From an uncultured virus (IMG/VR IMGVR_UViG_3300035034_002688) (Duplodnaviria > Heunggongvirae > Uroviricota > Caudoviricetes): a stretch of 64,000 nt of DNA. Within the stretch, counting starts at the first letter, position 1, and each line of letters opens with the position of its first letter. This document shows, piece by piece, positions 1-64,000 of this stretch. The stretch lies in IMG/VR virus record IMGVR_UViG_3300035034_002688; one strand, written 5' to 3'. Under the pieces are notes generated by a model that had not been told where the DNA came from, made no database searches, and saw only the letters and a list, made by a program, of their open reading frames with translations. The translations under genes were made by a program, and so were the position numbers.

Positions 1-10
1 TTCTTTCTAC

Positions 11-405
11 CGGGACATCCCCGCGCACGCGGGGAACACGGGTAGAACAAGAAGATGTATGAGAGGGGATCCGGGACATCCCCGCGCACGCGGGGAACAC
101 CGGACGAGCATGGGGAGACGTATTCGCCCTACCGGGACATCCCCGCGCACGCGGGGAACACTTGAAGCTGGAAGGATGCACGAGATGTGCGTGCGGGACA
201 TCCCCGCGCACGCGGGGAACACACAGGTGTGATCACAAGAGCATGTCGCCTCATCGGGACATCCCCGCGCACGCGGGGAACACGTCAAAGCTGGTCACCT
301 TTGGAGCGTGAACGGCGGGACATCCCCGCGCACGCGGGGAACACCATGACACCGACACACCCGCACTTGGTGCATCCGGGACATCCCCGCGCACGCGGGG
401 AACAC
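11..405 (-). CRISPR. CRISPR array 1 (type I-E), 7 repeats / 6 complete spacers, probably continues beyond the left window edge
   Basis: Identical 29-bp repeat GTGTTCCCCGCGTGCGCGGGGATGTCCCG (minus strand) at 11, 72, 133, 194, 255, 316, 377; 61-bp period, 32-bp spacers; hairpin CCCCGCG/CGCGGGG typical of I-E repeats. Confidence 0.98.
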
Positions 406-524
406 TCTTCAAATGTTCAAGCCTTCGGAAGTGTACCTAACCCCCTGTATTCGCTCAGGAATTCTGTTGGCATGGGGTACACCGTTTTACTTTACCAAAT
501 CGTACCCTGCGGTACAAGCCTGAA
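406..524 (-). promoter_or_regulatory. Leader of CRISPR array 1
   Basis: Relatively AT-rich non-coding stretch between the cas8e/cas11 stop and the first repeat; IHF-like ATACAGGGGGTTA ends 32 nt before the repeat. Confidence 0.75.
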
Positions 525-2732
525 TCAGGAGGCCTTCTTGGTGGGGGCGCGGTAGTAGGTGCGCGTCCACTCCATCTGCGTCTGAGAGCCCCAGGTGAGG
601 AGGCTCAGGATGAGGTCGTTGGCGTCGGCACCCTGACCCTCAATGCGTCCGAGGACGTTGCGGAGCTGGCGCCAGTGGCCGTTCAAGGTGCCTCCCGAAC
701 ACAGGCGCTCGAACGAGCGCTCCTTGATGTCACGAGACTGCGCGAGGACGCGCGCGACGGGGCGGTTGCCCTTGAAGCCGGTGGGCTTGAGGCCCGCGAG
801 CAGGACCGCCAGGAGGAACACGCGCTCCTGCAACTCGGGGGCGTTCTCACCAAGGTTACGCTCCACCACCTTCTCCAGGGCCTTCTCCAGCAGGATGGCG
901 GGGCGCATGTAGCGTACGTCCTGGAGGTTCTTGGCGCGAGAGAGCGCGACGCGGCCGGAGCCCTTGTCGTGGTGGAGGTTGCGCCACCACTTGTGGACCA
1001 CGGAGAGGATCTCATCCTTGTGGGCGTATACGATGTTGTTCATGGGGTTCTTCTCTCTCTTGGTGGAGGTGCCGCAGAGTTTGAGGAGCTGCTTTTCGAG
1101 CCCGGCTCGTTCCCTCACGGCGGATGTGATGGTGCGGGTGTTCATGCGCGATTTGCGAGTGACACGGCCTCCAACGAGGGAGTCGAAGATCGTGAGCGCG
1201 GTGGTCGCGAGGAGGCGCTTGTAGGGCGTATAGACCATCTCCTCAAGCTCCTCCCGGTTGGTCGTGAGCTTGACCTTGGCGAGCGCGTCGTATGCAGCCT
1301 GTTCGGTGTGTGACCACAGCTCGGAGTTGTTCCGGCCTCCCAGGCAGGCGACCTTCGCGCGGAGCACCTTATCCACCTCGGACGTGAGCTTGACCAGCGC
1401 CCCGAAGGTGTCCTCATCACGCAGAGCCTGTGAGCCCTCGAAGATGAAGATGTACTTCTCGAAGAAGCTCACCGTCTTGCCCGCAAACATGTTGAATCCG
1501 AAGACACGCAGCGGGGGAAGCCCTCCCCATACCTCATCCCAATGCTCCGCGACCTCATCGTACAGGAAGGCCTTGCGCTTGGTGTGGGTGATGATTGGGG
1601 GCGTGTGGAGGGTCTCGGAGTAGGCGTGGGAACCCAGAACGTTCCACGTGCGCCTGTTGGTGACGGTCTGCACAGCGCGGACATCTTTCACATCTTTGGG
1701 GGTCCACTTGCCGTTGACGCCCATCGTCTTGAGGTTCTTGAGGGTGGTGGCGTTGTTGGGGAGCTGCCAGACACCCGACATGGGGATGCACTGACGAGAC
1801 CCCGGCAGACCTTCCCACTTCTCGGACTGCGCTGTGTAGCGCTGCCGGTTGCCCCAGGGCTGCGCATCCACGTAGTCCAGGAGCCCGTCCTCATCCGGCT
1901 CCGGCAGGACCCACTCACGCGTGAGGTGCCAGAACGCGGTCAAGGGGTGGTAGTCCAGGTCGTGAGCGCGCCACCCCTCGATCTGACTCTCTTCGACCCA
2001 GGGGAACTCGAACTCGGGGACGGTCTCCTGTCCCCACAGAGCGTTGATTTCAGGTTCAGTGAGGATGTTGTTGAGGACCTCCTCGCAGAGGTCGCGGCCG
2101 CTGAAGACGTACCACAGGCTGCCGTTGTTTCCGTAGCCGGGTCGCGATGTGCCACGTGAGAACTTGTTCCCCGCGTCCATGCGAAACTCGGCCGCCAGGA
2201 TGAACGCGATGGCGTCCCCAGGCGTCAGACGCTGCCGGGGATCACGGCCCAAGTCCATGCTGAAGGGGAGCGGCCGCGTGACCTTCTCCGAGTCGAAGTC
2301 GAAGCCTGAGGAGGAGGACCCCAGCGCGTGCGTGTTGAAGCGGTAGCGGCCTATCTCAGTGGCGCACGGCAGGTCGGACTTCTTGATCTTTCTGATATCT
2401 TCGGTCCACTCGCGCAAGGCGGGCGTGGCCTGGAACGCACGGTACCCCGGCCCGTAGACGTCGAAGAAGTCTTCCTCACTCAGAAAGCGCTTCTTGAAGT
2501 CGAGGTTCTCGCCGCGCGTCAGGTGCATCTCGACCCACTCGTCGTCGTCCTTGGGCGCGGCCACCGTCTGGACCAGTGCCTGAATGAAGTGTCGGACGCC
2601 CTCATTCATTACGGAGTGGGGGTAGTCGAGCTTGAGGCCGGGTTCCGTGAACTCGTGCGGTCGGATGAGCTTGGACTTTCCCGTGGCGTCCTGAACCCGA
2701 ATCCAAGCGTCGGTCATGAGATTGAGTGACAT
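525..2732 (-). CDS. cas8e: Cas8e (Cse1) fused in frame to a C-terminal Cas11 (Cse2)-like domain
   Basis: N-terminus MSLNLMTDAWIRV typical of Cse1; last 172 aa from Met at 1043 (KWWRNL..GSGRVALSRAK...RSFERL...LILSLLTW...EWTRTYY) resemble Cse2; lies next to cas5e and the array. Confidence 0.8.
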   Translation of the reverse strand: MSLNLMTDAWIRVQDATGKSKLIRPHEFTEPGLKLDYPHSVMNEGVRHFIQALVQTVAAPKDDDEWVEMHLTRGENLDFKKRFLSEEDFFDVYGPGYRAFQATPALREWTEDIRKIKKSDLPCATEIGRYRFNTHALGSSSSGFDFDSEKVTRPLPFSMDLGRDPRQRLTPGDAIAFILAAEFRMDAGNKFSRGTSRPGYGNNGSLWYVFSGRDLCEEVLNNILTEPEINALWGQETVPEFEFPWVEESQIEGWRAHDLDYHPLTAFWHLTREWVLPEPDEDGLLDYVDAQPWGNRQRYTAQSEKWEGLPGSRQCIPMSGVWQLPNNATTLKNLKTMGVNGKWTPKDVKDVRAVQTVTNRRTWNVLGSHAYSETLHTPPIITHTKRKAFLYDEVAEHWDEVWGGLPPLRVFGFNMFAGKTVSFFEKYIFIFEGSQALRDEDTFGALVKLTSEVDKVLRAKVACLGGRNNSELWSHTEQAAYDALAKVKLTTNREELEEMVYTPYKRLLATTALTIFDSLVGGRVTRKSRMNTRTITSAVRERAGLEKQLLKLCGTSTKREKNPMNNIVYAHKDEILSVVHKWWRNLHHDKGSGRVALSRAKNLQDVRYMRPAILLEKALEKVVERNLGENAPELQERVFLLAVLLAGLKPTGFKGNRPVARVLAQSRDIKERSFERLCSGGTLNGHWRQLRNVLGRIEGQGADANDLILSLLTWGSQTQMEWTRTYYRAPTKKAS

Positions 2733-2773
2733 GGTGTGTCTCGTAGGTAGAGAGGGGAGGTGGGGAGGCGCGC

Positions 2774-3484
2774 TCAGAGCGTGTGCATGTGGGCGCTAAA
2801 CTCGCGCCGCACCTTGTGGGACCCTTGACGGGTCAGATCGTGGGGCACATCACGACGGAAGGTTGACCGTCGGCTACCTTCGAGGCCAAAGTCTTCATCC
2901 CAGAACACCTGTCCCGGCACCACGGTTCGGTCAAGGTAGTAGAAGCTACTCGCCACGGCCTCCTCCAGACACTCACGCGGCGTGGTGGACTGTAGGACCC
3001 GTGGATTGAGAGGCGCGCTTGGCGGACAGCTCTTGCGGCCAAAGTAGATAGGCCAGTAGGGACGCTGGAGCGCCGCGATGATACCGTCGACGTCCTCGTC
3101 GGGTACCTGGAGCAGGACCACCCAGGTCTGGTCCTGGAGGTAGTACCTCTCCGAGGTCAGGGAGTCCGTCTTGGGGCTTTGCGGGTCCAGCTCCTCCTGG
3201 CGCGTGGTCACGTAGCCCTTGAAGCAGCGGATGAGGTGGTAGTCTCGAAGCGGCGGGGGGCTCACCGAGGCTCCCTCAAGCTGGAGCTGGACGCACGCCA
3301 TCTTGATGGTGTTTGCCAGCCTCTGGTGGTGAGCCTGATCGTCACGCTCGATGCCTTGCGCGCACGCGATCATCCCGAGTATGGCCGATTTCGTCGGGCT
3401 CTGGTCCGTCGTGCGCAGCGCCGCGCGCGCCGCGTTTCCGAAGCTCATGAGAGGGGCTCGAATGTCGCAGGCGAGTGTTTGCAT
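2774..3484 (-). CDS. cas5e: Type I-E Cas5
   Basis: APLMSFG...RTT..SPTKSAILGMIACAQGIER, RYYLQD, IYFGRKSCPPS motifs; start MQTL at 3484 preceded by AAGGAGG. Confidence 0.93.
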   Translation of the reverse strand: MQTLACDIRAPLMSFGNAARAALRTTDQSPTKSAILGMIACAQGIERDDQAHHQRLANTIKMACVQLQLEGASVSPPPLRDYHLIRCFKGYVTTRQEELDPQSPKTDSLTSERYYLQDQTWVVLLQVPDEDVDGIIAALQRPYWPIYFGRKSCPPSAPLNPRVLQSTTPRECLEEAVASSFYYLDRTVVPGQVFWDEDFGLEGSRRSTFRRDVPHDLTRQGSHKVRREFSAHMHTL

Positions 3485-3495
3485 AGGTACCTCCT

Positions 3496-3538
3496 TTGTG
3501 GTACTCAAAAGATACCACAAGGTTCAAGATGGGGTCAA
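3496..3538 (-). promoter_or_regulatory. sigma70-like promoter for cas5e-cas8e/11 with inverted repeat
   Basis: TTGACC-N18-TATCTT with TGTGG extension; arms TTGTGGTA (3496-3503) and TACCACAA (3513-3520). Confidence 0.6.
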
Positions 3539-3548
3539 GTGGTTCGAT

Positions 3549-4280
3549 TCAGAGGGCCACAAGGGCGGCGGCGGGCTTGAGAAGGACAAGGCCGGCCCCG
3601 AAGGCCTTGCCCCGACCGATGCCGTTGCGCCACAGGGTCACGAACTTCTCGGGGTCGGTGACCTCGACGCGCGCCTCAAGCTGCACGAAGTCCATCGTAA
3701 TGGGGTTGCGCCGTCCCACGCCCTGCTCGGAGAACACGGGGGTCAAGGCGGTGACCCTGTGCAGCTTGAAGCCGCCGTCCTCCGAGCGCCTCTCAAGCCA
3801 CTCGAAGAGGAGGGCGTCGAGGTCGCGAGGCGTCTCCCCATTCGCTTCGCACATGAGCTTCTCGTAGGTCTGGAGACCCAAACGCTTGGAGCGCCCCTTG
3901 GGCACGATCCGCTCGTCACGGGTACAGACGGTGGCGTTGACCCATGCTCGGAGGTCGAGGCCGGCACCCATGTGCATCGTGGGCTGCTCGATCGTCTTGG
4001 TCAGAAGCTTCACGTAGCCGTGAGGGTCCGAGGGGATCTCCGTGGACTGGATGTAGAAGGAGGAGCCCTTGAAGGGGGTGAACATGAAGGGTCGGTCTTT
4101 GCGGTCCTCCACCGGGTCGAAGAGGTCCCAGACGAACTGGTGTGCGGTGTAGATGCCCTCGGACGTGTAGCGGGAGAGCTGCTCGATTCCCTTGGCCGTG
4201 AAGGTGGCGCGTGAGATGTAGAGAGGGGTCGAGGTGGGGGGTGTGGTGGTGTTGAACGGGATGTTGACTTGCGTGCTCAT
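3549..4280 (-). CDS. cas6e: Type I-E Cas6 endoribonuclease
   Basis: HQFVWDLF, LRAWVNAT, WLERRSEDGGF and C-terminal Gly-rich loop GIGRGKAFGAGL; start MSTQ at 4280 with GGAG RBS. Confidence 0.93.
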   Translation of the reverse strand: MSTQVNIPFNTTTPPTSTPLYISRATFTAKGIEQLSRYTSEGIYTAHQFVWDLFDPVEDRKDRPFMFTPFKGSSFYIQSTEIPSDPHGYVKLLTKTIEQPTMHMGAGLDLRAWVNATVCTRDERIVPKGRSKRLGLQTYEKLMCEANGETPRDLDALLFEWLERRSEDGGFKLHRVTALTPVFSEQGVGRRNPITMDFVQLEARVEVTDPEKFVTLWRNGIGRGKAFGAGLVLLKPAAALVAL

Positions 4281-4290
4281 TGATAACTCC

Positions 4291-4351
4291 AAAAATACCC
4301 CCGCACGAGGCGGGGAGGTTGAGAGGGGACCCCCGCGTGAGCGGGGAAAGG
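4291..4351 (-). repeat. Degenerate CRISPR-repeat copy plus second GC hairpin between cas7 and cas6e
   Basis: 4351-4325 reads CCTTTCCCCGCTCACGCGGGGGTCCCC (array 2/3 repeat lacking 2 nt in the 3' handle); 4318-4291 reads CCTCCCCGCCTCGTGCGGGGGTATTTTT. Confidence 0.75.
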
Positions 4352-4356
4352 GGCAC

Positions 4357-5703
4357 TCACTCGGCGGCGGCGGTCTCGGAGGCCTCCACGGCGATACCGA
4401 GCGTCTGGTAGATGGCATCCACGATGTCATCCAGGGTCGTACACACCTCGCCGCCCGACTCCAGGGCCGTGAGGTCCTTGGTCGAGGACCACGTGAGGAC
4501 ACGCTCATGGTCGACGCCCACGCGGGTCACGATGCGGTTGTGGTGGTCCTCCAGGCGCGTGAGGGCCATCTGAAGAGGATCGTTGGACTCCACAGGCACC
4601 AGGAACGCGTCGGTGTACTGAGTGTTCTGGGTCTCCCCGATGGTCACCATCAGGTAGGGGGACGGGATGCTCGCAGCCATCGTGGACTGGTTACCCGAGG
4701 GGCGCACCATCACGAGAGCCTTGACGAAGGCGTGGATGGTCTCACGGAGGAGGTCCTCCTGACCGCTCCCGAAGCGGCGAGCCAGCTCACCGATGTGGAG
4801 GCCCACGTAGGCGTAGTTGACGCCCGAGGTGAAGCTCTTGTGGCCCATATGCGAGGCGCCCGTATTGGAGTTGAAGCAGTCCTGAGCCGAGAAGAAGTCG
4901 TCCTCCTCGGGCATCACGCCGACGCCGATGGTGTGCGCGAACTGGACGCAGGCCGCTTCATTGTCCTGTGCGAGCTGCGCGACCATGCGGCCGAAGAGGC
5001 TCACGTCGACGTTGGGCATCCTCGTGAGGTCCGTGAAGCTCTTCGCGGTCTCAGTCAGGCTCTCGAAGACGACGGAGGGGTCCGTGAAGTCCAGACCCAC
5101 CAGCGCCTCGAAGCCCAGCGTCAAGACCTCCTGCTCCGCCTGCTTGAGCTTGATGGCCGAGCCGAACATGCGGCCGTCCTTCTTGTCGCTCTTTTTGTTC
5201 TTCTTCTTCTTGGTGTCTCCTTCGGACTCGTTCGACTCGTCGTCGAGAGCGTCCTTGGTCGAGTACGGCGTGATGCCTCCCTCGGCGTACAGGGTACCAT
5301 CCGCGATGAGGCCCTTGAGGAGCGTGAGAAGCGCCGCTTCGGTCTTCTTGGTGAGCTTGGCGCCCTTGAAGCACTGCGTGAAGAAGTTCGGCGTCGTCAT
5401 CATGTAGGCGAGCAGCGCGGCGGCTCGATACGACCTCTCAGCCTCCTGGCCCGCCTCGACGGCCTTCTCACTCTTGAAGACCAGGAACGATCTCGTGTTG
5501 TCGCTCATGACCTTGCGCTGACGGAGCACATCGAAGTGCATGGAGGCACGAATCGCCGCCTTCTCCGCTTGGCTGGAGATGCGGTAGCGCATGGCGTTCC
5601 CGAAGAAGGAACTCTTGGGGTTACCCGCGTCATCGCGGTTGATGTTGCTGGGGGGCAGCACACCGAGCATGTGGAACTGGAGCTTTGTTTTCACGTTCAT
5701 CAT
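4357..5703 (-). CDS. cas7: Type I-E Cas7 (Cse4) backbone
   Basis: PPSNINRDDAGNPKS..FG..RYRISSQAEKAAIR and VDVSLFGRMVA motifs. Confidence 0.95.
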   Translation of the reverse strand: MMNVKTKLQFHMLGVLPPSNINRDDAGNPKSSFFGNAMRYRISSQAEKAAIRASMHFDVLRQRKVMSDNTRSFLVFKSEKAVEAGQEAERSYRAAALLAYMMTTPNFFTQCFKGAKLTKKTEAALLTLLKGLIADGTLYAEGGITPYSTKDALDDESNESEGDTKKKKNKKSDKKDGRMFGSAIKLKQAEQEVLTLGFEALVGLDFTDPSVVFESLTETAKSFTDLTRMPNVDVSLFGRMVAQLAQDNEAACVQFAHTIGVGVMPEEDDFFSAQDCFNSNTGASHMGHKSFTSGVNYAYVGLHIGELARRFGSGQEDLLRETIHAFVKALVMVRPSGNQSTMAASIPSPYLMVTIGETQNTQYTDAFLVPVESNDPLQMALTRLEDHHNRIVTRVGVDHERVLTWSSTKDLTALESGGEVCTTLDDIVDAIYQTLGIAVEASETAAAE

Positions 5704-5773
5704 GTCTGGACTCTCACTACAGTGGGTAAAAGGACCTTCGAGCTTTCAGAGGCTTCGTGCCTCGACGGAAACG

Positions 5774-5830
5774 ACACTAACTCCGATGTTAGAGCAGTGT
5801 CAAGCGGTTTCTTTAACGCTTGACACTGCT
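5774..5830 (-). promoter_or_regulatory. Putative cas7 promoter overlapped by a 14-bp perfect inverted repeat
   Basis: AGCAGTGTCAAGCG (5793-5806), 10 nt, CGCTTGACACTGCT (5817-5830); minus strand TTGACA followed by TAGTGT. Confidence 0.6.
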
Positions 5831-5850
5831 GTGCGGTATGAAAAAAAGAC

Positions 5851-8481
5851 CTAGAGGACTTGGAGTCCCAGGATGTGGTCGTAGATGAGGGTGACGGATA
5901 CCGGGGCGCCCTTGGGGGAGAGCTTGGTCATGTTGACCCTCCACGCGTCGGCGGGTGCGCTGAGGTCGTCCACGGTCACGATCAACACGGAGTCGGTAGA
6001 GTGGAACGGGAGCTGCGCCAAAAGTTCGTGCTGCTCCGGGCTCGGGTCGAGCCGCTCTCCGGCCATGTACATGGGGATAGCGATGCCAGAGGCCTTGATG
6101 CCTCCGTTGTGGATACGCCGGAGTCGATCGCCGTCAACGAAGTGGACCTCCCAGATGCACGTAGGGATGGCGTCTCGGGTGTGTATGGCCACGTTCTTAC
6201 CCCACTTGCTGACCGACTCACGGTAGCTGCGGGTGAAGTCGAGAGACCCCAAAACAGCCGATGCTCGCGTCTCCTGGTCACGGGCGGTGGAGGCTTGGTG
6301 CGAGCGGGCCAGACCGGCCGGAATCAGTGCGTTGATGTCGTCCAGGATCTCACGCGTATGGGTGGGAAGCTCCCAGGACCTCAAGGCACACATCGCCGCG
6401 CTGGCGTACACACGGCCTGCATCCCCATAGACGTAAGATGTCCCCCCATGATGAGGGGAGCCGCTGAGCCATTGAGCGTGTGGAGTCCCGGCCAAGGAGG
6501 GCGTGAACAGGCCCATCTCGACGTGCACCTCTTCCCCACTCTCGTGACGCAGGACGCGACCCGAGCGCTGAATCAGGAGGTCGGCCTCGCATACATCGGA
6601 GACGCCCCAGTCAAAGCTGACATCCAAAGACTCCTGGAGCACCTGCGTGCATATGACGATGTAGCCCTCACGCTCTTGGGGATCGGCGCCCTTACCGAAG
6701 CGACGCAGCACCTCGGCGTCACGTACCTCACGGTGTCCGACCGTGTAGCGAGAGTGCAGCAAGAGCACTCGGTCATACCCTGACAAGGCTTCATAGGCCG
6801 CACAGGCGGCGCGCACGGTGTTTCGGAACCACACCACCGCCTCACCTCGGTTGGCTCGCCGGTGCAGCTCTTCCACGATGGGGTCGAGCCCACGCCGATC
6901 CTCTTCAAAGACGTTCCAGTGCACGTGCCGGATCTGGTGTGCGTCCACCGAGACCACGTTGATGTGGCCGCTGGAGCTGACGTGCGTGAGCGCGGGCAAG
7001 GGGACATCGGGGAGGTCTACAACCTCTCCTCGATACGCGGAGGCGAGCGCGCGGCGTGTCTTGGAGTCGCAGGTGGCGCTCATGGCGATCACGGGCTGTC
7101 CCTGTCGCCCGCAGTAGGCGAGCAGGTTACAGAGCAGAGGGAGCATGTGAGCGTCGAAGGCGTGGACCTCATCTATCAGAAGCACGGTACGGGTGAGCGC
7201 GCTCAGTCGCATGGGCGCAAAGTATCGCCCGATCGTCGCCAGGAGGGCTTGGTCTATTGTGCAGACATTGATTTGCGAGAACATGCTCTGTCGGGAGGAC
7301 TTGAGCAGCCACTCGGAGGCGCTAATCAGGCCTCCATTCGAGTTGCGTTGAGCCTTCCACGGCTTGAATTCACTTCGAGTCGAGTGAATGAGCGCCATCG
7401 TGACGGGCTCATCAAAGGTTGCCTCCGTCCAGGCGTGCGCACGCCCGTAGAGGCCGTTGGCGGTAGCGCGAGTAGGCAACGCCAACGTCAGCCCTTTGTA
7501 GTCGCCATCACGCATCATCTGACGCGCGAGCGCGAGCCCTACCTCCGTCTTACCCGCCCCCGTAGAGGCCTCGATGAGGACAAACCCGTCCGCAGAACTC
7601 AAGAGGGTCTCAGCACCTACCTGGAGAGGCCGAGGTTCCCAGGTATCGTCGAGGAGACCGCTCCAGAAGGAGTAGGTGGTAGAGAGGGGCGTGTAGAGGA
7701 TCTCCACGTCTGTACACGCCCTCTCCGCTTGAGGCTGTGCGATGGTCTCCCAATAAGCTCTCGGGTCCATACGCGCGCCACGCAGCGGGAAGTATTCAGG
7801 CGTGGAGCCCAGCCAATCCGAGATCATCCCGACGCCCGCCAGGAGGTAGCTCGCGAAAGGCAGGTCCGGAGGGTTGGAGTAGTCGCCACGCATGGGTCCA
7901 AATACGCCCTGGATGATTTCGGAGAGGTACGCAGTCAGGCGCTCGTCGCACCCAGGCACTCCCCACTGGAGCTGAGCCGTACGTGGGGTGGCGCCTTCTC
8001 GCTTCTGATGAGGCAAGGCGTAGCCGTGATGGCTCAGCGCGCTATGCAGCAGCGTCGTGATGTGGCGTCGTTCCTGACGCCCAGTACCGCTCTTGAGGTA
8101 CTCCCGGATCACGTTCCTGCGTTCCCATCCCACCAGATCGTGACGGGCTTCGGTCTCACGCGCACCATCAGGCTGGGGGGTGATATCCAGGAGCGTACAG
8201 GCGGGTGCGCTTCGAGCCTGGAAGTTGTCCGTGAGCTTACCGATGTCATGGCAAGCGTAGAGCATGGGGAGGTCATGCCACAGGTCGTACATGCTCACAC
8301 CCAAGGCCTCCGACAAGGGACGCCACCAACGCTCCTCGTGCCTGAGCAAGTGATTCACGACCGCCGCGACGTCGAGGTTATGATACACCACGCGGTGAAT
8401 GGCAGTCACGGCCTCTTGTGAGCCGGGAGGCTGGTCTGTCTTGGCCCAACAGTCCCACATACCGATAGGTTTGGTCGTCAT
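5851..8481 (-). CDS. cas3: Cas3 HD nuclease-SF2 helicase
   Basis: WAKT, HNLDV, CHDIGK, SHHG, SDWLGS (HD domain); EASTGAGKTE, LPTRAT, DEVH, SAT, LHSRY, TQV..SLD, QRSGRVLRH (helicase). Confidence 0.97.
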   Translation of the reverse strand: MTTKPIGMWDCWAKTDQPPGSQEAVTAIHRVVYHNLDVAAVVNHLLRHEERWWRPLSEALGVSMYDLWHDLPMLYACHDIGKLTDNFQARSAPACTLLDITPQPDGARETEARHDLVGWERRNVIREYLKSGTGRQERRHITTLLHSALSHHGYALPHQKREGATPRTAQLQWGVPGCDERLTAYLSEIIQGVFGPMRGDYSNPPDLPFASYLLAGVGMISDWLGSTPEYFPLRGARMDPRAYWETIAQPQAERACTDVEILYTPLSTTYSFWSGLLDDTWEPRPLQVGAETLLSSADGFVLIEASTGAGKTEVGLALARQMMRDGDYKGLTLALPTRATANGLYGRAHAWTEATFDEPVTMALIHSTRSEFKPWKAQRNSNGGLISASEWLLKSSRQSMFSQINVCTIDQALLATIGRYFAPMRLSALTRTVLLIDEVHAFDAHMLPLLCNLLAYCGRQGQPVIAMSATCDSKTRRALASAYRGEVVDLPDVPLPALTHVSSSGHINVVSVDAHQIRHVHWNVFEEDRRGLDPIVEELHRRANRGEAVVWFRNTVRAACAAYEALSGYDRVLLLHSRYTVGHREVRDAEVLRRFGKGADPQEREGYIVICTQVLQESLDVSFDWGVSDVCEADLLIQRSGRVLRHESGEEVHVEMGLFTPSLAGTPHAQWLSGSPHHGGTSYVYGDAGRVYASAAMCALRSWELPTHTREILDDINALIPAGLARSHQASTARDQETRASAVLGSLDFTRSYRESVSKWGKNVAIHTRDAIPTCIWEVHFVDGDRLRRIHNGGIKASGIAIPMYMAGERLDPSPEQHELLAQLPFHSTDSVLIVTVDDLSAPADAWRVNMTKLSPKGAPVSVTLIYDHILGLQVL

Positions 8482-8744
8482 GTAGCTCTCAGCTTGGCGA
8501 GATGAATGGCGTGCTTGTATTTGGCCGATTCCACGTAGGTGGAGCTTCCCAGGAGCTTCGAGCCTCCTGACGAAGAGAAGAAGCGGGCGAGGTAGGGGGG
8601 GTTCTTCTTGTAGGAGGTCTCGGAGCGGTGAATCTCCATACGACCCTCGGGGACCTCACATGTGAAGTAGCGCGTAAGCCCAGCGGGACCGTGAACTTCC
8701 CATTGCAGCGTCTTGGAGAGCTTCTCGGCAGCCGTGATTTCCAT
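8478..8744 (-). CDS. Hypothetical protein (88 aa) translationally coupled to cas3
   Basis: Start MEIT at 8744 overlaps upstream stop (TGATG); its stop overlaps the cas3 start (ATGA). Confidence 0.65.
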   Translation of the reverse strand: MEITAAEKLSKTLQWEVHGPAGLTRYFTCEVPEGRMEIHRSETSYKKNPPYLARFFSSSGGSKLLGSSTYVESAKYKHAIHLAKLRAT

Positions 8745-9112
8745 CAAGCCACCTCTACGGGCGCGCCGCACAGGTGGCAGAACTGCGAGGCGGGGATCAG
8801 CTCAGTCCCGCAGTTGTGGCAATACACGGCCTTACGGGGACCCTCCACCTCGAACTCCCCGAGCAGGTCGAGGTACGTATCATCCCTGCATCCCGCCAAG
8901 GAGAGTCGAATGCCGGGGAGGAGGTCGTCGTGGTGGTAGTCATGACCCTTGTGCAACAAGGTCGCGTTGTCTGCGTTGGGGGGACCCTGGAGGTCATTGA
9001 CCCTACGCCCTCCAGGCTTGAAGACCCATAGCCGCACGGGGTACCCTCGATCAAACTCCAGCTCTCCGGTGCGACCTGTTGTGGATGCGACTTCATACTC
9101 ATGATGTTTCAT
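8744..9112 (-). CDS. Hypothetical protein with C-terminal zinc ribbon
   Basis: AGGAGG RBS; CHNCG...FCHLCG at C-terminus. Confidence 0.75.
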   Translation of the reverse strand: MKHHEYEVASTTGRTGELEFDRGYPVRLWVFKPGGRRVNDLQGPPNADNATLLHKGHDYHHDDLLPGIRLSLAGCRDDTYLDLLGEFEVEGPRKAVYCHNCGTELIPASQFCHLCGAPVEVA

Positions 9113-9115
9113 ATC

Positions 9116-9162
9116 TCAACCTCCTGTGGTCTGTATATACCACAGGAGGTTGAAGCTGTAAA
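9116..9162 (-). promoter_or_regulatory. Promoter of the orf-orf-cas3 unit inside a 15-bp perfect inverted repeat
   Basis: TTTACA-N17-TATATA; arms TCAACCTCCTGTGGT (9116-9130) and ACCACAGGAGGTTGA (9139-9153). Confidence 0.7.
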
Positions 9163-9495
9163 AGGAAAACCCCACGTGTGTGGGGAAGGGGCGCGTAACT
9201 GCGGGGGAGGTCGTAGGAGCAGGGGAACATCCCCGCGTGTGCGGGGAAGGGCAACTGTATCAACTCAGCGTCCGGGAGTACGTGGGAACATCCCCGCGTG
9301 TGCGGGGAAGGGTTTTTGGGCGATCTTGCCCCTTTGGATGATCGGGGAACATCCCCGCGTGTGCGGGGAAGGGTTGAGCGTGTCGGCGGCGTCGTCGAGG
9401 GCGTAGGGGACATCCCCGCGTGTGCGGGGAAGGGGCGCTGACGCGCTCCCCCAAGACCGTGATCGTGGGGACATCCCCGCGTGTGCGGGGAAGGG
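9162..9495 (-). CRISPR. CRISPR array 2, 6 repeats (last degenerate) / 5 spacers
   Basis: Repeat CCCTTCCCCGCACACGCGGGGATGT(T/C)CCC (minus) at 9223, 9284, 9345, 9406, 9467; degenerate trailer at 9162; 32-bp spacers. Confidence 0.97.
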
Positions 9496-9645
9496 TCTGT
9501 GCCAAGAAGTCACATGCGTTAGATCGCGTAAGTATTCGGTTTTCAAAGACTTCTCAGATCCAGCGCCGTTCGGTGCCACCCTTGAGCGACCTCTCCGAGG
9601 TCCTTATGGTAACCTTGGAGAGGGAGACCTGTCAAGCCTCTTTCA
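9496..9645 (-). promoter_or_regulatory. Leader and promoter of array 2
   Basis: Homologous to the array 3 leader; TGAAAGAGGCTTGACA...TACCAT promoter-like element. Confidence 0.8.
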
Positions 9646-9666
9646 CAGCCTCGAAGAACACGGGGA

Positions 9667-9704
9667 GGGGACATCCCCGCGTGTACGGGGAAGAGTCTGT
9701 GCCA
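9667..9704 (-). repeat. Solitary CRISPR repeat with 9 nt of leader junction
   Basis: TGGCACAGA + CTCTTCCCCGTACACGCGGGGATGTCCCC, 171 bp upstream of array 2. Confidence 0.85.
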
Positions 9705-9842
9705 TACGTGTGAACTTGAGCATGGGGAAGTCCTCAAAGAAGAAGTAGGGGTCCACGGATTTTCGAGGGTAGCGAAAAAAGCAGCATTGGTAACCTCTTT
9801 TGGCAGGGATACCACAACCACCTCCCCCACGTCAAGGGGGTA

Positions 9843-10439
9843 TTACGTGCTCCAACGTGCGCCGTGGAACGTGTGCTCCACATCTCGTCCAGCCTGATCC
9901 GGGAAGACGGGATGCTGGGCAGAGTAGCCCAAGGTCAGGAGCTTGAGGTAGGCCATGTAGCAGGGGTTGAACAGGACCTTGATGTCGAAGTGGTTGAGCC
10001 CTGACCCCTTACACTTCTGCTCCAGCGTGGAGATGTAGGGACACGTGATCTCCGTGCTGTCCCAGTTGTATCCTTCCACGAAGGCGGAAGCGGCGGCATC
10101 CTCCGCCCACTGTCGAACCTTGGTGAGGGTGTCCAGGGGGCGATCACGAACTCGTCGGTGCTTGATCGCCTCCTCAAACACCAGATCGTATTCACGCTGG
10201 AGGTAGTCCTGAAGACGCAACCCCTTCGAGGCGGAGGTACGACGTGGGCGAGCCCCAGCACCAAGAGCTGCTTCACGTGCAAGCGTGAGGGTCTCCTCCT
10301 TGGTTCGGTAGCTCGGATCTTCGGCCGTGATCAGGCCCGCCTGGATGGCGGTCGTAATCGCGACGCGGTAATGCGCGGTCTCTGGCTTTGTATCGTAGAA
10401 CTCGACAGCTTCCAGGACGTCTTGTGCGGTGGGCTTCAT
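9843..10439 (-). CDS. Hypothetical protein
   Basis: 198-aa ORF with GGAG RBS; no recognised motif. Confidence 0.7.
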   Translation of the reverse strand: MKPTAQDVLEAVEFYDTKPETAHYRVAITTAIQAGLITAEDPSYRTKEETLTLAREAALGAGARPRRTSASKGLRLQDYLQREYDLVFEEAIKHRRVRDRPLDTLTKVRQWAEDAAASAFVEGYNWDSTEITCPYISTLEQKCKGSGLNHFDIKVLFNPCYMAYLKLLTLGYSAQHPVFPDQAGRDVEHTFHGARWST

Positions 10440-10492
10440 TTGAAGGCTCCAGGTTGTAGATAGAGTTAAGGATCGCGCTCTTGTTGCTTGCC

Positions 10493-10867
10493 TCAGGATT
10501 TACTTCCAATGCGTAGGGCGGTACCCGAGCGCGCGTTGCCACCCACGCTCAAGCATGTGAGAGAGGTACCCGCGCGTACATCACCTGCGATGCCCTCCCC
10601 TACAGTCACGCTGCCTCCCGCCTTCACCTCTCCCGTCACACTGCCCCTTTCCACGTGTACGGACCCCACATCGCCAGGGAGGGTCACGCGGAACTCTTCA
10701 TTGTCCGTGACCACCTCTCCATGCACTTCATCATCGACGAGGATTGTGTACCGTACGACGACCTTCACGCCCTTCCGCTCTTCGCGCGTCCCACCTCCAA
10801 TAGAAATGTGCGCGCCCGAGATGGTAGAGTTGGAGATGTTCCCCGAGATCGTGATGTTCTTGCTCAT
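10493..10867 (-). CDS. Small Gly/Val-rich beta-solenoid (bactofilin/polymer-forming-like) protein
   Basis: Repeats GDVGSV, GSVTGEVKAGGSV, GDVRAGTSL, GNARSG; AGGAG RBS; upstream TGTGGTAC promoter. Confidence 0.6.
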   Translation of the reverse strand: MSKNITISGNISNSTISGAHISIGGGTREERKGVKVVVRYTILVDDEVHGEVVTDNEEFRVTLPGDVGSVHVERGSVTGEVKAGGSVTVGEGIAGDVRAGTSLTCLSVGGNARSGTALRIGSKS

Positions 10868-11000
10868 GTGCCTTTCTCCTGAGTGTGAAACGGGTCAGAT
10901 AGGATGTACCACAGCACATGAGCGATGGTAAAGCACGAAAAAGCCCCTCCGTGCGGCAGCTCTTCAGCTACGACATGGAGGGGCTTTGAGGGGTCGATCT

Positions 11001-11360
11001 TCAGACGCTCAGGGAGGCCTTGCCGTAGTACGAGTTGGACATCGCGGACGCCTTCCAGCCCCACTCGTCACGGCAATACTGCAAGAACTGAGACCGCTCC
11101 AGAACCACCTCTTCCTTGACAGACATGCTGAACATGTCGATCACCTCCTCGTAGTCCTTGACATGGCTCGTAGGGCACTGACCCTCAAGCCTCTTGAGCT
11201 TCCGGGGGAAGGACGTGAGGTCCGAGACATCCATCTCCTCACACGTCTCCTGGAGGTCCTCGCGCCACAGCTTGAGCGCCTCCAGGTAAGTCTTCTCGTG
11301 CGTCTCCATGTTAGCTTCGAGTCGCTCCAGCAACTCCTCCGTCTTGACCGTAACCTGCAT
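11001..11360 (-). CDS. Hypothetical phage protein
   Basis: Likely start MQVTVK at 11360 after GGTGGAG; helical, charged 119 aa. Confidence 0.7.
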   Translation of the reverse strand: MQVTVKTEELLERLEANMETHEKTYLEALKLWREDLQETCEEMDVSDLTSFPRKLKRLEGQCPTSHVKDYEEVIDMFSMSVKEEVVLERSQFLQYCRDEWGWKASAMSNSYYGKASLSV

Positions 11361-11457
11361 CTCTCCACCTCTGTACATGCCCATCTTGATATCCTCGATC
11401 GCGAGTGAGCGTCGAAGGTAACTCAGACATGCCTCGCCGTCAAGTCGGGGGGTATCT

Positions 11458-11627
11458 TGAAAGAGGCTTGACACATCCGGCGTGTTGCGGTTACAGTAAT
11501 GAAGCCTGGAGCGGTGGAGAGCGGTGGAGAGCGGTGGAGAGCGGTGACCTTGTTTGGCACCGAACCTGAGAAGTCTTTGAAAACCGAATACTTACGTCAT
11601 TCCGCTCATGTGACTTCTTGGCACAGA
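11458..11627 (+). promoter_or_regulatory. Leader and promoter of array 3, containing (GCGGTGGAGA)x3.6
   Basis: TGAAAGAGGCTTGACA...TACAGT; leader blocks CTGAGAAGTCTTTGAAAACCGAATACTTACG and CATGTGACTTCTTGGCACAGA identical to the array 2 leader. Confidence 0.8.
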
Positions 11628-12227
11628 CCTTTCCCCACGCACGTGGGGATGTTCCCATGTAGCAAGACATGTAGTAGGAGGCGCTGGGCCTTTCCCCACG
11701 CACGTGGGGATGTTCCCTACAGGAGTTCCTTGGGGGCTATCTGAGGGGGCCTTTCCCCACGCACGTGGGGATGTTCCCGTGGGGCGGTCTGGATGAGGCA
11801 GGCATCCTCACCTTTCCCCACGCACGTGGGGATGTTCCGCGTCCGCATCAAGGGCCGCAACCTGGGTGGGCCCTTTCCCCACGCACGTGGGGATGTTCCC
11901 TCACCTCGAAGGGTCCCCGCCCCCTCAAAGTCCCTTTCCCCACGCACGTGGGGATGTTCCCTTCCTCCAGGATCTCAGTGTCTTCGGGAACGTCCTTTCC
12001 CCACGCACGTGGGGCTGTTCCTGTTCCTGTTCCTGTTCCTGTTCCGCCTTGGCTCCCAGGACCATCGCTCGTGACGAGCCCTTCCCCGTACACGCGGGGG
12101 TGTTCCCTCTGTGCTACCGCAGCGTCGACCTTGGCCCCCTTCCCCGCACACGCGGGGATGTCCCGTCCAAAATCGTCCGTGGTCCCCCGTGAGGCCCTCT
12201 TCCCCACGCACGTGGGGACTTTGTTCC
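11628..12227 (+). CRISPR. CRISPR array 3, 10 repeats / 9 spacers, degenerate distal end
   Basis: Repeat CCTTTCCCCACGCACGTGGGGATGTTCC(C/G) at 11628, 11689, 11750, 11811, 11872, 11933, 11994; variant repeats at 12079, 12137, 12197. Confidence 0.97.
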
Positions 12228-12276
12228 TCTCCTTATATGCTGTATCCCTGGAGACCCACCACTTTGGAGCAGGCAC

Positions 12277-12897
12277 ATGGCTTTTGATTTTCTCGGTACC
12301 TTTACGCGACCTCAGCTCGACGCGTTGGATACGTTCGTCCGTGCTCATGCCGTCAACGCGGCTCAGCGGATCACGGCTATCAAAGGGGAGATAGAGCGCC
12401 TCGGATGGCTGGAGTACGACTTCAATGAGGAGGGACAACGCGTGGGATACCGCGTCGCTCCGGAAGGCAGCACGCTCCACAGGTACGCGATGGCGTTTGC
12501 CTATGAAGGGGGAGACCTCAACGCCTTGCAGATCCGATCACGAGGAGACTGGATCTACCAGATCAAGGGGGAGTGGGACCTTCGAGAGGACGTGGCCTAT
12601 GCCGGAGGCGTCCCCTCGGAGGGTGAGTACCGGGACAGCGGCGGGCTCTACAATGATCAGGAGCCCGGCACAGAGGTGGAGAGGTTCAAGGAGCTGGTGA
12701 TCCCGAGCCTGAAGCGCCGGCGCGAAGACTCCGAATACCGCGTCAAGAGGACCGTGGACCGCTCCGACCAGCTCATAGAGGAGTTGATCCTGCTCATCAA
12801 GAGGACCACAGGAGCCGAGACCCTGGACGCGTTGCGCATCAACCTGGACTTCATGCTCGCGTCCGGGGACTATCCCTCGGCCACCAGCGACACCTGA
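12277..12897 (+). CDS. Hypothetical protein
   Basis: 206-aa ORF, GGAG RBS, GC3-rich codons. Confidence 0.8.
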   Translation: MAFDFLGTFTRPQLDALDTFVRAHAVNAAQRITAIKGEIERLGWLEYDFNEEGQRVGYRVAPEGSTLHRYAMAFAYEGGDLNALQIRSRGDWIYQIKGEWDLREDVAYAGGVPSEGEYRDSGGLYNDQEPGTEVERFKELVIPSLKRRREDSEYRVKRTVDRSDQLIEELILLIKRTTGAETLDALRINLDFMLASGDYPSATSDT

Positions 12898-13166
12898 CCC
12901 CCCGGAGACCTAATCCAGATGGAGTATGTTTCCGTCTTTGAGGGCCAACAGGTCAAGACCTGCCAGGAGGGCCTCAAGGTCTACATGCTCGGGGAGAGTC
13001 AAGACGAACATCTCTTCAACCTCCTGTAGAAGAGAGTTCTTGGGAAGACGCTTTGTGATTTCGTTCCGCGCTTCGTCCCGCCTTTTGGCGAGCTGGGCCG
13101 GAGTCTCCTCTTCAAGGGGGGGTCGGAGGGCGAAGAGATGTCTGCTCAGTGCGGCCTGCGAGTGTG

Positions 13167-13490
13167 TCAGGGCTGTATCTCTTGATTGTGTTGAGCTACG
13201 GCACTGGGCCAGTGTTTGAGGAGCGCCTGAGCGGCCTCCTCGAAGTCCCCCGTAGTATGTAGCTTTTCATCCCAGGATGCAACCGTCCACAGCTTCGTCT
13301 CTCGGTTCTGGGTCACCTCAAGCAGGGTCTCCCACTCGCCGCCCAGCTCTTCGTGTTCCCACCAGATGCAGCAGAAGATGGGGTCGTGACAGCGACGCAT
13401 GGCTTGCACCGACCCATGCGTCGCTTCGTACACGTGGCAGTCCTTTGGGAGCAGCTCCTTGAGGCGTGCGACTTGTTCATCCAGGGTCAT
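13167..13490 (-). CDS. Hypothetical protein
   Basis: 107-aa ORF with ATGA overlap to the upstream gene. Confidence 0.6.
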   Translation of the reverse strand: MTLDEQVARLKELLPKDCHVYEATHGSVQAMRRCHDPIFCCIWWEHEELGGEWETLLEVTQNRETKLWTVASWDEKLHTTGDFEEAAQALLKHWPSAVAQHNQEIQP

Positions 13491-13996
13491 CGTACCACCA
13501 CCTCGCTGTAGGCCTTCTTTTCTTTGGGCGCAGGCATGACCGGCACTCCGATTGTGTACTCTTCGGGAGGGTCTTCGGGAGGGTCTTCGGGAGGGTCTTC
13601 GCGGCGTGTCGAAGTCTCAACATGTGGGGGAGAGGGAGGGTTCTCTATTATGGTGAGGGTACGTGTGACCGGCATGAGGCGGTCGTAAGGTCTCGTAAGC
13701 GCGAAGAAGGTGAAGACCGTGAGAAGTGCCTCCATATCCCCCTGATAAACCAGGAGAATCACCATCAGGACCTCCGCCACGAACAGCGTAGGCTCCTTGA
13801 AAGGCGCCAGGAGAGGCCGCGCTTCCCCCCCTGTCCACCATCCCCACGCATCATACAGGGTGAAACAGACGAGGCTGAGTATGACCAGAGGGGGTCCAGA
13901 TAGTCGGCGTAGTAGAAGGCGACCGCATACACAGGGCGCAGTAAGAGCGAACACAGTACGCGGGGGGAAGGGAGGGTATAGGTTTTCACAGGACAC
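13487..13996 (-). CDS. Hypothetical membrane protein with PPED repeats
   Basis: Several hydrophobic segments; 12-bp tandem unit at 13560-13600 encodes (PPED)n; start uncertain. Confidence 0.55.
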   Translation of the reverse strand: MSCENLYPPFPPRTVFALTAPCVCGRLLLRRLSGPPLVILSLVCFTLYDAWGWWTGGEARPLLAPFKEPTLFVAEVLMVILLVYQGDMEALLTVFTFFALTRPYDRLMPVTRTLTIIENPPSPPHVETSTRREDPPEDPPEDPPEEYTIGVPVMPAPKEKKAYSEVVVR

Positions 13997-14072
13997 CTCG
14001 TGTGTGGGTCAGGCCTTCTTGATACTGCAAACGGCTCGCGCCCGTCAAGTCAGATCTTCGTGTGAAATAGTT

Positions 14073-14150
14073 TTTACGACCCACCCCCCTTGTGGTATAT
14101 GATGTATGTAAGACAACACAGCGCCCCAACGGCGCACCACGACACAGGAG
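14073..14150 (+). promoter_or_regulatory. Conserved phage promoter plus 5' leader hairpin
   Basis: TTTACG-N17-TATATG with TTGTGG extension, then GTAAGAC, GCGCC-CCAAC-GGCGC and CACGAC before AGGAG. Confidence 0.75.
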
Positions 14151-14156
14151 CTTCTC

Positions 14157-14432
14157 ACGTCTGATCTCAACTACATCGCTCTCGGCCCCAAAAAACAGAT
14201 CCTCAACAAGGGTCGCATCACCGACATCAATGAGTTCATGAAGCGCAAATGGCACCGCGAATGTGAGATCGTGGGTGTCGATGAGGACGGCATCATCATG
14301 GGCCACGTCCACGTCAACAGCAAGAGGGCGGGCTTGACCAACCTCACCAAGGTGAAGGGTACGCCCCTCAAGGTCTACCTCGCCCAGAACGGCTACCCGG
14401 AGGCGCCCGAGGCGTTCCTCAAGGGCGACTGA
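14157..14432 (+). CDS. Hypothetical protein, probable ACG start (first ATG at 14238)
   Basis: AGGAG RBS 6 nt before an in-frame ACG; frame open with GC3-rich codons to stop at 14432. Confidence 0.6.
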   Translation, partial: TSDLNYIALGPKKQILNKGRITDINEFMKRKWHRECEIVGVDEDGIIMGHVHVNSKRAGLTNLTKVKGTPLKVYLAQNGYPEAPEAFLKGD

Positions 14433-14516
14433 CCCCACCGGCCCTCCACGTAAGCCTTGACAGCTTCGGCCGTCAAGGCTTACGTACGTGTACACGCTTT
14501 GACGACGAGGTATAAA

Positions 14517-14825
14517 ATGAGCGATGAGAAACAGTTTTTCTGGTGCGGTTGGAACGTACCGTTTGCCGCAGCCGAACACGGAGGGGGGGTCTTCCCTTCC
14601 AACATGACGGGTTGGTGTACGGGCGAGGGAGGAGATTACGAGACCTGGGTAGGGGCGGTATGGGCTACGGACGCGGGGGCGGCCATGCAAACCGTGTATT
14701 CGTACTACGGAGAGGCTGCCAACCTCCTCAGCCCCCGTTGGGATGCAGACCCGAGAGGGACAGTGTTGAAGTTGAGTGACCGCTTCGGTACCACCCCGGA
14801 AGAGTTTGAGTGTCTCAAGGGGTGA
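14517..14825 (+). CDS. Hypothetical protein
   Basis: Start MSDEK after GAGGT. Confidence 0.65.
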   Translation: MSDEKQFFWCGWNVPFAAAEHGGGVFPSNMTGWCTGEGGDYETWVGAVWATDAGAAMQTVYSYYGEAANLLSPRWDADPRGTVLKLSDRFGTTPEEFECLKG

Positions 14826-14887
14826 TGGCGGTTATGTCCCTATGCCGAGGGTGCGTAACGCTCTAGCCCCTCACCCTCGGCATTCCC

Positions 14888-15961
14888 ATGACACAAGACC
14901 TACGACTCAGGAACATCTGTCCACACCGCGTCGCATGTGAGGCGCTGGCATTGGATGAAGACCGTCGCACGCTGCGTACGGTCATTCCACCCAGCTCCAC
15001 CTCCGTGGAAGTGTGCGTGAACGGAAAGGCCGTCCCACCTGGAGGCATCCTGACCGCCGTGCAGATCTCAGGCCTCCAGCCGGGACCTTTCACCATCGAA
15101 GCCGACGACAACGCTGAGGTCCTCATCTCGGTCAACGGAGGGGCGACACAGAGCGTGACGCTCCCGACCGGAGTAGCCGTGTCTGCGGCTCTTGTGGCGA
15201 GCGCGATCAACGATGGTGTGGAGGGGATCTCGGTTGAGTCCGAGCGTGGTCGGATCGTGATCACTCAGGACCTCAAGGGGGAGTCGGCTACGGTCCTTCT
15301 TGATGGAGGCAACGCGCACGCGACCCTTGGCTTCCCAGAAACGCGTCTCTATCGTGGCCGCGTGGGCTTTCCAGGATGGCGGCTGGTCCGTGATCCCCTC
15401 TCCCCCGTATCCTCGGATCGTGTGGTGTACTTCGACCGCGCGCTCCCCGCCTCGGACGACAGGTTCGAGCTGAGCTACCTCACGCAGCGCTCGCTGTGTC
15501 GTCGCTGTGGAGGCCTGGGGATCGAGAACGACTTCCGCTACGGCACTCAGGGTGACGTGATCTTGATCCAGAACGAGAGCTTGCTGCTCCAGGAGGTCGA
15601 GAAGATCGTGTTCACCATCCAGGGCTCCAACGTCTTCCACCAGTGGTACGGCACCAGCCTCATCAACCTGATTGGAACCAAGATCTCGGGGCCCAACGGC
15701 GGGCAGTTCCTGGAGACACGTCTCGTCTCCGAGATCCAAACAGCCCTTGACAGATACATCAGCATCAAGGCTCGTCAGGCTACCGAGCAGCCGGTCACCA
15801 CCCGTGAGCAGCTCTCACGTATCGTGTCGATCGAGGTCATACAGGATCGCGTGGACCCTACCATCTTCCGGGTCAAGGTGGCGCTGGAGAACCGGGCCAA
15901 CCAGCTCGTACGCTTCGAGGACACCCTGTTCGTGCTCGACGCACCGCTGCGCATCAACTGA
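14888..15961 (+). CDS. Baseplate wedge protein with C-terminal gp25/GPW-like domain
   Basis: LLQEVEKIVFTIQGSNVFHQWYGTSLINLIG...EIQTAL pattern; directly precedes a baseplate J-like gene. Confidence 0.75.
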   Translation: MTQDLRLRNICPHRVACEALALDEDRRTLRTVIPPSSTSVEVCVNGKAVPPGGILTAVQISGLQPGPFTIEADDNAEVLISVNGGATQSVTLPTGVAVSAALVASAINDGVEGISVESERGRIVITQDLKGESATVLLDGGNAHATLGFPETRLYRGRVGFPGWRLVRDPLSPVSSDRVVYFDRALPASDDRFELSYLTQRSLCRRCGGLGIENDFRYGTQGDVILIQNESLLLQEVEKIVFTIQGSNVFHQWYGTSLINLIGTKISGPNGGQFLETRLVSEIQTALDRYISIKARQATEQPVTTREQLSRIVSIEVIQDRVDPTIFRVKVALENRANQLVRFEDTLFVLDAPLRIN

Positions 15962-16113
15962 CGCGCTTGAGGAACTCCCCCAAGGGCTCTCCCACGATCC
16001 GCTCCCACGCCCGTGCAGCCTGCGTCATGTCGGCAGTATGGCTTTAGAATGTGCTTATAGACTGCGATCTGTGAAAGCCGACGTACCCGTACACGTTTCA
16101 GGAGATCACAGTC

Positions 16114-19100
16114 ATGGCCTTGACCCCCACCATTGCTCTAGAGGGCGCCTCGACGTTTGCGGAGCGGCTCGCCGTGGTGACCTCGATACGAGACCAGACG
16201 ATCGTAGGAGAGCTGGCGGAGGCCGTGGTAGACATTCAGGTTCGGGTCAACGGAGGGGCGTTTCGCTCGGACGCCTCTCTGGTAGCGTTTGATCAGACGG
16301 GGTTCACGGTCCCGAATCCATCAGCGCTGCCGGAAGGGTTGAGGCTGGCGTTCGGGCCCAACACGATTGAGATCCGCACGGTCGACGTCACGGGAGCGGT
16401 TAGCACTCCCGCCACCGCTCAGATTGAAGTGACGCGCGCCCAAGACCTTGACCTCCTGGTCTCGGCTCCCACCGGTCTGCGTGTCCGCCGTCGCTCCAGC
16501 GCTGTGGAGGTCGTATGGGCGGAGAACCTCGAAACGTCCGTGATCGGGTACAACGTCTGGGCCTCGACGGAGGCCGGTGGAGGTTCAGCGGGATACTTCC
16601 GACTCAACCCCAACCTCATCACCACGCCCGCCTTCTCCGAGGATGAGCTGGTGGACGTGGAGTCGGCTACGCTGACCTACACCTCCACGGCCGGCTCGCT
16701 TCGGATCGCCTTGACCGAGGAGGACTTTGAAGACGTCACCGTGGCGACGGTTGGAAACTTCACCCTGGATACGTCGCTGGCCAGTGACCCCTTGCAGGTG
16801 ACTACGAACGTCCAGTCGATCCAGACCATCATCTACCTCAACTTCGTGCACGACCGGGAAGACAGCGCCACGCTCAACAACGAGCAGTTCGTGGCGATCC
16901 CCAACGATGAGCCTCTCTACTACGTGATCACAGCCCTTGCGCTGGACCCCGTGACCAACCAGCAGGTGGAGAGCGTCTACAGCTCCGAGCTGGTAGGCCT
17001 CCCGCTCGTGCTGGATACCTCGTTGACTGAGGTGCGACCCAGGACGCGTGAGGAGATCATCCGTGACTACCTCACGACCCTGGTGACCGAGAACAATCAG
17101 ATCAGCGGCATCCCCGGCTCGGTCACTCGCGACATCCACATCGAGCCCCCGGCATCCGAGGCCGAGCGTCTGCACTTCGTGGCAGACTTCGTACGTCGCT
17201 CAAGGTCCTTTGCGACCCTGGTAGCCATTGACGATCTTGATGGAGATGGCATCACCGACGTGACCAACTCCTACAAGGTAGCTCTCCAGGCTTCCTTGGG
17301 TCTGACCGACCTTGCGGATGTCCAGACGCTCATTGACGACTCCTTCGACGCGCTCGCGTCAAACGTGCAGGTGACCCGTGGCGGCCAGACGCAGGCCGTT
17401 GGACAGGCCGTGTTCTTCACCCGCAGCGAGCCTACCACAGATCGAGTGGTTGAGGCGGGCACGGTCATTTCGACCCAGGGGACACCTGCCATCACGTTCG
17501 AGACGACCGCGCGCGTGGTGCTGCCCTTTGCGGACCGGGAGAGCTACTTCAACCTCTCGACGAACCGCTGGGAGATCGTCTCACCCATCCGTGCCATCAA
17601 CGCCGGCCTCGCTGGGAACGTCACCTCAGGACAGATTGATACGGTGATCGGCTCAGGTACCAGCCTCCAGGTCGTCAACACGGAGGTCACTCGCTTTGGC
17701 CGAGACGAGGAGTCGAACCTGGACCTCGCAGAGCGTGGCATCCTCGCCTTCTCTTCGGTGGACTCGGGTACCGCAGGGGGCTATCTGGCGACCGCGCTCA
17801 AGCAGATCGGAGTCTTCCGGGCCCTGGTGGTCAAGTCTGGCGACGACTCCATGGTTCGCGATTGGGACCCCGTGAGGATGAAGCAGATCGGAGGCAAGGT
17901 CGACGTGTGGGTTCAGGGGAGCGACCTCAACACAGTCACGGAGCCCTTCGCGCTGACGTTTAGCGTCGCGCGTGGCATTCAGTTCGTGCTCGACTCCAAC
18001 CCCGCCGACCTCACCTTCATCACCAACGATCCCCGGATCACCCCGACGAGCCCGATCACTGAGGTGCTGGGAAGCACCGCGTCTCAGATCGCACAGGGCT
18101 TCGCCTTCCGTAACGCGACCACGGCGCAAGACTTCAACCTCACCGGCGTGGTCATTCTGGACTACAACCGCGTCCGGCTCGACTCAGGGCTCGCCCAACC
18201 CGTCCTGGCAGTCAACGACGTGGTGCTCGGGGATGTCCGCTTCCAGTCTGGTGCCTCCTACGAGCCGCGCCGTCAGCCTATCTTCGACGTGGACAGCCTA
18301 CGCTCGACCACCGACAACGTGGCCTTGACCGAGGACAGCAACTTCCGCTTCATTCAGGACGATGACCCTTTGCTCACGGGGCGCTCTCCTCGCGCACAGG
18401 ACCGCATCCTGATCACGCCCGTGGGCGGCGTGCCTTCAGGTGCTCAGGTGCAGGTCAACGACGAGAGGCGAGTCCTGGTAGGCCAGAACCCCGTCGCGTT
18501 GGCCAACCTGGGAACCAACAGCCTCACGGTACGAGTCTTCGACCTCACACGCACCGTGGAGTACGCCGGGCCGTCTGCGGCCAGCCCCGACTTCTTGCTC
18601 GTTGAGGGAGACGAGAGGACCCCTGTGAGGCTCCAACGCGTAGCCAGTGGGCTCATCGGCAACGGTGAAGAGGTCTCGGTCGACTACCTCCATGACGAGA
18701 ACTTCGAGCTGGTCTATTCGGTCAATGATCTCCCGGCGCGCGTTCAGAGTGCGGTGGACATCCAGTCGCACGTCACCGCTGACGTACTGGTCAAGAGCGC
18801 TATCCCTCTTGAGGTCGACCTCGAAATGACCGTACGTCTCCAGGACTCAGCCTCTCAGGCGGTCGTGGACGCAGCCCTGAAGACCCAGATCTCCCAGCTC
18901 CTCAACTCCAAGGGGATCGGAGAGGGCATCTACCAGTCCGACGTGGTGCGTGTGGTCGAGAATACGGCTGGCGTGATCTTCGTGGTGGTGCCCTTCGCGC
19001 GCATGGCGGCCGCTGACGACGCTCTAATCGTTCGCGAGACCCTGAACACGGCCTCGACCTTCCTGGAGCAGAGAGGGGCAGTGAAGGCGTACCTGCTCAC

Positions 19101-19512
19101 GGACGCGCTGGACTACCCGACCACGGACGGCGGGGGACCGGTAGACAGCGCGCGCGGGATCTTCGTGGACACGCAGGCCCGTACCCTCGTGGACACATAC
19201 GATGAGCTGTTTGTGAGCGGGACGCGCGCGCTTATCCTCGGCAACCTGGGACGCGCCATTCCAGGGTACTCGGACGACGTGACCTTGACAGCTCAGGGCT
19301 TCACGACACCTGAAGAGCGAGACCAGGAGCGATCACGCTTGACCGCCAACAAGGTCCTCGTGAGCTTGCCCGATGGCAGCGTGCCGGATCTCTTCTCGTG
19401 GGCGGCGACGTACGTAGTATCTGGCGACTCGGGAGCCACGTCTATCGTCCCCAGCCCGATCAGCTACGTTGAGCTTGGCGACCTCTCCATCACCTACACC
19501 AAGTCCACGTAA
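16114..19512 (+). CDS. Baseplate J-like protein (1132 aa)
   Basis: PGSVTRDI, ALASNVQVTR...AVGQAVF, AGTVIST, AINAGLAGNV, GRDEESNLDLAER, GKVDVWV, IGEGIYQSDVV motifs. Confidence 0.82.
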   Translation: MALTPTIALEGASTFAERLAVVTSIRDQTIVGELAEAVVDIQVRVNGGAFRSDASLVAFDQTGFTVPNPSALPEGLRLAFGPNTIEIRTVDVTGAVSTPATAQIEVTRAQDLDLLVSAPTGLRVRRRSSAVEVVWAENLETSVIGYNVWASTEAGGGSAGYFRLNPNLITTPAFSEDELVDVESATLTYTSTAGSLRIALTEEDFEDVTVATVGNFTLDTSLASDPLQVTTNVQSIQTIIYLNFVHDREDSATLNNEQFVAIPNDEPLYYVITALALDPVTNQQVESVYSSELVGLPLVLDTSLTEVRPRTREEIIRDYLTTLVTENNQISGIPGSVTRDIHIEPPASEAERLHFVADFVRRSRSFATLVAIDDLDGDGITDVTNSYKVALQASLGLTDLADVQTLIDDSFDALASNVQVTRGGQTQAVGQAVFFTRSEPTTDRVVEAGTVISTQGTPAITFETTARVVLPFADRESYFNLSTNRWEIVSPIRAINAGLAGNVTSGQIDTVIGSGTSLQVVNTEVTRFGRDEESNLDLAERGILAFSSVDSGTAGGYLATALKQIGVFRALVVKSGDDSMVRDWDPVRMKQIGGKVDVWVQGSDLNTVTEPFALTFSVARGIQFVLDSNPADLTFITNDPRITPTSPITEVLGSTASQIAQGFAFRNATTAQDFNLTGVVILDYNRVRLDSGLAQPVLAVNDVVLGDVRFQSGASYEPRRQPIFDVDSLRSTTDNVALTEDSNFRFIQDDDPLLTGRSPRAQDRILITPVGGVPSGAQVQVNDERRVLVGQNPVALANLGTNSLTVRVFDLTRTVEYAGPSAASPDFLLVEGDERTPVRLQRVASGLIGNGEEVSVDYLHDENFELVYSVNDLPARVQSAVDIQSHVTADVLVKSAIPLEVDLEMTVRLQDSASQAVVDAALKTQISQLLNSKGIGEGIYQSDVVRVVENTAGVIFVVVPFARMAAADDALIVRETLNTASTFLEQRGAVKAYLLTDALDYPTTDGGGPVDSARGIFVDTQARTLVDTYDELFVSGTRALILGNLGRAIPGYSDDVTLTAQGFTTPEERDQERSRLTANKVLVSLPDGSVPDLFSWAATYVVSGDSGATSIVPSPISYVELGDLSITYTKST

Positions 19513-19523
19513 GGGAGGCCTTC

Positions 19524-20807
19524 ATGGCCAACAGCTTCCAGGGAGGCCGTCAGACACCAACCCCTCTCGTCGAGAGTGGTAAGGGATACGACCGCGCGCT
19601 CGCCGCCCGTGGGCGCGCGATCACCAGCGCGCTCATGAACCTCCTCCCTTCAAACTACGAATCGACCGTCATAGGGCCCAACTACACGCTCTTCCTCAAG
19701 GCGTTCGGAGTGGAGCTGGCGAGGGTCACCCTCGTGCTGGAGCGGGTAGCCGAGGGGATGAGCTTTGAGCGGGTCCCTTCGGAGTTCCTTTGGGAGACGC
19801 TGGGCTACCTCGTCTTCCTGAACGGGCAGATCCCCGACCTGGGATTTGACGATGAGAGCTTCCGCGCGTTCCTGCTCGCGGTCGTCAGGATCTACTTCCA
19901 GGGCTCGACCCCTGAGGCCATCGCGGAGGGTATCGCGTTGTTTACAGACGCGACGTTCACGATCCGAGAGCTGTACGAAGAGGCTCAGGACCCCGGTTCC
20001 ATCTACGACATCTCCGACCAGTTCGGCTTCCTCGTGGACTTCGAGGTCCAGGGGCAGTTCCCCACCAACCCCTTCGAGCTGGATGCAAACACGAGGCTCC
20101 TGCTCGAAATCATCCGGCCGGCGCACACGCTCTACCGCCTACGCTTCGTCTTTGGTGAGGACGTGGGGGAGATCATCCGGAACATCACCGACGACCTCTC
20201 CTGGGAACTACGCGTCTACCACTACGAGGAGGTTCGCAAATACTGCGAGGGTCTTCTGGGGTTCACCTCTTCCACCGGTGCCGTTGCCTCGCCCAACCTC
20301 AACCTGATCACCGACCTCAACCACCTCCTGGAGTCCGTCCACGCTGGAGCCCGGCTTACGGTGTTCTCCGGGCCCAACACGGGCATCTACGAGGTCGTCA
20401 GTGTGGTAGGTTCTGCGCTAGACGTCTACCCTCCCTTGCGGGTGCCGCAGACCGACATCGCCTACAAGGTCGAGAGGGATCGTCTGGGGCACAAGAAAGA
20501 GATCTCGGTGGTGGGAGAGGTGGGCCGAACGTCCATAGCCCCCTCCAGGCTCGTGGCTGATGCGGGAGGTCCGTACTCCGTCGCGTCTTCAGGCTCAGTG
20601 GTCTTGGCACCTGTGATCACAGGCGCAGCCGGGGCGTTGACCTATGCGTGGGACCTGACGGGCGACAACGTGTACGACGACGCCCTCATCGAAACGCCTA
20701 CCTTCACGGCAGGGGTCGGCCCAGACTCTCAGGTGGTGTCTCTACGCGTCGTGGACGATCTTGGGAGAGAGACCAAGGCCTTCGCTACCATCACCATCCT
20801 CCCCTGA
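19524..20807 (+). CDS. Baseplate/tail protein I-like with C-terminal PKD-like domain
   Basis: LMNLLP, IYFQGST, IIRPAHT; C-terminal ADAGGPY...YAWDL.GD...LRVVDD.G; follows baseplate J. Confidence 0.7.
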   Translation: MANSFQGGRQTPTPLVESGKGYDRALAARGRAITSALMNLLPSNYESTVIGPNYTLFLKAFGVELARVTLVLERVAEGMSFERVPSEFLWETLGYLVFLNGQIPDLGFDDESFRAFLLAVVRIYFQGSTPEAIAEGIALFTDATFTIRELYEEAQDPGSIYDISDQFGFLVDFEVQGQFPTNPFELDANTRLLLEIIRPAHTLYRLRFVFGEDVGEIIRNITDDLSWELRVYHYEEVRKYCEGLLGFTSSTGAVASPNLNLITDLNHLLESVHAGARLTVFSGPNTGIYEVVSVVGSALDVYPPLRVPQTDIAYKVERDRLGHKKEISVVGEVGRTSIAPSRLVADAGGPYSVASSGSVVLAPVITGAAGALTYAWDLTGDNVYDDALIETPTFTAGVGPDSQVVSLRVVDDLGRETKAFATITILP

Positions 20808-21222
20808 TGCTCTTGAGGGCGTGGTAGGTCATGTGCCATTTCCAGTCTTCAAACCAGAACTCACGCTCCTTCATCTCCCGGTAGTTGGGGTCGGAGCTGT
20901 GGGCGGAGACAGGGCAGAACTCGGAGGTTGGGCAGACAGCGGAGACCGCAGAGCGAACAATTCCGAAGATCTCATGCCAAGCACGGTTTGGGTCGTCCTC
21001 ACGGGGTAGGTGGGAGGCCCGCCAGCAGGTAGACACGACGTAGTACGTCTTCTCAGCCGGAGGTAAAACCCCACCGGTGTGCCTAGTTATAAGTCGCAGG
21101 TCTCCAGGCGATGCCTCTCTTCGGAAGTAGGCTCCAATCGCTTCAAGTCTCCGGATCAGATTTTCCTGATCCGCTTTTTCCAGGCCTCGGACCCAGGGGT
21201 CAGACTCCCAGAGGTCGAGCAC
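20791..21222 (-). CDS. Hypothetical protein
   Basis: 143-aa ORF filling the gap between two plus-strand genes. Confidence 0.5.
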   Translation of the reverse strand: MLDLWESDPWVRGLEKADQENLIRRLEAIGAYFRREASPGDLRLITRHTGGVLPPAEKTYYVVSTCWRASHLPREDDPNRAWHEIFGIVRSAVSAVCPTSEFCPVSAHSSDPNYREMKEREFWFEDWKWHMTYHALKSIRGGW

Positions 21223-21286
21223 AATAATCTTCTTGTAAGAGCGGGTGAGTGTTGACTACCAAGACCCCCCTTCGGAGAATCCCCAC

Positions 21287-22327
21287 ATGTCCCACGTCAA
21301 GCTGGCTCAGCGTGTCGCGTACCTCTACTCCCACCGCCACGCCGCGCAGTTCAAGTATGCGGGGCCTCTCACCGACGTGAGCAAGCTCCGGTACCAAGCG
21401 GTGTTCCTGATGGGGCCTGCGGGGTCGGGCAAGTCGTACCTCGTGGACGGCATGTATATGAAGTACATGCCCGGAGCCCCTCCGGAGGGCGTCAAGAGAG
21501 AGAACCTGTCCAAATACTTTGAGCGTGATCTTAGCGAGGCCGAGCGAGGCCTCACCAACGTCACCTTTGACAAGGCCGTGGAGTCGCTCCGTTCTCGGGG
21601 ATTCGAGATTGAGTTGGCCCAAGGAGGAGGAAGCGCGCGTATCCCCTTCCGCCTCTACACCTACGACGAGACGGGAGGTGAGGCCCTGATCGACCCTTCG
21701 GACTATGGTAACGCCCTCCCCAAAGACATTTACCAGGAGGTCAAGGAGCTGGAGTCTGTGATCTATCGCGCTCCCAAGCGTGAGCTGCCCTCATACTGGC
21801 GTCAGGTGAACCCGGACCTCTACAAGGAGGAGCTTATAGGTTACCGAGAGGGTCAGCCGGGCTTTGTCCATGAGATGTCTTCTCAGATGTCGAAGGGCTA
21901 CTTCGCGGCCGCTCTTGAGTCCGGAGATCCGATGGTCGTGGACGGTACGGGCACGAACCTGCGCAAGATGACCCGGCAGATCGCGGAGGCGAAGGCCGAG
22001 GGATATCAGACCAGCGTGGTCTACGTCTACGTACCTTTGACCATCTCCCTTCTGCGCAACGCAGCCAGGGCGCGCAAGGTAGACCCCTTCGTCGTCTTGA
22101 ACCAGTGGAAGGCTGTACACAAGAACTACCCCAAGCTCCGTGGCTTCGCAGACAAGGCCAAGCTCATCGACAACTCCAACCCTTCCTACGATGCCAAGCT
22201 GTACCAGACCAAGGGGGAGGGTGTAGACCAGTTCATGCGTCAGAAGACCAACATGTCCCTCGCGGAGTTCGTCATGGCCGAGGCGCCACAGGAGCGCTCG
22301 GTGCTCAAGAAGTTGGGCGCTCTCTGA
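21287..22327 (+). CDS. Zeta-toxin-like / AAA_33 P-loop kinase
   Basis: AVFLMGPAGSGKS, VNPD, VVDGTG, SLLRNAARARKV, IDNS motifs; likely start MSHVK after GGAG (alternative GTG at 21245). Confidence 0.78.
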   Translation: MSHVKLAQRVAYLYSHRHAAQFKYAGPLTDVSKLRYQAVFLMGPAGSGKSYLVDGMYMKYMPGAPPEGVKRENLSKYFERDLSEAERGLTNVTFDKAVESLRSRGFEIELAQGGGSARIPFRLYTYDETGGEALIDPSDYGNALPKDIYQEVKELESVIYRAPKRELPSYWRQVNPDLYKEELIGYREGQPGFVHEMSSQMSKGYFAAALESGDPMVVDGTGTNLRKMTRQIAEAKAEGYQTSVVYVYVPLTISLLRNAARARKVDPFVVLNQWKAVHKNYPKLRGFADKAKLIDNSNPSYDAKLYQTKGEGVDQFMRQKTNMSLAEFVMAEAPQERSVLKKLGAL

Positions 22328-22349
22328 GACCTTGACCCGACTACGCAAG

Positions 22350-22391
22350 AAGAGGCCCTCCTGAATCAAATCAGGAGGGCCTCTTGTTTTT
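22350..22391. terminator. Intrinsic (probably bidirectional) terminator
   Basis: AAGAGGCCCTCCTGA-ATCAAA-TCAGGAGGGCCTCTT then T run, between convergent genes. Confidence 0.85.
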
Positions 22392-22672
22392 CACGCCCAC
22401 AGCGGCCGTTTCTTCTCACACATGAAGTCCACGGACAGCCCCTCTCGGACCCTGACCAGCTCCTCCCGGTCAAACACATCATCGACGAAGACGGCCTCCT
22501 TCATCTTCTCTTGCAGGGCTTTATCAGCGGACACGAAGGCTCTTACGGCCTCCTCCAGCTCTGCCAGAACGTCGACTCCTCTCTTAACCCGGTCACGTCG
22601 GGCTTCCACCTCAACATGACCGGCCAGCTCTTCGACCATACAGGCCACGACCAGCTCGAACATTTTTTCCAT
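22391..22672 (-). CDS. Hypothetical protein
   Basis: Start MEKMF after GAGGTG; TTTACG/TGTGGTATA promoter at 22776-22748. Confidence 0.6.
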   Translation of the reverse strand: MEKMFELVVACMVEELAGHVEVEARRDRVKRGVDVLAELEEAVRAFVSADKALQEKMKEAVFVDDVFDREELVRVREGLSVDFMCEKKRPLWA

Positions 22673-22783
22673 TCGGACACCTCTCCGGCAGTCTCTCTGG
22701 CCCCCAGGAGTACCTGAGAGGGCGGTCAAGAACTCTCCGCCACCACTCCTATACCACAAGGAGAGTTTGTCGTAAAAACTTAC

Positions 22784-23212
22784 TCAGGTAGACCAAACGA
22801 CGTCGTACCCCATCACGTAGTAGGAGTAGAACCGAAACACCTCCTTTCTCTTCCCCTGTCGGTAGTGGTCCCCGGCCCACGCATCCGCAGATCGGTCCTG
22901 TGGAAAACTCGAATGCTCCAGCAGCTTCGTGCACATCTCAAGCGTCATAAGGTATCCGCGTCCGTTGCTCCAGCCCTTCTCGCAGTCTCTCCAGTAGGTG
23001 TGGTCAAACACACCCTCTTCACCCTTGTCCAGCTCTGCCAGGACCTCCCTCAGGATCTGGATGCACTGTTCATGGTCACAGTCCTCCAACAGCGGGTAGC
23101 CCAGCGCCTTGCCCATCGAGAGCGCCGAACCTCTATGCACGCTCATACTGCTGATAGGCTCCCTCGCGTCTACAAGGCTGCCCGTCGTCTCAACGTCTAC
23201 TGATCTCGCCAT
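22784..23212 (-). CDS. Hypothetical protein
   Basis: GAGG RBS; TTTACT/TGTGGTATA promoter at 23273-23244. Confidence 0.7.
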   Translation of the reverse strand: MARSVDVETTGSLVDAREPISSMSVHRGSALSMGKALGYPLLEDCDHEQCIQILREVLAELDKGEEGVFDHTYWRDCEKGWSNGRGYLMTLEMCTKLLEHSSFPQDRSADAWAGDHYRQGKRKEVFRFYSYYVMGYDVVWST

Positions 23213-23278
23213 GTCCTCACCTCTTGAAGTGGTTGTTGCCTTCCTTATACCACAAGAGAGAGAGGCGAGTAAAGAGAC

Positions 23279-23845
23279 TCAGTTCACGATACCGTCGTGC
23301 GCGTGATCCATGACCGAAACGCTCCAGAACATGAGCAGCGTGTGGAAGTCCGGGAAGACGGTGACGAACACCGGCTCGGCCTGAGCGTGGACGCTCTGGA
23401 GGATACGCGCGCCTGACTTGAAGGGGAGAGGGTCGCTGGGGAGGAGACGAAGCGTGAGCCGGGTGAAGACCTCACGCACTTCAACCTTTTGAAGGGGAAC
23501 CGTGGTCTCCTCATACAGGACGGTCATGTGGTTGTCCTGGTGGCGCAGCATTGGGACGTGTGGGGTCCCGGCATCTTCGCACGGCTTGAGCAGCATGGAG
23601 CGCATGTTCATGTCCGAGACCGCGCTGTTGAGCAGGTTGAGCTTGTTGAGGTACAAGAAGGCCTGCTGGTAACGGTGCACGTGTTGATCAAAGATCTCCA
23701 TGAAGTCTTCGCTGGAAGCCTCCTGGAAGTTTGGCAGCGTGTGTAGAGGGATCTCCTGGAGCTTGTCCACCTGCTGCGAGTAGTTCTCTCGCCACCGCTC
23801 CAGGGTCTGTCTCATCACCGGGTTCTCGTACAGCATCTTCGTCAT
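23279..23845 (-). CDS. Hypothetical protein
   Basis: 188-aa ORF with GGAG RBS. Confidence 0.7.
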   Translation of the reverse strand: MTKMLYENPVMRQTLERWRENYSQQVDKLQEIPLHTLPNFQEASSEDFMEIFDQHVHRYQQAFLYLNKLNLLNSAVSDMNMRSMLLKPCEDAGTPHVPMLRHQDNHMTVLYEETTVPLQKVEVREVFTRLTLRLLPSDPLPFKSGARILQSVHAQAEPVFVTVFPDFHTLLMFWSVSVMDHAHDGIVN

Positions 23846-23899
23846 GGGGGACTCCAGGTCAGGGGGTTACCTGACACAGACCACCAAAACATCACCGTC

Positions 23900-24190
23900 T
23901 TACGCCAGCGCTCGCTTGACAGACGCTCGGACTGCCTTCGCGAACTTCAAGCAGGTCGACTTATCGGGCTGTGTGTACGTCTCGTAAGCCCCGGTCCGGT
24001 GAATCCGGATGCTCCACATGAGCATGTTTACGTCGTACGACACGTCAATGGCGTTGAACGTCCTTACATGCCAGGACGTCTCGATCCTGCCGTTGGCGGG
24101 GTTGGCCATCGGGCCCGAGATGACCACGAGAGGTCCCTCAGTCATGATGAGGTTCTCGCCTATCGTTGTTGCTTTTCCGTCCATGTTCAT
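23900..24190 (-). CDS. Hypothetical protein
   Basis: 96-aa ORF with GGAG RBS. Confidence 0.6.
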   Translation of the reverse strand: MNMDGKATTIGENLIMTEGPLVVISGPMANPANGRIETSWHVRTFNAIDVSYDVNMLMWSIRIHRTGAYETYTQPDKSTCLKFAKAVRASVKRALA

Positions 24191-24221
24191 ATCTCCGTGT
24201 CAGTAAAGGGGTTTATTGAAG

Positions 24222-24938
24222 TCATGGCGCCAAGAAGGAGGTCTCGGGTTGGGGCTCTCCCGTCTCCGAAGGCACGCTCACCAATACTCTGGACGGCCAT
24301 CGCAGCGCTGTCAAAGCTCCCCCTCGCACGCATGAGGTGTCCAGGCATGCCCAGAACGTGTGAGCCTTGGTCTCATTGAGCCAGTAGTGCCCAAAGGCCA
24401 CGAACTCGGGCCCTTCCCACGCCTCCCACCACCGGACGCGCTCGCGCTCAGCATTGACGAGACCGTAGATGCACTCTCGCGTCTCCCCCGGATAGGCGTG
24501 GACACACAACAGGCTGCCCCCATCCACCTCCAGGACGTGCGGGAGGTCCTTGAGCATACAGACGCCAAAGGCTTCCAGCTCTTCGGGAGTATAGCGCTCC
24601 CGGAGCTGTGTGATGGTGCCCTGGAGGCCGTGAGCTATCGTGACCGGGTTGCCCATCATCCAGCGCGCGAGCATGTTGTCGTGGTTGCCCATGACCCACT
24701 CGACACGACCCGCCCTCCAGTTGGTGTATACCAAGTCGAAGACGTCCGCGTTGCTCGGGCCTCGGTCACACAGGTCTCCCAGGAAGACGACCTTGCGACC
24801 TTTTGGATGACTGATCACGCCCTCTTCCAACACGTACCCCAGCTTCTCCAGGAGCTTGAGCAGCTCCACGTAGCAGCCGTGGACGTCCCCTATGACATCA
24901 CATTCGACCAGTTCGTGCCTGTTTACTCGCCTCGTCAT
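24222..24938 (-). CDS. PPP-family metallophosphoesterase (PrpE/ApaH-like)
   Basis: GDVHG, GDLCDRG, GNHD, VHA, FGH, LDTSCVRGGALTAL motifs. Confidence 0.92.
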   Translation of the reverse strand: MTRRVNRHELVECDVIGDVHGCYVELLKLLEKLGYVLEEGVISHPKGRKVVFLGDLCDRGPSNADVFDLVYTNWRAGRVEWVMGNHDNMLARWMMGNPVTIAHGLQGTITQLRERYTPEELEAFGVCMLKDLPHVLEVDGGSLLCVHAYPGETRECIYGLVNAERERVRWWEAWEGPEFVAFGHYWLNETKAHTFWACLDTSCVRGGALTALRWPSRVLVSVPSETGEPQPETSFLAP

Positions 24939-25017
24939 TCGTATTGTCCTTATACTCGATGCTCTACGTAAGGTTCGTATACCTCAACTTACGTCAACCT
25001 GTCAAGGATTCTTCCTC

Positions 25018-25410
25018 ATGTCCAACCAACGTAAGATTGCCCAGCGCGTCGCCCGCCTCGCCGGAGCCCCCCAGGTCCGAACCGCATCCATGGATGCCAT
25101 CATGGATGGCATCAAGATCGTGCGTCAAGGGCGTGATCGAACCCAGAAGGAGCTGAACAAGCTCTCCGAGAAGGTCCGCCGAGAGATGGAGAAGCTTGGC
25201 TTCGAGGTCAAGTCGGTCGCCATCTTCCCGTATAATTCGGGGAGCGATGGTATCCACATCGAAGGGGAGGTGAAGTTCGACTTCGGGCGTGATCAGGAGT
25301 TCATGGAGCGTCACGTCCTCAAAGACCTCCTCTACGACCACATCGGCTCAATGAGCGTGGACATGAACCGCAGCGGAAGCGGTTACGTCCTCACCCTCGA
25401 CTCGAAGTGA
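25018..25410 (+). CDS. Hypothetical protein with N-terminal IAQRVA motif
   Basis: Likely start MSNQRK at 25018; GC3-rich codons. Confidence 0.7.
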   Translation: MSNQRKIAQRVARLAGAPQVRTASMDAIMDGIKIVRQGRDRTQKELNKLSEKVRREMEKLGFEVKSVAIFPYNSGSDGIHIEGEVKFDFGRDQEFMERHVLKDLLYDHIGSMSVDMNRSGSGYVLTLDSK

Positions 25411-25772
25411 GAGCTTCTGACACAGGGGGCACGAGGTCGAGCACTCCTTACCGGGCTGATGATGCGTCAACGCAGGCTTGAGTTCTTTGCGTGGGGTGAC
25501 CCACAGTTCGAGGTCGATGCTGTTCTCGGACCAGGGCCTCGCATCCAGTATGCGTACCCTCCCGAACGCATACTGCTCCTCCCATAGATCACCCGACAGC
25601 CAATGTCCCCACCATCCGATAGTTGGCCCCGCAGGTCGTGACCACAGGGCGGCCTATGTCGCGTGCCGTGATGAACACCATCAATGGCAGCGCCACGAAG
25701 ACGAGGAGACCGGCCACCAGCTTTTCTATTCGATCGCTTCCGTTCATACCACTCTCCTTGAGTGTTGGTGCC

Positions 25773-26129
25773 TCAACCCAGGCTGAATCCCAGCTCTTGG
25801 GCCTTGGCGTGTTTTTCTACGTTGGCAGCGAAGGAGCGCAAGAAGACAACCTCTCCGTTAAGGCGGAGCTGGTACCGATGGTAACCTCCCGCCCCATACA
25901 GGACCGCGACCACCTCATGTTCCATTTCAGGAGGCATCTCATCCTCCTCCCGGAGGAGCGTCTTCCAGGTGCTCGCGACGTCTCGTAACGTCGCTACCTG
26001 CATGGTCTCAGGGATAGAGTGGTCGTCAAGGGCCTCCTGGAACCCCAAAGACTGGAGAGACCGCCAACGCGGCCCCTCCAGCTCTTCGAGCTTGTCCAGG
26101 AGTTTTGGGTCGTCGATAAAGACGCTCAT
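25773..26129 (-). CDS. Hypothetical protein
   Basis: Likely start MSVFID at 26129 after GGAG. Confidence 0.6.
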   Translation of the reverse strand: MSVFIDDPKLLDKLEELEGPRWRSLQSLGFQEALDDHSIPETMQVATLRDVASTWKTLLREEDEMPPEMEHEVVAVLYGAGGYHRYQLRLNGEVVFLRSFAANVEKHAKAQELGFSLG

Positions 26130-26169
26130 CAAGGCTCCGTGGGGGCCCCCGTCAAGGGGCCCGGTGAGG

Positions 26170-26784
26170 TCAGCGGGCGGGGACCGTGAAGACCCCCTGA
26201 GGTCCGAGGCCCAGCGTTCCGGGGTAGGCCGCCTGGATGGCCTCCCACGCCGCCCTCTTCTCGGTCTTCGGGACGCTCCAGCGCTTGGAGTCGCCATCGA
26301 ACTTGCGGCCCTTCACCTTGCGAATGGCGTCTACGAATCCCTCATCGTAGGTCGTGTCGAGGAAGAGACGGTCGCCCTCGACCTCGATTCGGACGTCGGC
26401 CAGCTTGCTACCGACCTTGGTGGCCAGCACCGTGTAGCCCATCTGGGTGAGGGCCTTGAGGCACACGATGGCGTCGTCCTGGTGGGTCTTGGCCTTGCGC
26501 CACACGGCGAGCGCAATGTTGAGGGCCTTGGCTGCCGACCTGGAGTCGTTGTCCAGGACCGCCTTCATCGTGCGGTCTGCGAGGCCGTCGACCGTGAGGT
26601 CCTGGAGGGTCTTGGACACCTCCTTCGCGGTGCGGTCGTCGATGTCGTGGGCATCCTCGTACCCGTACTTGCCCCTGCAAATCGGGCCGATGCCGAACTC
26701 GATCGAGGTGGGGTCCGTGAGGGCCCGGCCGCAGCACGAGCAGTGTGTGGGTATGACGTTGTAGATGCGGTAGTCAATGGCCAT
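26170..26784 (-). CDS. DUF6011-like zinc-finger protein with C-terminal HARP-like domain
   Basis: CSCCGRALTDPTSIEFGIGPIC; FVDAIRKVKGRKFDGDSKRWSVP. Confidence 0.75.
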   Translation of the reverse strand: MAIDYRIYNVIPTHCSCCGRALTDPTSIEFGIGPICRGKYGYEDAHDIDDRTAKEVSKTLQDLTVDGLADRTMKAVLDNDSRSAAKALNIALAVWRKAKTHQDDAIVCLKALTQMGYTVLATKVGSKLADVRIEVEGDRLFLDTTYDEGFVDAIRKVKGRKFDGDSKRWSVPKTEKRAAWEAIQAAYPGTLGLGPQGVFTVPAR

Positions 26785-26789
26785 GGTAT

Positions 26790-26877
26790 TCTCTCCCGTC
26801 GTGTTGCGCCGTTGGGGCGCGGTGTGTCTCGCTTCGTCTTACACACTCTATATACCACAAGGGTGGGGGACCGTAAA
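26790..26877 (-). promoter_or_regulatory. Conserved phage promoter plus 5' leader hairpin
   Basis: TTTACG-N17-TATATA, GTAAGAC, GCGCC-CCAAC-GGCGC, CACGAC; same architecture as 14073-14150. Confidence 0.75.
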
Positions 26878-27553
26878 AACAAATGCACAAATCCCCCATA
26901 CGATTGGCGTCGCATGGGGGATTCCGGCTAGCCGGACGTGCGCCGTGTGGATTGCAGGATACTACGGCTCTTCCTGGCAAGATCACCCGACCCCGTGAGG
27001 GGAGGAAGGTTTCCGGCATACTAATACCGAATTCGGTCTCTTGCTGCGGGCGATACTGGCGCCTCCACCCGCTGGGCTGCTATCTCAAATCGAATAGGTG
27101 TAGCTCTCGCTGTCCCATGTGGTGTTAAAGCTGACGACCATTGGGGAGTCTCTTTTGGTACATCCCCAGGGGAGGATCTCCCAACCGTTACCCGAGTAGC
27201 CTCCATATCCTCGAAAATCATGGTCTATGATGTACCCCGCTCTCGTTGGGTCCTGGAGGATGGCCCACGCACATCCGGCGCGAAACCACGCACCGGGTGT
27301 GAGGGTCTCACCCTTGCGGGTGGGATGTGTACCTTCGGCACACATCCATGTCACGAGGTCACCCAAGGCCACGCTCTTGTGTGTGTGTACCCCTCCAGAC
27401 TCTCTACTACATAGGCCACCATGTGGTCCCACTCGTCGGTTGGCCGTTTATATTCGGCCAACAGCCAGACCACTCGTGAAATGTTCTCCGGCACGCTACG
27501 AGTGTCCTGGAGCGCCTGTCGTAGCGCGCCCCATACGAGCTTCATGTCTTCCA

Positions 27554-27946
27554 TCAGGAAGCCTGCTGTGTGGTCTTGGAGGGGGTGTAGGACTTCTGGA
27601 GGACCTTCCACAGCTCCCGGCCCCTCTCCAGGGTCACGATGGTGGAGCCGCGCACTTGACCTCGCGTGTCGAACTTGCGCATCTGCACCAGCTCACCACG
27701 CGCCTCGAACTCGACGCGGGGGTACTGCACGTTCACGCCGAGCTTGGCCTTGAACGTGTGGACCGTTCCGCCCTCCGAGTTGAGGTACCCCTCACGTGCG
27801 TTCAGCCTCTCCCGCTGCGCCCTGAGGATTTCCCGGCTCTCGTCGAGGGCCTTGTCCACTTCGGGAACCTTCTCCACCGCGTTCGCAATGGCGGCGCCGA
27901 TTCCGATCATCATCCCTACGTCCTTGCTCCAGCTCTTCGTATCCAT
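27554..27946 (-). CDS. Hypothetical protein
   Basis: Start MDTKS after GGGAG; TTTACG-N17-TATATA promoter at 28017-27989. Confidence 0.7.
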   Translation of the reverse strand: MDTKSWSKDVGMMIGIGAAIANAVEKVPEVDKALDESREILRAQRERLNAREGYLNSEGGTVHTFKAKLGVNVQYPRVEFEARGELVQMRKFDTRGQVRGSTIVTLERGRELWKVLQKSYTPSKTTQQAS

Positions 27947-28025
27947 CTTATGCTCCCTTGTCGTGGTGTGTCGTTCTATCTTACCTCCTATATACCACAA
28001 GGACGTGAGGTCGTAAAAAGAATCT

Positions 28026-28301
28026 TCAAAGGAGGCGTGCGCGAAGCTCCTCAAGACAGAAGAGACGTCTTTGGGTCACCACTTCGGTCTGCGTAGCGTA
28101 GAAGGCCTTCTCCTGGGGCGGCACCTTGAGTACCAGCCGGGACGCGAACGCGTCGTCTGTGTAGCCTTGGGCGTCGAAGCGGATACCGCTGGAGTTGAAC
28201 GTACCGTCTTCGCGTTGAGTGACGACGCGAAAGCATCCTGCGCCGTCGGCGTAGGTGGCTCCGTCTTCGAGCCGGAAGGATTCATCAGGGTAGAACTGCA
28301 T
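28026..28301 (-). CDS. Hypothetical protein
   Basis: 91-aa ORF with GGAG RBS. Confidence 0.6.
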   Translation of the reverse strand: MQFYPDESFRLEDGATYADGAGCFRVVTQREDGTFNSSGIRFDAQGYTDDAFASRLVLKVPPQEKAFYATQTEVVTQRRLFCLEELRARLL

Positions 28302-28501
28302 GGGGGTTACTCCGTAGAGGCTCTTGAGCGGAGAAGGTAAAGCGCTCTCACGGCCTCTTCATGGGTAGGGTAAGAAACAGGGTCTACGGACGATCCAACA
28401 TATGTGCGAACCTTCGGCTGCGTGGCAGTTGCAAGGGTAGCATTGAATCCACCCGGACGGGTGGTAGGCCTCGTCCATCGTGACGTCGTAGTGAGGCGCG
28501 T

Positions 28502-29006
28502 CTACGCCCCCGTTAAGGTCCTGGGTCCTCGGTGGGAAACCGGCGAGCTACCAAGGTCCCACATGGCCACGAGCCCTTCCAGAAGGCTTGCGCTTTTACC
28601 GGCTGTGTGTTGGAGGATGCCCTCTGGTTCAATCACAGGTACCACGCGGATAGAATGCACATGCGTGCCCAGGAGATCGGTGAGCTTGTCGTGAGTCTCC
28701 TCCACTCGGTTGATGTCCCTCACCACGCAGTTGAGACGGCCCTCCTGGCCGCTCACAAAGAGGACACCTCGGAACAGTTTGGGATACGTGACGTAGAACA
28801 TTTCCATATAGCGCACGCAAGCGTTACGCGAGTCGAACGCGATGAACGTATGTGCTCGGAGATGCTCGGAGATGCTCGTCAGCGCCGGGATACACAGCCT
28901 GGAGGACCTTGTAGGCTGGGATGTTGCGTTGGGCGGGCGGCTGAAGTATTCCATGCTCCAAGGGCTTGTGGTCCACATATGCGATTTGGTGGAAGATGTT
29001 TGACAT
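28502..29006 (-). pseudogene. Hypothetical gene frameshifted by a 10-bp tandem duplication
   Basis: TGCTCGGAGA x2.6 at 28853-28878; EHLRA appears in both frames, and removing one unit joins MSNIF...GADEHLRA to HTFIAFDSRN... Confidence 0.7.
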
Positions 29007-29037
29007 GTAAACGCTCCTACTCAAGAAAGGGTGTGGG

Positions 29038-29256
29038 TTACTTGGAGCGGTACGTGATGCGGCCCCTCGTGAGGTCGTACGGAGACAGCTCGACGGTCAC
29101 CATATCCCCTGGGAGGATCTTGATGTTGAACTTGCGGATCTTCCCGGACACGTGGCCGATCACCGTATGCCCGTTCTCGATCTCAATGGAGAACTTCGCG
29201 TTCCCCAGGGCCTCGATCACCTTGCCCTCTACCTCTACTGCCTCTTCTTTGGCCAT
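29038..29256 (-). CDS. infA: Translation initiation factor IF-1
   Basis: [22 protein letters not shown]...[33 protein letters not shown], 72 aa, GAGGAG RBS. Confidence 0.97.
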
Positions 29257-29378
29257 GACGCTACGCTCCTCAGTTGGTCGCCGTGAGGAAGTCTCACGGC
29301 GGATTGAGAGGGAACTTAGCACAAGAGGTTAGAGGTCGTCAAGAGGTCGGTTAATCTATTGTTCGGGCCTGTGGGTGG

Positions 29379-30104
29379 TCACGGGCAAGGTACCGGGACG
29401 TAGTGAAGGTCAGGCCAAGTCTTTGCGAGGTGAGGCAAGGCCGACGTGGGAAGCCGCTTGATGGCGAGCATATAGTCCCCCACCTCGGAGACGGATTCAG
29501 CGCTGTACGTCGAAGCCCATTTGAGAACGTCCCCCAAGAGTCGTGAGTCGCATTGCAAAAGCACATCACAATGTGTGATCTCTCCCGAGAGCAGGACGTC
29601 CGCGTCTGCTACGCCCTCCCACAGGTGGGTCTCATCACCGACCTCTCCCCACACCAGATCAACCTCCCAGTCCGGCCAGAAGCGGTTGGTCCAGCCGCGT
29701 ACAGCGCGCACGACCTCATCGGGGTCGACGGGATCAGGCCACCTCACGAGCGGGTTGCTGAAGGGGTCCTCGACGTGGCTGAATTGGACCCCGCTGTCCA
29801 GCTCCTCCTCTCCGAAGTCCCTGGCGATCTCCTCCTGGGAGCGTACGAACTCGTCGGTGATCAGGCTCATCAGGTAGACCTGCCTGGACCCGTAGCGCGT
29901 GGAGACCTCGACCTGCACGTCGCAGTAGTGGCGCTCCCCCATGCTGGCGTCCTCACTCCACACGAGGACTCGGCTTGGGCCTGGAGACTTCAGCCACCGC
30001 TCCATGCCGGTAGCGAGCACACAGGGCTCATCTCCAGCCCATTTGCGCCACGTGTGCATCGCCCGAAAGGGCACCCTCTTCAATTCACCCATCTCACCCG
30101 CCAA
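29379..30104 (-). CDS. Hypothetical protein
   Basis: 241-aa ORF, start uncertain. Confidence 0.6.
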   Translation of the reverse strand: MAGEMGELKRVPFRAMHTWRKWAGDEPCVLATGMERWLKSPGPSRVLVWSEDASMGERHYCDVQVEVSTRYGSRQVYLMSLITDEFVRSQEEIARDFGEEELDSGVQFSHVEDPFSNPLVRWPDPVDPDEVVRAVRGWTNRFWPDWEVDLVWGEVGDETHLWEGVADADVLLSGEITHCDVLLQCDSRLLGDVLKWASTYSAESVSEVGDYMLAIKRLPTSALPHLAKTWPDLHYVPVPCP

Positions 30105-30202
30105 CGCTCAAGATCACAGGAGGTCCGAGCCGCCTACTTATGATGGTGTGAGTATCAATACCGTATTGACCAGAACCCTCTACCCTCCCCCTGGAGCCTA
30201 CC

Positions 30203-31105
30203 GTGATTTTGCAAGATGTGACCGTTGATCCGACCCCTGGAAAGAGCCTGCGCACCCTGGAGGTCGATTCGAGGATGATCCTTCAGCTCTTTGACACGGG
30301 AAAGGTCGCCATCCCCGAGGAGCTTCCGGAGGGCCTGGAGCTTTGGCCCAACCAGCCGGTGGTCTTGCGCAGCGGCCAGACGTCGGCTGTTGGTCTGGTG
30401 GATTCAAGAGGTCAAAACATCATCCGGGTCAACGAAGAGCTGGAGTTCTTCGGCATCCGGGGGCGAAACAAGGAGCAGCAGGGACTGCTTCACCTCCTGC
30501 GTAGCCAGGGCGTACGCGTCATGGTGATCACGGGCCCGGCCGGAACGGGCAAGAGCCTCCTGGTCAGCGCGTGGGCGCTTCACATGCTCTTGAACGAAAA
30601 GAAGTGGAGCAAGCTCATGCTCTCCAAGCCGTTGGAGATCACCACGGGCACGAGGTACTGGGGGACGGTCCCAGGCGACGCAGACGACAAGTTCGCCCCC
30701 TTCCTGCGCTCGTACATGATGACCTTCGAGAGCCTTGTGGGAGAGAAGGGCATGGAGTACATCCACACGGCCCGTGACAAGGGTGCGATTGAGTTCTTCC
30801 CCCTGGAGCTTATGCGTGGCGTGTCCATCCGTAAGGCGCTCGTATGGTACGATGAGGTCCAGAACCTGAACGCCCATGAGATGCAGACGCTGGGATCACG
30901 TATCGACGACGTGGGCGGGACCAACCTCATCATCTCCGGCGACATCAAGCAGCGAGACAAGGACATCGACATCCGACAGACCGGCTTGAGCAAGATGGTC
31001 AGCTCCAAGGCCTTCCTGAAGTCGCCATTGACTGCACACGTCCACCTCTCTCGAATCGAGCGCGGCGCGGTTGCGCAGCTCTTCCACGACGTCTTCGACC
31101 GCTGA
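30203..31105 (+). CDS. phoH: PhoH-family ATPase
   Basis: GRNKEQ, GPAGTGKS, PGDADDKFAPF, MRGVSI, DEVQN, SGDIKQRD motifs. Confidence 0.92.
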   Translation: MILQDVTVDPTPGKSLRTLEVDSRMILQLFDTGKVAIPEELPEGLELWPNQPVVLRSGQTSAVGLVDSRGQNIIRVNEELEFFGIRGRNKEQQGLLHLLRSQGVRVMVITGPAGTGKSLLVSAWALHMLLNEKKWSKLMLSKPLEITTGTRYWGTVPGDADDKFAPFLRSYMMTFESLVGEKGMEYIHTARDKGAIEFFPLELMRGVSIRKALVWYDEVQNLNAHEMQTLGSRIDDVGGTNLIISGDIKQRDKDIDIRQTGLSKMVSSKAFLKSPLTAHVHLSRIERGAVAQLFHDVFDR

Positions 31106-31121
31106 ATCCTCCCAATACGAG

Positions 31122-31161
31122 AGAGGCCCCCGATGAGTCAAATCTCATCGGGGGCCTCTTT
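31122..31161. terminator. Intrinsic (probably bidirectional) terminator
   Basis: AGAGGCCCCCGATGAG-TCAAAT-CTCATCGGGGGCCTCT between convergent genes. Confidence 0.85.
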
Positions 31162-31176
31162 GCTTCGGGTCGAGCG

Positions 31177-32895
31177 TCAGTTGACTTGATTGAGGTCGGT
31201 TCCTGCCAGGAGCGAAGCCATGCGGTCGCGGTTCTCGGCCGGCACGAAGTCGCCTTCCAGCTCCACGATGCGAGCCGAAGACGCGTACTTCGCGCGGACA
31301 CCCTCACGACGAACCGGATCGTAGCCGACCCATCCGAGGATGGTGCGGATCTCCTCTTCCATCGTCTGAATGAGCGGCGGCTTGGTCCGCACCACCTCCT
31401 CCAGGATCTCGGTCGTGAGCACCTTCTCCTCGGTCATGTAGGCCTTGCGCATGCCGTCACACACCACCTGCTCAATCTCACGGCCCGTCAGGTTGGACGA
31501 GGACGCAGCCAGGAGGTTCGTATCCACCGCATCCTTCTTGCCCATGCCATCCCTCCAGTATTTGGAGAGCTGGATGTCGAAGCAGATCTTGCGCGCCTCG
31601 ACGTCCGGGAGCCCGACGAAATACTTCTCCTCGAAGCGAGAGACCAGCTCGGGCGGAAGAGACGTGATGCCGTTGGCGGTCGCGATGACGAAGATGTCCT
31701 CAGCGTGGTCCTGGAACCAGCTCAGGAACGTACCGATGACGCGCGCCGTCGTGCCCGAGTCCGAGAACGACGAGGACTGACTCCCCGCGAGACCCTTCTC
31801 AATCTCATCCACGAAGACCACGGCAGGGGCCACCGCTTCGATGTCCTGAAGCGCGCGCCTCATGTTGGCCTCGGAGTCACCCACGCGCGCCGAGAAGAGC
31901 GCCGACGGGTCGAAACGTACGAACGAGACGCCCATCTCCTTGGCCAGCGCCTTGGCCATCAGGGACTTGCCGCAGCCGGGGACGCCGATCATCAGGAGGC
32001 CACGGGAGTTGGGGACTCCCCACGCACGCCCCTCCGGGGTCCACGCCTCGCGCACTTCCATCAGGCGACCCTTGAGCGCGTCCAGACCGGCTACGTCGTC
32101 AAACGTGAGCATCGGGTCGACCAGCTCCAGCAGGTCGGACTTCTCGATGATGGCCCGCCTCTCTTGAACCATGCTGTCGAGGGTGACCTTGTAGTCCGGG
32201 GAGGAGATCGTCAGCCGCGTGACGATCTCACGCACTTGGTGTAGCGTCAGACCCCGACACGCCTTCACGAAGTCTTCGCCCACCTCTTCCTCGGCGTCTC
32301 GGCCGGCCGGGAGCGTGTAGTCCGGCATGTAGGCCTGGAAGTGACTCTCCAGGCTCGTCAGGTAGCTCTTGAGGTGGGGGTCGCTCGGGTTGCCGTAGTC
32401 CAACACCGAGACGTACGGCTCCAGCTTGGGAGGGAGCTTACCCGTGGGACTCACCAGGATCAGCATGCGCCTCATGCTCGTGTTGCGGCCCGAAGAGCAC
32501 GCGATGTTGAGGATGCGCCGCTGCACCTGCGCATCGTTGAGGTACACGTCCGCGTCCAGCATCAGGTAGAAGAGGTCCGCGCCCTTGTTACCCTGGCGCG
32601 TCTCATACACCGTCTGTAGCATTTGCAGCGGGTTGCGCGATGCGGCATCGTCCACCGTGCTCGCGAGCGTGTTCATCTCGTCGAGGTAGCCTCCGGCCGC
32701 GCGCGTGCCGAACGAAGGGTTCCAGACCTGTAGCTCATACGGCGGTGAGACGTCCTTACCCTCCCTCTCACGCGCCGCCTCCGCCGCCTTGAGGAACTTG
32801 CCATGAAGCTCCTCAACCAGCCTCACCTCATCATTGGTCTTAACCATGAGGACGGGTGTGAGTGAGCGGAGATAATCGAGAAGCGGTGCGGCCAT
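31177..32895 (-). CDS. Ycf46-like AAA+ ATPase
   Basis: Degenerate N-terminal AAA domain; GVPGCGKS, VFVDEIEKG, ATAN, LPPEL..RF, TGREIEQ. Confidence 0.88.
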   Translation of the reverse strand: MAAPLLDYLRSLTPVLMVKTNDEVRLVEELHGKFLKAAEAAREREGKDVSPPYELQVWNPSFGTRAAGGYLDEMNTLASTVDDAASRNPLQMLQTVYETRQGNKGADLFYLMLDADVYLNDAQVQRRILNIACSSGRNTSMRRMLILVSPTGKLPPKLEPYVSVLDYGNPSDPHLKSYLTSLESHFQAYMPDYTLPAGRDAEEEVGEDFVKACRGLTLHQVREIVTRLTISSPDYKVTLDSMVQERRAIIEKSDLLELVDPMLTFDDVAGLDALKGRLMEVREAWTPEGRAWGVPNSRGLLMIGVPGCGKSLMAKALAKEMGVSFVRFDPSALFSARVGDSEANMRRALQDIEAVAPAVVFVDEIEKGLAGSQSSSFSDSGTTARVIGTFLSWFQDHAEDIFVIATANGITSLPPELVSRFEEKYFVGLPDVEARKICFDIQLSKYWRDGMGKKDAVDTNLLAASSSNLTGREIEQVVCDGMRKAYMTEEKVLTTEILEEVVRTKPPLIQTMEEEIRTILGWVGYDPVRREGVRAKYASSARIVELEGDFVPAENRDRMASLLAGTDLNQVN

Positions 32896-32973
32896 GTTCT
32901 TACCCTTTGATTGACTTCTGTACTGGAAACGAATGGTCAGCGACGATACCGTACTACAGCGGAGCGGTCAACG

Positions 32974-33510
32974 TCAAGTAGTAGACTCAACGGTCTTCCA
33001 AGTGTCCATCGGATGCTGGATGAAGTACACCCGGTTGATGGGGACAGGGGTGTTGATGAGGTCGCCTCGGTCGGGGTCGTGCTCGTAGTCTCCAGCAATC
33101 ACGCTCTTCTCATCCTTGGCGAGCGCGACGTCGTTCACCATTCCGCAGCTCGGGCACGTGCACCGGAGCACCTTGTCACCTGCCAGGGAGAAGTTGCTCC
33201 AGATCGGGGCCTTACCCTCCACCACCTCGCAGGAGGCCGCCGTGAACGTCAGCTCCTTGGGGATGCCCATGTCAATGCCCACCGGGAGGTTGTAGTCCGG
33301 GTTGATGAAGTAGAAGAGCGGCTCCGTACATGAGCTACTACAGCAGCGCTGCACGTAACACGAGTAGGACTCCTGAGAGTACGAAACCGTGCTCTCGTAG
33401 TAGGAGAGGGAGGCGTCCCCCGAATCGAGCCCACGACCCACATACGTGGAGGTCTCCGTATCCTCCGACAACAGGTCATGGTTCTTGAACATCTGGTCAA
33501 GTCGTGACAT
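32974..33510 (-). CDS. Hypothetical Cys-containing protein
   Basis: 178-aa ORF, CCSSSC and CTCPSCG; TTGACG-N18-TATAGT promoter upstream. Confidence 0.7.
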   Translation of the reverse strand: MSRLDQMFKNHDLLSEDTETSTYVGRGLDSGDASLSYYESTVSYSQESYSCYVQRCCSSSCTEPLFYFINPDYNLPVGIDMGIPKELTFTAASCEVVEGKAPIWSNFSLAGDKVLRCTCPSCGMVNDVALAKDEKSVIAGDYEHDPDRGDLINTPVPINRVYFIQHPMDTWKTVESTT

Positions 33511-33691
33511 GGCTTCCTTCCTTCAATCTCTCTGTTATTCTAGACCCCGGTGAGGGACTATACCCTAGCCGGCAGGGTAGCGTCAACTCTTTTTGCGACC
33601 GGGCAGCTTAAAAGACCCCTCAAACGAAGAGAGGAGGCTCAACCCGTCTCCGGGGGGCCTCCTCTCTCACTCGCTCCTGATTCGGAGACGC

Positions 33692-34117
33692 TCAGCCGTA
33701 CATGGGCTTGGTGCTGACATACACGATGTCACCCTGGCTCAGCTTGCCGCCGTAGCCCTCGATGTAGGGGATCTCGTCACCCACGGTGTACGAGTTCTCG
33801 ATGATGTCGCCGTCCTCGCTGGCGTTCAGGAGGAACGTGTGGTTGGAGTACGCCTGCTTGAGGGGACCCTCGACGAACGCCTTGGCCGAGGTGCAGTCCT
33901 CGTCGAAGGAGCACGACTCCGCGTTGGTGTCGATGGTGACGCCCGTGTAGCGGAAGCGCTCCACCTCGGCCCCGTCCATCTTGTAGTCGAGCTGGCCGTT
34001 GGTGACCTTGAAGTAGTGGTCCTTGGTGCGCGTGTAGGCGCACTTAAGCTCCTTGAGCGCAGCCTCGACGGCCTCGGGGTTGTTGTACTTGGTCTGGATC
34101 GTGATTTTGCGGGACAT
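33692..34117 (-). CDS. DUF1257-like protein
   Basis: MSRKITIQTKYNNPEAVEAALKEL...LKQAYS pattern; GAGGAG RBS; next to Ycf46-like ATPase. Confidence 0.6.
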   Translation of the reverse strand: MSRKITIQTKYNNPEAVEAALKELKCAYTRTKDHYFKVTNGQLDYKMDGAEVERFRYTGVTIDTNAESCSFDEDCTSAKAFVEGPLKQAYSNHTFLLNASEDGDIIENSYTVGDEIPYIEGYGGKLSQGDIVYVSTKPMYG

Positions 34118-34249
34118 GTCCTGCTCCTCTATGGATGGATGGATGCACATGCAGCCCGGCTACATGCTCTTGTTCTGTGACTCGCGGTAGACACACCAAG
34201 GAGTCAACTATGGTGCCAGGAGGTTTGCTTCCCTGGCAAGGCGTAGAAC

Positions 34250-34459
34250 TCAGCTATCCGAGCCCTGGACGAACGCGGTATCGTGCACCGGAGCACAGTC
34301 GCCGTCAGGGATGTCCTCGTCAGACGTGATGGTACCCATGCGATTGGCCGCCACGTAGATCTCTCCGCAAAGGTGCTGGCCTCGTGCGACCACCTGCTGA
34401 GTGACCTCTCCGTCCTTGTGAATGACCGTGATGTACTTCATCCCTTGCTTCGTGCTCAT
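34250..34459 (-). CDS. DUF2997-like small protein
   Basis: ITVIHKDGEVTQQVV...C pattern, 69 aa, upstream of DUF1257-like gene. Confidence 0.55.
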   Translation of the reverse strand: MSTKQGMKYITVIHKDGEVTQQVVARGQHLCGEIYVAANRMGTITSDEDIPDGDCAPVHDTAFVQGSDS

Positions 34460-34540
34460 AATGTACTCCCGTGATATGTTTTGGCTACAACCCTGCAACC
34501 GAGGAAGACCTTACCGCAACCCAATGCAGAAGGTCAAGAG

Positions 34541-35350
34541 CTATTTGTCGTCAGCCTTCCCCGATTTTCCCAGACGAACGCGGAGCTTTGATCCCCCTCT
34601 CTTCGACTTGGAGTCGTCAGCGGGGTCTGTCACCGCCCACGGGTTCGGTTGAATCACCTGGACGTTACCGGCAGGCTGGGGGGACTTGGCGTGTGTCCCC
34701 GGTGCCCCTGGGAGAATGATACCGCTCTTTGGAGCTGGGGTGTTGTAGGTCGACGCCGCGCCGAGTCTCTTGGACGCATCCCCTTCTAGTACAGGCGCGC
34801 TCGCGGGCGCGGGCTCGTGTGCGCGCTCGCGGGCGGGTGCAGGCTCACGGGCGGGCTCGTGCGCGGGTGTGGGCTCGTGCGCAGGCTCGTGCGCAGGCTC
34901 GGGCGCGTGTGCGGGCGAGTCTCCCTTGAGCAGCGACACCGCGCGCTCTAGCTTTTCGGGGGACTCAGTACGCGTGTCCAGCATTCCGTGGTGTACCCGA
35001 CGGTCCGCAGCAGGTGTGGAGGTGTCGAGTACCGCTGCATCCCCCTCGACCGTGATCGGGGAGAGCGACCAGTCGGACACTTGCGCGACGCTCTGCTTGA
35101 AAGACTTGAAATCCTGAGAGGAGAGCGTCGCGAACAGCGGATCATCAGATGCCAGGAAGGTCGGACTGTTGAGGCCCTCAAGCTGGCGCTTCATCCTCCG
35201 TGTCCACGAGAGGCCGTGGTACGACGACCGGTGACACTCCGGGTTGAGGCATCGGTTGCAAAAGGCCTGCTCGAATTGTTCGATCGTCGCCTGCACGCCC
35301 GTGTCCTGAAGACACTCGCGTACGAAATCACCCTTGGTGTCACTCGACAT
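34541..35350 (-). CDS. Hypothetical protein with Cys cluster and PAHE repeats
   Basis: EC...FCNRCLNPECHRS; (PAHE/PARE)n from 12-bp repeats at about 34800-34910. Confidence 0.7.
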   Translation of the reverse strand: MSSDTKGDFVRECLQDTGVQATIEQFEQAFCNRCLNPECHRSSYHGLSWTRRMKRQLEGLNSPTFLASDDPLFATLSSQDFKSFKQSVAQVSDWSLSPITVEGDAAVLDTSTPAADRRVHHGMLDTRTESPEKLERAVSLLKGDSPAHAPEPAHEPAHEPTPAHEPAREPAPARERAHEPAPASAPVLEGDASKRLGAASTYNTPAPKSGIILPGAPGTHAKSPQPAGNVQVIQPNPWAVTDPADDSKSKRGGSKLRVRLGKSGKADDK

Positions 35351-35392
35351 ACCCACACCTCGCATAGTCCTCTTACCCCTCCTACAAGAGGA

Positions 35393-38300
35393 TTAGGGCG
35401 TTCGGATCTCGCCTCGGAGCCCCAGGAAGTCTGCGAGCAGTCGGACCGCCTCCGTCTCGACACCCCACCCCACGTCCTCCGAGACGAGCACCTCGCCGTC
35501 CCAGCTCTCCAGTCTCAGGGTCTGGTTGGCGATCTCTCGGGTGGCACAGAAGTCCCGGATCTGTCGGAAGACCATGACCGAGTGCATCGAACCTCGCTCG
35601 TCCAGGGGGGCCAGCGGATTGCCGTGGAGTCGGTACGTCAAGATGGGACCCCCAAGGTACTTGCTCGTCTTGTTCTGGTAGCTCATGTATGCGTCTCCAA
35701 AGTCGCAGATGTCGTCCTTAACGAGGACCTCGGCGCCCGTCTCCTCATCTACCGCGAGGAGACCCCTCGGCAGGACCTCCTCTCCTTGCTCGTTGATATA
35801 CCACATCCCCGGCTCGAACTCGATGTGGCGCCAGAGGGACTCGGGCACCGGCTCCGGCGCGCGTACGGACGGGTTGTAGGGGTGGAACTCGGACCAGTTA
35901 TAGCACACGTCAAAAGTCGGCCCAAGCTCAATATCACAGCGCAAGGGCACCGGCCACTTGAGCGCTCGCCCGAGGTCGGTCATCTTCTCGACGATCACCG
36001 GCACCAGCTCGTCGAGCTTGTCCTTGCGCATCTCGAAGACAAGCTCATCGTGAATGCAGATCATGAGGCGGCAGTCGTCGAGCTTGTCGTTCGCTTTGAG
36101 CCAGTCAAAGATCCTCCACATGCCGTACTTGGTCAGGTCTCCCGTCGCGCTGCCCTGGATGATGCCGTTGACCGCGTTACGCTGCGCCTTGGCCGAGATC
36201 CAGGAGTCGTGGTTGTCAATGTCTGGCAGGCGGATGCGACGCCCGACCGCCGTTTTGACTTGCTTGTTTTGTGCGCACTCCTTGTGAATGTCGCTGATCC
36301 AGGCTCGCAACTTCGGGAGCCCACTGAGCATCTTCTCCTTGATCTCTGCGCCTTCATCACGGGACACGCCCGTCGCGCGCGCCACCGCTGACCCGCCGCC
36401 TCCGTAGAGGACCGAGAAGTTGGCGCCCTTGGAGTTCTGGCGGTACTTCTTGAAGTCAGGCTTGCGCAGGACCTCATCCCCATACACGATCTGGGTCGTG
36501 AGCGTGTGCAGGTCACCGATCTTGTCGCTGCCGCACTTGGGACACAGCGCCGGGGGAGTCCCCACCGGCGTGCTGTAGCGCTCATCGTTGAACTCGTGCT
36601 TACACGTCGAGCAGCGGAAGAACTCGTTGATCCAACGCGGCTCCCCGGACAGGTTCGCCGCGAGACGAAGCTCGACGCCGCTCTGGTCGATTGCGACGAT
36701 CACAAACCCAGGGCGCGCCTTGATGGCGGGACGCACTGAGGAGTCCAGGCTCAACATCTTCGTGTTCGGCTTGGCGATGCCCTCCTCGTTCACGAAGGGC
36801 TCATCCTCGTACGTACAGGACTCCTGGAAGGGGCAACCCTCACACGACTTGGCGACGCATCGCTCTTCGTTCTTGTACGTATCGAGCACGAAGTGGTTGT
36901 CGTAGACGCGCGCCAGGAAGTCCACCCCTCGGAGCTTGTCAAAGCTCTCGTACCAGACGGCATCCGGATTGCCCGGCCCCTTGGGGCGAGAGATGATGAG
37001 CTTGGATGCGAACTTGCCCCGGTTGTAGCACGCAGGCGCCGACTGCACGTTGATCCCCGAGTACCCGTGATCCCACTTGCCCTTGGACGCGGCGAAACGT
37101 CCCGTATCCACTCGGTGCGGGTTGAAGGAGAAGTGGGTGGATTCATCCTGGAGAACGTGCGACGGGTTGCGCGGCAGCGCGTCATTGCGGTAGCCGTCCG
37201 TGTTGGTCTGGAGCGGCCCAAGGTAGGTCGAGTCAACCTTCTGGAGACCGCGATAGGTCCGAATGAGCTTCAAGAAGGGGAAGGTGTCTCCGACCTTCTC
37301 GCACAAGGCCTCGATCACATCGTCTGAGGTTTTTACCTGACCGGACTTCTCCGTCCGAACCAGTTCGGCCTTGATGAGCCCCTTGCCGTGGAGGTAGTCC
37401 ATACCCGCTCCCAGCGTGGCGGGCTTGCTCACGTCGTTCACCGTCATGGGGAACCCAAAGCCGGAGAACCCCTGGGCGATCTGCTCGCACACCTCCTGAG
37501 TGTACTCCTGCACCTCGTAACGCACTCGGGAGAGGTAGTCCAGATCAATGTGAGGCCGGTTACGTTCCATCCACCGCGTCGCCGCGACGTTACCCCTCTC
37601 CAGACTGTAGACCCCCTTCTGCTCGGCGCGCACGCTCGGAGGCGACCCCTTCTCACAAGGCTCCAGGTCCACGACTCGGAGCTGTTTGGCCCCCTTTACG
37701 ACCTTGCCGTGCTCATCTCGGGGATACTCCAGCCGAGGCACCGCGTAGTGGGTATCAAACAGCACGTAGAGCTTGTAGGTGCAGATGGCGTCCGCGCCCG
37801 CGTACCACAGCGTAGCCATGTCAGACGGGTCCAGCGTGGAGAAGTTGTAGTCCTTCAGGCTCTCGTCGAACAGCTCCGGCAGCTCGATCATCTCCAGGCC
37901 GAGGTGGCGGGAGGACAGACTCTTGAGGCCATGTCGCTTGCTGGACGAGTCGTGGAGGTAGCTCAGGATCAACGTGTCCTCGAAATCCTCGATGCCTCCC
38001 ACCTCGTAACCGGCGCCTTCGAGGATCTCATGGTCAAAGAGCGTGTTGTGGAAGATGCACACGCAGACGTCGAGCAGGCGTTGGATGTGTGGGAAGACGA
38101 CATCGGGCTCCAGGTTGTGCGACGCTCCTCCCTGGCGATGCCGCACAGGCACGTACACACCTTCGTGGCCATCGTAGCTCATGCAATACCCGACGATCTG
38201 GTCGACCGTCTCTCCGGAGGGCCTCCGGCGCGTATCGAGGCCCGTCGTCTCAATGTCCAACGCACACAGCTTCGAGGCGCACGCCCGGTCCACGTAGGCC

Positions 38301-38419
38301 TTGAGGGCTTCCTCCGTGTCGAGCAGCGTGAACTCGTGATCGTGCATCCACTCCTTGGGCTTGACCTCGACGACTTCGCGTAGCCCGAAGAACTCGTCCA
38401 GGCCCATCTGATCACTCAT
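35393..38419 (-). CDS. polA: Family A DNA polymerase with 3'-5' exonuclease
   Basis: LDIETTGL, HNTLFD, YAGADA (exo); TGRFAAS, DQSGVELR, RQNSKGANFSVLYG, NGIIQGSA, IHDELVFE (pol). Confidence 0.95.
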   Translation of the reverse strand: MSDQMGLDEFFGLREVVEVKPKEWMHDHEFTLLDTEEALKAYVDRACASKLCALDIETTGLDTRRRPSGETVDQIVGYCMSYDGHEGVYVPVRHRQGGASHNLEPDVVFPHIQRLLDVCVCIFHNTLFDHEILEGAGYEVGGIEDFEDTLILSYLHDSSSKRHGLKSLSSRHLGLEMIELPELFDESLKDYNFSTLDPSDMATLWYAGADAICTYKLYVLFDTHYAVPRLEYPRDEHGKVVKGAKQLRVVDLEPCEKGSPPSVRAEQKGVYSLERGNVAATRWMERNRPHIDLDYLSRVRYEVQEYTQEVCEQIAQGFSGFGFPMTVNDVSKPATLGAGMDYLHGKGLIKAELVRTEKSGQVKTSDDVIEALCEKVGDTFPFLKLIRTYRGLQKVDSTYLGPLQTNTDGYRNDALPRNPSHVLQDESTHFSFNPHRVDTGRFAASKGKWDHGYSGINVQSAPACYNRGKFASKLIISRPKGPGNPDAVWYESFDKLRGVDFLARVYDNHFVLDTYKNEERCVAKSCEGCPFQESCTYEDEPFVNEEGIAKPNTKMLSLDSSVRPAIKARPGFVIVAIDQSGVELRLAANLSGEPRWINEFFRCSTCKHEFNDERYSTPVGTPPALCPKCGSDKIGDLHTLTTQIVYGDEVLRKPDFKKYRQNSKGANFSVLYGGGGSAVARATGVSRDEGAEIKEKMLSGLPKLRAWISDIHKECAQNKQVKTAVGRRIRLPDIDNHDSWISAKAQRNAVNGIIQGSATGDLTKYGMWRIFDWLKANDKLDDCRLMICIHDELVFEMRKDKLDELVPVIVEKMTDLGRALKWPVPLRCDIELGPTFDVCYNWSEFHPYNPSVRAPEPVPESLWRHIEFEPGMWYINEQGEEVLPRGLLAVDEETGAEVLVKDDICDFGDAYMSYQNKTSKYLGGPILTYRLHGNPLAPLDERGSMHSVMVFRQIRDFCATREIANQTLRLESWDGEVLVSEDVGWGVETEAVRLLADFLGLRGEIRTP

Positions 38420-38437
38420 CGCATCTCTCCTTCGTAT

Positions 38438-38905
38438 TTACGTAAGCCAGCGGAACACCCAGATGTCTGAGCGCCACAGCTCCACGATTCGGTTCAAACA
38501 TACCAACGCATCCTGAGCGCATTCGACCCCCACGTCGTAGCACGGAGGCTGATTCTTATGGTCCGCCACGCACTTGCGCGAGTCCCACGTTGGACACGTC
38601 GCGCGGTGTTGGCAGGGGTGGTACGCCTTGGGCAGTCGTCTCAAGCAGTTCTGAGGCGCAAGGGCTCCCGCGTCAATCAGGGGCCGCGCGTAGTTCTGTC
38701 TCAAGCTGAGGTAGTCATGATGCCCCAGTTCCGGAATCAGGTCTACCATCTCTTCCAGGCCTCCGGGATCTTTCGCGCTCCGAGCCTCAAGCTCCAGGCG
38801 CAACGGCTCCCACTCAGGCTCCCACGTCCCGTCTTCCATCGTCTGAATGCCGTAGACCTTGATGGAGCCCCATCCCGGATGCGCGGCGGTAAATTGTGTC
38901 GGCAT
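38438..38905 (-). CDS. Hypothetical Cys-rich protein
   Basis: 155-aa ORF within the replication block. Confidence 0.65.
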   Translation of the reverse strand: MPTQFTAAHPGWGSIKVYGIQTMEDGTWEPEWEPLRLELEARSAKDPGGLEEMVDLIPELGHHDYLSLRQNYARPLIDAGALAPQNCLRRLPKAYHPCQHRATCPTWDSRKCVADHKNQPPCYDVGVECAQDALVCLNRIVELWRSDIWVFRWLT

Positions 38906-38914
38906 GTCGAGGTC

Positions 38915-39577
38915 CTACAGGTTGCGCACGACTTCCCAGACGCGCCCTACGAGCATCTTGGCCTTGTCGGGCGGGAGGGTGTCATGTTCAAGCGCGAAAC
39001 GCGCCGTGTCGAGGGCATAGTACAGACGATTTGCCCTCTCCATCCCCACAGCCTCGGGCCGGACCTTGACGATGCGCGTCAGAACGCTCTCTACGGTCTC
39101 CACAGCCGTCTCAACCGACGCCTTGAGGTTGGACCCGCCCTGAAGCCCTTGAGCGCCTCCAGCGGCCTGTGAGCCCCCAAGGGTCGGTGCCTTCTCTCCC
39201 TTGGACGGATCAAAGGAGAAGTCGGCTCTTGGGATGTTCTTGATGTGGAAGGATCGCTCGATGTGTGAGAGCCCCTTTCCAAAAGAGAGGCCTTCTTTGT
39301 CCTGGACCCACCTCACGCAGTCTCGGGACTTGTGGCAAGCGAAGCAATAGGTGCCCCCAGAGCCGTTGTCGTTGTCCGGATACATGCGCGCCGAGTAGGA
39401 GTTGTCCTGTCCGTCTCCGTGCAGCGGGCACGGGAACTGGAACTCCCGGTCCACCGCTCGAACGTCGATGCCGTAGTGCGCCAGGACGCTGGCCACGGTC
39501 AACTGCCGCTTGATGTTGTCCACCCGGAGTCGCATGTACTCCTTGATGGCCGGATCGACTTCTCGGTTGATGGACAC
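38915..39577 (-). CDS. Stand-alone primase CHC2 zinc-finger protein
   Basis: CPLH...D..YSA...YCFACH...D.V.WV...EGLSF; no TOPRIM domain follows. Confidence 0.8.
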   Translation of the reverse strand: MSINREVDPAIKEYMRLRVDNIKRQLTVASVLAHYGIDVRAVDREFQFPCPLHGDGQDNSYSARMYPDNDNGSGGTYCFACHKSRDCVRWVQDKEGLSFGKGLSHIERSFHIKNIPRADFSFDPSKGEKAPTLGGSQAAGGAQGLQGGSNLKASVETAVETVESVLTRIVKVRPEAVGMERANRLYYALDTARFALEHDTLPPDKAKMLVGRVWEVVRNL

Positions 39578-39580
39578 CTA

Positions 39581-42523
39581 TCACGCCTCCTCAGACTCGT
39601 CGGAAGCGTCCGGCACGTCTTCGAGGCTCATGCGAGACGGCCTGGACGTACGGGCGTGGGTGCGACGCTCGGCCTGCGCCTCTTCTCGCTCGCGTTGAGT
39701 GGTCTCCACGCGCGCCGTATCAGCGGCCATGATGTTCTCGATCTCATCGTCGGTGGCCGCGTTGAGCAAGGACGCGTGGTTGCCAAAGTCAACCTCGTTG
39801 GCCATGTACCGCGTGTCCCAGTCAATCAGCGCCGTGAACGGCAGGAAGTGAGGGTTGTCTCGATTCTTCAGACAGCCAAACTTCGTACGCCCGCGCGCGC
39901 GCAGCTCCGCGTTGAGGTAGGTCGTCGTGATCACGTCCGAGGACCTCTCCGCCTCGTTTGCGTCGGCCAGCGCCTGCGTGCGGTACACGCCATCGCTCTT
40001 GTCTGCGTCGAGCTTACCCTGGCGGTTGATCTGGAGCAGCCCCAGGACGCCCACGCGCTCTCCCTGGTTGAACGTCAGGGCCAGCCTCTTGGCATCCCTC
40101 AGGATGGAGTTGAGGTCGGTGTAGTAGTTGCCCGAGAACTCGGCCGGCTTCAGGAGCGCGAAGTGGTCGATCACGCACATGTGAATGGGCGTCTGTGCGT
40201 GTCGCATCTCCATGGCCTGCTTGAGCTTGGGGATCGTCATGTCCTCGTCCGGGGAGTGCACGTAGACTGACCCGTAGCTGTGGCCCCGGTTCGCTTCGAT
40301 GTCGTCGATGATGTGGTCGTAGAATGCGATCTGCTCCGCCGTGATCGGATTGCCCGCCTCGTCCTCGCCATCACGGATCACCCGGTACGTGAGCTTGGGC
40401 CACCCCTGACCCTGAAACTTCGGGTGGTTGGAGTGCATCACGTACATGATGCGCTGGAGGTGCTCGACCGACATCTCCATTGACAGGTAATAGACGTTGT
40501 ACTGGAGGAGGAAGGCGGCGCGGTAAATCCAGTTGAGCGCGAACGACGTGTTGTGGGTGATGATGTCGTTGACCACGAAGCTGTGGTGCTCGGGCACGCT
40601 CAGATCATAGGTCATTTCCACGCCCTTGGGGGTGATGGACTCGATCTGCTCCCAGGCTACCTCACCCCCCAGATGGCGCTCCAACTCCGGCTTGAGTGTC
40701 GTAAATAACGCCAAGGAATCCGCAGTCAAGCCCGCCCTTTTGCGTGCCTGACCGACATAACGCCAGGAACCTGTATCAGTGGCGACTCTATGGTTGTCTT
40801 CCAACCCCGCAAGTAGCTCACTGGGGAACACCCGGTCATCCCCACAAGGCAAACGATTCGCCAGTACCTCGAAACGCTCACGCTTCCCCGGCACGACCAC
40901 CTGAGCACAGAACTGCTGCTTACCCGGCCGGGTAATCACTCGCACGGTGTAGAAAAGGTACGGCTCGTCTTTATAGGTAGTCGCAACAGGGCGCACCGTA
41001 GACGGAATGCCCAGACGCAACAGCAAACCCTGGACTCCCACGGCCAACTTCCGGCTCACCGATGTGTAAGTGATGTCGTTGCGACGGCTATCGGAGGTTC
41101 GGTCAGGGCGTTCATGATCACCGGTGTGGCAGGACCCGTCAGTAGCCCAGAGAGCGCCCAACAGGAGCGCAATCTGCGTATCGGGGAGACCAAACAGTTC
41201 CCCAGGGATGAACTTTTCATGTGAGCCTACCTGCCACAACCCAAGAGACCGCAAACGCGCCGCAAGAGGCGACACCATCTCCGAATTCCCGAGCCCCAAG
41301 CTCCGGCTCACTCGCAGGAATGGCGCCCGGTCCGAGGTCTCCTCCCGACACCAATTGAGGGTCTCATAAGTGGCAGGACCCTCCTGGTAACCCAGCACCT
41401 CCAAACAAGCGATGAACACGTCTTGCACTTCTGTACAGGTCGCAGTCAAGCCAAACGTTGACTTGCCCAGAGTCCCATCCCCCAGGAGCAAACCGATTGC
41501 CTGCACTTCCGCGTCGGAGAAGTCCGTGCGGGGCTGAGGCACTTTCATCACAGACGGTACACCTACCCAAGTACCTTCGGACAGCTCTCCAACTTCACGC
41601 CACGAGCCGCCACCCTCCGCAGTCCACAGAGGGTGATTTGCAGTAAGCGTAACGGTACGCCCCGAGGAGGTTCGCACCTCAAAAACCTCGCGCTCCCCAT
41701 TCTCTACGAGATGCGAGGCCTGCGCCTGTACCAACAACGGCTCGGCGCCTTCGTGTTTGAGGGCCGTGACTACAGGGAGTGCGTTGTGGTTATAGAGGTC
41801 TCGCACGCTCTCCAGCTTTTTGGTGTCGTGGTTGAAGACTAACGTATCCCCTGCCATGCACTTCAGCTCTCCGGTTGAGGCGGCGTGGGTCCACATCTCA
41901 CCCGGCTTGAGTCCTCGGCACACCACGTCAATGTCTTCGAGTCCACACAGACATCCCCAGGTCAGCTTCTCGGCTGCCAGGACTCGGTTCATCTCGTCTC
42001 GCGCGAAGTCCGTATCCTCCACGATGTCGGCCTTCGTCCTGGAGCCCGAGCTGTGGCTCATGAGGCGGTCGGAATGCTTCATGAGGTAGAGCATCGCGTC
42101 CCGGTATCCCTTCAGGTGCAAGGTCTTGCGTCCCTCCTTCATTGACATCCCGTTGAAGAGGATGTCGTTGGCCGTCTTGAGGGCGATGTGGAGGTCCTGA
42201 TCACGCTGCCCCTCCACGACGTCATGGACAAGGGCCTCGAAGTCCGCGCCGGTGTACGTGGTAAAGGTGGCCTGGACCTCCTTGAGCCTCTCCGAGGTGA
42301 CCGCCTCACCCTCACGCTCGTAGTAGTCGTGCAGACTCTGGGGCTTTGGCAGCTCTCCAAACTGCGTGGCGAACCCCTGGATGAAGTCCCAGATGTCCTG
42401 GTCTTCTGCGTCTGGGAGGCGGAGGTCTGAACCTGAGAGGGCCGCGTAGTTACGCTTGAGGTCGTCCTGTGGGATCTTACCATCCACGTCGAGGACACTG
42501 CGAAGGATCTTGGTGAGGCTCAT
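39581..42523 (-). CDS. dnaB: DnaB-like replicative helicase with intein
   Basis: GLKPGE..AASTGELK|TS, SMEM, VIDH, LQINR, EAERSSD, KNRD motifs. Confidence 0.88.
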   Translation of the reverse strand: MSLTKILRSVLDVDGKIPQDDLKRNYAALSGSDLRLPDAEDQDIWDFIQGFATQFGELPKPQSLHDYYEREGEAVTSERLKEVQATFTTYTGADFEALVHDVVEGQRDQDLHIALKTANDILFNGMSMKEGRKTLHLKGYRDAMLYLMKHSDRLMSHSSGSRTKADIVEDTDFARDEMNRVLAAEKLTWGCLCGLEDIDVVCRGLKPGEMWTHAASTGELKCMAGDTLVFNHDTKKLESVRDLYNHNALPVVTALKHEGAEPLLVQAQASHLVENGEREVFEVRTSSGRTVTLTANHPLWTAEGGGSWREVGELSEGTWVGVPSVMKVPQPRTDFSDAEVQAIGLLLGDGTLGKSTFGLTATCTEVQDVFIACLEVLGYQEGPATYETLNWCREETSDRAPFLRVSRSLGLGNSEMVSPLAARLRSLGLWQVGSHEKFIPGELFGLPDTQIALLLGALWATDGSCHTGDHERPDRTSDSRRNDITYTSVSRKLAVGVQGLLLRLGIPSTVRPVATTYKDEPYLFYTVRVITRPGKQQFCAQVVVPGKRERFEVLANRLPCGDDRVFPSELLAGLEDNHRVATDTGSWRYVGQARKRAGLTADSLALFTTLKPELERHLGGEVAWEQIESITPKGVEMTYDLSVPEHHSFVVNDIITHNTSFALNWIYRAAFLLQYNVYYLSMEMSVEHLQRIMYVMHSNHPKFQGQGWPKLTYRVIRDGEDEAGNPITAEQIAFYDHIIDDIEANRGHSYGSVYVHSPDEDMTIPKLKQAMEMRHAQTPIHMCVIDHFALLKPAEFSGNYYTDLNSILRDAKRLALTFNQGERVGVLGLLQINRQGKLDADKSDGVYRTQALADANEAERSSDVITTTYLNAELRARGRTKFGCLKNRDNPHFLPFTALIDWDTRYMANEVDFGNHASLLNAATDDEIENIMAADTARVETTQREREEAQAERRTHARTSRPSRMSLEDVPDASDESEEA
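40550..41860 (-). mobile_element. Intein (437 aa) with LAGLIDADG-type homing endonuclease in the helicase Walker A
   Basis: Begins CMAGDT, TANHPL block B, LLLGDG and LWATDG endonuclease motifs, ends TYDLSV..HHSFVVNDIITHN followed by T. Confidence 0.93.
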
Positions 42524-42563
42524 ACTTGACTCGTATTTAACGTATCGTCGGGAAGGAAAGCGT

Positions 42564-43370
42564 TCAAAGGATGTTCATCGAGAGCTTCTTGCGGCGCGCC
42601 TTGGCCGCTGCTCGGGCTTCCTTTGGCGTCTTGGGCTCGTCACTGGTGCCCTTGACGATCGGCGCCACGCCCTTGTAGAGCGAGCGCGCGGGCTGAGTCG
42701 CCTCAATGCTCAAGGTCTCGAAATTCTCCGTGAGGTAGTCCGAGGCCTCCGGGCTCCACGCGAAGTGCCCCTCCACGTAGGGCTTGTTGTGTGCCGTCAC
42801 CACCCAGGTGGGAGCCCCCGCGAACCGGCGAATGCGCAGCGACTCCAGGAGCACCCCCGGCAACGCACGGTTGGAGTAGCTCGTCACTCCCAGGAAGACC
42901 ACAACCAGCGAGGGGTCCTCTACCAAGTCCCTCAGGCTTGTGAAGGTCACCTGCGTCGACCCGCTGTCCTTGGAGGTCTCCTTGTCCTTGGAGAGCCACG
43001 CGTCGAGCATCTGGGAGTCGTTGGTCACGCGGTGGAAGAAGTTTGTCCCCTGGCAGATCAACGCGTGTCGCAGATGCGGCAGGAAGTCCCTGCGGTTGGC
43101 CTTGATGAAGAGCGATTGATCCGTTCGGTCCTCAAAGGGCGAGCTTTTGAGAGGCTTCGCGTTGTAGATCTCATCTCCCAGGGAGTGCCTGTAGAGGTAG
43201 CGCAGCGTACACACGCACGGACGCTTGAAGTCCTTGGTGGTCCCCATTGAGATGTAGCCCGTCCCCGAGCAGACCTTGCAGTCATTCTCAGAGGCCGTCG
43301 GCGTCGCGAAATCCTGAACGCTCTTGCGCTCTTTGCTTGGCTTGTCGCCCTTGGTCGTCTTCGTCGTCAT
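42564..43370 (-). CDS. Putative degenerate DnaC/IstB-like helicase loader with N-terminal Zn finger
   Basis: CKVCSGTGY...RPCVC; LESLRIR...PTWVVT; no intact Walker A; adjacent to dnaB. Confidence 0.5.
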   Translation of the reverse strand: MTTKTTKGDKPSKERKSVQDFATPTASENDCKVCSGTGYISMGTTKDFKRPCVCTLRYLYRHSLGDEIYNAKPLKSSPFEDRTDQSLFIKANRRDFLPHLRHALICQGTNFFHRVTNDSQMLDAWLSKDKETSKDSGSTQVTFTSLRDLVEDPSLVVVFLGVTSYSNRALPGVLLESLRIRRFAGAPTWVVTAHNKPYVEGHFAWSPEASDYLTENFETLSIEATQPARSLYKGVAPIVKGTSDEPKTPKEARAAAKARRKKLSMNIL

Positions 43371-43401
43371 AGGTTGGGCTCGTTCGTGTCGTATGCGGTG
43401 A

Positions 43402-45117
43402 TCAGGTGTCGTCGAGTGAGGAGACCATGGCGTCATAGAGCGCCTTGGTCTCCGAGGGGCCAAACACGAAGTCGTCTTCAGCCTCCTCATCGTTGCCAAG
43501 GAGGCGCGCCCCCAGCGCTCCCTCGATGTAACCCATCTTCTTGCTCAAGGTGTCGGATACGTGCTTGTCGATCGTCGCTTCGCCAAAGGGGCCCTCCGCG
43601 ATAAGGTTCACAGCGTACACGGATTGATGAGGGGAGCCAATCCGAATCATCCGACCCACGAGCTGGAGAAGGTCCCCCGCGCTCCAGGGCAGATCAAAGA
43701 ACACCATGACCCGTGCCTGCTGTAGGTTTATACCCTCAGCCCCGGCCATCGTCAAGAAGATAACCCTGGTGTCGTCAGTCTCCGTAAAGGCGCGTCGGGC
43801 TGCGTCGCGCTGGTAGGTGTTCTCTGAGCCGGTGACCCGAACCATCCCTTTCCCATCTTTGCACGCGCGAGGCTCCCAGGCGCGACCCTCCCCAGGCTCA
43901 ATGCCCAGCTCGTAATCACGCGCCACGAGGAGGTCCTGTAGACGGTCCACCATCTTGCGGAAGCGAGTGAAGACGATCACCTTCTCCTCCGCCAGCTCAC
44001 CGTCGAGAAGCTCCAACAGGAGGTCCACCTTCGGGCTCGCCCCTTCGTTGCCGATCAAGTAGAGGTCGTCCACGATCTCCTGACAGTAGATCAGCTTGGT
44101 GAGGTGGCTGGTCTCCACGGCTGCGTCGTCGGCGTCTGGATCGAACAGGCTCGCCTCGGCCACCATCTCGTGACTCTCGTTGACTGCCAGGAGACCCGCC
44201 ACTGCGTCCTGGTAGTGTCGCCATTGATCACGACTCATCGAGACCTTGATCTCCTTGGTCGTCAAGACCGGCAGCTCCTTGGCGACCGTGTGCTTGGCTC
44301 GGCCAAGGTAGAAGGGGTCGATGCGCCCGCGAAACAGCTTGATGTGATCTCGCGTGTGTCCCACGATCATGGGCACCTTGCGTCCGCCCCCGATAGGTTG
44401 CATGCGAGTCACGCAGTAATTGCGCATGAACCCCTTCTCGGAGCTGAAGGTACCGGGCCGAACGACCGAGTAGATGCCGAACCCCTCCATGAGGTTGTTC
44501 TTGATCAGCGTCGCCGTGGCTCCGTAGACCCTCCAGGCGTTGTCCGCCAGACGTTTGGTCATGACGTGGGTGTTCGACTTGGGCGACTTCACCGCCGCAA
44601 CCTCATCGAGCCAAAGGACGTACTGGCGACCTCCCAGGTGTGCCTTGAGCTTTCGGTAGTCGATTCTCAGCCGGGGGTAGTTCGTGATCAGGACGCTTGG
44701 GTTGTCGGGGTCCCACGTCGAGAAGAACTCTTCGTAGACCTTCTCTCGCTGCTTGGCCGTACCGTCTACCATGAAGCAGCGAATGCCCGTGGTGAACTTG
44801 TCGAACTCCCCAGCCCACTGTCGAATCGCGCTCGTCGTCGTCACGAAGATCGGCACGAGGTTCGGCTCGCGTCCCCACAGGAGACACTGAGCCGCGATGG
44901 TCATGAGGCTCTTGCCCAAGCCCGTATCATCCCCGACCACGAAGCGCTTGCGCATGAGCAGGTGGAGGACCATCTGCTTCTGGTAGTGGCGCAGCTCGAA
45001 GGGCACGACGCTCCCATCCTTGAGCGTCAAGGTTTCTCTCAAGAACGGTGTGTGGGGTAGCGTGATCTGCTCACACTCGCGGACGCGCTGGAGCTTCTCA
45101 TAGGTCGAATCTGCCAT
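43402..45117 (-). CDS. SNF2-family helicase
   Basis: LRHYQ, GDDTGLGKS, DEVA, TATLIKN, KVIVFTRF, AGAEGINLQ, QLVGRMIRIG. Confidence 0.92.
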   Translation of the reverse strand: MADSTYEKLQRVRECEQITLPHTPFLRETLTLKDGSVVPFELRHYQKQMVLHLLMRKRFVVGDDTGLGKSLMTIAAQCLLWGREPNLVPIFVTTTSAIRQWAGEFDKFTTGIRCFMVDGTAKQREKVYEEFFSTWDPDNPSVLITNYPRLRIDYRKLKAHLGGRQYVLWLDEVAAVKSPKSNTHVMTKRLADNAWRVYGATATLIKNNLMEGFGIYSVVRPGTFSSEKGFMRNYCVTRMQPIGGGRKVPMIVGHTRDHIKLFRGRIDPFYLGRAKHTVAKELPVLTTKEIKVSMSRDQWRHYQDAVAGLLAVNESHEMVAEASLFDPDADDAAVETSHLTKLIYCQEIVDDLYLIGNEGASPKVDLLLELLDGELAEEKVIVFTRFRKMVDRLQDLLVARDYELGIEPGEGRAWEPRACKDGKGMVRVTGSENTYQRDAARRAFTETDDTRVIFLTMAGAEGINLQQARVMVFFDLPWSAGDLLQLVGRMIRIGSPHQSVYAVNLIAEGPFGEATIDKHVSDTLSKKMGYIEGALGARLLGNDEEAEDDFVFGPSETKALYDAMVSSLDDT

Positions 45118-45146
45118 AACTTCAATCTCACGTATCGGAGGAGGCT

Positions 45147-45467
45147 TCAGCCCATTACCAGCTCATAGACGTAGTTCAAGAGCGCGCGGCGAGCCTCTCC
45201 TGCCGGGGGGTTCTGCATTGCATGCAAAATCTCCCCCTCGGTGACTCCGTGAGCCCGTGCCACGTCTCGCAGCTTCTTGTCGCACAGACGCGTGAACGCA
45301 GGCTCCATCTCTCGCGTCAACCACAGGCGGTAGGCCTCAAACGCTTCACGCTTGGGCCCCTCCTGATTCAAAGTACGCCGGCGCTTGATGGCTTCTATGG
45401 GACGCTGCTCCGCGCGCACCTTTCGTACGAGCTGGAGCATGTAGTCGTGATCGGGTGCAGTCGTCAT
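45147..45467 (-). CDS. Hypothetical protein
   Basis: 106-aa ORF in the same-strand run. Confidence 0.55.
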   Translation of the reverse strand: MTTAPDHDYMLQLVRKVRAEQRPIEAIKRRRTLNQEGPKREAFEAYRLWLTREMEPAFTRLCDKKLRDVARAHGVTEGEILHAMQNPPAGEARRALLNYVYELVMG

Positions 45468-45546
45468 GGGGCCAGCTCACGTAGAGAGGGTGGCGGCCTT
45501 CGAGCTTGGAAGGCCGGGATGTGCATCTACAGGAGCCACAACGAGA

Positions 45547-46131
45547 TTACCGGGAGTTGCGCCTCACGTGACGCCACACCTCGATCGCCGACTCCCCGAA
45601 CATCTCACTGGGGGCGGGCACCTCCAGTCGAGTCTCATGGAGAATCCCATCCGAAATGTTGGAGCGGGCTTGCACCTGATGAGAGATGAGCCCGCCCACC
45701 TCCTCAACCGTGAGCTGATGCTTGCGCCCATCGTTGTAATAGAACCCCGCCGAGATGAAGTCCTCGACGCACTCATGACTCAAACACTCTCGGATGACGT
45801 TGGAGGCGCCGAGGGTAGGCATCACGACGTCCAGCGCGAAGAGCGAGATGATGCGAACCGGCTTCAGGAGGTGGATGACCTCGTGGACCTTCTTCATATC
45901 GGTGAAGTCCAGACAGACGGCATCTCCCTTGGGGTGTTGGTCCGTCGGCTTGTAGACACTCGGCTCGCTGACGAGGCTCCGCCCGATCTCACACTGGCCG
46001 GCTCCCAGATCCAACACGCACCCACATGCAGGAGGTCCGAGTTGGCGAAAGGCTCGCTGATGACGTGGCTGCGACGCCTTCGCCCACGTGGCATAATCGC
46101 TCCAGAACTTGTCGCTCGCATGGGACATCAC
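45547..46131 (-). CDS. Putative SAM-dependent methyltransferase
   Basis: VLDLGAGQCE motif I; GGAG RBS. Confidence 0.6.
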   Translation of the reverse strand: MMSHASDKFWSDYATWAKASQPRHQRAFRQLGPPACGCVLDLGAGQCEIGRSLVSEPSVYKPTDQHPKGDAVCLDFTDMKKVHEVIHLLKPVRIISLFALDVVMPTLGASNVIRECLSHECVEDFISAGFYYNDGRKHQLTVEEVGGLISHQVQARSNISDGILHETRLEVPAPSEMFGESAIEVWRHVRRNSR

Positions 46132-46201
46132 GGACTCCCTTCGTTACCACCTCTGAAGTTCTATCCGTAAAGGGTAGTCCCTCCCGTACGGGGGCGTCAA
46201 G

Positions 46202-46858
46202 TCAGTTGAAGGAGAGGCTGACTCCGAACACGGAGATGAGGTCTCCAGTGCCGTACTCCACTGCCGCACCTCCCAGGAGGCCGAGATTCTTGGTGAGGTC
46301 TACCCCCAGGCTCAGGCCTCCTTGCTTGAGTCCCGAGTGCGCCTGTACGTGAAGCATGCGCCAGTAGAAGGGCTCGAAGGCCAGCACCGGGTCGAACATC
46401 TCTCCAAGCTCTCCGCCGAGGTTGCTTGGGAGCCACACGAAGCCTAGCTTGACGCGAAGGCGAAAGCCCCACTCCGGGGCCACCGGGGGCTTCTGTTTGG
46501 TGACCGCCACGTTGTTGTCCACGCTGAACTTGAGCTTCCAGCGGCACCACCTCAGCTCCCCCTCCAGCTTGTCGTCGGTCAAGACTTGGCCATCTCGCGT
46601 GATCACGACCCGCTGGTCCTTGAACTCCATGTCCAGGTCCCCGGACTGGGCCGAGTCGATCATGCAGTTGTGGTTCTCGGCCACTTCGGACAGCTCGGCC
46701 GCCTGCGCGTTCGTCAGACACTTGTACCCAATAGGACACTCCGCAGGCGGCCGCTCCAGGGTGCGCAGCTCTCGCTCCTGAGCGTATACATCCTCCGCGA
46801 CCAGGACGGTGTTGAGAAGGACCAGGAGGGCGGTCAGGAGGACGTACGAGCGTTGCAT
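46202..46858 (-). CDS. Exported protein with C-terminal amphipathic beta strands
   Basis: Signal-peptide-like N-terminus; WGFRLRVKLGF...LSLGVDL...ISVFGVSLSFN. Confidence 0.65.
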   Translation of the reverse strand: MQRSYVLLTALLVLLNTVLVAEDVYAQERELRTLERPPAECPIGYKCLTNAQAAELSEVAENHNCMIDSAQSGDLDMEFKDQRVVITRDGQVLTDDKLEGELRWCRWKLKFSVDNNVAVTKQKPPVAPEWGFRLRVKLGFVWLPSNLGGELGEMFDPVLAFEPFYWRMLHVQAHSGLKQGGLSLGVDLTKNLGLLGGAAVEYGTGDLISVFGVSLSFN

Positions 46859-46866
46859 GGGCTACC

Positions 46867-47406
46867 TCACTTGAGCGCGTCCAGAATGTCCTTGGATACG
46901 CGTTTGGGACCTTCGACCACGGTGATCTCGACCTTGCCGGGCTTGGTCAGGATCACCGTGTCAACGTCCGTGTCTTTGACTCCAGTTGGAAGGCGCAGCT
47001 TCTTGGTGGAAGCCTCCCCTTCTTCGGTCTCGGGGACCGCGACCTCCAGGACGTTACGGTCCCGGAAGGGGTTGCGTCTGCGGTCGACTACGGTAACCTC
47101 TCGCTGTACGAATCCTTCGTCGTCAGGCTCGCCCACTTCGATCGGCTCGCCGTCTTTCTGCCGACCCTCAGGCACACGGTTCACCTGCACCTCAAGGCTG
47201 GGCACGTCTTCTGCCTCGTCCCGGCCAAAGAGCCACCCCAGTACGCCGCCCACGTTGAACGCATCACCCACCCCGAAGAGGAGGAGGACTACCGCCACGA
47301 CCACGACCACGAGAGCAATCACGAGTGCCAGAGGGTAGCGCAGCGTATAGTTCCAGACCGTGAGGCCCCACCGCTTGATGCGGCTCCATGCGGTCTCATC
47401 ACTCAT
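46867..47406 (-). CDS. Single-pass membrane protein (i-spanin-like topology)
   Basis: Long N-terminal hydrophobic helix then charged domain; overlaps upstream gene. Confidence 0.65.
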   Translation of the reverse strand: MSDETAWSRIKRWGLTVWNYTLRYPLALVIALVVVVVAVVLLLFGVGDAFNVGGVLGWLFGRDEAEDVPSLEVQVNRVPEGRQKDGEPIEVGEPDDEGFVQREVTVVDRRRNPFRDRNVLEVAVPETEEGEASTKKLRLPTGVKDTDVDTVILTKPGKVEITVVEGPKRVSKDILDALK

Positions 47407-47863
47407 GGTAGTCGTCCGTACGGTCGTCCACGAAGGGAGAGTCCACGAAGGTCACCTTGGGCGGCGAAGGACGGAGGACGTCCTCAGCGCGTGCGAGGCT
47501 AAAGGGCATCGTGGAGGCTGAGTCCGCCTGTGGAAGCGAGATCTGAGGTACCAGCGCAGCAGTGGGCGCAGCAGTGGGCGCCGCAGCGGGAGCTGCTGGA
47601 CCAAAGATGGGCGTGGCCTGTGATCCACGGGCTCCCAGTCGACCTCGCATGATCTCGGCAAGAGGGCCCGAGAGCTTCTTGCCGAAGTTGTAGGCGAAGA
47701 GGACGAGCAGGATGTCGAACATCGTGTTCGGCACCGCCTTGGTGGCGGCCCAGAACCAGATGTGGGCTCCAAACACGACCCAGCACATGAGGCGGCCCAT
47801 GCTCAACTCGTTATTCTCAATGAGGACGGCGCCCCACTTGACGGCTTTGATACGGTCCCACAT
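47399..47863 (-). CDS. Two-TM membrane protein, holin-like
   Basis: LSMGRLMCWVVFGAHIWFW and FDILLVLFAYNFGKK segments; GAGGAG RBS. Confidence 0.55.
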   Translation of the reverse strand: MWDRIKAVKWGAVLIENNELSMGRLMCWVVFGAHIWFWAATKAVPNTMFDILLVLFAYNFGKKLSGPLAEIMRGRLGARGSQATPIFGPAAPAAAPTAAPTAALVPQISLPQADSASTMPFSLARAEDVLRPSPPKVTFVDSPFVDDRTDDYHE

Positions 47864-47865
47864 GG

Positions 47866-49035
47866 TCAACTCTCCTCAGTATGATAGGGTAAGTGCAGGT
47901 GCAAGGTCGTACCCTCTCCAACGGTGCTCTCCGCGTCGATAGTACCACCTGCACTGCGCACAAAGTGATAAACGAAGTACAACCCCAGACCCGAGCCTGT
48001 ATCCACGTCTCGCGTGGTGAAATACGGAGTGAAGACTTGCTTGAGCGTGTTGGCGTCCATGCCACACCCGTTGTCCGTAAAGCTCAGGACGATGCAGTTC
48101 GGGTGGTGGGGCTTGTTACACATGTGCGTAAGGATGCGTATGGACGCCTCCTCTTCCAGGCCCTTGGTGGCACGCATGGCGTTGTCGAACAGGTTGGTCA
48201 AGACTTGGGAGAATCGGGGCCCGGACATCTCAATGAGCTTGTCTTGAGCGAGGTCATTCTCCATCGAGAACACCCCCACATAGCGCTTGGTGGGCTCCAC
48301 GAAGCTCATTGTCTGCACGTAGTTGTTGAGCGCATGTCCCAGATCAAGGAAAGCCCCCTGGGGAGCCGTCAGCTCACGCATGGGAGCGGTCATGTCGTTG
48401 AGGATCTGTGACATTCGCAGGAGCGCCGTCCGGGTGCCCTCAAGAGAGGTAGAGAGGTCGACGTCTTCGGACTCCGAGGAGATCTCCAGGAGGTCAAGGT
48501 ATCCGCGAGCGGTAGCCAGAGGCGTCTTTAGCTCGTGGTTGAGACCGAAGAGCATGATCTGAAGCCTCTCCGCCCACTTGTGCTCCTCCTCTGCCAGGAT
48601 CACGGCGTGTGTCGCCGCTACCTCGATGAATATGATCAGTGTCGCCCCAAACGCATCATGCCGATAGAAGCGTACGAGATGCTCATCGGAGCGTCCCTTG
48701 AGGTAGAGACCTTTAATGAGCATCGGCTGGCGGAACTCCCCCAGGGCAAAGAGGGTGTCCAGGAGGGTATGGCAATCCTCCCGCACAAAGTCGTACAGGG
48801 AGCAGTACCCAAGCTCGTCCAGGGTGAGACCTACGTACTCCAGGGCCGGGGGGTTGGCGTGGAGGAGGTCTGCGTTGAAGTCGGTCTGGAAAATGACGGA
48901 GACGTTCTCATAGTAGCTGGCGAGACTTGCAACCACCTCCACGCCCTCGGAGAGATGACGATCCTCAGGCGGCCTTCGCCACATGCCTCGCCACTTCTTC
49001 CAGAAACGACCGAGCTGCGAAATGGTCTTTCTCAT
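47866..49035 (-). CDS. Cytoplasmic sensor histidine kinase (PAS-like, HisKA, HATPase)
   Basis: H box NHELKTPL, N box QVLTNLFDNA, G1 DNGCGM, F box FTPYFTT, G2 GSGLGL; true start may be a GTG near 48940. Confidence 0.93.
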   Translation of the reverse strand: MRKTISQLGRFWKKWRGMWRRPPEDRHLSEGVEVVASLASYYENVSVIFQTDFNADLLHANPPALEYVGLTLDELGYCSLYDFVREDCHTLLDTLFALGEFRQPMLIKGLYLKGRSDEHLVRFYRHDAFGATLIIFIEVAATHAVILAEEEHKWAERLQIMLFGLNHELKTPLATARGYLDLLEISSESEDVDLSTSLEGTRTALLRMSQILNDMTAPMRELTAPQGAFLDLGHALNNYVQTMSFVEPTKRYVGVFSMENDLAQDKLIEMSGPRFSQVLTNLFDNAMRATKGLEEEASIRILTHMCNKPHHPNCIVLSFTDNGCGMDANTLKQVFTPYFTTRDVDTGSGLGLYFVYHFVRSAGGTIDAESTVGEGTTLHLHLPYHTEES

Positions 49036-49345
49036 AGATCCGCTCTCCCGTGGCCGAGGCGGCCCGATACTCAGGGCTTTGGGGGTGACACCCGGTCAAG
49101 AATATGACCGGGCACGTATGGCCCTCTTCCCGTAGCCAATGGTAAAACTCCACTCCTCCAGTGCCGTTGATGATCAGATCAATGACCACGCAGTCCGGGT
49201 CGTTCCCCGCTTCGGAGAGGCTCTCCTTGGCCAGTCTGATGGCGTGCGCCTTCTCAGTGCACACCTCCACGTCGTAACGCAGGGAGAGGATGGACTTGAG
49301 CATGCTCGCCATCTCGGTATCGTCTTCGATTACCAGGACCTTCAT
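48965..49345 (-). CDS. Single-domain response regulator (receiver)
   Basis: KVLVIEDD, PDCVVIDL (acceptor Asp), PVIFLTG, IYEK. Confidence 0.92.
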   Translation of the reverse strand: MKVLVIEDDTEMASMLKSILSLRYDVEVCTEKAHAIRLAKESLSEAGNDPDCVVIDLIINGTGGVEFYHWLREEGHTCPVIFLTGCHPQSPEYRAASATGERIYEKDHFAARSFLEEVARHVAKAA

Positions 49346-49349
49346 AAGA

Positions 49350-49790
49350 TCACTTCTCTCTCTGGGGACCCTGCACAGGAAGTGCAGGCTCTTGGTCGTT
49401 AGTCTTGCTCTCCACCTTCTGAGTCGCAGCGGCCGTCTGGAGGTCCACCGTCTTCATGAAGTAGGTCGTAAGGCTGCCGACCAGGAGCAGGATGATGGGC
49501 CATAACCACTTCATGGTCTTGATGGAGCCGTTGATCTGCTGCAAGGTCGCCGTGTTTGCCATGACGAGCTTGGTGATCTCCTTGCGGTCCTCAATGTCTT
49601 GCTCCAGGGTCTGCTCGACCGACTGGAGCTTGAGCGTCATCTGAGACTGGTTCTCGGAGACCTCCTCAAGACCGGACCCGAACGACTCAAAGCGCTTGAA
49701 GATCTGATCGTCACGTGTCTTACGGACGGACCTCTCCGCCGTAAGGCGCTCTTCGAGACGTGTGAGCCTCTCCCTTCCCTCTTCATTCAT
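49350..49790 (-). CDS. Coiled-coil protein with one TM helix (XhlA/holin-like layout)
   Basis: RLTRLEE heptads followed by MKWLWPIILLLVGSLTTYF. Confidence 0.6.
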   Translation of the reverse strand: MNEEGRERLTRLEERLTAERSVRKTRDDQIFKRFESFGSGLEEVSENQSQMTLKLQSVEQTLEQDIEDRKEITKLVMANTATLQQINGSIKTMKWLWPIILLLVGSLTTYFMKTVDLQTAAATQKVESKTNDQEPALPVQGPQREK

Positions 49791-49960
49791 TTGGGGCCCC
49801 CTTCGCGTCGCAACAGGGTGCGAGCTTGGTCGGTTTGGTGTCGGATCTCATCCGTCATACCTTCCTTGACTGCCCTCGTCTTCAAGTATACCAAACGACC
49901 TTTGGCCCATTCTACTGCGCGAGTACCTCTCAAATCAGTGGCACGGAGCTTCCTTGACAT
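49787..49960 (-). CDS. Small basic protein (57 aa, absent from ORF track)
   Basis: AAGGAGG RBS, MSRKLRATDL...EGGPK, ATGA overlap with the next gene. Confidence 0.65.
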   Translation of the reverse strand: MSRKLRATDLRGTRAVEWAKGRLVYLKTRAVKEGMTDEIRHQTDQARTLLRREGGPK

Positions 49961-49990
49961 GGGGCCCTCCTTTACGGTACCCCCAAGATG

Positions 49991-52900
49991 TCAGGGGCAA
50001 TCCGGGTCGATTCCCGGCGTCAGAGGATCACGAGTATCCGCGACCTCAATATCATCAGGCCGGGGGAGACGTCGCCCTCCCTGAACCAAGGGTCGACCCT
50101 CGATTCGGTACCGGTCGACGGCGTTGCTGCCCTCTCCCAGACCTGTCGGGTGGGTCTGTAGTACCAAATCCATAAACTCATTAGTGAGGGCCCCGGACGT
50201 GTCAAGCTCCTTGCCCAAACGCAGGCCCGTAGCGATCACGAGCTGAAGCTCGTCACCATAGCTGACCTGCCTCTCACTGGTCGTGACGCTCTGCTTCTGA
50301 ACACGCACGAGCAGCGCAACCCCCAGGAGGGCTCCGCCGTGCATTGAGAGGTCCTCAGGGCGAGGCGAAGCGAGGTATCCAAGGTCCTTGGAGACGCGTG
50401 GGCCCGAGAGCGTCATTGCGCCTCCAGGGTTACGACCACTGGCTACCGTCGCCGTGCCGCCACGGTAGGTGCGGTAGAGCAGGAAGTTCGGGTCGTACCC
50501 AGTAAGGGCTGCCGAGCCCGCCGCCGTACCATCCGAGAGCAGCAACGCTCCGTCAAGCCACGTCTTCGAGAGCGCGCGGTCGTAGCGGTAATCACCCGGC
50601 ACGTCCAGAGATACGCCAGGAGTGAAGAAGCGCTCGGCAGATCGCCCGAGACCCTCTCCGAGGAAGTGTGCGTCCGAAGCGAGGATACCCAGGGGCAACC
50701 GCTCGGTAGCTCCCAGCATCTGCGCTCCCACGTAGCGGGCGATGGTCACTCCTCCAGCCGGAGCCGGGTGAGCACGAACCTTGGACGGGATCGGGGCGTC
50801 CGCAGCAGACGTGTAGGGGTAGGCGGCCAGCGAAAGGTAGCCCACGTCCGTGTAGCTTCCCGAGACCACCGGGCCCGAGAGCGCCCCGGTTCCCAGCGTC
50901 GTGACGAAGGGGAAAGAGGCTACGATCTCCACAACCCCAGGGTTCTCCACGCGCGCTTGAGATGGGTCCTCAAAGGGCTGCCCAAGCTGCGTGATCTGCG
51001 TGGGGTTCTCCGAGGTACGCTTGGGCACGTAGTCAAGCAGCTCCACGCTGCCCGTGTCCGTGGTCGAGATGGGCATGGTGCCGTAGATAGCTCCCTGGTA
51101 GGGGATACGCGTGGAGACGACCGAGATCTGGTCTCCCGCCTCGGCAGGTCCCGGTACGAAGAGCTGGTAGCTCCTGTCCGCTGTGCCTGCACCTGCCAAG
51201 CGATGCACGCGCGTGTAGTCCTGCGTCCAGTCGTCGAAGAAGAAGGCCGCGAACTCGAAGACGAGCGGGCTGTCCACCAGCTCTCCTCCCAGGTAGGACA
51301 TGTCCAGGACGTCCTCCGGGATCACGAAGGTGTTGTTCTGCGTGATGATGAAGCTGCGGCGCTCTCCGTCCTCGCGCAAGAGGTTGTCACGCCCCACGCC
51401 CGAGTCCGTACGGAACGGCGCTGCGGCCGTGTCCGAGAAGTTGGAGACGCCGGGGCTGTCCGTGTAGAAGTCCTCCTGCCTGTAGACGGCGAAGAGGCGC
51501 GCGATGCCGTAGTTGGCCGGGATCTCAATACCCCGCACTCCACCCGCATTGTAGTAGCGACACGCGAGCGCGTTGACACCACCAGGGCCTCCGCCCACGC
51601 CGGAGAGGTCGGGGTAGGTCCCGAAGTCTCCCAGGGTCAGGTTGAGCGGATCATAGACCGCCACGACCCGCTGCTGAATGAACGGGGCGTTGACCGACTG
51701 CGAGCCGGAGAGGAACAGGTGGTTGATGCCGTACGCAGGAGCGGTCGATGTGGCCGTTCCTGCGGCGCGTGAGCGTACGAAGGGCACATCATGGCGTCCC
51801 AGTGCCCCTCGAAGCTCGCGAGGCACCAGAAGCGAATCTGAGCCCGGTGTGAGATTGAACAGGCCGGTCACGTCCGAGTAGCTGCGCGCCGAGGGGACCG
51901 GCTGTGGGTCCATGCGTGCCGAGATGTTACGCATCGGCTGGTAGATCAGCGTCTTCGAGCCGGGATCAACATAGGCCTCTCCCCATACCGTCTCGGGCGT
52001 CTCAGGCTCACGAAGCGAACGCACAGGAGTTTGAGCGTTGCGCAGGTGCGGGTACGACTCGCCGGGGAGCACGTTGGAGCGTCGAATGTTCGCGGTCGGG
52101 CTCGCTGCTTGGTTCGCGAACGTGTTCTCGCGCACGAAGAGTGACGGGGTGGCCGCGTCAAGGTCAACGTAGAGGCTGACCTCCGGAGAACGCGCCAGAC
52201 CCTGGACCGGATGGTAGAGCAGGTCATGCGAGAGGTAGAGGGCCGAGTCGGTCGCGGCCGTACGGCCCGACGCCAGCGCGATGAACAGGCTGTCGTCAGT
52301 CTCCGAGCACTGCTCCAGGTAGAGACCCCAGGTACGGTTGGTCGTGCCGCCCGTATCAAAGCCGGGTGCTCCGCCGTCCGGGGTCTGAACCACAAGAGCA
52401 CCTCCCGCCACGTGCCCTACGACCCGGAACGCGCCGTGGTTGAGGGGACGCGTCGAGGTAGGGTCAGTGCCGGGAGTGAGCAGCAAGAAGGCCCCCGCCT
52501 CCAGGATGGCGTCAATGTCTGCGCTAAAGTCCAGGCTCACGTCTACCGTGCCCCCTGCCGGACCTTGAATCGACGTGGCCGAGTTGGCGAACGTGATCGC
52601 GGTCGTACCCGAAGACGCGACCGAGAGGCCGTCAAGAGGCGTACCCAGGACCACGAAGTCTGGATCAACGTCGCCGCTGCTGGTCGAGTACGCGTCCCGA
52701 CGATCAGGGTCCGCGCTATCCGGGTCCGTGTCCCCGTACCATACGCGCACGGGCGCGTGCGTGGTCCCGTCGTACTCGTAGGGATGGACGAATCGGACCT
52801 TCTGGTCGTTGACCGACGCGAACGTGTTGCGGTACTGGTCCAGTGCGATGGCGACCACATCACGAGGGTTCCAGTTCTCGGCCGCCGCCGAATCCTGACG

Positions 52901-54415
52901 GAAGATGTCCACCGTCGGGTTGAAGGGGAGGTCCGAAGAGTTCTGAGTCGACCCGTTCGATCCCAGGACGACCAAGTTGTCCGGCTGGAGCACGCACGCA
53001 TCCGAGAACACGCGACGGAACCCGTCAGGAGCGTCCCCCTTGATCTGGAAATCAGGAGCGACGGCAGAGCCTCCGAGGTAGTCCACCTGGAAATGGCGCG
53101 TCCCCTTCACGCCTGCTGAGGAGCGCTTCCAGGTCGTCTGCATCTCTCCCTTGAGAACGCGGCCGAGGTTGTGCTTGAGGAGCCCGTCAAAGTCGACCGG
53201 GCCCATGCCCACGACGTGTCGGAGATCGTGGATGTCGTCGGCCACGACCTGATCGCTGAACAGGCCCAGAGGGTGTCCAGTGACGTGGAGAATCTGTGCT
53301 CCGATGGCATGGTTCGTAGCCACGGTCCCACGGTCACCGCGCGTCGCCAGGGTCAGCGTGTTGCCTACATAAGACGTGTAGGCCATGACCTCGCCATCAA
53401 CCTTGATCAGACCTCCGCCCGAGTTGAACGTCGTAGAGGACGCCACGGTGTCCACGCTCAAGGAGAGGTCAGTGGGTCCAACAGCTCCCGTCAGCGTGAT
53501 CGTGGGGAGCACGCGCGCCTGAGTACGGTCACTGGCAGAGGGATTACGGTTGACCGCACCCGCCTGTGCCAGGGCTGACCAGTTCGCCGTCGAGCGGCGG
53601 AAGACGAAACACAGGGGGATGGCGTAGACGTAGCCGTCCACGGTGCCAAGGAGCCCGTTGCTTCCATCGCCATCACCCGCGCGCCAGAGGCCTGCATCGC
53701 CCAGCGTGTCACACTGGTTGGTGAACGTGTAGAGAGCGTTGGCCGAAGCCGTGGGCACGTCCAGCGTGCCTTGAGCTTTGATCTGCGCGTTGAAACCGAA
53801 GGGGTTGAGCGTCGGGTTCACGGCAGAGACAACACGCAAGCGGTACTGGATCTGTACGCGCTCCGTGGTCTCAATCCCGATGGCCGGGTCGAGGAAGTCC
53901 TGTACGGGGTTGGTGCCTCCGTACTCGACGTTGCCGTAACGCCAGACCGTATCCACGCCGGGCTTTGAGGCCGTGCCTGAGGGAGCGATCTGCGCCTTCC
54001 ACACCTCCAGGAATACGAAGTTGACGTCTGCGTCGGTGGTCGTGGCCTGAGGAGGCGGGAGCGTGATCGCGTTACGCGTGCCGACGTTCCCTGTCCCGAT
54101 CACGGGAATCATCCAGCCGTTGACGTGGGCCCAGATGATGTCTCCGTCGTCCCCGGAGGTCTCCTTGCCCAGCCAGAACAGGTTCGAGGCCTGCGTGGAC
54201 GTCTCGAAGTCGTCTGCGGCTCGGATAGGGTCCCCGATGAACCCGGAGGGGATGTTGGCCTTGATGAGCGCGCGGCGAGCCTCTTCGCTGATCTGAGAGA
54301 GCAGGTTCAGCTCCGAATCCAGCGGCGGCCGGTTCTTCTGAAAGACCGGCGAGAGGAAGTTGCGAGCCTGCGCGGTCAACGTGCGGGAGACGCCTTCTCC
54401 AAGAAAATCGGTCAT
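49991..54415 (-). CDS. Large virion structural (tail/baseplate) protein, 1474 aa
   Basis: VFQKNRPPLDSELN N-terminus, G/T/S/D-rich; paralogous to 61470-64000. Confidence 0.7.
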   Translation of the reverse strand: MTDFLGEGVSRTLTAQARNFLSPVFQKNRPPLDSELNLLSQISEEARRALIKANIPSGFIGDPIRAADDFETSTQASNLFWLGKETSGDDGDIIWAHVNGWMIPVIGTGNVGTRNAITLPPPQATTTDADVNFVFLEVWKAQIAPSGTASKPGVDTVWRYGNVEYGGTNPVQDFLDPAIGIETTERVQIQYRLRVVSAVNPTLNPFGFNAQIKAQGTLDVPTASANALYTFTNQCDTLGDAGLWRAGDGDGSNGLLGTVDGYVYAIPLCFVFRRSTANWSALAQAGAVNRNPSASDRTQARVLPTITLTGAVGPTDLSLSVDTVASSTTFNSGGGLIKVDGEVMAYTSYVGNTLTLATRGDRGTVATNHAIGAQILHVTGHPLGLFSDQVVADDIHDLRHVVGMGPVDFDGLLKHNLGRVLKGEMQTTWKRSSAGVKGTRHFQVDYLGGSAVAPDFQIKGDAPDGFRRVFSDACVLQPDNLVVLGSNGSTQNSSDLPFNPTVDIFRQDSAAAENWNPRDVVAIALDQYRNTFASVNDQKVRFVHPYEYDGTTHAPVRVWYGDTDPDSADPDRRDAYSTSSGDVDPDFVVLGTPLDGLSVASSGTTAITFANSATSIQGPAGGTVDVSLDFSADIDAILEAGAFLLLTPGTDPTSTRPLNHGAFRVVGHVAGGALVVQTPDGGAPGFDTGGTTNRTWGLYLEQCSETDDSLFIALASGRTAATDSALYLSHDLLYHPVQGLARSPEVSLYVDLDAATPSLFVRENTFANQAASPTANIRRSNVLPGESYPHLRNAQTPVRSLREPETPETVWGEAYVDPGSKTLIYQPMRNISARMDPQPVPSARSYSDVTGLFNLTPGSDSLLVPRELRGALGRHDVPFVRSRAAGTATSTAPAYGINHLFLSGSQSVNAPFIQQRVVAVYDPLNLTLGDFGTYPDLSGVGGGPGGVNALACRYYNAGGVRGIEIPANYGIARLFAVYRQEDFYTDSPGVSNFSDTAAAPFRTDSGVGRDNLLREDGERRSFIITQNNTFVIPEDVLDMSYLGGELVDSPLVFEFAAFFFDDWTQDYTRVHRLAGAGTADRSYQLFVPGPAEAGDQISVVSTRIPYQGAIYGTMPISTTDTGSVELLDYVPKRTSENPTQITQLGQPFEDPSQARVENPGVVEIVASFPFVTTLGTGALSGPVVSGSYTDVGYLSLAAYPYTSAADAPIPSKVRAHPAPAGGVTIARYVGAQMLGATERLPLGILASDAHFLGEGLGRSAERFFTPGVSLDVPGDYRYDRALSKTWLDGALLLSDGTAAGSAALTGYDPNFLLYRTYRGGTATVASGRNPGGAMTLSGPRVSKDLGYLASPRPEDLSMHGGALLGVALLVRVQKQSVTTSERQVSYGDELQLVIATGLRLGKELDTSGALTNEFMDLVLQTHPTGLGEGSNAVDRYRIEGRPLVQGGRRLPRPDDIEVADTRDPLTPGIDPDCP

Positions 54416-54458
54416 GATCGGGTGCTCACTCTAGTGTGTAAGGGCCGTCGCCCCTACC

Positions 54459-55094
54459 TCAGTAGAGGAGGGCGAGCGACCCGATGTAATAGCGCTGGCC
54501 GGGCGTGCTGTTCTCAAAGCGTACTCGGAGCTGATTGCCGGACCCCGCGAGTAGCTCAGGGGTCAGGTGTGTCACCTGAGTATACGTCGCGCCATCATCA
54601 TTGGATACAAAAACATCAACAAGGTCTGGCTCGACTCGCTGATAGACCACCTCGGAGGTGCGCGTGCCCGTTCGCGTGAGCGTGTACAGATCCCAGTACA
54701 CCGCGAAGTCCTCGAAGAGGCCGTCCGCCGAGACGTCAATCGTATCCGTCTGCAAGCGTCCGTTCTGCGCCCCTACTGGATCATAAGCCGCCAGGAATGC
54801 CCTGTAGACACCAACACCTCCCATGATGTCCGGGTCCGTGAGGTCCCAGACGCCGGCCGTATCCAGCTCATCGAAGAAGATGTTGGTGTAGCGAGGCGCG
54901 AGCGCCAGCAACGCCGCGAACTTCTGATCTCTCAGCTCATCGGAGTCAAAAGGGACCACCGACTCGTCGATAGAGAGGTCGTCCGGGACGTCAACCACAC
55001 GAAAGCCCTGGACAGATACGCCCGTGAGGCGGGAGTAGCTGGCCTTGATTTGAGAGGTCGCGCGGTCAAGCAGGTAGAACGGCATGGCAATCAC
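54459..55094 (-). CDS. Hypothetical, probably structural protein
   Basis: 211-aa ORF inside the structural run; VFVSNDDGATY motif. Confidence 0.65.
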   Translation of the reverse strand: MIAMPFYLLDRATSQIKASYSRLTGVSVQGFRVVDVPDDLSIDESVVPFDSDELRDQKFAALLALAPRYTNIFFDELDTAGVWDLTDPDIMGGVGVYRAFLAAYDPVGAQNGRLQTDTIDVSADGLFEDFAVYWDLYTLTRTGTRTSEVVYQRVEPDLVDVFVSNDDGATYTQVTHLTPELLAGSGNQLRVRFENSTPGQRYYIGSLALLY

Positions 55095-55121
55095 ACCCTG
55101 TAGAAAGAGGAGAAGGAACGA

Positions 55122-58100
55122 TCAGGTGATCCAGTGCACGCTGGTCTCGATGAAGATGTCACCGGTAGAAGCGCCCTCGTTGAACTGAGTACCTCCCGAA
55201 GCCGGACGCACGAGCACGTTGGCGACCTGGACGTTGTTCGTGAACGCCGCCAGGATCACCGCGTCACTGGTCGGAGAGCTGAAGGGGTACCCCTCCATCT
55301 GTCCACCCGTAATGCTCAGGTTCGCGTTCGTCCCGACCCCGGTGTTGTTGGTCTCCACAGCGGCGGTGCCACCTCCAGCTCCACGGAAGTAGCAGCCGGT
55401 GATGTTCACGCCGTCCATGAGACCGTCAACGTAGATGCCAGCTCCCACCGTATGCACGATCTGACAGCCCGTGATCACTGCCTGAGGCTCGTCTGCGAAT
55501 CCTCCGTCCGTAGACTCACGAATCCGGATGGTCGCCGTGGCTCCCGCTACCGCGTTGGTAAGCTGAGTACCCGTGATGCGTACGAACCCGCCCTCAACGT
55601 CCACGACCTCTGCGAGACCCGTGGCCCCTCGAAGCTGGCAGTTGCTGATCTGGAGCTGCGAACCGTTGGAATCCTGGAACGCGCGGATACGGCCCTCAAT
55701 CGTGGAGTTGTCCAGGAACATGCGGCCCGCGTCGAGCGTGATCCGGCAGGACTCGCCCACTCCCGCGATTACGCCTTGAGCGATCTGCTCCTCAGTCAAG
55801 CCCGCGACGAACTTGCAGTCCGAGATGCGAAGCACCGTCCGGCTTGACGTGGAGCCACCCGAGATGCTCAGGTTGTTACCCGTACATCCCTGGAGAGTAA
55901 GCTCGCAACGATCTCCCAGGAGGAACGCATTGAGCGCGCTGCCTGCAAGCTGGTCGTCAATGAACTCACAGTCCGTGAACGACATGATCGCACCGTCGAG
56001 CCCGAAATTGCCGTCCACGATGCTGTTGGAGACGTCGTAGGTGAACTTGCACCCTCGCGCGCGCACACGCAGGGGAGCGATGAGGGTCGAGATGCCCTGC
56101 ACGATCGAAGATGTTCCTCCATCAATCGTGCAGTCGCTCATGTCCACGTTCATGTTCACGATGCTCGTACCCGCCGCGCCGTCTCCGACGAGCCGGGAGT
56201 TGAAGCTGATGAACACGCGCGTGTTGTTCATGGAGAAGCGTCCGTCCGCTCCCGAGAAATCGAACAGGTTGGTCGTGGGCCCCGTATCACTGCCACCCTG
56301 GAGCAGCGAGTCACGGATCACCATGCGGTTGTCACCGCTGACCCCAAACGTTACGAGACTTTGAGAGAACACGGAGACGAAGCGCACACGCTCAAAAACA
56401 GCCCTCGTATCCACCGAGAGGAACGTCGCGACCTGCTCGGGGACACCCAAGCTTTGCGCGAAGACGTCCAGGTCCCTCAAGGTCACATCGTCACTGCCCG
56501 CACCGAAGCTGCGGAAGATGTCAGGTGCCGTAGAGAGCGCCTGCGTGCCGAAGTTGTTCAGGATGAAACGGCCGTTACAGATCTCAACGTTCTGCGCGCC
56601 CTCATCGTTTGCGTTCGGGAGGTCGACGCTGCGACCCAGGACGAAGGGCCCAGTGCCCGCACCCCCCGTGTAGTTGGTGATCGTGAGGTCGTGACCTGCG
56701 AGGTCGAGCTTGATGTTAGAGGGGATGAAGACCTCATCCTCGCTGGCTCCACTAAGCGTGACGTCTTCCAGGAGACGGATCGTGAAGGCACCCAGCGGGT
56801 CCGGGTTGTTGTCCACATCCTCCGGGTTGAGCAGCCCAACATAGGAGCACGCAGCGCGGAGGGTCTTGAACATCCCCTGAGCACCGACAGTCACTGCCGT
56901 GGTGTCGAGCACCGCAGACGAGAACCTGCGAAGGTCGTGCAGCTCCGAGACCGCAATAGACGCCCCGTCCCAGTCAACCTGAGCCAGGGGGATGCCCACG
57001 TTCGAGCCCCCCTCAAACGTCTCATCGAACGCGCCGTCAGTTGACACGATCGTCTCAACCTCCAAGGTGGTCACGTCAAAGTAGAAGAAGTACGTGCCGG
57101 CAGCCTCTCCCGTGAAGTCCAGGCTTGAGGCAACTCCGGTCGCAAACACGGACCCACCGCTGATCGCGAGGAGGGGATGCTTGACCACCACCTCGGTGAC
57201 GTCTACCTGCGTCGCGGAAGCGAGCGAAGAGACTCCACCAGACACGACGAACTTCGGATACGCGAGGTTGCTCACCTGAGACGCGCCACGCAGGCTCGAC
57301 TCATAAGGCACAGCGCGACCCGAGAGCGCACCTGAGATGCGCACGTCGGTCACGTCCGTCTCGATACCCTGGCTGGTCGTATCAAAGCTGAGCTGACGCT
57401 GGGGTGTGTTGGCGTAGCCCCACTCCTGTACGACCTGGATGGCGTCCACGACCGCGTTTGACGGGAAGCCAAGCGCCACGTGAGCGTTACCAAGACCAAA
57501 GTACAGCTCTCCAGTCGCCTGGATGCGTACACGATCTCCGGTCGCGTCTGTGATAGCCTCCGAATCGAAACGCTGAGGCGTCAACCCCAACGCGGTCTCG
57601 GCAGCGGTGTAGGCTGCCAGGAGGTCCCCGGCAAGATCTGCGGCCGAGGGCGCAGCTCCCGGTGCGATGGTGAACGAGAAGTCCACGCCGTTGGCCGTGA
57701 TCTCGATGCCATCGTTGGTATCCAGGACCACGACGGGCCATATGCCATCGTTGGACGAGAGCGTCTGCTTGAGGCCCTCGCTCATACGCACGTCGTACAG
57801 GTTCGTACCGGAGAGCGTCGGACGAATCACCGTACCAGCCCTACGAAGCTCCGTATCGGCCAGACCCAGGGCCACGTCCGTGCGAACCGCTCGCGCCGAC
57901 GTACGGTCACGTGAGAGCGACTCAAGGCGGACTCCCTGACCTCCGGCGAACGTCGAACCTGACTCCACCAGGAGACGCTCCTGTGGGGGCGTGTCATGGT
58001 AGATGTCGGCAGCCGACGTGGAGGGCAAAGAGGCCTCCAGACCTCGCTCACCGACCTCCAGACGTACCTTTCGGTGACCACGGAACGCGTTGAGGCTCGG

Positions 58101-59480
58101 GTCGGTAGAGAAACCCTCGACCCCCTGAGCGACCTTGGGGAGTGTCTGCCCATCAAGTGCGGCAAAGACCGCGAAGAGACGCGGCGCGCCGTCGGCATCC
58201 ACGTAGTTGTTGGGGTTGAGCTGCCCACCCGCTGCCGGGATCGGCGTAGAGAGACGCAACACGCCCTGAGGCCAGTCGACGAAGATCTGGTCGTCTCCCG
58301 CGCCGGCAGGGTCGATGGTCAGGCCTTCCAGATCCGTAATCGGGTTTGAGAGGTCCGCCAGACCTCCCGCCGTGGCGGGATAAAGCGTGAGCCCGTAGCC
58401 CGGCGTGCCGGAGGTACCTGAGAAGAGAGCCAGCGACGCAGCAACACCCTGTCCCACCATTTGAGGAGAGATCAGGCTCTTGACGCGGAGCGTGTCCAGG
58501 ATGTCTCCACCCTCGGCCTCGAACACGGAGTCTCCAAAGAACTCGGCGCGAGGGACAAAGGGGGCGCCTGCAAGCTCTCCCACCGTAAAGGCCTTCTGCA
58601 CGGCGGAGGGCACTCCATCCTGTGCGCGCGGAAGCTCCACGCCAAAGAAGGGAGAGAGCACCACGTCCTCGACGTTGGTACCTCCCGGAGTGAAGGCCAC
58701 GCTCTCCACGTAGTAGAACGCGCTGTTGTAGACGGCCCAATCACCCGCCGTGAAGGTCTGAGCGTCCGTATGCTCCGCGACCACGTTGAGACGACCCTCG
58801 GCCGTGATCGTGGCGGTTGCAGACGAGCTATCCATGGAGACCGAAGAGATCCTCACGGGCCACGAGTTCGGCTTACGTGCGAGGTACACCCGCGAAGCCG
58901 TCTCATCGCGGCCCGGCCACGGGAGCAGCTCGACGGGCTGAGCGATCACGACCTGCCAGTACACGTCATTGAGCGTACCCAGGACCGAGCTGTAGATGCG
59001 GTCGAGCGTGAGGTCTCCGCCCACGACGTTGGTGATCTCATAGGTGCCGACAACGGCCGACGCACTTGAGATGTTGGCGACGTTGGAGACCACCAGACGC
59101 AGGTTGGCCAGACCAAAGGTACCCGTAAGGTAGGTCATGTCTGCCAGATTCGTATTGAACAGGGACGAGCCGTTGTTGAGCGTACCCTCGGTACCCTCTG
59201 CGACCACGCGCGCGCCAAACACCTGCACCTGCTGGACCAGACGACGGTGACGCCTTGGTGCCGTGGCCGGTGCGGACTGAGCAAAGAGGGCGTAGTCGTC
59301 TACATCCCCCAGGAAGCGCACGTCGGCGCTCGCTCCCAGGAGGTCGCCAAGGTCATGAAGCGCGGGTGCGGGGATAGCTCCCGACATGAGCGGCTCATCA
59401 CGAACGCTCAATGCGTCGTCTGTGCTCGTCTTGCCTTCAAGGGCCTTGCGAATGATGTCGTCGTTGAGGCTGCTAGACAT
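55122..59480 (-). CDS. Tail fibre/spike-like protein with C-terminal right-handed beta helix
   Basis: GMFKTLRAA, IKLDLAGHDL, repeated I.DC.F / ISNC / ITGC units. Confidence 0.72.
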   Translation of the reverse strand: MSSSLNDDIIRKALEGKTSTDDALSVRDEPLMSGAIPAPALHDLGDLLGASADVRFLGDVDDYALFAQSAPATAPRRHRRLVQQVQVFGARVVAEGTEGTLNNGSSLFNTNLADMTYLTGTFGLANLRLVVSNVANISSASAVVGTYEITNVVGGDLTLDRIYSSVLGTLNDVYWQVVIAQPVELLPWPGRDETASRVYLARKPNSWPVRISSVSMDSSSATATITAEGRLNVVAEHTDAQTFTAGDWAVYNSAFYYVESVAFTPGGTNVEDVVLSPFFGVELPRAQDGVPSAVQKAFTVGELAGAPFVPRAEFFGDSVFEAEGGDILDTLRVKSLISPQMVGQGVAASLALFSGTSGTPGYGLTLYPATAGGLADLSNPITDLEGLTIDPAGAGDDQIFVDWPQGVLRLSTPIPAAGGQLNPNNYVDADGAPRLFAVFAALDGQTLPKVAQGVEGFSTDPSLNAFRGHRKVRLEVGERGLEASLPSTSAADIYHDTPPQERLLVESGSTFAGGQGVRLESLSRDRTSARAVRTDVALGLADTELRRAGTVIRPTLSGTNLYDVRMSEGLKQTLSSNDGIWPVVVLDTNDGIEITANGVDFSFTIAPGAAPSAADLAGDLLAAYTAAETALGLTPQRFDSEAITDATGDRVRIQATGELYFGLGNAHVALGFPSNAVVDAIQVVQEWGYANTPQRQLSFDTTSQGIETDVTDVRISGALSGRAVPYESSLRGASQVSNLAYPKFVVSGGVSSLASATQVDVTEVVVKHPLLAISGGSVFATGVASSLDFTGEAAGTYFFYFDVTTLEVETIVSTDGAFDETFEGGSNVGIPLAQVDWDGASIAVSELHDLRRFSSAVLDTTAVTVGAQGMFKTLRAACSYVGLLNPEDVDNNPDPLGAFTIRLLEDVTLSGASEDEVFIPSNIKLDLAGHDLTITNYTGGAGTGPFVLGRSVDLPNANDEGAQNVEICNGRFILNNFGTQALSTAPDIFRSFGAGSDDVTLRDLDVFAQSLGVPEQVATFLSVDTRAVFERVRFVSVFSQSLVTFGVSGDNRMVIRDSLLQGGSDTGPTTNLFDFSGADGRFSMNNTRVFISFNSRLVGDGAAGTSIVNMNVDMSDCTIDGGTSSIVQGISTLIAPLRVRARGCKFTYDVSNSIVDGNFGLDGAIMSFTDCEFIDDQLAGSALNAFLLGDRCELTLQGCTGNNLSISGGSTSSRTVLRISDCKFVAGLTEEQIAQGVIAGVGESCRITLDAGRMFLDNSTIEGRIRAFQDSNGSQLQISNCQLRGATGLAEVVDVEGGFVRITGTQLTNAVAGATATIRIRESTDGGFADEPQAVITGCQIVHTVGAGIYVDGLMDGVNITGCYFRGAGGGTAAVETNNTGVGTNANLSITGGQMEGYPFSSPTSDAVILAAFTNNVQVANVLVRPASGGTQFNEGASTGDIFIETSVHWIT

Positions 59481-61457
59481 TTATCCCTCGATCAGTTCAA
59501 TCTTGTAGAGCGCAAAGTCGCCACCTGTGGCGGCCGTCGAAGCATCTTCGATTCCAACCGCGAAGAAATACGAGTACAAGCCCGTCGCAGCGTTGAGCAG
59601 CGGGTACGAACCCATGCGGAGCGTAAAGAGCACCGAATTGGCCGACTCTACCACGTAGTCTACAAGGGCACCACCGAGTTCCACGGACTGACCCACGTTT
59701 ACGATGTTGGGCCCCGCGAAGAAAGACATCACCACACCAGAGGGTGAGTACGTCTCACGGCCCACGATCAGCAAGTCCTCACTCAAGTCCGCAGCGCCCG
59801 CCGTCGGGTTCCCGACCACTCGAAGCTGGAAGTCCCTGGAAGGGGTCAGCATGCCAAAGGCTCGCAGGTAGTTTCGGTTGCCCGAAGCACCTGAATAGTT
59901 CGGCTGGGAGTTGCCACCTGGAAGGTTAGGGAGGTGGTTAGTCGTGTAATCCGTGTCCGGGTACGCCAGCTCGCCACCCAGGCCCGTGATCCCCGCAGGA
60001 ACGGGATGGCCCGAGGAGATGCCTCGAACCTGTAGCTCGGTAGCTCCCAGCGCAGCGGTGGGGTCAAAGGTGGACGAGGTGCCGCGAGGGTCGGGCGCGG
60101 AGGCGTTAGCCAGATCAGCTCCCGAGTACCTCGTGACCTCATCCGCGAAGTTCTCCACCTGAGACCTACCCGCTGATGGAACATCTCCCGGCACTTGGTA
60201 GCCTGCCGCCGTGTGGACCAGCAACACGTTCGTGTCGGAGTTGGCTTGCGTGTCCTGACGACCAAAGGGGTCCGTCGCCTGGAGAGCTGGAGACCCTGCG
60301 AGCACCAGTCCCCCGGCGTCCGGGTTCAGGAACAGGCCCGCAGAAGCGTCGGAGCCCACCAGGATGGGGTTAGGCGAATAGTCGGTGTACGTCGGAGTCT
60401 GGACGGCGCCCTCGGTGTACTCAAGCGTGAGAGCCTCCTCAAGGAAGGAGTCCGCGTAGACACCCGTGACTTCGGCATCCCAGGCGAAGTCGTCCACCGG
60501 CCCATAGTACGTGACGCCGCTGAGCACGCGCGGAGTCCCCTCTGCCGTGTCGAGTACGTTGTCCGGGGCCAGCGTGTGCGAGTTGATCACAACCGTGGTA
60601 GCCGTGTCCGCGTCACGATAGAGCGTCTCGGGGAAGAGCTGGAAGTCCGCGAAGGACTCATAGGGGGCCGCCACCTTGTCCGCGAAGTAATCTGCCGAGG
60701 AGCGGTAATGTACCAGCTCCAACGCGCCGAGATCCCCGGAGGAGAGACCGGTATCTACCGAGATCACCACGCGCGCGATCTGGTATCCCGCATAAGCGAC
60801 CGCAGCCGCATCATACACCGGATCAGGTCCCGCGCCGAGGAAGGCGAAGCTTGCGCGCGTGTATGAGGTGAGCTGTGGGAGCCGGTCTGTCAAGGCGAAG
60901 CCAAGAGGGAGGCCGTCTACTGCCGCCTCGGCTCCGGGAATGAGCAGATCGTTTTGACCGACTACACGAGCCGGGACCGCAGAAGCCTCCGGTTCCCCCT
61001 CGGTGAAGACGTTTGAGAGGTTGATGGCCTGCACCACCACACCATCCAGCTTGACCGCGAGCACGCCTCGATCTGCCGGGTAGAGGATACCCGAGATCTC
61101 AAGCGCGTCCACGTTGATCACGCGGGCAAGGGTCCCTGTGGCGGTACCATCCGGGAAACGCCCAAGGACCGGCTCGGGAGAGTAGGACAGGGTAGACGGG
61201 TTGAGCGCGTTCAAGCTCTCATCAAGGCGATTAGGGCGAGGCTGGGGCGCCAGCTCGTTGATCACGTTGAGGTTGGTCTGGACATCTTGCCCCCCAAGGA
61301 GGGGAAGCTCGTCCGAACGTACGTTCTCCGCCAGGATGTCGGGCTGAAGGGCCGGGTCACCGGTGGCCGTGAAGTTGAGCGACGAAGCCGTGACCGACCC
61401 CTGACCGGCACGACCGGACCCTACGACGATCTGAGTTGGGTCTGTATTACGAGGCAT
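59481..61457 (-). CDS. Probable virion structural protein
   Basis: 658-aa acidic G/A/T-rich ORF abutting neighbours, AGGAG RBS. Confidence 0.65.
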   Translation of the reverse strand: MPRNTDPTQIVVGSGRAGQGSVTASSLNFTATGDPALQPDILAENVRSDELPLLGGQDVQTNLNVINELAPQPRPNRLDESLNALNPSTLSYSPEPVLGRFPDGTATGTLARVINVDALEISGILYPADRGVLAVKLDGVVVQAINLSNVFTEGEPEASAVPARVVGQNDLLIPGAEAAVDGLPLGFALTDRLPQLTSYTRASFAFLGAGPDPVYDAAAVAYAGYQIARVVISVDTGLSSGDLGALELVHYRSSADYFADKVAAPYESFADFQLFPETLYRDADTATTVVINSHTLAPDNVLDTAEGTPRVLSGVTYYGPVDDFAWDAEVTGVYADSFLEEALTLEYTEGAVQTPTYTDYSPNPILVGSDASAGLFLNPDAGGLVLAGSPALQATDPFGRQDTQANSDTNVLLVHTAAGYQVPGDVPSAGRSQVENFADEVTRYSGADLANASAPDPRGTSSTFDPTAALGATELQVRGISSGHPVPAGITGLGGELAYPDTDYTTNHLPNLPGGNSQPNYSGASGNRNYLRAFGMLTPSRDFQLRVVGNPTAGAADLSEDLLIVGRETYSPSGVVMSFFAGPNIVNVGQSVELGGALVDYVVESANSVLFTLRMGSYPLLNAATGLYSYFFAVGIEDASTAATGGDFALYKIELIEG

Positions 61458-61469
61458 GAGAGGCTCCTA

Positions 61470-64000
61470 TCAGGTCAGGGGGTTGCCCTTGAGGCGGTAG
61501 ACTGCGGCACAGGTGGTGTTGCTCGTATCAGCAAAGCCTACGCGGTTCTGAGCGCTCGCCTGCACGTAGTCAGCGACCACCACGAGCACAAGAGAGCCTT
61601 GACGTGCGAAGTCCGTCTCCTGCTCAATACGGCCGATGAAGGCGATGAACATCTTGTGCTCACTGATCGCAGACAGCGACTGGGCGAGGGCTGCCGGGCG
61701 ATAAGCCGTCAGGTCCACGCTCGTGTAATGGTCAAGGAACTCGGCGTTCTCGGTGGTGACGTTGATCGGATCTCGGAAGGTGAACGACTCGACCGGGACC
61801 AGAGGCACCAGCGTGTTCAGCTCCACAAAGCCCGTCGTCGCGTCGAAGTCATCAATCGAGATGGGCCCCGGCGCGCTAAGCTCGGCCTCCGAATCATACG
61901 GAGCGTCCACGTGCACCGGGATCTGAGCCATCGGCGCTTCGTACGGGTAACTCGTCAAAGGAGACCCGGACCCCGTAGTCCCCACGCGCATGCGGGGCGA
62001 GATCGCGAGAGGCTTGACCACCAAGTCGTTGTTGGGCGTGACGTTCTGGAGGAACTCGAACTGAATCGTCTGCACCGAATGCGTCAAGTAGTAGAGCGTG
62101 ATCGGTGTACCGTTGGTCGAGAACGCGCGCGCCGGGAAGAACGTGACATCCACCTCCTCATCCGGATTGGGCAGGACGCCACTAATACCTACCTGACGTC
62201 CCGCCGTCCTCGACGCATCCACGACGTAGACCGGACCTCCGCCCGTACCCTGAACCGAGACCACACCATTGGTCGAACCTCCAGCCGCCTCATAGAGGAA
62301 CTCAGGCAAGATCACCGTGGTCGTGTCGCTGGCGAACACCGTGAGGGTCACGGCGGCGTCCGTCGTATAGGTTGCCGAAACCTCTCGATGCGGGCCGTCC
62401 TCATAGTCGACCTGGAGGTAGGGACGAATCGCCGCCTGCCCCGCTGCGTTGTTCGTGAAGACGACCCCAATTGCACCGTTGAAGGCGGTGGGGTCGTGCA
62501 CCGTAGCCACGAAGTTCGAGGGCACGCCGTCAACGTGTGCGTTAAGCCCAGCTCCCACGGGGTAGAGGACCTCGAAGGTTACCCAAAGGTCTGCCGTCGA
62601 TGCCACGGTAGGAGGCGCCCCCAGGGTCACCTCGACCGTCTGTGTACCCAGGCCCGTGATCTGCTCGAAGACGTAAGGCTGCGTGCCCGTCGTGGGGCCC
62701 GCCTCATTGAGGGTGACCTCCAGGACATCTATGATCACCGTACCGGCCGGCTGCTCATCCGAGAGAGGCTGACCCAGGGTCGAGTTGGCGGTCAGGTCAA
62801 GGGCCACCGTATCTCCCGCCGTCCAGGTCCCGCCAGGAGGCGCAAAGACGACCACGTGCTGCTGCGCCACGGGTCGGTCCGAATAGATCGTACGGATACC
62901 GTCCGGAGAGCCGAAGGTGTTACCCGAAGACGGGTCCGACGGGATCGCCGTTGAGGGGATGAGGTCGTCAGCCTTGAGAACTTGCGTACCTGCCAGCTCC
63001 GAGCCTCCCACGTAGAAGCCCGTGCTCGCAGTGTTCGTGGCCCACGTACGCAGGTTGTGGTCCATCAAGAGGCCCAGTGAGCGTTCTACCTCGTGCCCAA
63101 GGTCAAACCCCGTAAACGAGACGCGGTTTCGCATATCCTGGAGGTCACCAAAGACGACCTCATCAGAGTAGCGGCCATCCGGACGGTCTGGGGTCCCCGA
63201 GACGATCTGAGAGCCCCCGTTACCATTGCCCGTGAGGTCGAAGGGCTGCGTGTTGAGGCGGTAGACCAGGGTGATGGGGATCGAGTAAACGTAGCCATCG
63301 GTCGTGCCGAGAGCGTTTGCCGGGTCACCGTCTCCAGCGCGCCACAGTCCCGCATCACCATCTACCCCGGTGTACGCGAAGGCGGACAGGGCGCCCAGAG
63401 GACCCTGTGCAAAGACGTTAGCGTCCGTGTAACCCAGCTTGTTTGCCGTGGAGGAGAGACGCTGTGAGGTGATCCTGTACTGAATCTGGACCCGACGTGT
63501 CGTCTCGGTGTTGATCACGGGATCTGTATCAATCAGATCGTCTGTGAGCCACGTCGCAGCCAAGGCCTCAACGTTGCCGTTCGGGTAGACCTGAGTGGCG
63601 CTTGGCTTGTTGTCGGTCGAAGGATTGGGAGCGACCACCGCGCGCCATACCTCAAGATACACGAAGTCTACGGCAATGGTGCCCGCTGAAGCAGGAGGAG
63701 CTGCCAGCGTGATCACGTTCTCGGAGGCGGTGTCCGTGCCCGTGTACTCCAGGGGGAGGACCCAGCCGTTGACGTGCACCACGGGGCGGTTGATCAGGTG
63801 CAGGGTGTTCGACTCGGTGCGGAAGTCAAAGGACGCGTTCGTGTCAGACTCGAAGTCTCCGGTCAAGAACCCCGAGGGGGTCTGCTGGCGGAGTACTTCG
63901 CGAGCCTTGTGCGACGCGATGTCCTGGTTGAGAATCAGCTCGCTGTCGAGCACCCCCTTTCCCTTCTGGAAGACCACCACGTCATACCCCGTCCCCTCAG
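61470..64000 (-). CDS. Virion structural protein, paralog of 49991-54415, 5' end outside window
   Basis: Shared blocks VFQK...LDSEL, HVNGW, LEVW, ETT.RVQIQYR, GDAGLWRAGDGD, GT.DGYVY.IP, YR..G.PL. Confidence 0.75.
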   Translation of the reverse strand, partial: EGTGYDVVVFQKGKGVLDSELILNQDIASHKAREVLRQQTPSGFLTGDFESDTNASFDFRTESNTLHLINRPVVHVNGWVLPLEYTGTDTASENVITLAAPPASAGTIAVDFVYLEVWRAVVAPNPSTDNKPSATQVYPNGNVEALAATWLTDDLIDTDPVINTETTRRVQIQYRITSQRLSSTANKLGYTDANVFAQGPLGALSAFAYTGVDGDAGLWRAGDGDPANALGTTDGYVYSIPITLVYRLNTQPFDLTGNGNGGSQIVSGTPDRPDGRYSDEVVFGDLQDMRNRVSFTGFDLGHEVERSLGLLMDHNLRTWATNTASTGFYVGGSELAGTQVLKADDLIPSTAIPSDPSSGNTFGSPDGIRTIYSDRPVAQQHVVVFAPPGGTWTAGDTVALDLTANSTLGQPLSDEQPAGTVIIDVLEVTLNEAGPTTGTQPYVFEQITGLGTQTVEVTLGAPPTVASTADLWVTFEVLYPVGAGLNAHVDGVPSNFVATVHDPTAFNGAIGVVFTNNAAGQAAIRPYLQVDYEDGPHREVSATYTTDAAVTLTVFASDTTTVILPEFLYEAAGGSTNGVVSVQGTGGGPVYVVDASRTAGRQVGISGVLPNPDEEVDVTFFPARAFSTNGTPITLYYLTHSVQTIQFEFLQNVTPNNDLVVKPLAISPRMRVGTTGSGSPLTSYPYEAPMAQIPVHVDAPYDSEAELSAPGPISIDDFDATTGFVELNTLVPLVPVESFTFRDPINVTTENAEFLDHYTSVDLTAYRPAALAQSLSAISEHKMFIAFIGRIEQETDFARQGSLVLVVVADYVQASAQNRVGFADTSNTTCAAVYRLKGNPLT

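Follow-up and report, generated by a model that had tools for sequence, protein, structure and literature searches.

The locus lying between positions 11 and 12,227 of the analysed stretch (hereafter the window, 64,000 nucleotides belonging to a 125,429-bp IMG/VR viral record) raises the question of whether a phage carries a CRISPR-Cas system of its own, and in what form and state that system is kept. Gene content and order, motifs, phage context, array anatomy and conservation in two diverged phages were all observed, the second phage being a 437-kb relative that ends in direct terminal repeats and is rated 100% complete by CheckV. These observations are probably explained, as judged from sequence, by a functional, type I-E-derived CRISPR-Cas system that is confined to interference and inherited vertically in a lineage of huge tailed phages from lake water, with genomes of about 370–440 kb. 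The first-pass annotation had proposed a divergent phage-borne I-E derivative with permuted gene order, fused subunits and no adaptation genes, and the present results support that part of its proposal; the borrowing of host Cas1-Cas2 and the attack on rival phages or host genes that it also put forward are conjectural.

The minus-strand gene order given by the first-pass annotation, cas3, cas7, cas6e, cas5e and cas8e::cas11, is borne out by profile matches, with I-E models as the best or sole match for all six interference families (Cse1, Cse2, Cas7/Cse4, Cas5e, Cas6e and the HD-helicase Cas3), though Cse1 TIGR02547 (41.6 against 70.05) and Cas3 PRK09694 (297.5 against 569) scored below their curated cut-offs. 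The cas3 gene (5851–8481, 876 aa; Cas3_HD E-value 2.7e-27; cas3_core 190.7 bits against a cut-off of 102.45) encodes an HD nuclease and an SF2 helicase in one chain, whose H, HD, HH, D, GxGKT, DEVH and QxxGR motifs are all kept in the alignment to PDB 4q2c (E-value 2e-52), in agreement with the earlier view of these domains as intact. The cas7 gene of the Cse4/CasC family (4357–5703, 448 aa) only narrowly exceeds the TIGR01869 cut-off (182.1 against 178.05), and its product has about 90 aa more than the bacterial I-E Cas7 of about 350 aa among the matches listed. The cas6e gene (3549–4280, 243 aa; TIGR01907 72.4 against 45.2) starts at the ATG at 4280, which is preceded at 7 nt by GGAG, and its product, when aligned, has a histidine at the position of His20 in E. 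coli CasE and retains the glycine-rich loop; the longer listed ORF of 3549–4508 was rejected. The cas5e gene (2774–3520, 248 aa) reached 142.1 bits with TIGR01868 against a cut-off of 68.95. The cas8e::cas11 fusion (525–2732, 735 aa) contains a Cse1 part at residues 4–500 (Pfam Cse1, E-value 1.6e-18) and a Cse2 part at residues 579–729 (TIGR02548, 38.0 against 28.5). On the same strand, 5′ of cas3, lie a 97-aa ORF (8478–8771) that shares 4 nt with the beginning of cas3 and shows no significant likeness to the ORF in the same position of the relative, a 122-aa zinc-ribbon protein (8744–9112), and a 198-aa ORF (9843–10439) with 39% identity to the ORF at the equivalent site 5′ of cas3 in the relative.

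The fused subunit is rare: 1.84 billion proteins include three further examples, and the four are mutually 25–30% identical. Methionine 564 stands at the beginning of the Cas11 part, and the fusion of the relative has M553 at the domain boundary with AAGGA upstream; a methionine occupies this boundary column in two of the four aligned fusion proteins. A separately translated Cas11 from an internal start has been shown for types I-B, I-C and I-D, and the boundary methionines would allow one here as well. No full-length bacterial relative of the fusion was found in one scan of 185,579 species genomes seeded with a single N-terminal Cas8e motif, in which the match to bacterial Cse1 was confined to about 100 N-terminal residues. 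Similarly, the phage Cas7 clade shares a mean identity of 27% with 59 sampled bacterial I-E Cas7 proteins, which share 41% among themselves, and it separated from them in 100 of 100 neighbour-joining bootstraps. Among these 59 Cas7 proteins and in the single-motif genome scan, no close bacterial homologue appeared.

The three flanking arrays and 20 spacers reported earlier were confirmed in the window, the complete spacers numbering 6, 5 and 9. Within the window, array A1 (11–405, minus strand) comprises six complete 32-nt spacers and seven nearly uniform repeats (GTGTTCCCCGCGTGCGCGGGGATGTCCCG), whose hairpin has a folding energy of −14.3 kcal/mol (z −2.64); 50 bases beyond the left edge of the window comes an eighth repeat, slightly variant. 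The class I leader of A1 (406–524, minus strand) runs from the cas8e::cas11 stop codon to the first repeat, and its terminal letters GAACATTTGAAGA recur at five arrays of the relative and at a single-repeat leader (contig positions 27752–27780) that precedes a plus-strand gene cluster. Array A2 (9162–9495, minus strand) has six repeats (CCCTTCCCCGCACACGCGGGGATGTYCCC) and five spacers of 32 nt each, its final repeat being degenerate and terminator-like by score. A 171-nt class II leader and a lone repeat (9667–9695) located upstream of it together occupy 9496–9695 on the minus strand, the leader containing a sigma-70-like promoter, TTGACA-18-TACCAT, from 9635 to 9606. Array A3 lies on the plus strand, opposite to the cas genes and to the co-directional A1 and A2, with a class II leader (11460–11627) that includes the promoter TTGACA-18-TACAGT at 11468–11497 and a 12-bp tandem repeat, followed at 11628–12225 by ten repeats (CCTTTCCCCACGCACGTGGGGATGTTCCC), nearly uniform apart from the final three variants, and nine spacers, one of which measures 56 nt and includes a (GTTCCT)n run. 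The contig as a whole contains five arrays, two of them outside the window, and one leader with a single repeat; each array is headed by a leader of class I or II that bears a promoter, the two best promoter matches of the 12.6 kb fall within the A2 and A3 leaders, and the last 11–20 nt of both leader classes are kept between contig and relative. The corrected cas6e start, the arrays outside the window and the genome-wide spread of leader-bearing arrays are points beyond the first-pass annotation.

The repeats are 29 nt long with a period of 61 nt, and 30 of the 37 spacers of the contig, all different from one another, measure exactly 32 nt, which would be a sign of an I-E-type spacer ruler. 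Spacer turnover is suggested by the distinctness of all 37, by the lack of spacer matches to the relative and by the near uniformity of the repeats within A1 and within A3. The repeats fold into 7-bp hairpins (z-scores of −2.6 to −3.8 against shuffles), and the stem pair 10:17 is always paired among 85 distinct repeats of the two phages (G-C in 61, A-T in 23 and T-A in one), a statistic obtained with a search pattern that itself demanded a hairpin with at most one mismatch. The hairpin thus appears to be maintained by compensatory changes, a likely sign of selection, to which the conserved leader ends, in phages whose non-Cas proteins have a median identity of 63%, and the placement of the promoter matches may be added.

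No match to Cas1 or Cas2 was obtained with four Cas1 and Cas2 models in the window, as claimed before, in the whole 125,429-bp contig or in the complete relative; among 14 control genomes, six or seven responded to each of three models and just one to PF09707. The absence of cas1 and cas2 from a complete genome rests on the relative, since the contig of the present phage has a CheckV completeness of 27%, about a quarter to a third of the genome, and the genes could lie elsewhere. A host I-E Cas1-Cas2 may supply new spacers by working at the conserved leader-repeat junctions, an idea derived from the 32-nt spacers, the conserved junctions and the lack of any spacer common to both relatives (no match of 18 nt or more between contig spacers and the genome of the relative, including its arrays). 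On the other hand, the repeats of the relative vary inside single arrays, which fits long drift without repeat copying and counts against frequent adaptation there.

The mechanism proposed for the system draws each of its steps from knowledge of the families. Each array would be its own transcription unit, composed of a promoter-bearing leader, repeats with spacers and a terminator-like last repeat, and Cas6e would cleave the transcripts at the foot of the conserved hairpin in each repeat, releasing 61-nt crRNAs in which a 32-nt guide follows an 8-nt 5′ handle (ATGTTCCC or ATGTCCCG). On the crRNA a Cascade-like complex would form from Cas7, Cas5e, Cas6e and the fused Cas8e::Cas11, and internal translation from Met564 may supply it with a second copy of Cas11. 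This complex would bind matching double-stranded DNA and recruit the intact HD-helicase Cas3 for degradation, and host I-E Cas1-Cas2 would insert new spacers at the leader-repeat junctions. The likeliest targets are rival phages or other mobile elements that share the host. No protospacer was found in INPHARED for the spacers of all five arrays or in IMG/VR for 24 nt of three leader-proximal spacers of the 37, and a search with the repeats gave one of 401 Alphaproteobacteria within three mismatches.

The same components might instead serve host takeover or the regulation of phage or host transcripts, or the repeats might be RNA decoys against a host I-E system, the single repeat units and mini-arrays titrating host Cas6e or Cascade as RNA anti-CRISPRs do. 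Such uses would agree with the single-repeat leader described above, with the lone repeats found directly 3′ of tRNA-like sequences in the relative, and with two repeat-like hairpins (4291–4350, minus strand) inside the cas operon, where 76 nt separate cas7 from cas6e; a T run follows the second hairpin, which has a terminator-like score. At this site the relative has a six-repeat array, one of its at least 13 arrays, some of which lie between cas genes. Viral single repeat units are moreover treated as RNA anti-CRISPRs in the accessible part of a 2024 review (PMC11656645), and phage spacers against host genes are reported in the main text of Al-Shayeb 2020 (PMC7162821). However, both phages retain a full Cascade set and a motif-intact Cas3, needless for decoys or repression, and no spacer matches its own contig (the longest, chance-level match being 21 nt with three mismatches), so that self-regulation through full pairing is unsupported; this family of explanations is considered unlikely.

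A decaying relic of a captured bacterial I-E system, no longer functional, would account for the missing adaptation module in the contig and the complete relative, for the degenerate repeats in which several arrays finish, for the vestigial hairpin pair between cas7 and cas6e and for the want of protospacers within the searches given above. The Cas proteins are also only 27–49% identical between the two phages (42% for Cas5e), against a median of 63% for non-Cas proteins. Decay is nevertheless very improbable, as none of the five cas ORFs is truncated in either of the deeply diverged phages, the catalytic motifs of Cas3 and Cas6e are kept, compensatory changes appear to preserve the repeat hairpins, the leaders and promoters are conserved, and the fusion has been retained in four representatives despite their divergence.

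The surroundings of the locus are those of a phage, as the first-pass annotation had stated, with baseplate J, PolA, primase, DnaB with an intein, an SNF2 helicase, PhoH and tail-fibre-like ORFs among the neighbours. The 48 kb to the left of the window contain phage-like genes and another array, and neither cas1/cas2 nor, by Pfam among 33 scanned ORFs, any housekeeping-type domain was detected there. The relative encodes a terminase large subunit (E-value 2e-25), a portal protein (1e-27) and a head protease, and carries the identical cas gene order with the same fusion; 45 of the 126 contig ORFs have colinear matches in it, and an identical fusion protein was found on contigs of 365,960 and 373,477 bp. 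That the locus is not phage-encoded, being misassembled bacterial or plasmid DNA or host DNA beside a prophage, is hardly credible, for although the record is a metagenome assembly, the array repeats split the assembly graph of the possible source run into short contigs and most adjoining ORFs have no family assignment, the locus occupies the same syntenic place in the independently assembled, terminally redundant relative, phage genes lie on both flanks in both genomes, an 8,881-base contig of run X1 covers the A1 leader to the inside of A2 with zero differences, and arrays bearing these leaders are found amid phage genes as far as 60 kb away.

As an interference-only system derived from type I-E, the locus can be set against canonical I-E systems, in which the gene order is cas3-cas8e-cas11-cas7-cas5-cas6-cas1-cas2. 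With those of E. coli, Thermus and Thermobifida it has in common the six interference families, 29-nt repeats, the 7-bp hairpin, mostly 32-nt spacers and the catalytic motifs, whereas it differs in the order cas3-cas7-cas6e-cas5e-cas8e::cas11, the fusion of cas8e and cas11, the lack of cas1 and cas2, the longer Cas7 in a separate clade, the many dispersed arrays with their own leaders and its place in a phage genome. It is of a known kind, the adaptation-less CRISPR-Cas of huge phages, here in a divergent I-E form with the fusion and the dispersed leader-bearing arrays. The main text of Al-Shayeb 2020 (PMC7162821) describes systems without Cas1, Cas2 and Cas4 in genomes above 200 kb, with apparently functional effector nucleases and compact arrays, features shared with the present system, and proposes that host Cas proteins are used and that competing phages or host genes are targeted. 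The type I example of that main text is a I-C variant with a helicase replacing Cas3 and without Cas6, whereas the present system is I-E-derived; the term I-E does not occur in the main text, and neither I-E nor Cse1/Cas8e occurs in ten searchable supplementary files. Other I-E loci in huge phages may be listed in a 2022 Cell survey.

In the accessible part of PMC5965380, one-gene fusions of large and small subunits are proposed for types I-B, I-C, I-D and I-F and none is named for I-E; these share with the present protein a single ORF in which a Cas11-like C-terminal domain follows the large subunit, whereas here the halves are recognisably of the I-E families Cse1 and Cse2. Viral mini-arrays, characterised in the accessible part of PMC11656645 by one or two spacers, copies of host repeats and dependence on host Cas proteins, resemble the present arrays in being short and scattered with lone repeats and their own promoters, and differ from them in that the phage arrays hold 5–10 spacers and diverse repeats and the phage brings its own Cascade and Cas3. 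The same part of that review describes the vibriophage ICP1, which uses a type I system with Cas3 offensively; a phage-encoded type I system with Cas3 is common to both, whereas that of ICP1 is of type I-F, has a complete adaptation module, resides in a genome of ordinary size and has a known target, the PLE island.

The five cas genes occupy the first 12.3 kb of the window, all on the minus strand, in the order cas3 (5851-8481, 876 aa), cas7 (4357-5703, 448 aa), cas6e (243 aa), cas5e (2774-3520, 248 aa) and cas8e::cas11 (525-2732, 735 aa), an order proposed in the first-pass annotation and on which family profiles and coordinates now agree. The listed cas6e ORF begins at 4508; the true start was placed downstream, at the ATG of position 4280, which has GGAG 7 nt before it, from the sequence and from a syntenic 437-kb phage (G001, hereafter the relative). 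Curated NCBIfam cut-offs were passed by four of the six I-E signature models, namely Cas7 of the Cse4/CasC family, barely (TIGR01869, 182.1 bits against 178.05; Pfam Cas_CT1975, E 5.6e-58); Cas5e (TIGR01868, 142.1 against 68.95); Cas6e, or Cse3/CasE (TIGR01907, 72.4 against 45.2); and the Cse2/Cas11 domain (TIGR02548, 38.0 against 28.5), which covers all of the Cse2 of PDB 2zca. The cut-off was failed by the Cse1 equivalog (41.6 against 70.05) and by the full-length I-E Cas3 equivalog PRK09694 (297.5 against 569), with Pfam Cse1 (67.6 against 24.7) and cas3_core (190.7 against 102.45) passing.

Within the fused protein, residues 4-500 correspond to Cse1/Cas8e and residues 579-729 to the whole of Cse2/Cas11, and a profile built from the four known fusions matched both CasA of E. 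coli (E 7.4e-7) and, over its full length, Thermus Cse2 (PDB 2zca; E 1.4e-7). Cas3 combines an N-terminal HD nuclease (Cas3_HD, E 2.7e-27) with an SF2 helicase, and its HD and helicase motifs, first judged intact by inspection, all appear when it is aligned with an I-E Cas3 (PDB 4q2c, E 2e-52), H, HD, HH, D, GxGKT, DEVH and QxxGR being kept. In the alignment of Cas6e, a histidine matches the catalytic His20 of E. coli CasE, and the glycine-rich loop is kept. Judged by sequence, the interference gene set of I-E type is complete, with its predicted catalytic motifs intact.

The canonical I-E operon runs cas3-cas8e-cas11-cas7-cas5-cas6. The present system would, by analogy, work like canonical type I-E, and its 29-nt palindromic repeats with spacers of ~32 nt are those of that type, but it departs in three features: there is no separate cas11 gene, Cas11 being fused to the C-terminus of Cas8e as it is in three other representatives; there is no adjacent cas1e-cas2e module in the contig (the whole record) or in the complete relative; and the gene order is cas3-cas7-cas6e-cas5e-cas8e::cas11 in both phages.

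A word-index search of 5.8 billion proteins with the fusion protein returned the protein itself and nothing else, and a HMMER pass over 1.84 billion representatives gave 70 proteins at E <=0.001, among which three others are fused (726, 718 and 688 aa, 25-30% identity over the alignment) and the remainder belong to the usual unfused forms, either Cse1 of ~500 aa (at best E 3e-16) or Cse2 of ~170 aa. A scan of 185,579 species genomes, seeded on one N-terminal peptide pattern only, gave 15 loci, at least 11 of them in Alphaproteobacteria; 13 match the first 66-116 residues alone and one (L011) matches residues 1-281. A close bacterial homologue with the same gene order, which the first-pass annotation had named as evidence against a divergent phage variant, was not found in this one-pattern scan, the bacterial matches covering the N-terminal part.

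The divergence of the system from I-E families, likewise anticipated, was borne out for Cas7 by profile search and phylogeny. The Cas7 search gave 871 proteins at E 1e-10, with one other full-length match, a 463-aa protein near the relative's Cas7. In an unrooted neighbour-joining tree of 62 sequences (every second of the hits ranked 3-120 plus three phage-type sequences, a sample of the best hits to the query rather than of whole I-E diversity), the phage-type Cas7 proteins form one clade on a long stem in 100 of 100 bootstraps; identity between phage and bacterial sequences averages 27% (maximum 32%), and among the bacterial sequences it is 41%. Between the two phages the Cas proteins share 27-49% identity, and the median for 36 other orthologues is 63%.

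The IMG/VR record, of 125,429 bp, includes the window as its bases 48134-112133 and is rated 27% complete, and an identical copy of the fusion protein was found on contigs of 365,960 and 373,477 bp, which, with the 437,490 bp of the relative, places the genomes above the 200 kb of huge phages. The relative, rated 100% complete by CheckV, carries direct terminal repeats, is colinear with the contig (matches in the same order for 45 of 126 ORFs), and encodes a terminase large subunit, portal, head protease, UvsX, clamp and clamp loader, and topoisomerase II according to PHROGs; a Pfam search for virion genes with Terminase_6C and Phage_sheath_1 gave no match, the relative's terminase and portal coming from PHROGs. 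The CRISPR locus of the relative lies at the syntenic place, with cas3, cas7, cas6e, cas5e and cas8e::cas11 likewise in that order, and the locus is therefore phage-borne and older than the split of the two phages. Scans of IMG/VR with the fusion and the Cas3 alignment returned the 437-kb phage alone as a further relative, and a metagenome scan for relatives returned only the larger contig of the same phage. The stretch is contained in three lake-water metagenome runs, from three studies; one of these may be where the record comes from, and there was no RNA run among them.

Matches to Cas1 (PF01867, TIGR03638) and Cas2 (PF09707, PF09827) numbered zero in the contig, about one third of the genome, and zero in the complete 437-kb relative with the same four models, which responded in control genomes, PF09707 weakly and in one of 14. 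The reported lack of cas1/cas2 therefore holds for the window, the contig and the relative, and extends to the 48 kb left of the window, where such genes had been thought worth seeking; these 48 kb contain a 1242-aa SLT-domain protein, another array and otherwise mostly unassigned ORFs.

Arrays A1 (11-405, minus strand, with one further repeat beyond the left end of the window), A2 (9162-9495, minus strand, accompanied by a lone repeat at 9667-9695) and A3 (11628-12225, plus strand) flank and follow the cas genes, with repeats of 29 nt at a period of 61 nt, and the initial count of three arrays with 20 complete spacers in the window is correct. Two more arrays, A0 (contig 22770-23416) and A4 (contig 113019-113412), lie outside the window and bring the contig total to five arrays with 44 repeats and 37 spacers. 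The repeats fold as 7-bp hairpins (-12.8 to -14.3 kcal/mol, z-scores -2.6 to -3.8). A (GTTCCT)n run lies inside an odd 56-nt spacer of A3 (12023-12046) and again after the last A0 repeat (contig 23417-23428), and looks like a reiteration of GTTCC, the 3' end of the repeat.

Arrays A0, A2, A3 and A4 have in common a leader of ~150 nt with a sigma-70-like promoter, nearly identical over the ~60 nt that abut the first repeat. In a promoter scan of 12.6 kb, four sites were observed against 2.0 expected, and it is the A2 and A3 leaders that hold the two sites matching best (10 of 12); both of these arrays end in a repeat with a terminator-like score. The A1 leader differs from the other four and recurs in nearly identical form left of the window (region contig 27560-27800), before a single repeat at contig 27752-27780, and contains there a promoter-like TTGACA element, read by eye. 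That single repeat has a degenerate 3' end and is directly followed by a plus-strand gene cluster; leader and repeat together might form an empty array, give Cas6e a site at which to process the downstream mRNA, or act as an RNA decoy. The arrays are putative self-contained transcription units.

In the relative, 64 repeat matches fall on one strand, against one on the other strand and one in the control. CRISPR units, in which a promoter-bearing leader precedes the repeats, number at least six in this third of the genome. The relative has at least 13, as arrays or lone repeats, cas genes enclosing some of them and others lying beside tRNA-like sequences. Some of the relative's arrays sit in the cas7-cas6e and cas6e-cas5e intervals and past cas8e::cas11, and in the 76-nt cas7-cas6e gap of the present phage, where the relative has an array, there are two repeat-like hairpins. 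Lone repeats and a two-repeat unit of the relative lie directly downstream of the tRNA-like sequences (~123,514 and 127,051-127,694) and may be co-transcribed with a putative tRNA cluster. Array positions are syntenic between the two phages only in part.

Both leader classes occur in both phages with their last 11-20 nt kept, the class of A1 (class I) ending in ACATTTGAAGA and that of A2 and A3 (class II) in TGTGAC, then 4-5 nt, then TG(G/T)C(A/T)CAGA. Stem pair 10:17 is always paired in 85 distinct repeats (G-C in 61, A-T in 23), a covariation that is supportive and not decisive, because the search pattern already demanded a near-perfect hairpin. These patterns argue for selection on the leader-repeat junctions, and lend support to selection on the hairpins.

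By the model of established type I-E systems, Cas6e would cut every repeat 3' of the hairpin, yielding a 61-nt crRNA with an 8-nt 5' handle, on which Cas7, Cas5e, Cas6e and Cas8e::Cas11 would assemble; the complex would then make a PAM-dependent R-loop on DNA and recruit Cas3, which would degrade the target. Canonical Cascade contains two copies of Cas11. The fusion would supply one, and the second could come from internal initiation at a methionine at the domain boundary (M564 here; M553 in the relative, with AAGGA upstream), a methionine present at that column in only two of the four aligned fusions. In some of the type I subtypes with fused subunits, Cas11 is separately translated. Fusions of large and small subunits have been proposed for I-B, I-C, I-D and I-F (PMC5965380).

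Spacers may be acquired in trans via the Cas1-Cas2 of a host I-E system. This is the simplest reading because 30 of the 37 spacers measure exactly 32 nt, the leader ends have been kept though the phage has no integrase, the repeats are uniform within A1 and within A3, and no spacers are common to the two phages; against frequent adaptation, the repeats of the relative vary within single arrays. How phage arrays that lack adaptation genes gain spacers is directly testable, since the leader classes are conserved without a phage integrase.

The search for targets gave no protospacer in the contig, the relative, phage records or, for three spacers, IMG/VR. The 37 contig spacers matched the contig at chance level only (blastn-short; longest exact match 15 nt for true spacers), apart from a 19-nt match of the (GTTCCT)n run; no match reached 18 nt when the relative's 45 spacers were compared with the contig or the contig's spacers with the relative; and the 24-nt stretches of three leader-proximal spacers (of 37) gave zero matches in IMG/VR. 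The five arrays yielded no spacer match in 50,697 phage records, where the matches obtained were the low-complexity GTTCCT stretch or a likeness of repeat to repeat, those of (GTTCCT)n in replication-protein genes of unrelated phages being spurious. Streptomyces phages Eklok and AxeJC (37 kb) contain, at ~34.5-35.0 kb, an unannotated stretch of ~90 nt that is 71% like an A2 repeat-spacer-repeat and may be a mini-array. In the lake-water runs, short contigs link A1-type repeats to spacers absent from the window; spacer turnover is not deduced from them, because they may be other arrays of the genome or strain variants.

The repeat of A1 occurs, at <=3 mismatches, in one of 401 sampled Alphaproteobacteria, itself with three mismatches, a result that gives no information on the host. 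Among plasmids, A1 matched 56 records, with other I-E repeats only, plus one 28-nt identity on a plasmid of Allochromatium tepidum. The latter, on pAt1 (L050:400-440), is a lone I-E-type repeat equal to the A1 repeat over 24 nt plus four leader-side bases, with no array around it; this could be a plasmid-borne single repeat unit, and whatever it suggests about the group of the host is faint at most.

Huge phages with CRISPR-Cas systems lacking Cas1, Cas2 and Cas4 are established, as is stated in the primary report (PMC7162821) and in a review (PMC11656645); the former proposes that such systems use host Cas proteins and act against competing phages or host genes. In the literature searched, which took in neither the 2022 survey of virus-encoded CRISPR-Cas systems in Cell nor three of the supplementary files to Al-Shayeb 2020, no phage I-E system, I-E Cas8e-Cas11 fusion or cas-interleaved arrays were found. 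To the CRISPR repertoire of huge phages the locus would add a Cas3-armed system of class 1 whose form has not been seen in bacteria, distinguished by a single gene for large and small subunits in an I-E background and by a permuted operon. A joint reading, offered tentatively and with rather more doubt than confidence, is that of a phage-specific type I-E sub-lineage with a fused Cas8e::Cas11, a permuted operon and genome-wide self-contained CRISPR units, whose leaders dock host Cas1-Cas2 and whose operon hairpins couple crRNA supply to phage transcription. If this sub-lineage reading is true, the two leader classes, conserved between deeply diverged phages, would be docking sites through which a host I-E Cas1-Cas2 loads spacers into many phage loci, and through Cas6e hairpins inside operons the phage transcription programme would govern the supply of crRNA and perhaps the processing of mRNA. 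The fusion would also yield a five-gene I-E Cascade, of practical interest for type I genome-editing tools, and the natural repeat variants with compensatory stem changes would map the tolerance of Cas6e.

Upstream of cas3, the small ORFs show no homology between the two phages. A 198-aa conserved neighbour ORF found no homologue in the word search and gave no usable lead in a protein atlas (best score 0.81, model pLDDT 0.60); since synteny runs through the whole of the two phages, its place beside the locus does not count as evidence for a functional link. Among the products encoded in the window beyond the cas locus are baseplate J, PolA, primase, PhoH and very large tail-fibre-like proteins; a DnaB-like replicative helicase (39581-42523, minus strand) with an intein that contains a LAGLIDADG homing-endonuclease domain; a histidine kinase (HisKA and HATPase_c; 47866-49035, minus strand) with 55% identity to the relative's copy; and a 360-aa protein (21245-22327, plus strand) whose kinase domain is Zeta-toxin/AAA_33-like and which weakly matches polynucleotide kinase in PHROGs. 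Eight single bases of the window differ from the genome record, five within 12967-12991 and the others at 45587, 45962 and 58490, all of them outside the cas genes and arrays. The SNF2 helicase (43402-45117, minus strand, 571 aa) matches part of a 1392-aa ORF of the relative (G001 62484-66662), the difference between the two phages being a fusion or a split.

Follow-up and report, generated by a model that had tools for sequence, protein, structure and literature searches.

An in-frame Cas8e-Cas11 fusion conserved among huge-phage type I-E CRISPR loci, with a candidate inner start for free Cas11

Among Cascades, type I-E is the textbook case, and it serves as the standard illustration of a system whose small subunit has a gene of its own. 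Here we analyze a 64,000-nucleotide stretch of DNA from an uncultured virus (IMG/VR record IMGVR_UViG_3300035034_002688; hereafter the window), in which a single open reading frame appears to encode both the large subunit, Cas8e, and the small subunit, Cas11. This raises the question of how such a locus supplies its small subunits. Within type I, McBride et al (10.1101/2020.04.18.045682) name two subtypes, I-A and I-E, whose Cas11 is separate, and Cas11 is reported to be translated internally from the large-subunit gene in I-B, I-C, and I-D (McBride et al; PMC7684278; 10.1101/2024.10.02.616218). A sequence-only reading of the window had proposed that this I-E locus may use internal translation as well, with the caveat that the fusion could be a recent 1-nt deletion or an assembly error.

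The 735-residue frame exists as that reading described it, and lies on the minus strand, which had been left unstated. Its last 172 residues do begin at Met564, downstream of a purine-rich run. The parts of the gene are as follows:

525..2732, minus strand: fused cas8e::cas11 gene (P0001), a single ORF of 735 aa with an ATG start
1074..2732, minus strand: Cas8e (Cse1) part, residues 1-553, from PF09481, PADLOC Cas8e models, and the secondary structure of the model
1044..1073, minus strand: short linker made of residues 554-563 (TSTKREKNP plus adjoining positions), which leads from the final helix of Cas8e into the first of Cas11
525..1043, minus strand: Cas11 (Cse2) part, 172 aa plus stop, from TIGR02548, PADLOC Cas11e, and fold
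1050..1061, minus strand: Shine-Dalgarno-like purine-rich run AAGAGAGAGAAG, located upstream of the inner ATG at a distance of 6 nt
1041..1043, minus strand: inner ATG (Met564), putative start of free Cas11, aligned with the first Met of stand-alone Cas11e

Profiles recognize both parts of the protein. The Pfam model CRISPR_Cse1 (PF09481) covers residues 4-500 of P0001 with an E-value of 1.6e-18 and 67.6 bits, compared to a cut-off of 24.7; the NCBIfam equivalog TIGR02547 reaches 41.6 bits, below its cut-off of 70.05, and covers only residues 4-127. Because the protein passes the first cut-off and misses the stricter second one, we regard the Cas8e part as a divergent member of the Cse1 family. 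The PADLOC Cas8e models also match the N-terminal part. At the other end, NCBIfam TIGR02548 (casB_cse2) aligns with residues 579-729 over profile positions 2-166 of 167 and reaches 38.0 bits, where the curated cut-off is 28.5; three of the PADLOC Cas11e models recognize the entire P0001, and four recognize the 172-aa part by itself (E 6e-10 to 7e-8). The resemblance to Cse2 noted earlier therefore holds at the level of curated profiles.

Structure prediction agrees. The AlphaFold2 model of P0001 (pLDDT 79.6, pTM 0.74) matches solved chains of both subunits in Foldseek searches: for Cse1, 4u7u_M (E 2.7e-14, TMt 0.71) and 4an8_A (TMt 0.69); for Cse2, 4tvx_J (TMt 0.66), 5h9e_C (0.70), 4qyz_B (0.72), and 2zca_A (0.63). 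The protein is thus predicted to combine a Cse1 fold, including its C-terminal four-helix bundle (helices 442-462, 472-487, 493-527, and 532-553), with an all-helical Cse2 fold. Since the model places residues up to 553 in the Cas8e bundle, the linker comprises only about 10 residues; its stretch 554-562 is non-helical in the model and the alignment columns there are poorly conserved. A linker of 50-60 residues, first read from the gap between the profile matches (500-579), was rejected; this gap corresponds to the last two helices of the Cas8e bundle.

Upstream of the fusion on the same strand lie four further cas genes, and a CRISPR array lies 119 nt downstream:

2774..3520, minus strand: cas5e (PF09704 E 9e-34, TIGR01868 E 2e-41)
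3549..4280, minus strand: cas6e (PF08798 and TIGR01907 match from residue 96-97 of a long ORF; ATG at 4278-4280 after GGAG)
4357..5703, minus strand: cas7e, 448 aa (PF09344 E 5.6e-58, TIGR01869 182 bits)
5851..8481, minus strand: cas3 (HD nuclease plus helicase), 876 aa (PF18019, PF22590, TIGR01587, NF007248)
11..405, minus strand: CRISPR array made up of 7 repeats (29 nt, GTGTTCCCCGCGTGCGCGGGGATGTCCCG) and 6 spacers (32 nt each)

The real start of cas5e is probably a few codons inside its ORF, at an ATG that follows AAGGAGG. The array does not continue to the left of the window. With cas7e, cas5e, cas6e, cas3, and a I-E type array beside Cas8e, the locus is cas3-cas7-cas6e-cas5e-cas8e::cas11-array of a huge lake-water phage.

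Compared with canonical I-E systems (E. coli K-12, with its CasA/Cse1 and CasB/Cse2, Thermus thermophilus, and Thermobifida fusca), the window carries all six interference-gene families, the 29-nt repeat with its typical GTGTTCCCCGCG...CGGGGAT hairpin, and the 32-nt spacers, and the Cse1 and Cse2 folds of PDB entries 4u7u, 4tvx, 5h9e, and 2zca match its model. In contrast, cas8e and cas11 are one gene here, whereas the canonical systems have two genes with an ATGA overlap. The gene order also differs from the canonical cas3-cse1-cse2-cas7-cas5-cas6-cas1-cas2, as given in PMC4762764; cas1 was found neither in the window's record nor in that of its 437-kb relative. Finally, the locus sits on a huge phage and is very divergent in sequence, as the E-value of its Cse1 profile match indicates.

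Is the fusion conserved? An all-against-library HMMER search returned 70 proteins at E <= 0.001, including members of three further clusters of fused proteins with 25-31% identity to P0001. P0002 (726 aa) and P0003 (718 aa) align with P0001 from end to end, P0006 (688 aa) has both parts, and all three match Cas8e and Cas11e models. A 94%-identical copy of P0002 is encoded in a 437-kb phage genome (G001, locus L005, protein P0072) that has terminal repeats, is rated 100% complete, and shows the gene order of the window. Its only Cse2 match lies inside the fused frame, and there is no separate cse2. Relatives therefore carry the same fusion rather than two separate ORFs: a large subunit with a Cas11-like C-terminal domain takes the place of the separate gene that elsewhere provides two free Cas11e copies for each Cascade. 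The absence of a separate cas11 is read from this relative, since the window's own record is only 27% complete. The two phages share the gene order, the fusion, a Met at the same alignment column, and start-like features at the joint, although P0072 and P0001 are only 27-30% identical; they differ in that the array of G001 lies inside the operon, between cas7 and cas6. A tree of the Cas8e parts indicates at least two origins of the fusion within I-E.

Several other searches set the scope of this survey. Word-indexed protein searches with the whole P0001 and with the C-terminal part of P0006 each returned only the query protein. When the Cas11 profile was run against longer proteins, P0001 was the only protein among the matches listed, which says little about rarity. 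Locus scans of viral contigs with P0001, P0003, P0006, and two of the nearest unfused relatives, P0008 and P0004, gave nothing useful. Alignment A1 recovered the same phage again and one ordinary Cas8e from a metagenome collection, and 15 ordinary Cas8e loci from a genome collection. P0001 had no match among GenBank phages; none of 35 plasmid records covered 80% of the fused P0006; and in 401 genomes of one phylum, 32 of which have Cse2, the open frames span 147-416 aa and none fits a whole Cas8e plus Cas11.

Does the fused gene also keep a place for ribosomes to start? After AAGAGAGAGAAG, the minus strand reads AACCCC ATG AAC, confirming the CCC ATG A joint that the sequence-only reading had pointed out. 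In the alignment, Met564 shares its column with the Met that opens stand-alone Cas11e proteins, and Met553 of the fused protein from the 437-kb phage falls there too. The duplex of AAGAGAGAGAAG with the 16S tail motif has an energy of -5.3 or -6.7 kcal/mol, equal to about half to two thirds of gene starts; taken alone this is unremarkable, given that 14-26% of internal ATGs are equally good. In the same phage, cas3, cas7, and further genes also have GAGAG-type sites ahead of them. The run also contains a rare Arg codon, AGA (R559), which accounts for 87 of the 2312 Arg codons (3.8%).

The mRNA around the joint is more distinctive. From -30 to +33, its folding energy is -4.4 kcal/mol, whereas 468 internal in-frame ATGs average -17.5 and 97 gene starts average -11.9; the gene starts in these statistics are crude, being the first ATG, GTG, or TTG of ORFs chosen by third-position G+C. 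Just two of the 468 internal ATGs are this unstructured, the joint ATG included. The second one, at codon 37 of its ORF, follows AAGGGAG and probably marks where that gene really starts. In the 437-kb relative, 6 of 569 internal ATGs equal the joint ATG on both measures; five lie at codons 33-65 of their ORFs, and only the joint ATG, at codon 553, lies deep. In both phage genomes, then, no deep internal ATG other than that of the joint combines a Shine-Dalgarno-like site with unstructured mRNA.

Synonymous shuffling separates the two genomes. At the window's joint, 2.2% of shuffled sequences are as unstructured and 0.35% equal it on both measures. In the relative, 32% are as unstructured and 70% are as Shine-Dalgarno-like; there, the start-like features follow from the Lys/Glu-rich amino acids of the linker, so that selection on the RNA is not needed to explain them. 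The in-frame start codon with its ribosome-binding-site-like sequence stands at the domain boundary in the two phages, and the ATG and purine run are kept between proteins that are only about 30% identical. Judged from the protein sequences alone, the aligned Met is present in two of the four fused lineages; it is replaced by Ser in P0003 and by Pro in P0006, with Val before each.

The best explanation of the whole, and one that we consider reasonably probable, is a conserved Cas8e-Cas11 fusion that originated by frameshift and whose inner start also yields free Cas11. The joining of the Cas8e large subunit to a C-terminal Cas11 through the short linker is itself near certain. Under this explanation, a one-base shift near the end of cas8e, in roughly its ten final codons, would have removed the stop codon of an ordinary ATGA overlap in the ancestor of a clade of huge-phage systems. 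The joint does look like the one between separate cas8e and cas11 genes in ordinary I-E loci, 12 of 16 of which have the ATGA overlap. The old cas11 initiation region, with its Shine-Dalgarno-like site, ATG, and unstructured mRNA, would persist inside the fused gene, and ribosomes may start both at codon 1 and at the inner ATG. Two products would then probably be made from the gene, an 83-kDa Cas8e-Cas11 protein and a free 19.5-kDa Cas11. The 32-nt spacers imply a backbone of six Cas7 subunits and the canonical length of the small-subunit filament, on which the tethered copy and one free copy would occupy the two small-subunit places. We infer the frameshift origin, translation from Met564, and this stoichiometry from the features described above. 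A complex prediction of residues 430-735 with free Cas11 scored 0.00 and gave no answer, and so speaks neither for nor against.

The earlier proposal of internal translation in I-E accordingly stands in part: it gains from the start-like statistics in two genomes, from the lack of a separate cse2 in the complete relative, and from the synonymous-site signal in the window, but the Met is found in only two of four lineages and that signal is absent in the relative. Both this proposal and the fusion beneath it have to be weighed against other readings of the same data. One of these holds that the genes are in reality separate, with an ATGA overlap, and that the fused frame reflects faulty assembly or sequencing, or else a 1-nt deletion that happened very recently in this one genome. 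The CCC ATG A joint invites this idea; an ATGA overlap is indeed usual in ordinary I-E loci, where we counted 12 among 16, along with three 8-nt overlaps and one 82-nt gap, and where a purine-rich site lies within the last cas8e codons. Moreover, a 366-kb metagenome contig with an identical gene offers no independent confirmation, since it is identical over all 8732 compared bases. However, the fused frame is common to P0002/P0072, P0003, and P0006, at 25-31% identity, and the complete relative has no second cse2 to account for; its joint reads GCC ATG C, without the ATGA tetranucleotide and without a TGA. The alternative frame, which would end at a TGA over the ATG, stays open across no more than 24 upstream codons, whereas the present frame aligns with the relatives as far as about residue 553. 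In addition, a second sample, from a different study, contains a 264-nt contig that matches 1030-1293 identically and without indels; it covers 250 nt upstream and reaches 14 nt beyond the first base of the ATG, not bridging the ATG itself. As far as sequence can go, the artefact is refuted, and we give it next to no probability.

A stronger challenge is that only the full-length protein is made, leaving each complex with one tethered Cas11 beside the Cas8e four-helix bundle and the second place empty or covered, for example by an enlarged Cas7. The start-like features of the joint would then be both a by-product of a hydrophilic, purine-rich linker and a vestige of the old cas11 start. The two lineages without the Met fit this idea, as do the ordinary Shine-Dalgarno energy and the 437-kb phage, in which amino-acid sequence alone accounts for the low structure and the Shine-Dalgarno-like run. 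Cas7 is indeed enlarged, at 448 aa in the window and 496 aa in the relative, compared to a profile of 361 positions. Furthermore, E. coli is reported not to need Cas11 for either silencing or plasmid interference (PMC12235044), and in a Cas5-HNH I-E variant it was reported dispensable for indel formation, with reduced activity (PMC10910872); given these reports, one tethered copy might suffice. Against this stand the uniqueness of the joint ATG among deep internal ATGs in both genomes, the window's synonymous-site signal together with the rare AGA codon, the survival of the ATG and purine run across such diverged proteins, and the filament length that the spacers imply. We take this reading seriously, though we think it less likely to be right than wrong. 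A further variant, in which one chain is made and a protease cut in the linker frees Cas11 with no internal initiation, finds nothing in its favour beyond a linker that is short, exposed, non-helical, and of lower pLDDT. Near the locus we saw neither a protease gene nor a cleavage motif, and such a cut would give a 1:1 ratio with no tethered copy, leaving the retained start features unexplained; we consider it very unlikely.

Returning to the fusion with an inner start, we lean slightly toward the view that this huge-phage I-E clade independently re-invented the one-gene, two-products strategy of I-B, I-C, and I-D, by a shift at the ATGA joint, with the old cas11 start kept in use and one tethered plus one free Cas11. 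Where the genes for Cas8b, Cas8c, and Cas10d are described as supplying Cas11 in those subtypes, we propose the same for the fused gene: as reported for them, it has a C-terminal Cas11 domain, an in-frame ATG after a GA-rich site at the domain boundary, and no separate cas11. Unlike them, the window encodes a complete Cas8e, four-helix bundle included, to which an entire Cse2 is appended, and its small product is putative.

If true, the gene would represent a naturally occurring intermediate that illustrates the route to internally translated fusions of the large and small subunit. A conserved Cas8e-Cas11 fusion that keeps an inner start offers a concrete and testable picture of how the I-B, I-C, and I-D fusions could have come from overlapping genes, and it bears on a question that McBride et al (10.1101/2020.04.18.045682) leave open, whether such fusions arose more than once. 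There are practical implications as well: if such phage Cascades were expressed for genome editing from a recoded gene, the inner start would disappear, perhaps at a cost in activity, and a Cascade with one gene fewer is attractive for compact type I tools.

A fused cas8e-cas11 is not a new kind of system. Our literature search for natural Cse1-Cse2 or Cas8e-Cas11 fusions found a sole mention, one sentence in the available text of Altae-Tran et al (PMC10910872), on type I variants armed with HNH; a search on huge phages gave no I-E example, and the huge-phage paper PMC7162821 contains no occurrence of I-E, Cas8, or Cascade. The sentence covers both the I-F1-related Cas8-HNH and the I-E-related Cas5-HNH, and carries no analysis of an inner start. 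Most examples of these variants are described as having no cas3 and an HNH domain in cas8 or cas5, whereas the window encodes a full Cas3, and HNH is not among the Pfam or NCBIfam matches of its cas proteins. What they share with the window's gene is a natural fusion between the large subunit and the small one, in a context that includes the I-E-related Cas5-HNH.

The window (G+C 61%) carries phage genes for a DNA polymerase, a primase-helicase, PhoH and tail proteins, and lies within a 125-kb virus record whose completeness is rated 27%; the runs containing the sequence are labelled lake-water metagenome. A 366-kb metagenome contig with the same gene is not independent of this record, because all 8732 of the 8732 compared bases are identical. 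The cas genes follow one another on the minus strand and end in a CRISPR array:

5851-8481, minus strand: cas3, first in order
4357-5703, minus strand: cas7e, after cas3
3549-4280, minus strand: cas6e, after cas7e
2774-3520, minus strand: cas5e, after cas6e
525-2732, minus strand: the 735-aa ORF (cas8e::cas11), after cas5e
11-405, minus strand: CRISPR array, seven 29-nt repeats and six 32-nt spacers, 119 nt past the 735-aa ORF

The array stops near the left edge of the window and goes no further. The order cas3-cas7-cas6e-cas5e-cas8e::cas11 (window 2774-8481 on the minus strand for cas3 to cas5e) is unlike the canonical I-E order and is shared with a 437-kb phage; no cas1 was found in the window's virus record or in this complete relative.

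The sequence-only reading had described the 735-aa product (P0001) as an in-frame Cas8e-Cas11 fusion, and we confirm on the minus strand the ORF, the Met at 1041-1043 (Met564) and the purine run at 1050-1061. Pfam CRISPR_Cse1 is found at residues 4-500 (E 1.6e-18), and the whole NCBIfam casB_cse2 profile is matched by residues 579-729 with 38.0 bits (cut-off 28.5), bearing out the Cse2 likeness proposed for the C-terminal part. Over its full length the protein is hit by four Cas8e and three Cas11e models of PADLOC, and its last 172 aa, taken alone, by four Cas11e models. For AlphaFold2 we used an alignment of 63 sequences, 62 of 70 HMMER hits plus P0072, the fused protein of the 437-kb phage, leaving out eight fragments (P0016, P0021, P0036, P0037, P0054, P0060, P0067 and P0069). 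The resulting model (pLDDT 79.6, pTM 0.74) places the four-helix bundle of Cas8e at residues 442-553, followed by a stretch without helix (554-562) and, from residue 563, the helices of Cas11. Its Foldseek matches include E. coli Cascade Cse1 (4u7u_M; E 2.7e-14, TMt 0.71) as well as Cse2 chains, the latter at TMt 0.63-0.72.

Those 70 hits (E ≤ 0.001) came from an HMMER search run exhaustively against 1.84 billion representative proteins. P0002 and P0003, of 726 and 718 aa, align with P0001 over their whole length at 31% and 30% identity, and P0006 (688 aa) matches it in both parts. Cas8e and Cas11e models are found on each of the three; five further long Cas8e hits, of 597-619 aa, have Cas8e models only, as does P0004. 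P0063 (229 aa), from short contigs outside the window, has a Cas11e model only and a 70-residue N-terminal extension; it may be a piece of another fusion or have a mis-called start.

Among 16 ordinary I-E loci, the cas8e stop and cas11 start overlap as ATGA in 12 and by 8 nt in three, with an 82-nt gap in one. Judged by its sequence, AAGAGAGAGAAGAACCCC ATG A, the joint in the window resembles an ordinary ATGA joint displaced by one base, and the sequence-only reading had cautioned that the fusion might be a recent 1-nt deletion or an assembly error. We reject both, because P0002, P0003 and P0006 are likewise fused, the first two at only 30-31% identity; because the 437-kb phage, whose record has terminal repeats and is rated 100% complete, encodes a protein 94% identical to P0002 and has its sole Cse2 match within the fused frame; because the window is matched without a difference over 1030-1293 by a 264-nt contig from a separate sample and study; and because the alternative frame, ending at the TGA that overlaps the joint ATG, stays open for no more than 24 codons, while the present one can be aligned with relatives as far as residue 553. 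That the fusion is real and conserved is nearly certain.

The last cas8e codons of these ordinary I-E loci contain a purine-rich site, and Met564 aligns with the initial Met of stand-alone Cas11e proteins. We built a quick maximum-likelihood tree from the Cas8e parts of 58 rows out of the 63, dropping five Cas11-only rows. In it P0001, P0003 and P0002/P0072 nest together among unfused proteins (SH-aLRT 96), and P0006 belongs to the second main branch (SH-aLRT 99); the tree, which has many long branches and drew a tool warning on long-branch joins, requires two or more state changes. Cas8e-Cas11 fusions are rare elsewhere: we found none in the 32 Cse2-bearing genomes of a 401-genome sample from one phylum, none in 35 plasmid records and no match in GenBank phages. 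Our literature search found no description of a natural Cse1-Cse2 fusion. Altae-Tran et al. (2023; PMC10910872) mention a cas8-cas11 fusion for HNH-armed type I variants, and according to that paper and PMC12235044 some I-E functions reportedly do not need Cas11. The McBride et al. preprint demonstrates that Cas11 is translated internally in I-D and other subtypes, and it lists I-A and I-E with separate Cas11.

Internal translation had also been proposed for the window's gene. Gene calls on the 125-kb record were crude (97 ORFs by third-position G+C, starting at the first ATG, GTG or TTG); AAGGAG-type sites precede many genes, and GAGAG-type sites, like that before Met564, precede several, including cas3 and cas7. 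Pairing the 17 nt before Met564 with the 16S tail motif gives -5.3 or -6.7 kcal/mol, on a par with roughly one half to two thirds of the gene starts and equalled by 26% or 14% of internal ATGs (n = 468). The stretch from -30 to +33 folds at -4.4 kcal/mol (mean of internal ATGs -17.5, of gene starts -11.9), and just 2 of the 468 are as open, Met564 included. The other, at codon 37 of its ORF, is probably a true gene start, given its position and the AAGGGAG before it. In the 437-kb phage, six of the 569 internal ATGs in the first 160 kb equal the joint ATG on both measures; five lie at codons 33-65, and the joint ATG (codon 553) is the only deep one. Synonymous shuffles of the window's joint are as open in 2.2% of cases and match both measures in 0.35%, and the purine run contains AGA, which accounts for 3.8% of Arg codons. 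These joint-ATG statistics from two phage genomes speak for the proposal; against it, P0003 and P0006 have no Met at the Met564 column, and shuffles of the relative's joint give no signal (32% as open, 70% as Shine-Dalgarno-like). We lean modestly towards a functional inner start that would release free Cas11.

Cas7 is enlarged, at 448 aa in the window and 496 aa in the 437-kb phage against a 361-position profile. Upstream of cas3, a 122-aa ORF (8744-9112, minus strand) with a C-terminal zinc ribbon (PF13240, E 3.9e-7) may encode a regulator or accessory protein of the locus; a 97-aa ORF without a family match separates the two. The 437-kb phage has a CRISPR array of about six I-E type repeats inside its cas operon, between the cas7 stop and the cas6 start (L005:5700-6045, L005 being its cas locus). 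At the equivalent position, directly before the cas6e ATG, the window has two degenerate repeat-like hairpins (4290-4350, minus strand), CCCCGC-TCAC-GCGGGG and CCCCGC-CTCGT-GCGGGG; these elements before cas6 could be Cas6e sites in the operon's own mRNA. A second mini-array (11871-12021, plus strand), opposite in strand to the cas locus and about 3.4 kb past cas3, has 2.5 copies of a related repeat, TTTCCCCACGCACGTGGGGATG, with period 61. An element of the form ttttacgac..ccctcctt GTGGTATATA recurs upstream of several minus-strand ORFs, near 22575, 46590, 76187 (window 28054) and 113950 of record G000, and resembles a promoter or intergenic element that is repeated in the window's phage.

Follow-up and report, generated by a model that had tools for sequence, protein, structure and literature searches.

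Probable remains of a collapsed CRISPR array between cas7 and cas6e in a huge-phage type I-E locus, and their possible recognition by Cas6e

Introduction

In a type I-E CRISPR-Cas locus carried by a huge-phage fragment, two short hairpins lie between the stop codon of cas7 and the ribosome-binding site of cas6e. Their position raises two questions: where the hairpins came from, and whether the nuclease encoded immediately downstream may act on the message that encodes it. Hairpins recognised by Cas6f (Csy4) have been engineered into mRNAs, which are cut and insulated at these sites; a hairpin placed just upstream of the ribosome-binding site gives the mRNA a defined 5' end. To date, the regulation described for stray repeats in natural cas loci is that of a guide, in which a spacer pairs with a promoter. 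If Cas6e cuts the messages described here, the phage would shape its own gene expression with a CRISPR nuclease.

Cleavage by Cas6e enzymes takes place at the 3' base of the repeat stem, and the enzyme remains bound to the hairpin; in the same cited part of PMC5965381, H20 of E. coli CasE is given as catalytic and Cas7 as present in six copies per complex. In the cited sections of Al-Shayeb et al. 2020 (PMC7162821), the CRISPR-Cas systems of huge phages are described as lacking cas1, cas2 and cas4 and as having compact arrays, with a median of six repeats. Neither an array or hairpin at the cas7-cas6e junction nor an action of Cas6e on its own mRNA or on cas mRNA was found described in the open-access literature that was searched.

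The cas locus of the window

The stretch of DNA that was analysed, called the window here, comprises 64,000 nucleotides and belongs to a virus record (G000; 125,429 bp, 27% complete, 61% GC) in which repeats of two types form five arrays and also occur singly at several places. The type I-E effector set of the window is complete, and all of its genes are on the minus strand: cas3 (876 aa; 5851-8481; Cas3_HD and cas3_core), cas7 (448 aa; 4357-5703; Pfam PF09344, Cas_CT1975, E = 5.6e-58; TIGR01869, 182.1 bits), cas6e (243 aa; 3549-4280; PF08798, E = 1.8e-22; TIGR01907, 73.7 bits), cas5e (2774-3484) and a cas8e-cas11 fusion (735 aa; 525-2732; PF09481 at residues 4-500 and TIGR02548, Cse2, at 579-729). 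The likely start of cas5e is ATG 3484, which follows the Shine-Dalgarno sequence (SD) AAAGGAGG; on a longer reading, from TTG 3520, the protein matched TIGR01868 with 142 bits. In the alignment to 4qyz_K, H47 of Cas6e was aligned with catalytic H20 of E. coli CasE. This histidine is invariant in the Cas6e clade; the window enzyme also keeps the G-rich loop and looks active from its sequence. Elsewhere, the window encodes phage replication functions and tail-like proteins.

The same unusual gene order, cas3-cas7-cas6e-cas5e-cas8e::cas11, was found in a locus (L009) of a complete phage (G001; 437,490 bp, with direct terminal repeats), in which cas8e and cas11 are likewise fused (9700-11877). A search with PF01867 gave no Cas1 match in either genome, of which G000 is a fragment (27% complete) and G001 is complete; the control was positive in 7 of 14 genomes. 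The fragment to which the window belongs is that of a huge phage, and its type I-E system is rearranged and cas1-less. Both phages resemble the huge phages of PMC7162821 in that Cas1 was not found and the arrays are compact; the cited sections of that paper deal with class 2 systems and a variant of type I-C, and not with a rearranged type I-E system that has arrays between the cas genes and upstream of other genes. In the type I-Ea locus of C. diphtheriae an array also interrupts the row of cas genes. As set out in the cited part of PMC12231136, that array lies at a different junction, between cas3 and cse1, the locus is cellular and has cas1-cas2, and no link to the start of cas6e is described. 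No description was found of the present layout, in which a cas1-less type I-E system of huge phages has a cas8e-cas11 fusion, arrays interspersed among its cas genes, and terminal repeats that abut the starts of downstream genes.

Array 1 (11-405, minus strand) has seven repeats in the window and one beyond its start, with the repeat GTGTTCCCCGCGTGCGCGGGGATGTCCCG. Array 2 (9162-9495, minus strand) has five repeats and a degenerate terminal repeat with a U-rich tail. A solitary, well-kept repeat with its own leader-end motif was also observed at 9667-9695 (minus strand; 38.4 bits). A promoter-like site (9835-9806) precedes it, and array 2 begins, with its first repeat, about 170 nt further downstream. 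The leader region of array 3 contains 3.8 tandem copies of GAGCGGTGGA, and 5.2 copies of CTGTTC occupy the place of a spacer in that array (window 11509-11546 and 12015-12045); a similar run of CACCGCTC was seen upstream of the array at 22.8 kb.

Two repeat-like hairpins between cas7 and cas6e

All elements of the cas7-cas6e junction are on the minus strand and were read directly. The cas7 stop codon (TGA, 4359-4357) is followed by 5 nt and then by the first hairpin, hp1 (4351-4325), a degenerate CRISPR repeat in sense orientation that reads CCTTTCCCCGCTCACGCGGGGGTCCCC. Its stem is formed by 4346-4341 with 4336-4331, or seven pairs if the closing U-G is counted, and its loop is TCAC. A remnant of 8 nt (4317-4324) separates it from the second hairpin, hp2 (4316-4298), in which 4315-4310 pairs with 4304-4299, a further U4316-G4298 pair is possible and the loop is CTCGT. 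The same CCCCGC/GCGGGG stem is present in both hairpins. The two stems are 15 nt apart (4330-4316), compared with about 45 nt in a normal array unit, so there is no spacer between them. The cas6e 5'-UTR (4281-4297) consists of TATTTTT (4297-4291), the SD GGAG (4290-4287) and 6 nt before the ATG (4280-4278), and hp2 ends 18 nt upstream of this ATG; the window sequence here reads CCTCCCCGCCTCGTGCGGGGGTATTTTTGGAGTTATCAATG. The sequence-only reading had noticed a second CCCCGC/GCGGGG hairpin with TATTTTT next to the cas6e ribosome-binding site, and this is what was seen at hp2.

The identity of hp1 as a CRISPR repeat was supported by several measures. The pattern CCCCGCNNNNGCGGGG occurred 14 times in the window and not once in 100 shuffles; 13 of the 14 matches were inside arrays and the remaining one was hp1. 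A covariance model was built from 34 array repeats of the window phage and its relative, with hp1 and hp2 excluded. In the repeat alignment all 168 stem cells paired across 28 distinct repeats, and at one stem position a G-C pair was switched to A-U in 12 of these 28; the repeat stem is under structural constraint. With this model hp1 scored 22.3 bits (E = 1.3e-5), true array repeats scored 31-43 bits, and hp2 scored 8.8 bits (E = 1.9), which is no significant repeat match on its own. The claim of a CRISPR repeat in sense orientation just after the cas7 stop was thus confirmed, and hp1 is a fairly well kept repeat. Its best pairwise partner was the repeat shared by array 2 and the array at 113 kb, which it matched at 25 of 29 positions. 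It had been said to lack only AT from the 3' handle; the 2-nt gap in the handle is real, and the wording was slightly overstated, since two substitutions were found besides.

As a substrate of Cas6e, a sense-strand hairpin with a GC-rich stem of six or seven pairs and a tetraloop is expected. This was found in hp1, and hp2 has the same stem with a 5-nt loop. The 8-nt 3' part of the repeat, here ATGTYCCC, which becomes the 5' handle of the crRNA, is intact in neither: hp1 has GTCCCC, 2 nt short, and hp2 has GTATTTTT. Regular spacers of about 32 nt are absent from hp1 and hp2, and the true arrays of this phage have a period of 61 nt. The nucleotide after the expected cut site is G rather than A in both hairpins, as it also is in a few array repeats. 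Fold energies were similar for hp1 (-13.1 kcal/mol), hp2 (-12.6 kcal/mol) and an array repeat (-14.3 kcal/mol).

The whole junction region folded no better than its shuffles (z = -0.29), and no Rfam family reached its gathering score in the window. Among the sequencing runs listed for window 3400-6000 there were none of RNA; of three DNA runs, one yielded a contig identical across the full stretch, possibly the origin of this DNA, and short fragments came from elsewhere, with the junction covered by none of the other runs. A helix that would mask the SD, formed with CUCUC upstream of hp2, appeared in the minimum-energy fold and was absent from the centroid fold; it was rejected, given that the region folds like shuffled sequence. 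The string CTCAACC occurs both in the left flank of hp2 and, within array 2, at a junction of spacer and repeat; at 7 nt this match is too short, and it was rejected as a link between hp2 and array 2.

Transcription of cas6e

Promoters were sought with our own regular expression, TT[GT]ACN-17/18-TGnTA, which is blind to other kinds of phage promoter. It matched four times in window positions 1-13000, each time on the coding strand and 20-30 nt upstream of an SD and ATG; mononucleotide shuffles gave a mean of 0.24 matches and a maximum of 2 in 200. Four such sites were also found in L009, including one before cas3 and one before cas5e (8892-8920). The motif was absent between cas7 and cas6e in both the window and L009.

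One promoter-like site of the window, TTTACA-17-TGgTATATA (9134-9162, minus strand), lies after array 2 and before an ORF with a Zn ribbon. It is the likely start of a unit that comprises this ORF, a 97-aa ORF, cas3, cas7, hp1, hp2 and cas6e. Another, TTGACC-18-TGgTATCTT (3509-3538, minus strand), lies in the cas6e-cas5e gap and opens a second unit with cas5e and cas8e-cas11. A generic scan added a weak sigma-70-like match inside cas3 (8409-8380). We infer a unit of cas3, cas7 and cas6e, in which cas6e comes last. As no promoter of the phage's own type was found between cas7 and cas6e, the cas6e message should carry the Cas6e-type hairpins, and the earlier claim that a repeat lies inside the cas mRNA upstream of cas6e was supported.

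A perfect 14-nt inverted repeat, CAACCTCCTGTGGT / ACCACAGGAGGTTG, was observed after the promoter-like site at 9134-9162 (window 9115-9162, minus strand). It spans the -10 region together with the SD that serves the Zn-ribbon ORF (ATG 9112), and a similar TGTGGTA / TACCACA pair is present upstream of cas5e (3520-3490). These inverted repeats may be an operator or an RNA switch. The 97-aa ORF of the window is unlike the 96-aa ORF of L009.

The same junction in a related phage

The order in L009 is cas3, cas7, six sense repeats (7403-7740), cas6e, seven repeats, cas5e, cas8e-cas11 and nine repeats, with further arrays upstream of cas3. At the cas7-cas6e junction, where the window has hp1 and hp2, L009 thus has an array. 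The last repeat of this array, GTTCCCCACATGAGTGGGGATAATTCAAAGGAAGAACAATG, is degenerate; with a score of 21.3 bits, it has decayed to the same degree as hp1. Between the end of its stem and the cas6e ATG there are 19 nt, compared with 18 nt for hp2, and the stem is followed by an AU-rich stretch, an SD and the ATG, arranged as in the window. Conservation in related phages had been named as a check by the sequence-only reading; the one relative compared has a six-repeat sense array at the same junction with like spacing to the ATG, and the comparison of the junction rests on two genomes, the window phage and L009. The two loci are 34% identical in Cas7 and 39% identical in Cas6e.

Close relatives of the two proteins were few. 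In a word-indexed protein search, the closest Cas7 besides that of the window was P0004 (33% identical), and the Cas6e query returned only itself and one weak match; the window Cas7 was 33-34% identical to the Cas7 of P0004 and L009 with its C-terminal extension included. An exhaustive protein search placed Cas6e in a clade with four members (P0123-P0126; 37-41% identity), of which P0123 is the L009 protein. Among viral contigs, Cas6e alone found nothing, a Cas6e alignment found only the L009 contig, and neither P0124 nor P0126 was found; P0125 and P0004 derive from Logan contigs. A scan of metagenomes with lysine-rich patterns returned only ordinary gut type I-E loci. In genome contigs there was nothing for Cas6e, and Cas7 retrieved 80 ordinary type I-E loci, mostly actinobacterial. 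Among GenBank phages, Cas7 had three distant matches and Cas6e had none. Scans with the leader motifs identified a third related fragment (G002, IMGVR_UViG_3300012271_000928; 127,707 bp), which carries both array types and both leader motifs and has no Cas7 match in its assembled part. A candidate Cas6e of this fragment (15.7 bits) was dropped, as the ORF belonged to no Cas family.

A control set of 93 other type I-E loci (L010, 12 metagenomic and 80 genomic loci) was searched with a simple spaced-repeat detector. Spaced repeats that start within 1.5 kb after the Cas7 match were found in none of these 93 ordinary type I-E loci; one small match, in L104, was coding sequence and was rejected. 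Several ordinary actinobacterial type I-E loci (L026, L028, L041, L084 and others) have a two-copy spaced repeat about 4.6-5.2 kb upstream of cas7, which may correspond to the cas3-cas8 mini-arrays of Shmakov et al.

Probable origin of the hairpins and the possible action of Cas6e

Since L009 has an array at the same junction, with a terminal repeat at matching spacing from cas6e, hp1 and hp2 were read as a collapsed array. They are very probably the spacerless remains of a CRISPR array that once lay within the operon. Ancestrally, an array would have stood between cas7 and cas6e, and its spacers would then have been lost. The sequence-only reading had missed this origin, which is an addition to it. 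By this account hp2 would be the old terminal repeat, the 3' part of which now forms the 5'-UTR of cas6e with its AU-rich stretch and SD. Such a fate is in keeping with the degenerate, leader-distal terminal repeat of an array, which hp2 resembles, and hp1 less so, in that the stem is kept and the 3' part is lost, a loss that is common in last repeats; similarly low scores (21-31 bits) were obtained for the repeats that end arrays 2 and 3 and the arrays of L009. Unlike an ordinary terminal repeat, hp2 has no array upstream, and its decayed 3' part also serves as the cas6e 5'-UTR.

If cas6e is read from a cas3-cas7-hp1-hp2-cas6e transcript, Cas6e is likely to bind both hairpins, since both are intact stems of its own repeat type. 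It would probably also cut at the 3' base of these stems. Cutting is less sure than binding because of the G after the cut site, the shortened handle of hp1 and the 5-nt loop of hp2. On balance, we favour the view that the hairpins are bound or cut by Cas6e in vivo. Cutting would leave the cas3-cas7 RNA with a protein-capped hairpin at its 3' end, and the cas6e mRNA would begin about 18 nt upstream of its AUG; binding without cutting would place Cas6e near its own SD, within the ribosome footprint. In either case the output of cas6e would be uncoupled from that of cas7 and would depend on Cas6e. The gene for a six-copy subunit, cas7, is upstream of the hairpins and that for a single-copy subunit, cas6e, is downstream, an order that fits the idea of stoichiometric control and is no test of it. 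A selected effect on Cas7:Cas6e dosage is more doubtful and is put forward tentatively, and a regulatory role through Cas6e is plausible. A collapsed array together with the predicted action of Cas6e is the best overall explanation, held with moderate confidence.

The same array could have collapsed and left a relic with no selected role, so that any contact with Cas6e would be incidental and without effect on expression. Loss of arrays is under way in the window, where the array that L009 carries between cas6e and cas5e is wholly gone, and the hairpins could for this reason be mere leftovers. The decay of hp2 to 8.8 bits and the deletion in the hp1 handle point the same way, and in the cited part of Shmakov et al. 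(10.1101/2023.03.03.530964) some stray repeats were judged to be degraded and non-functional. However, decay has affected the loops, flanks and spacer of hp1 and hp2 and has left both stems fully paired, although the intact stem of hp2 is partly a selection effect, as this hairpin was picked out by its stem. The spacing from hairpin to ATG has also been kept across phages with Cas proteins that are only 34-39% identical, and simple recombination between repeats would leave one repeat, or repeats together with whole spacers, rather than two repeats 15 nt apart. A neutral relic was therefore considered unlikely.

The second hairpin had been proposed as an attenuator. Followed by its U-run, hp2 would act as a leaky intrinsic terminator that reduces read-through from cas7 into cas6e, and Cas6e would not be involved. 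A terminator scan did flag 4316-4298 with TATTTTTGGA, as it did the last repeats of array 2 (9185-9170, with the tail TTTTCCTTTT) and array 3 (12201-12218), and a terminator after the gene for the six-copy subunit would suit the stoichiometry of Cascade. However, the equivalent repeat of L009 is followed by ATAATTCAAAGG, and its tail, AUAAUUCAAAGG, contains no U-tract. The U-run of the window is itself interrupted (UAUUUUU) and overlaps the 5'-UTR, and terminator-like matches in the region were no more frequent than in shuffles (9 versus 7.8, sd 2.9). With no cas6e promoter downstream, termination could at most be partial, as full termination would silence cas6e. Given the lack of a U-run in the relative and terminator matches at the level of shuffles, the attenuator was not supported and has a low probability; a degenerate repeat that once ended an array is the better reading of hp2.

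The reading as a collapsed array acted on by Cas6e also differs from the known regulatory elements of cas loci. In the cited parts of Shmakov et al. (10.1101/2023.03.03.530964) and of the CreR report (10.1101/2023.03.10.532045), elements in cas loci are likewise derived from repeats and proposed to regulate cas genes, and hp1 and hp2, as two repeat-like units within a cas locus, are similar at first sight. If they formed a mini-array of this kind, the RNA between the repeats would guide Cascade to a cas promoter and cause autorepression. Those elements are guides, with two repeats around a spacer that partly matches a promoter, and as described there the type I-E cases lie beside cas3 and cas8, between the two genes, with a promoter-matching spacer of about 30 nt. 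With 15 nt between stems in place of about 45 nt, no guide segment and a site between cas7 and cas6e, hp1 and hp2 do not qualify as such a mini-array, and this explanation is very improbable. Without a spacer, the hairpin itself and Cas6e must account for any effect. Solitary repeat units carried by phages are known as RNA anti-CRISPRs (PMC10651486, cited part), and a Racr-like decoy that titrates the Cas6, or another Cas protein, of a competitor was regarded as the most improbable explanation, because the repeats match the arrays of the phage itself and sit in its own cas operon between two effector genes, do not qualify as a Racr, which would mimic the repeat of the host system that it inhibits, and would make no sense at that place as a decoy against the phage's own system.

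Repeats ahead of other genes

Repeats just upstream of genes were not confined to cas6e. In G001, all 58 strict repeat matches were on one strand. Seven of the 12 groups of at least two repeats end, at their last stem, 10-26 nt upstream of the SD and ATG of an ORF of 84-241 aa; the seven genes are cas6e and six small ORFs (groups in L106, L107, L109 and L009). Searches of Pfam gave no family for these six small ORFs, nor for two ORFs of the window. In G000, outside the window (G000:C1:27757-27772), a full copy of the array 1 leader is followed by a single repeat, 48 nt before the ATG of a gene, so that a lone repeat is located in a 5'-UTR. The leader-end motifs are common to the related phages.

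This pattern suggests that the repeats may serve as RNA-processing signals ahead of genes. The broader proposal, that in this lineage of huge phages repeats were co-opted as general RNA-processing signals in 5'-UTRs and that Cas6e became an mRNA-maturation nuclease of the phage, is speculative, and we rate it as improbable. If it is true, messages would be trimmed to a defined start just upstream of the ribosome-binding site, and the expression of a set of phage genes, as well as the Cas7:Cas6e ratio, would be tied to the level of Cas6e. The repeats would then do in nature what Cas6 'insulator' hairpins do in engineered mRNAs; compared with the laboratory design that uses Csy4, the arrangement of hp1 and hp2 would be a natural one, predicted from sequence.

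Repeats in sense orientation also lie between co-oriented tRNA genes in a further region of G001 (L108; G001:C1:126000-128500), with scores of 39-44 bits; the distance to the tRNA gene that follows is, for example, 35 nt for tRNA-Val and 32 nt for tRNA-Met. One 'tRNA-Gln' call made by ARAGORN in this region overlaps a repeat-like match.
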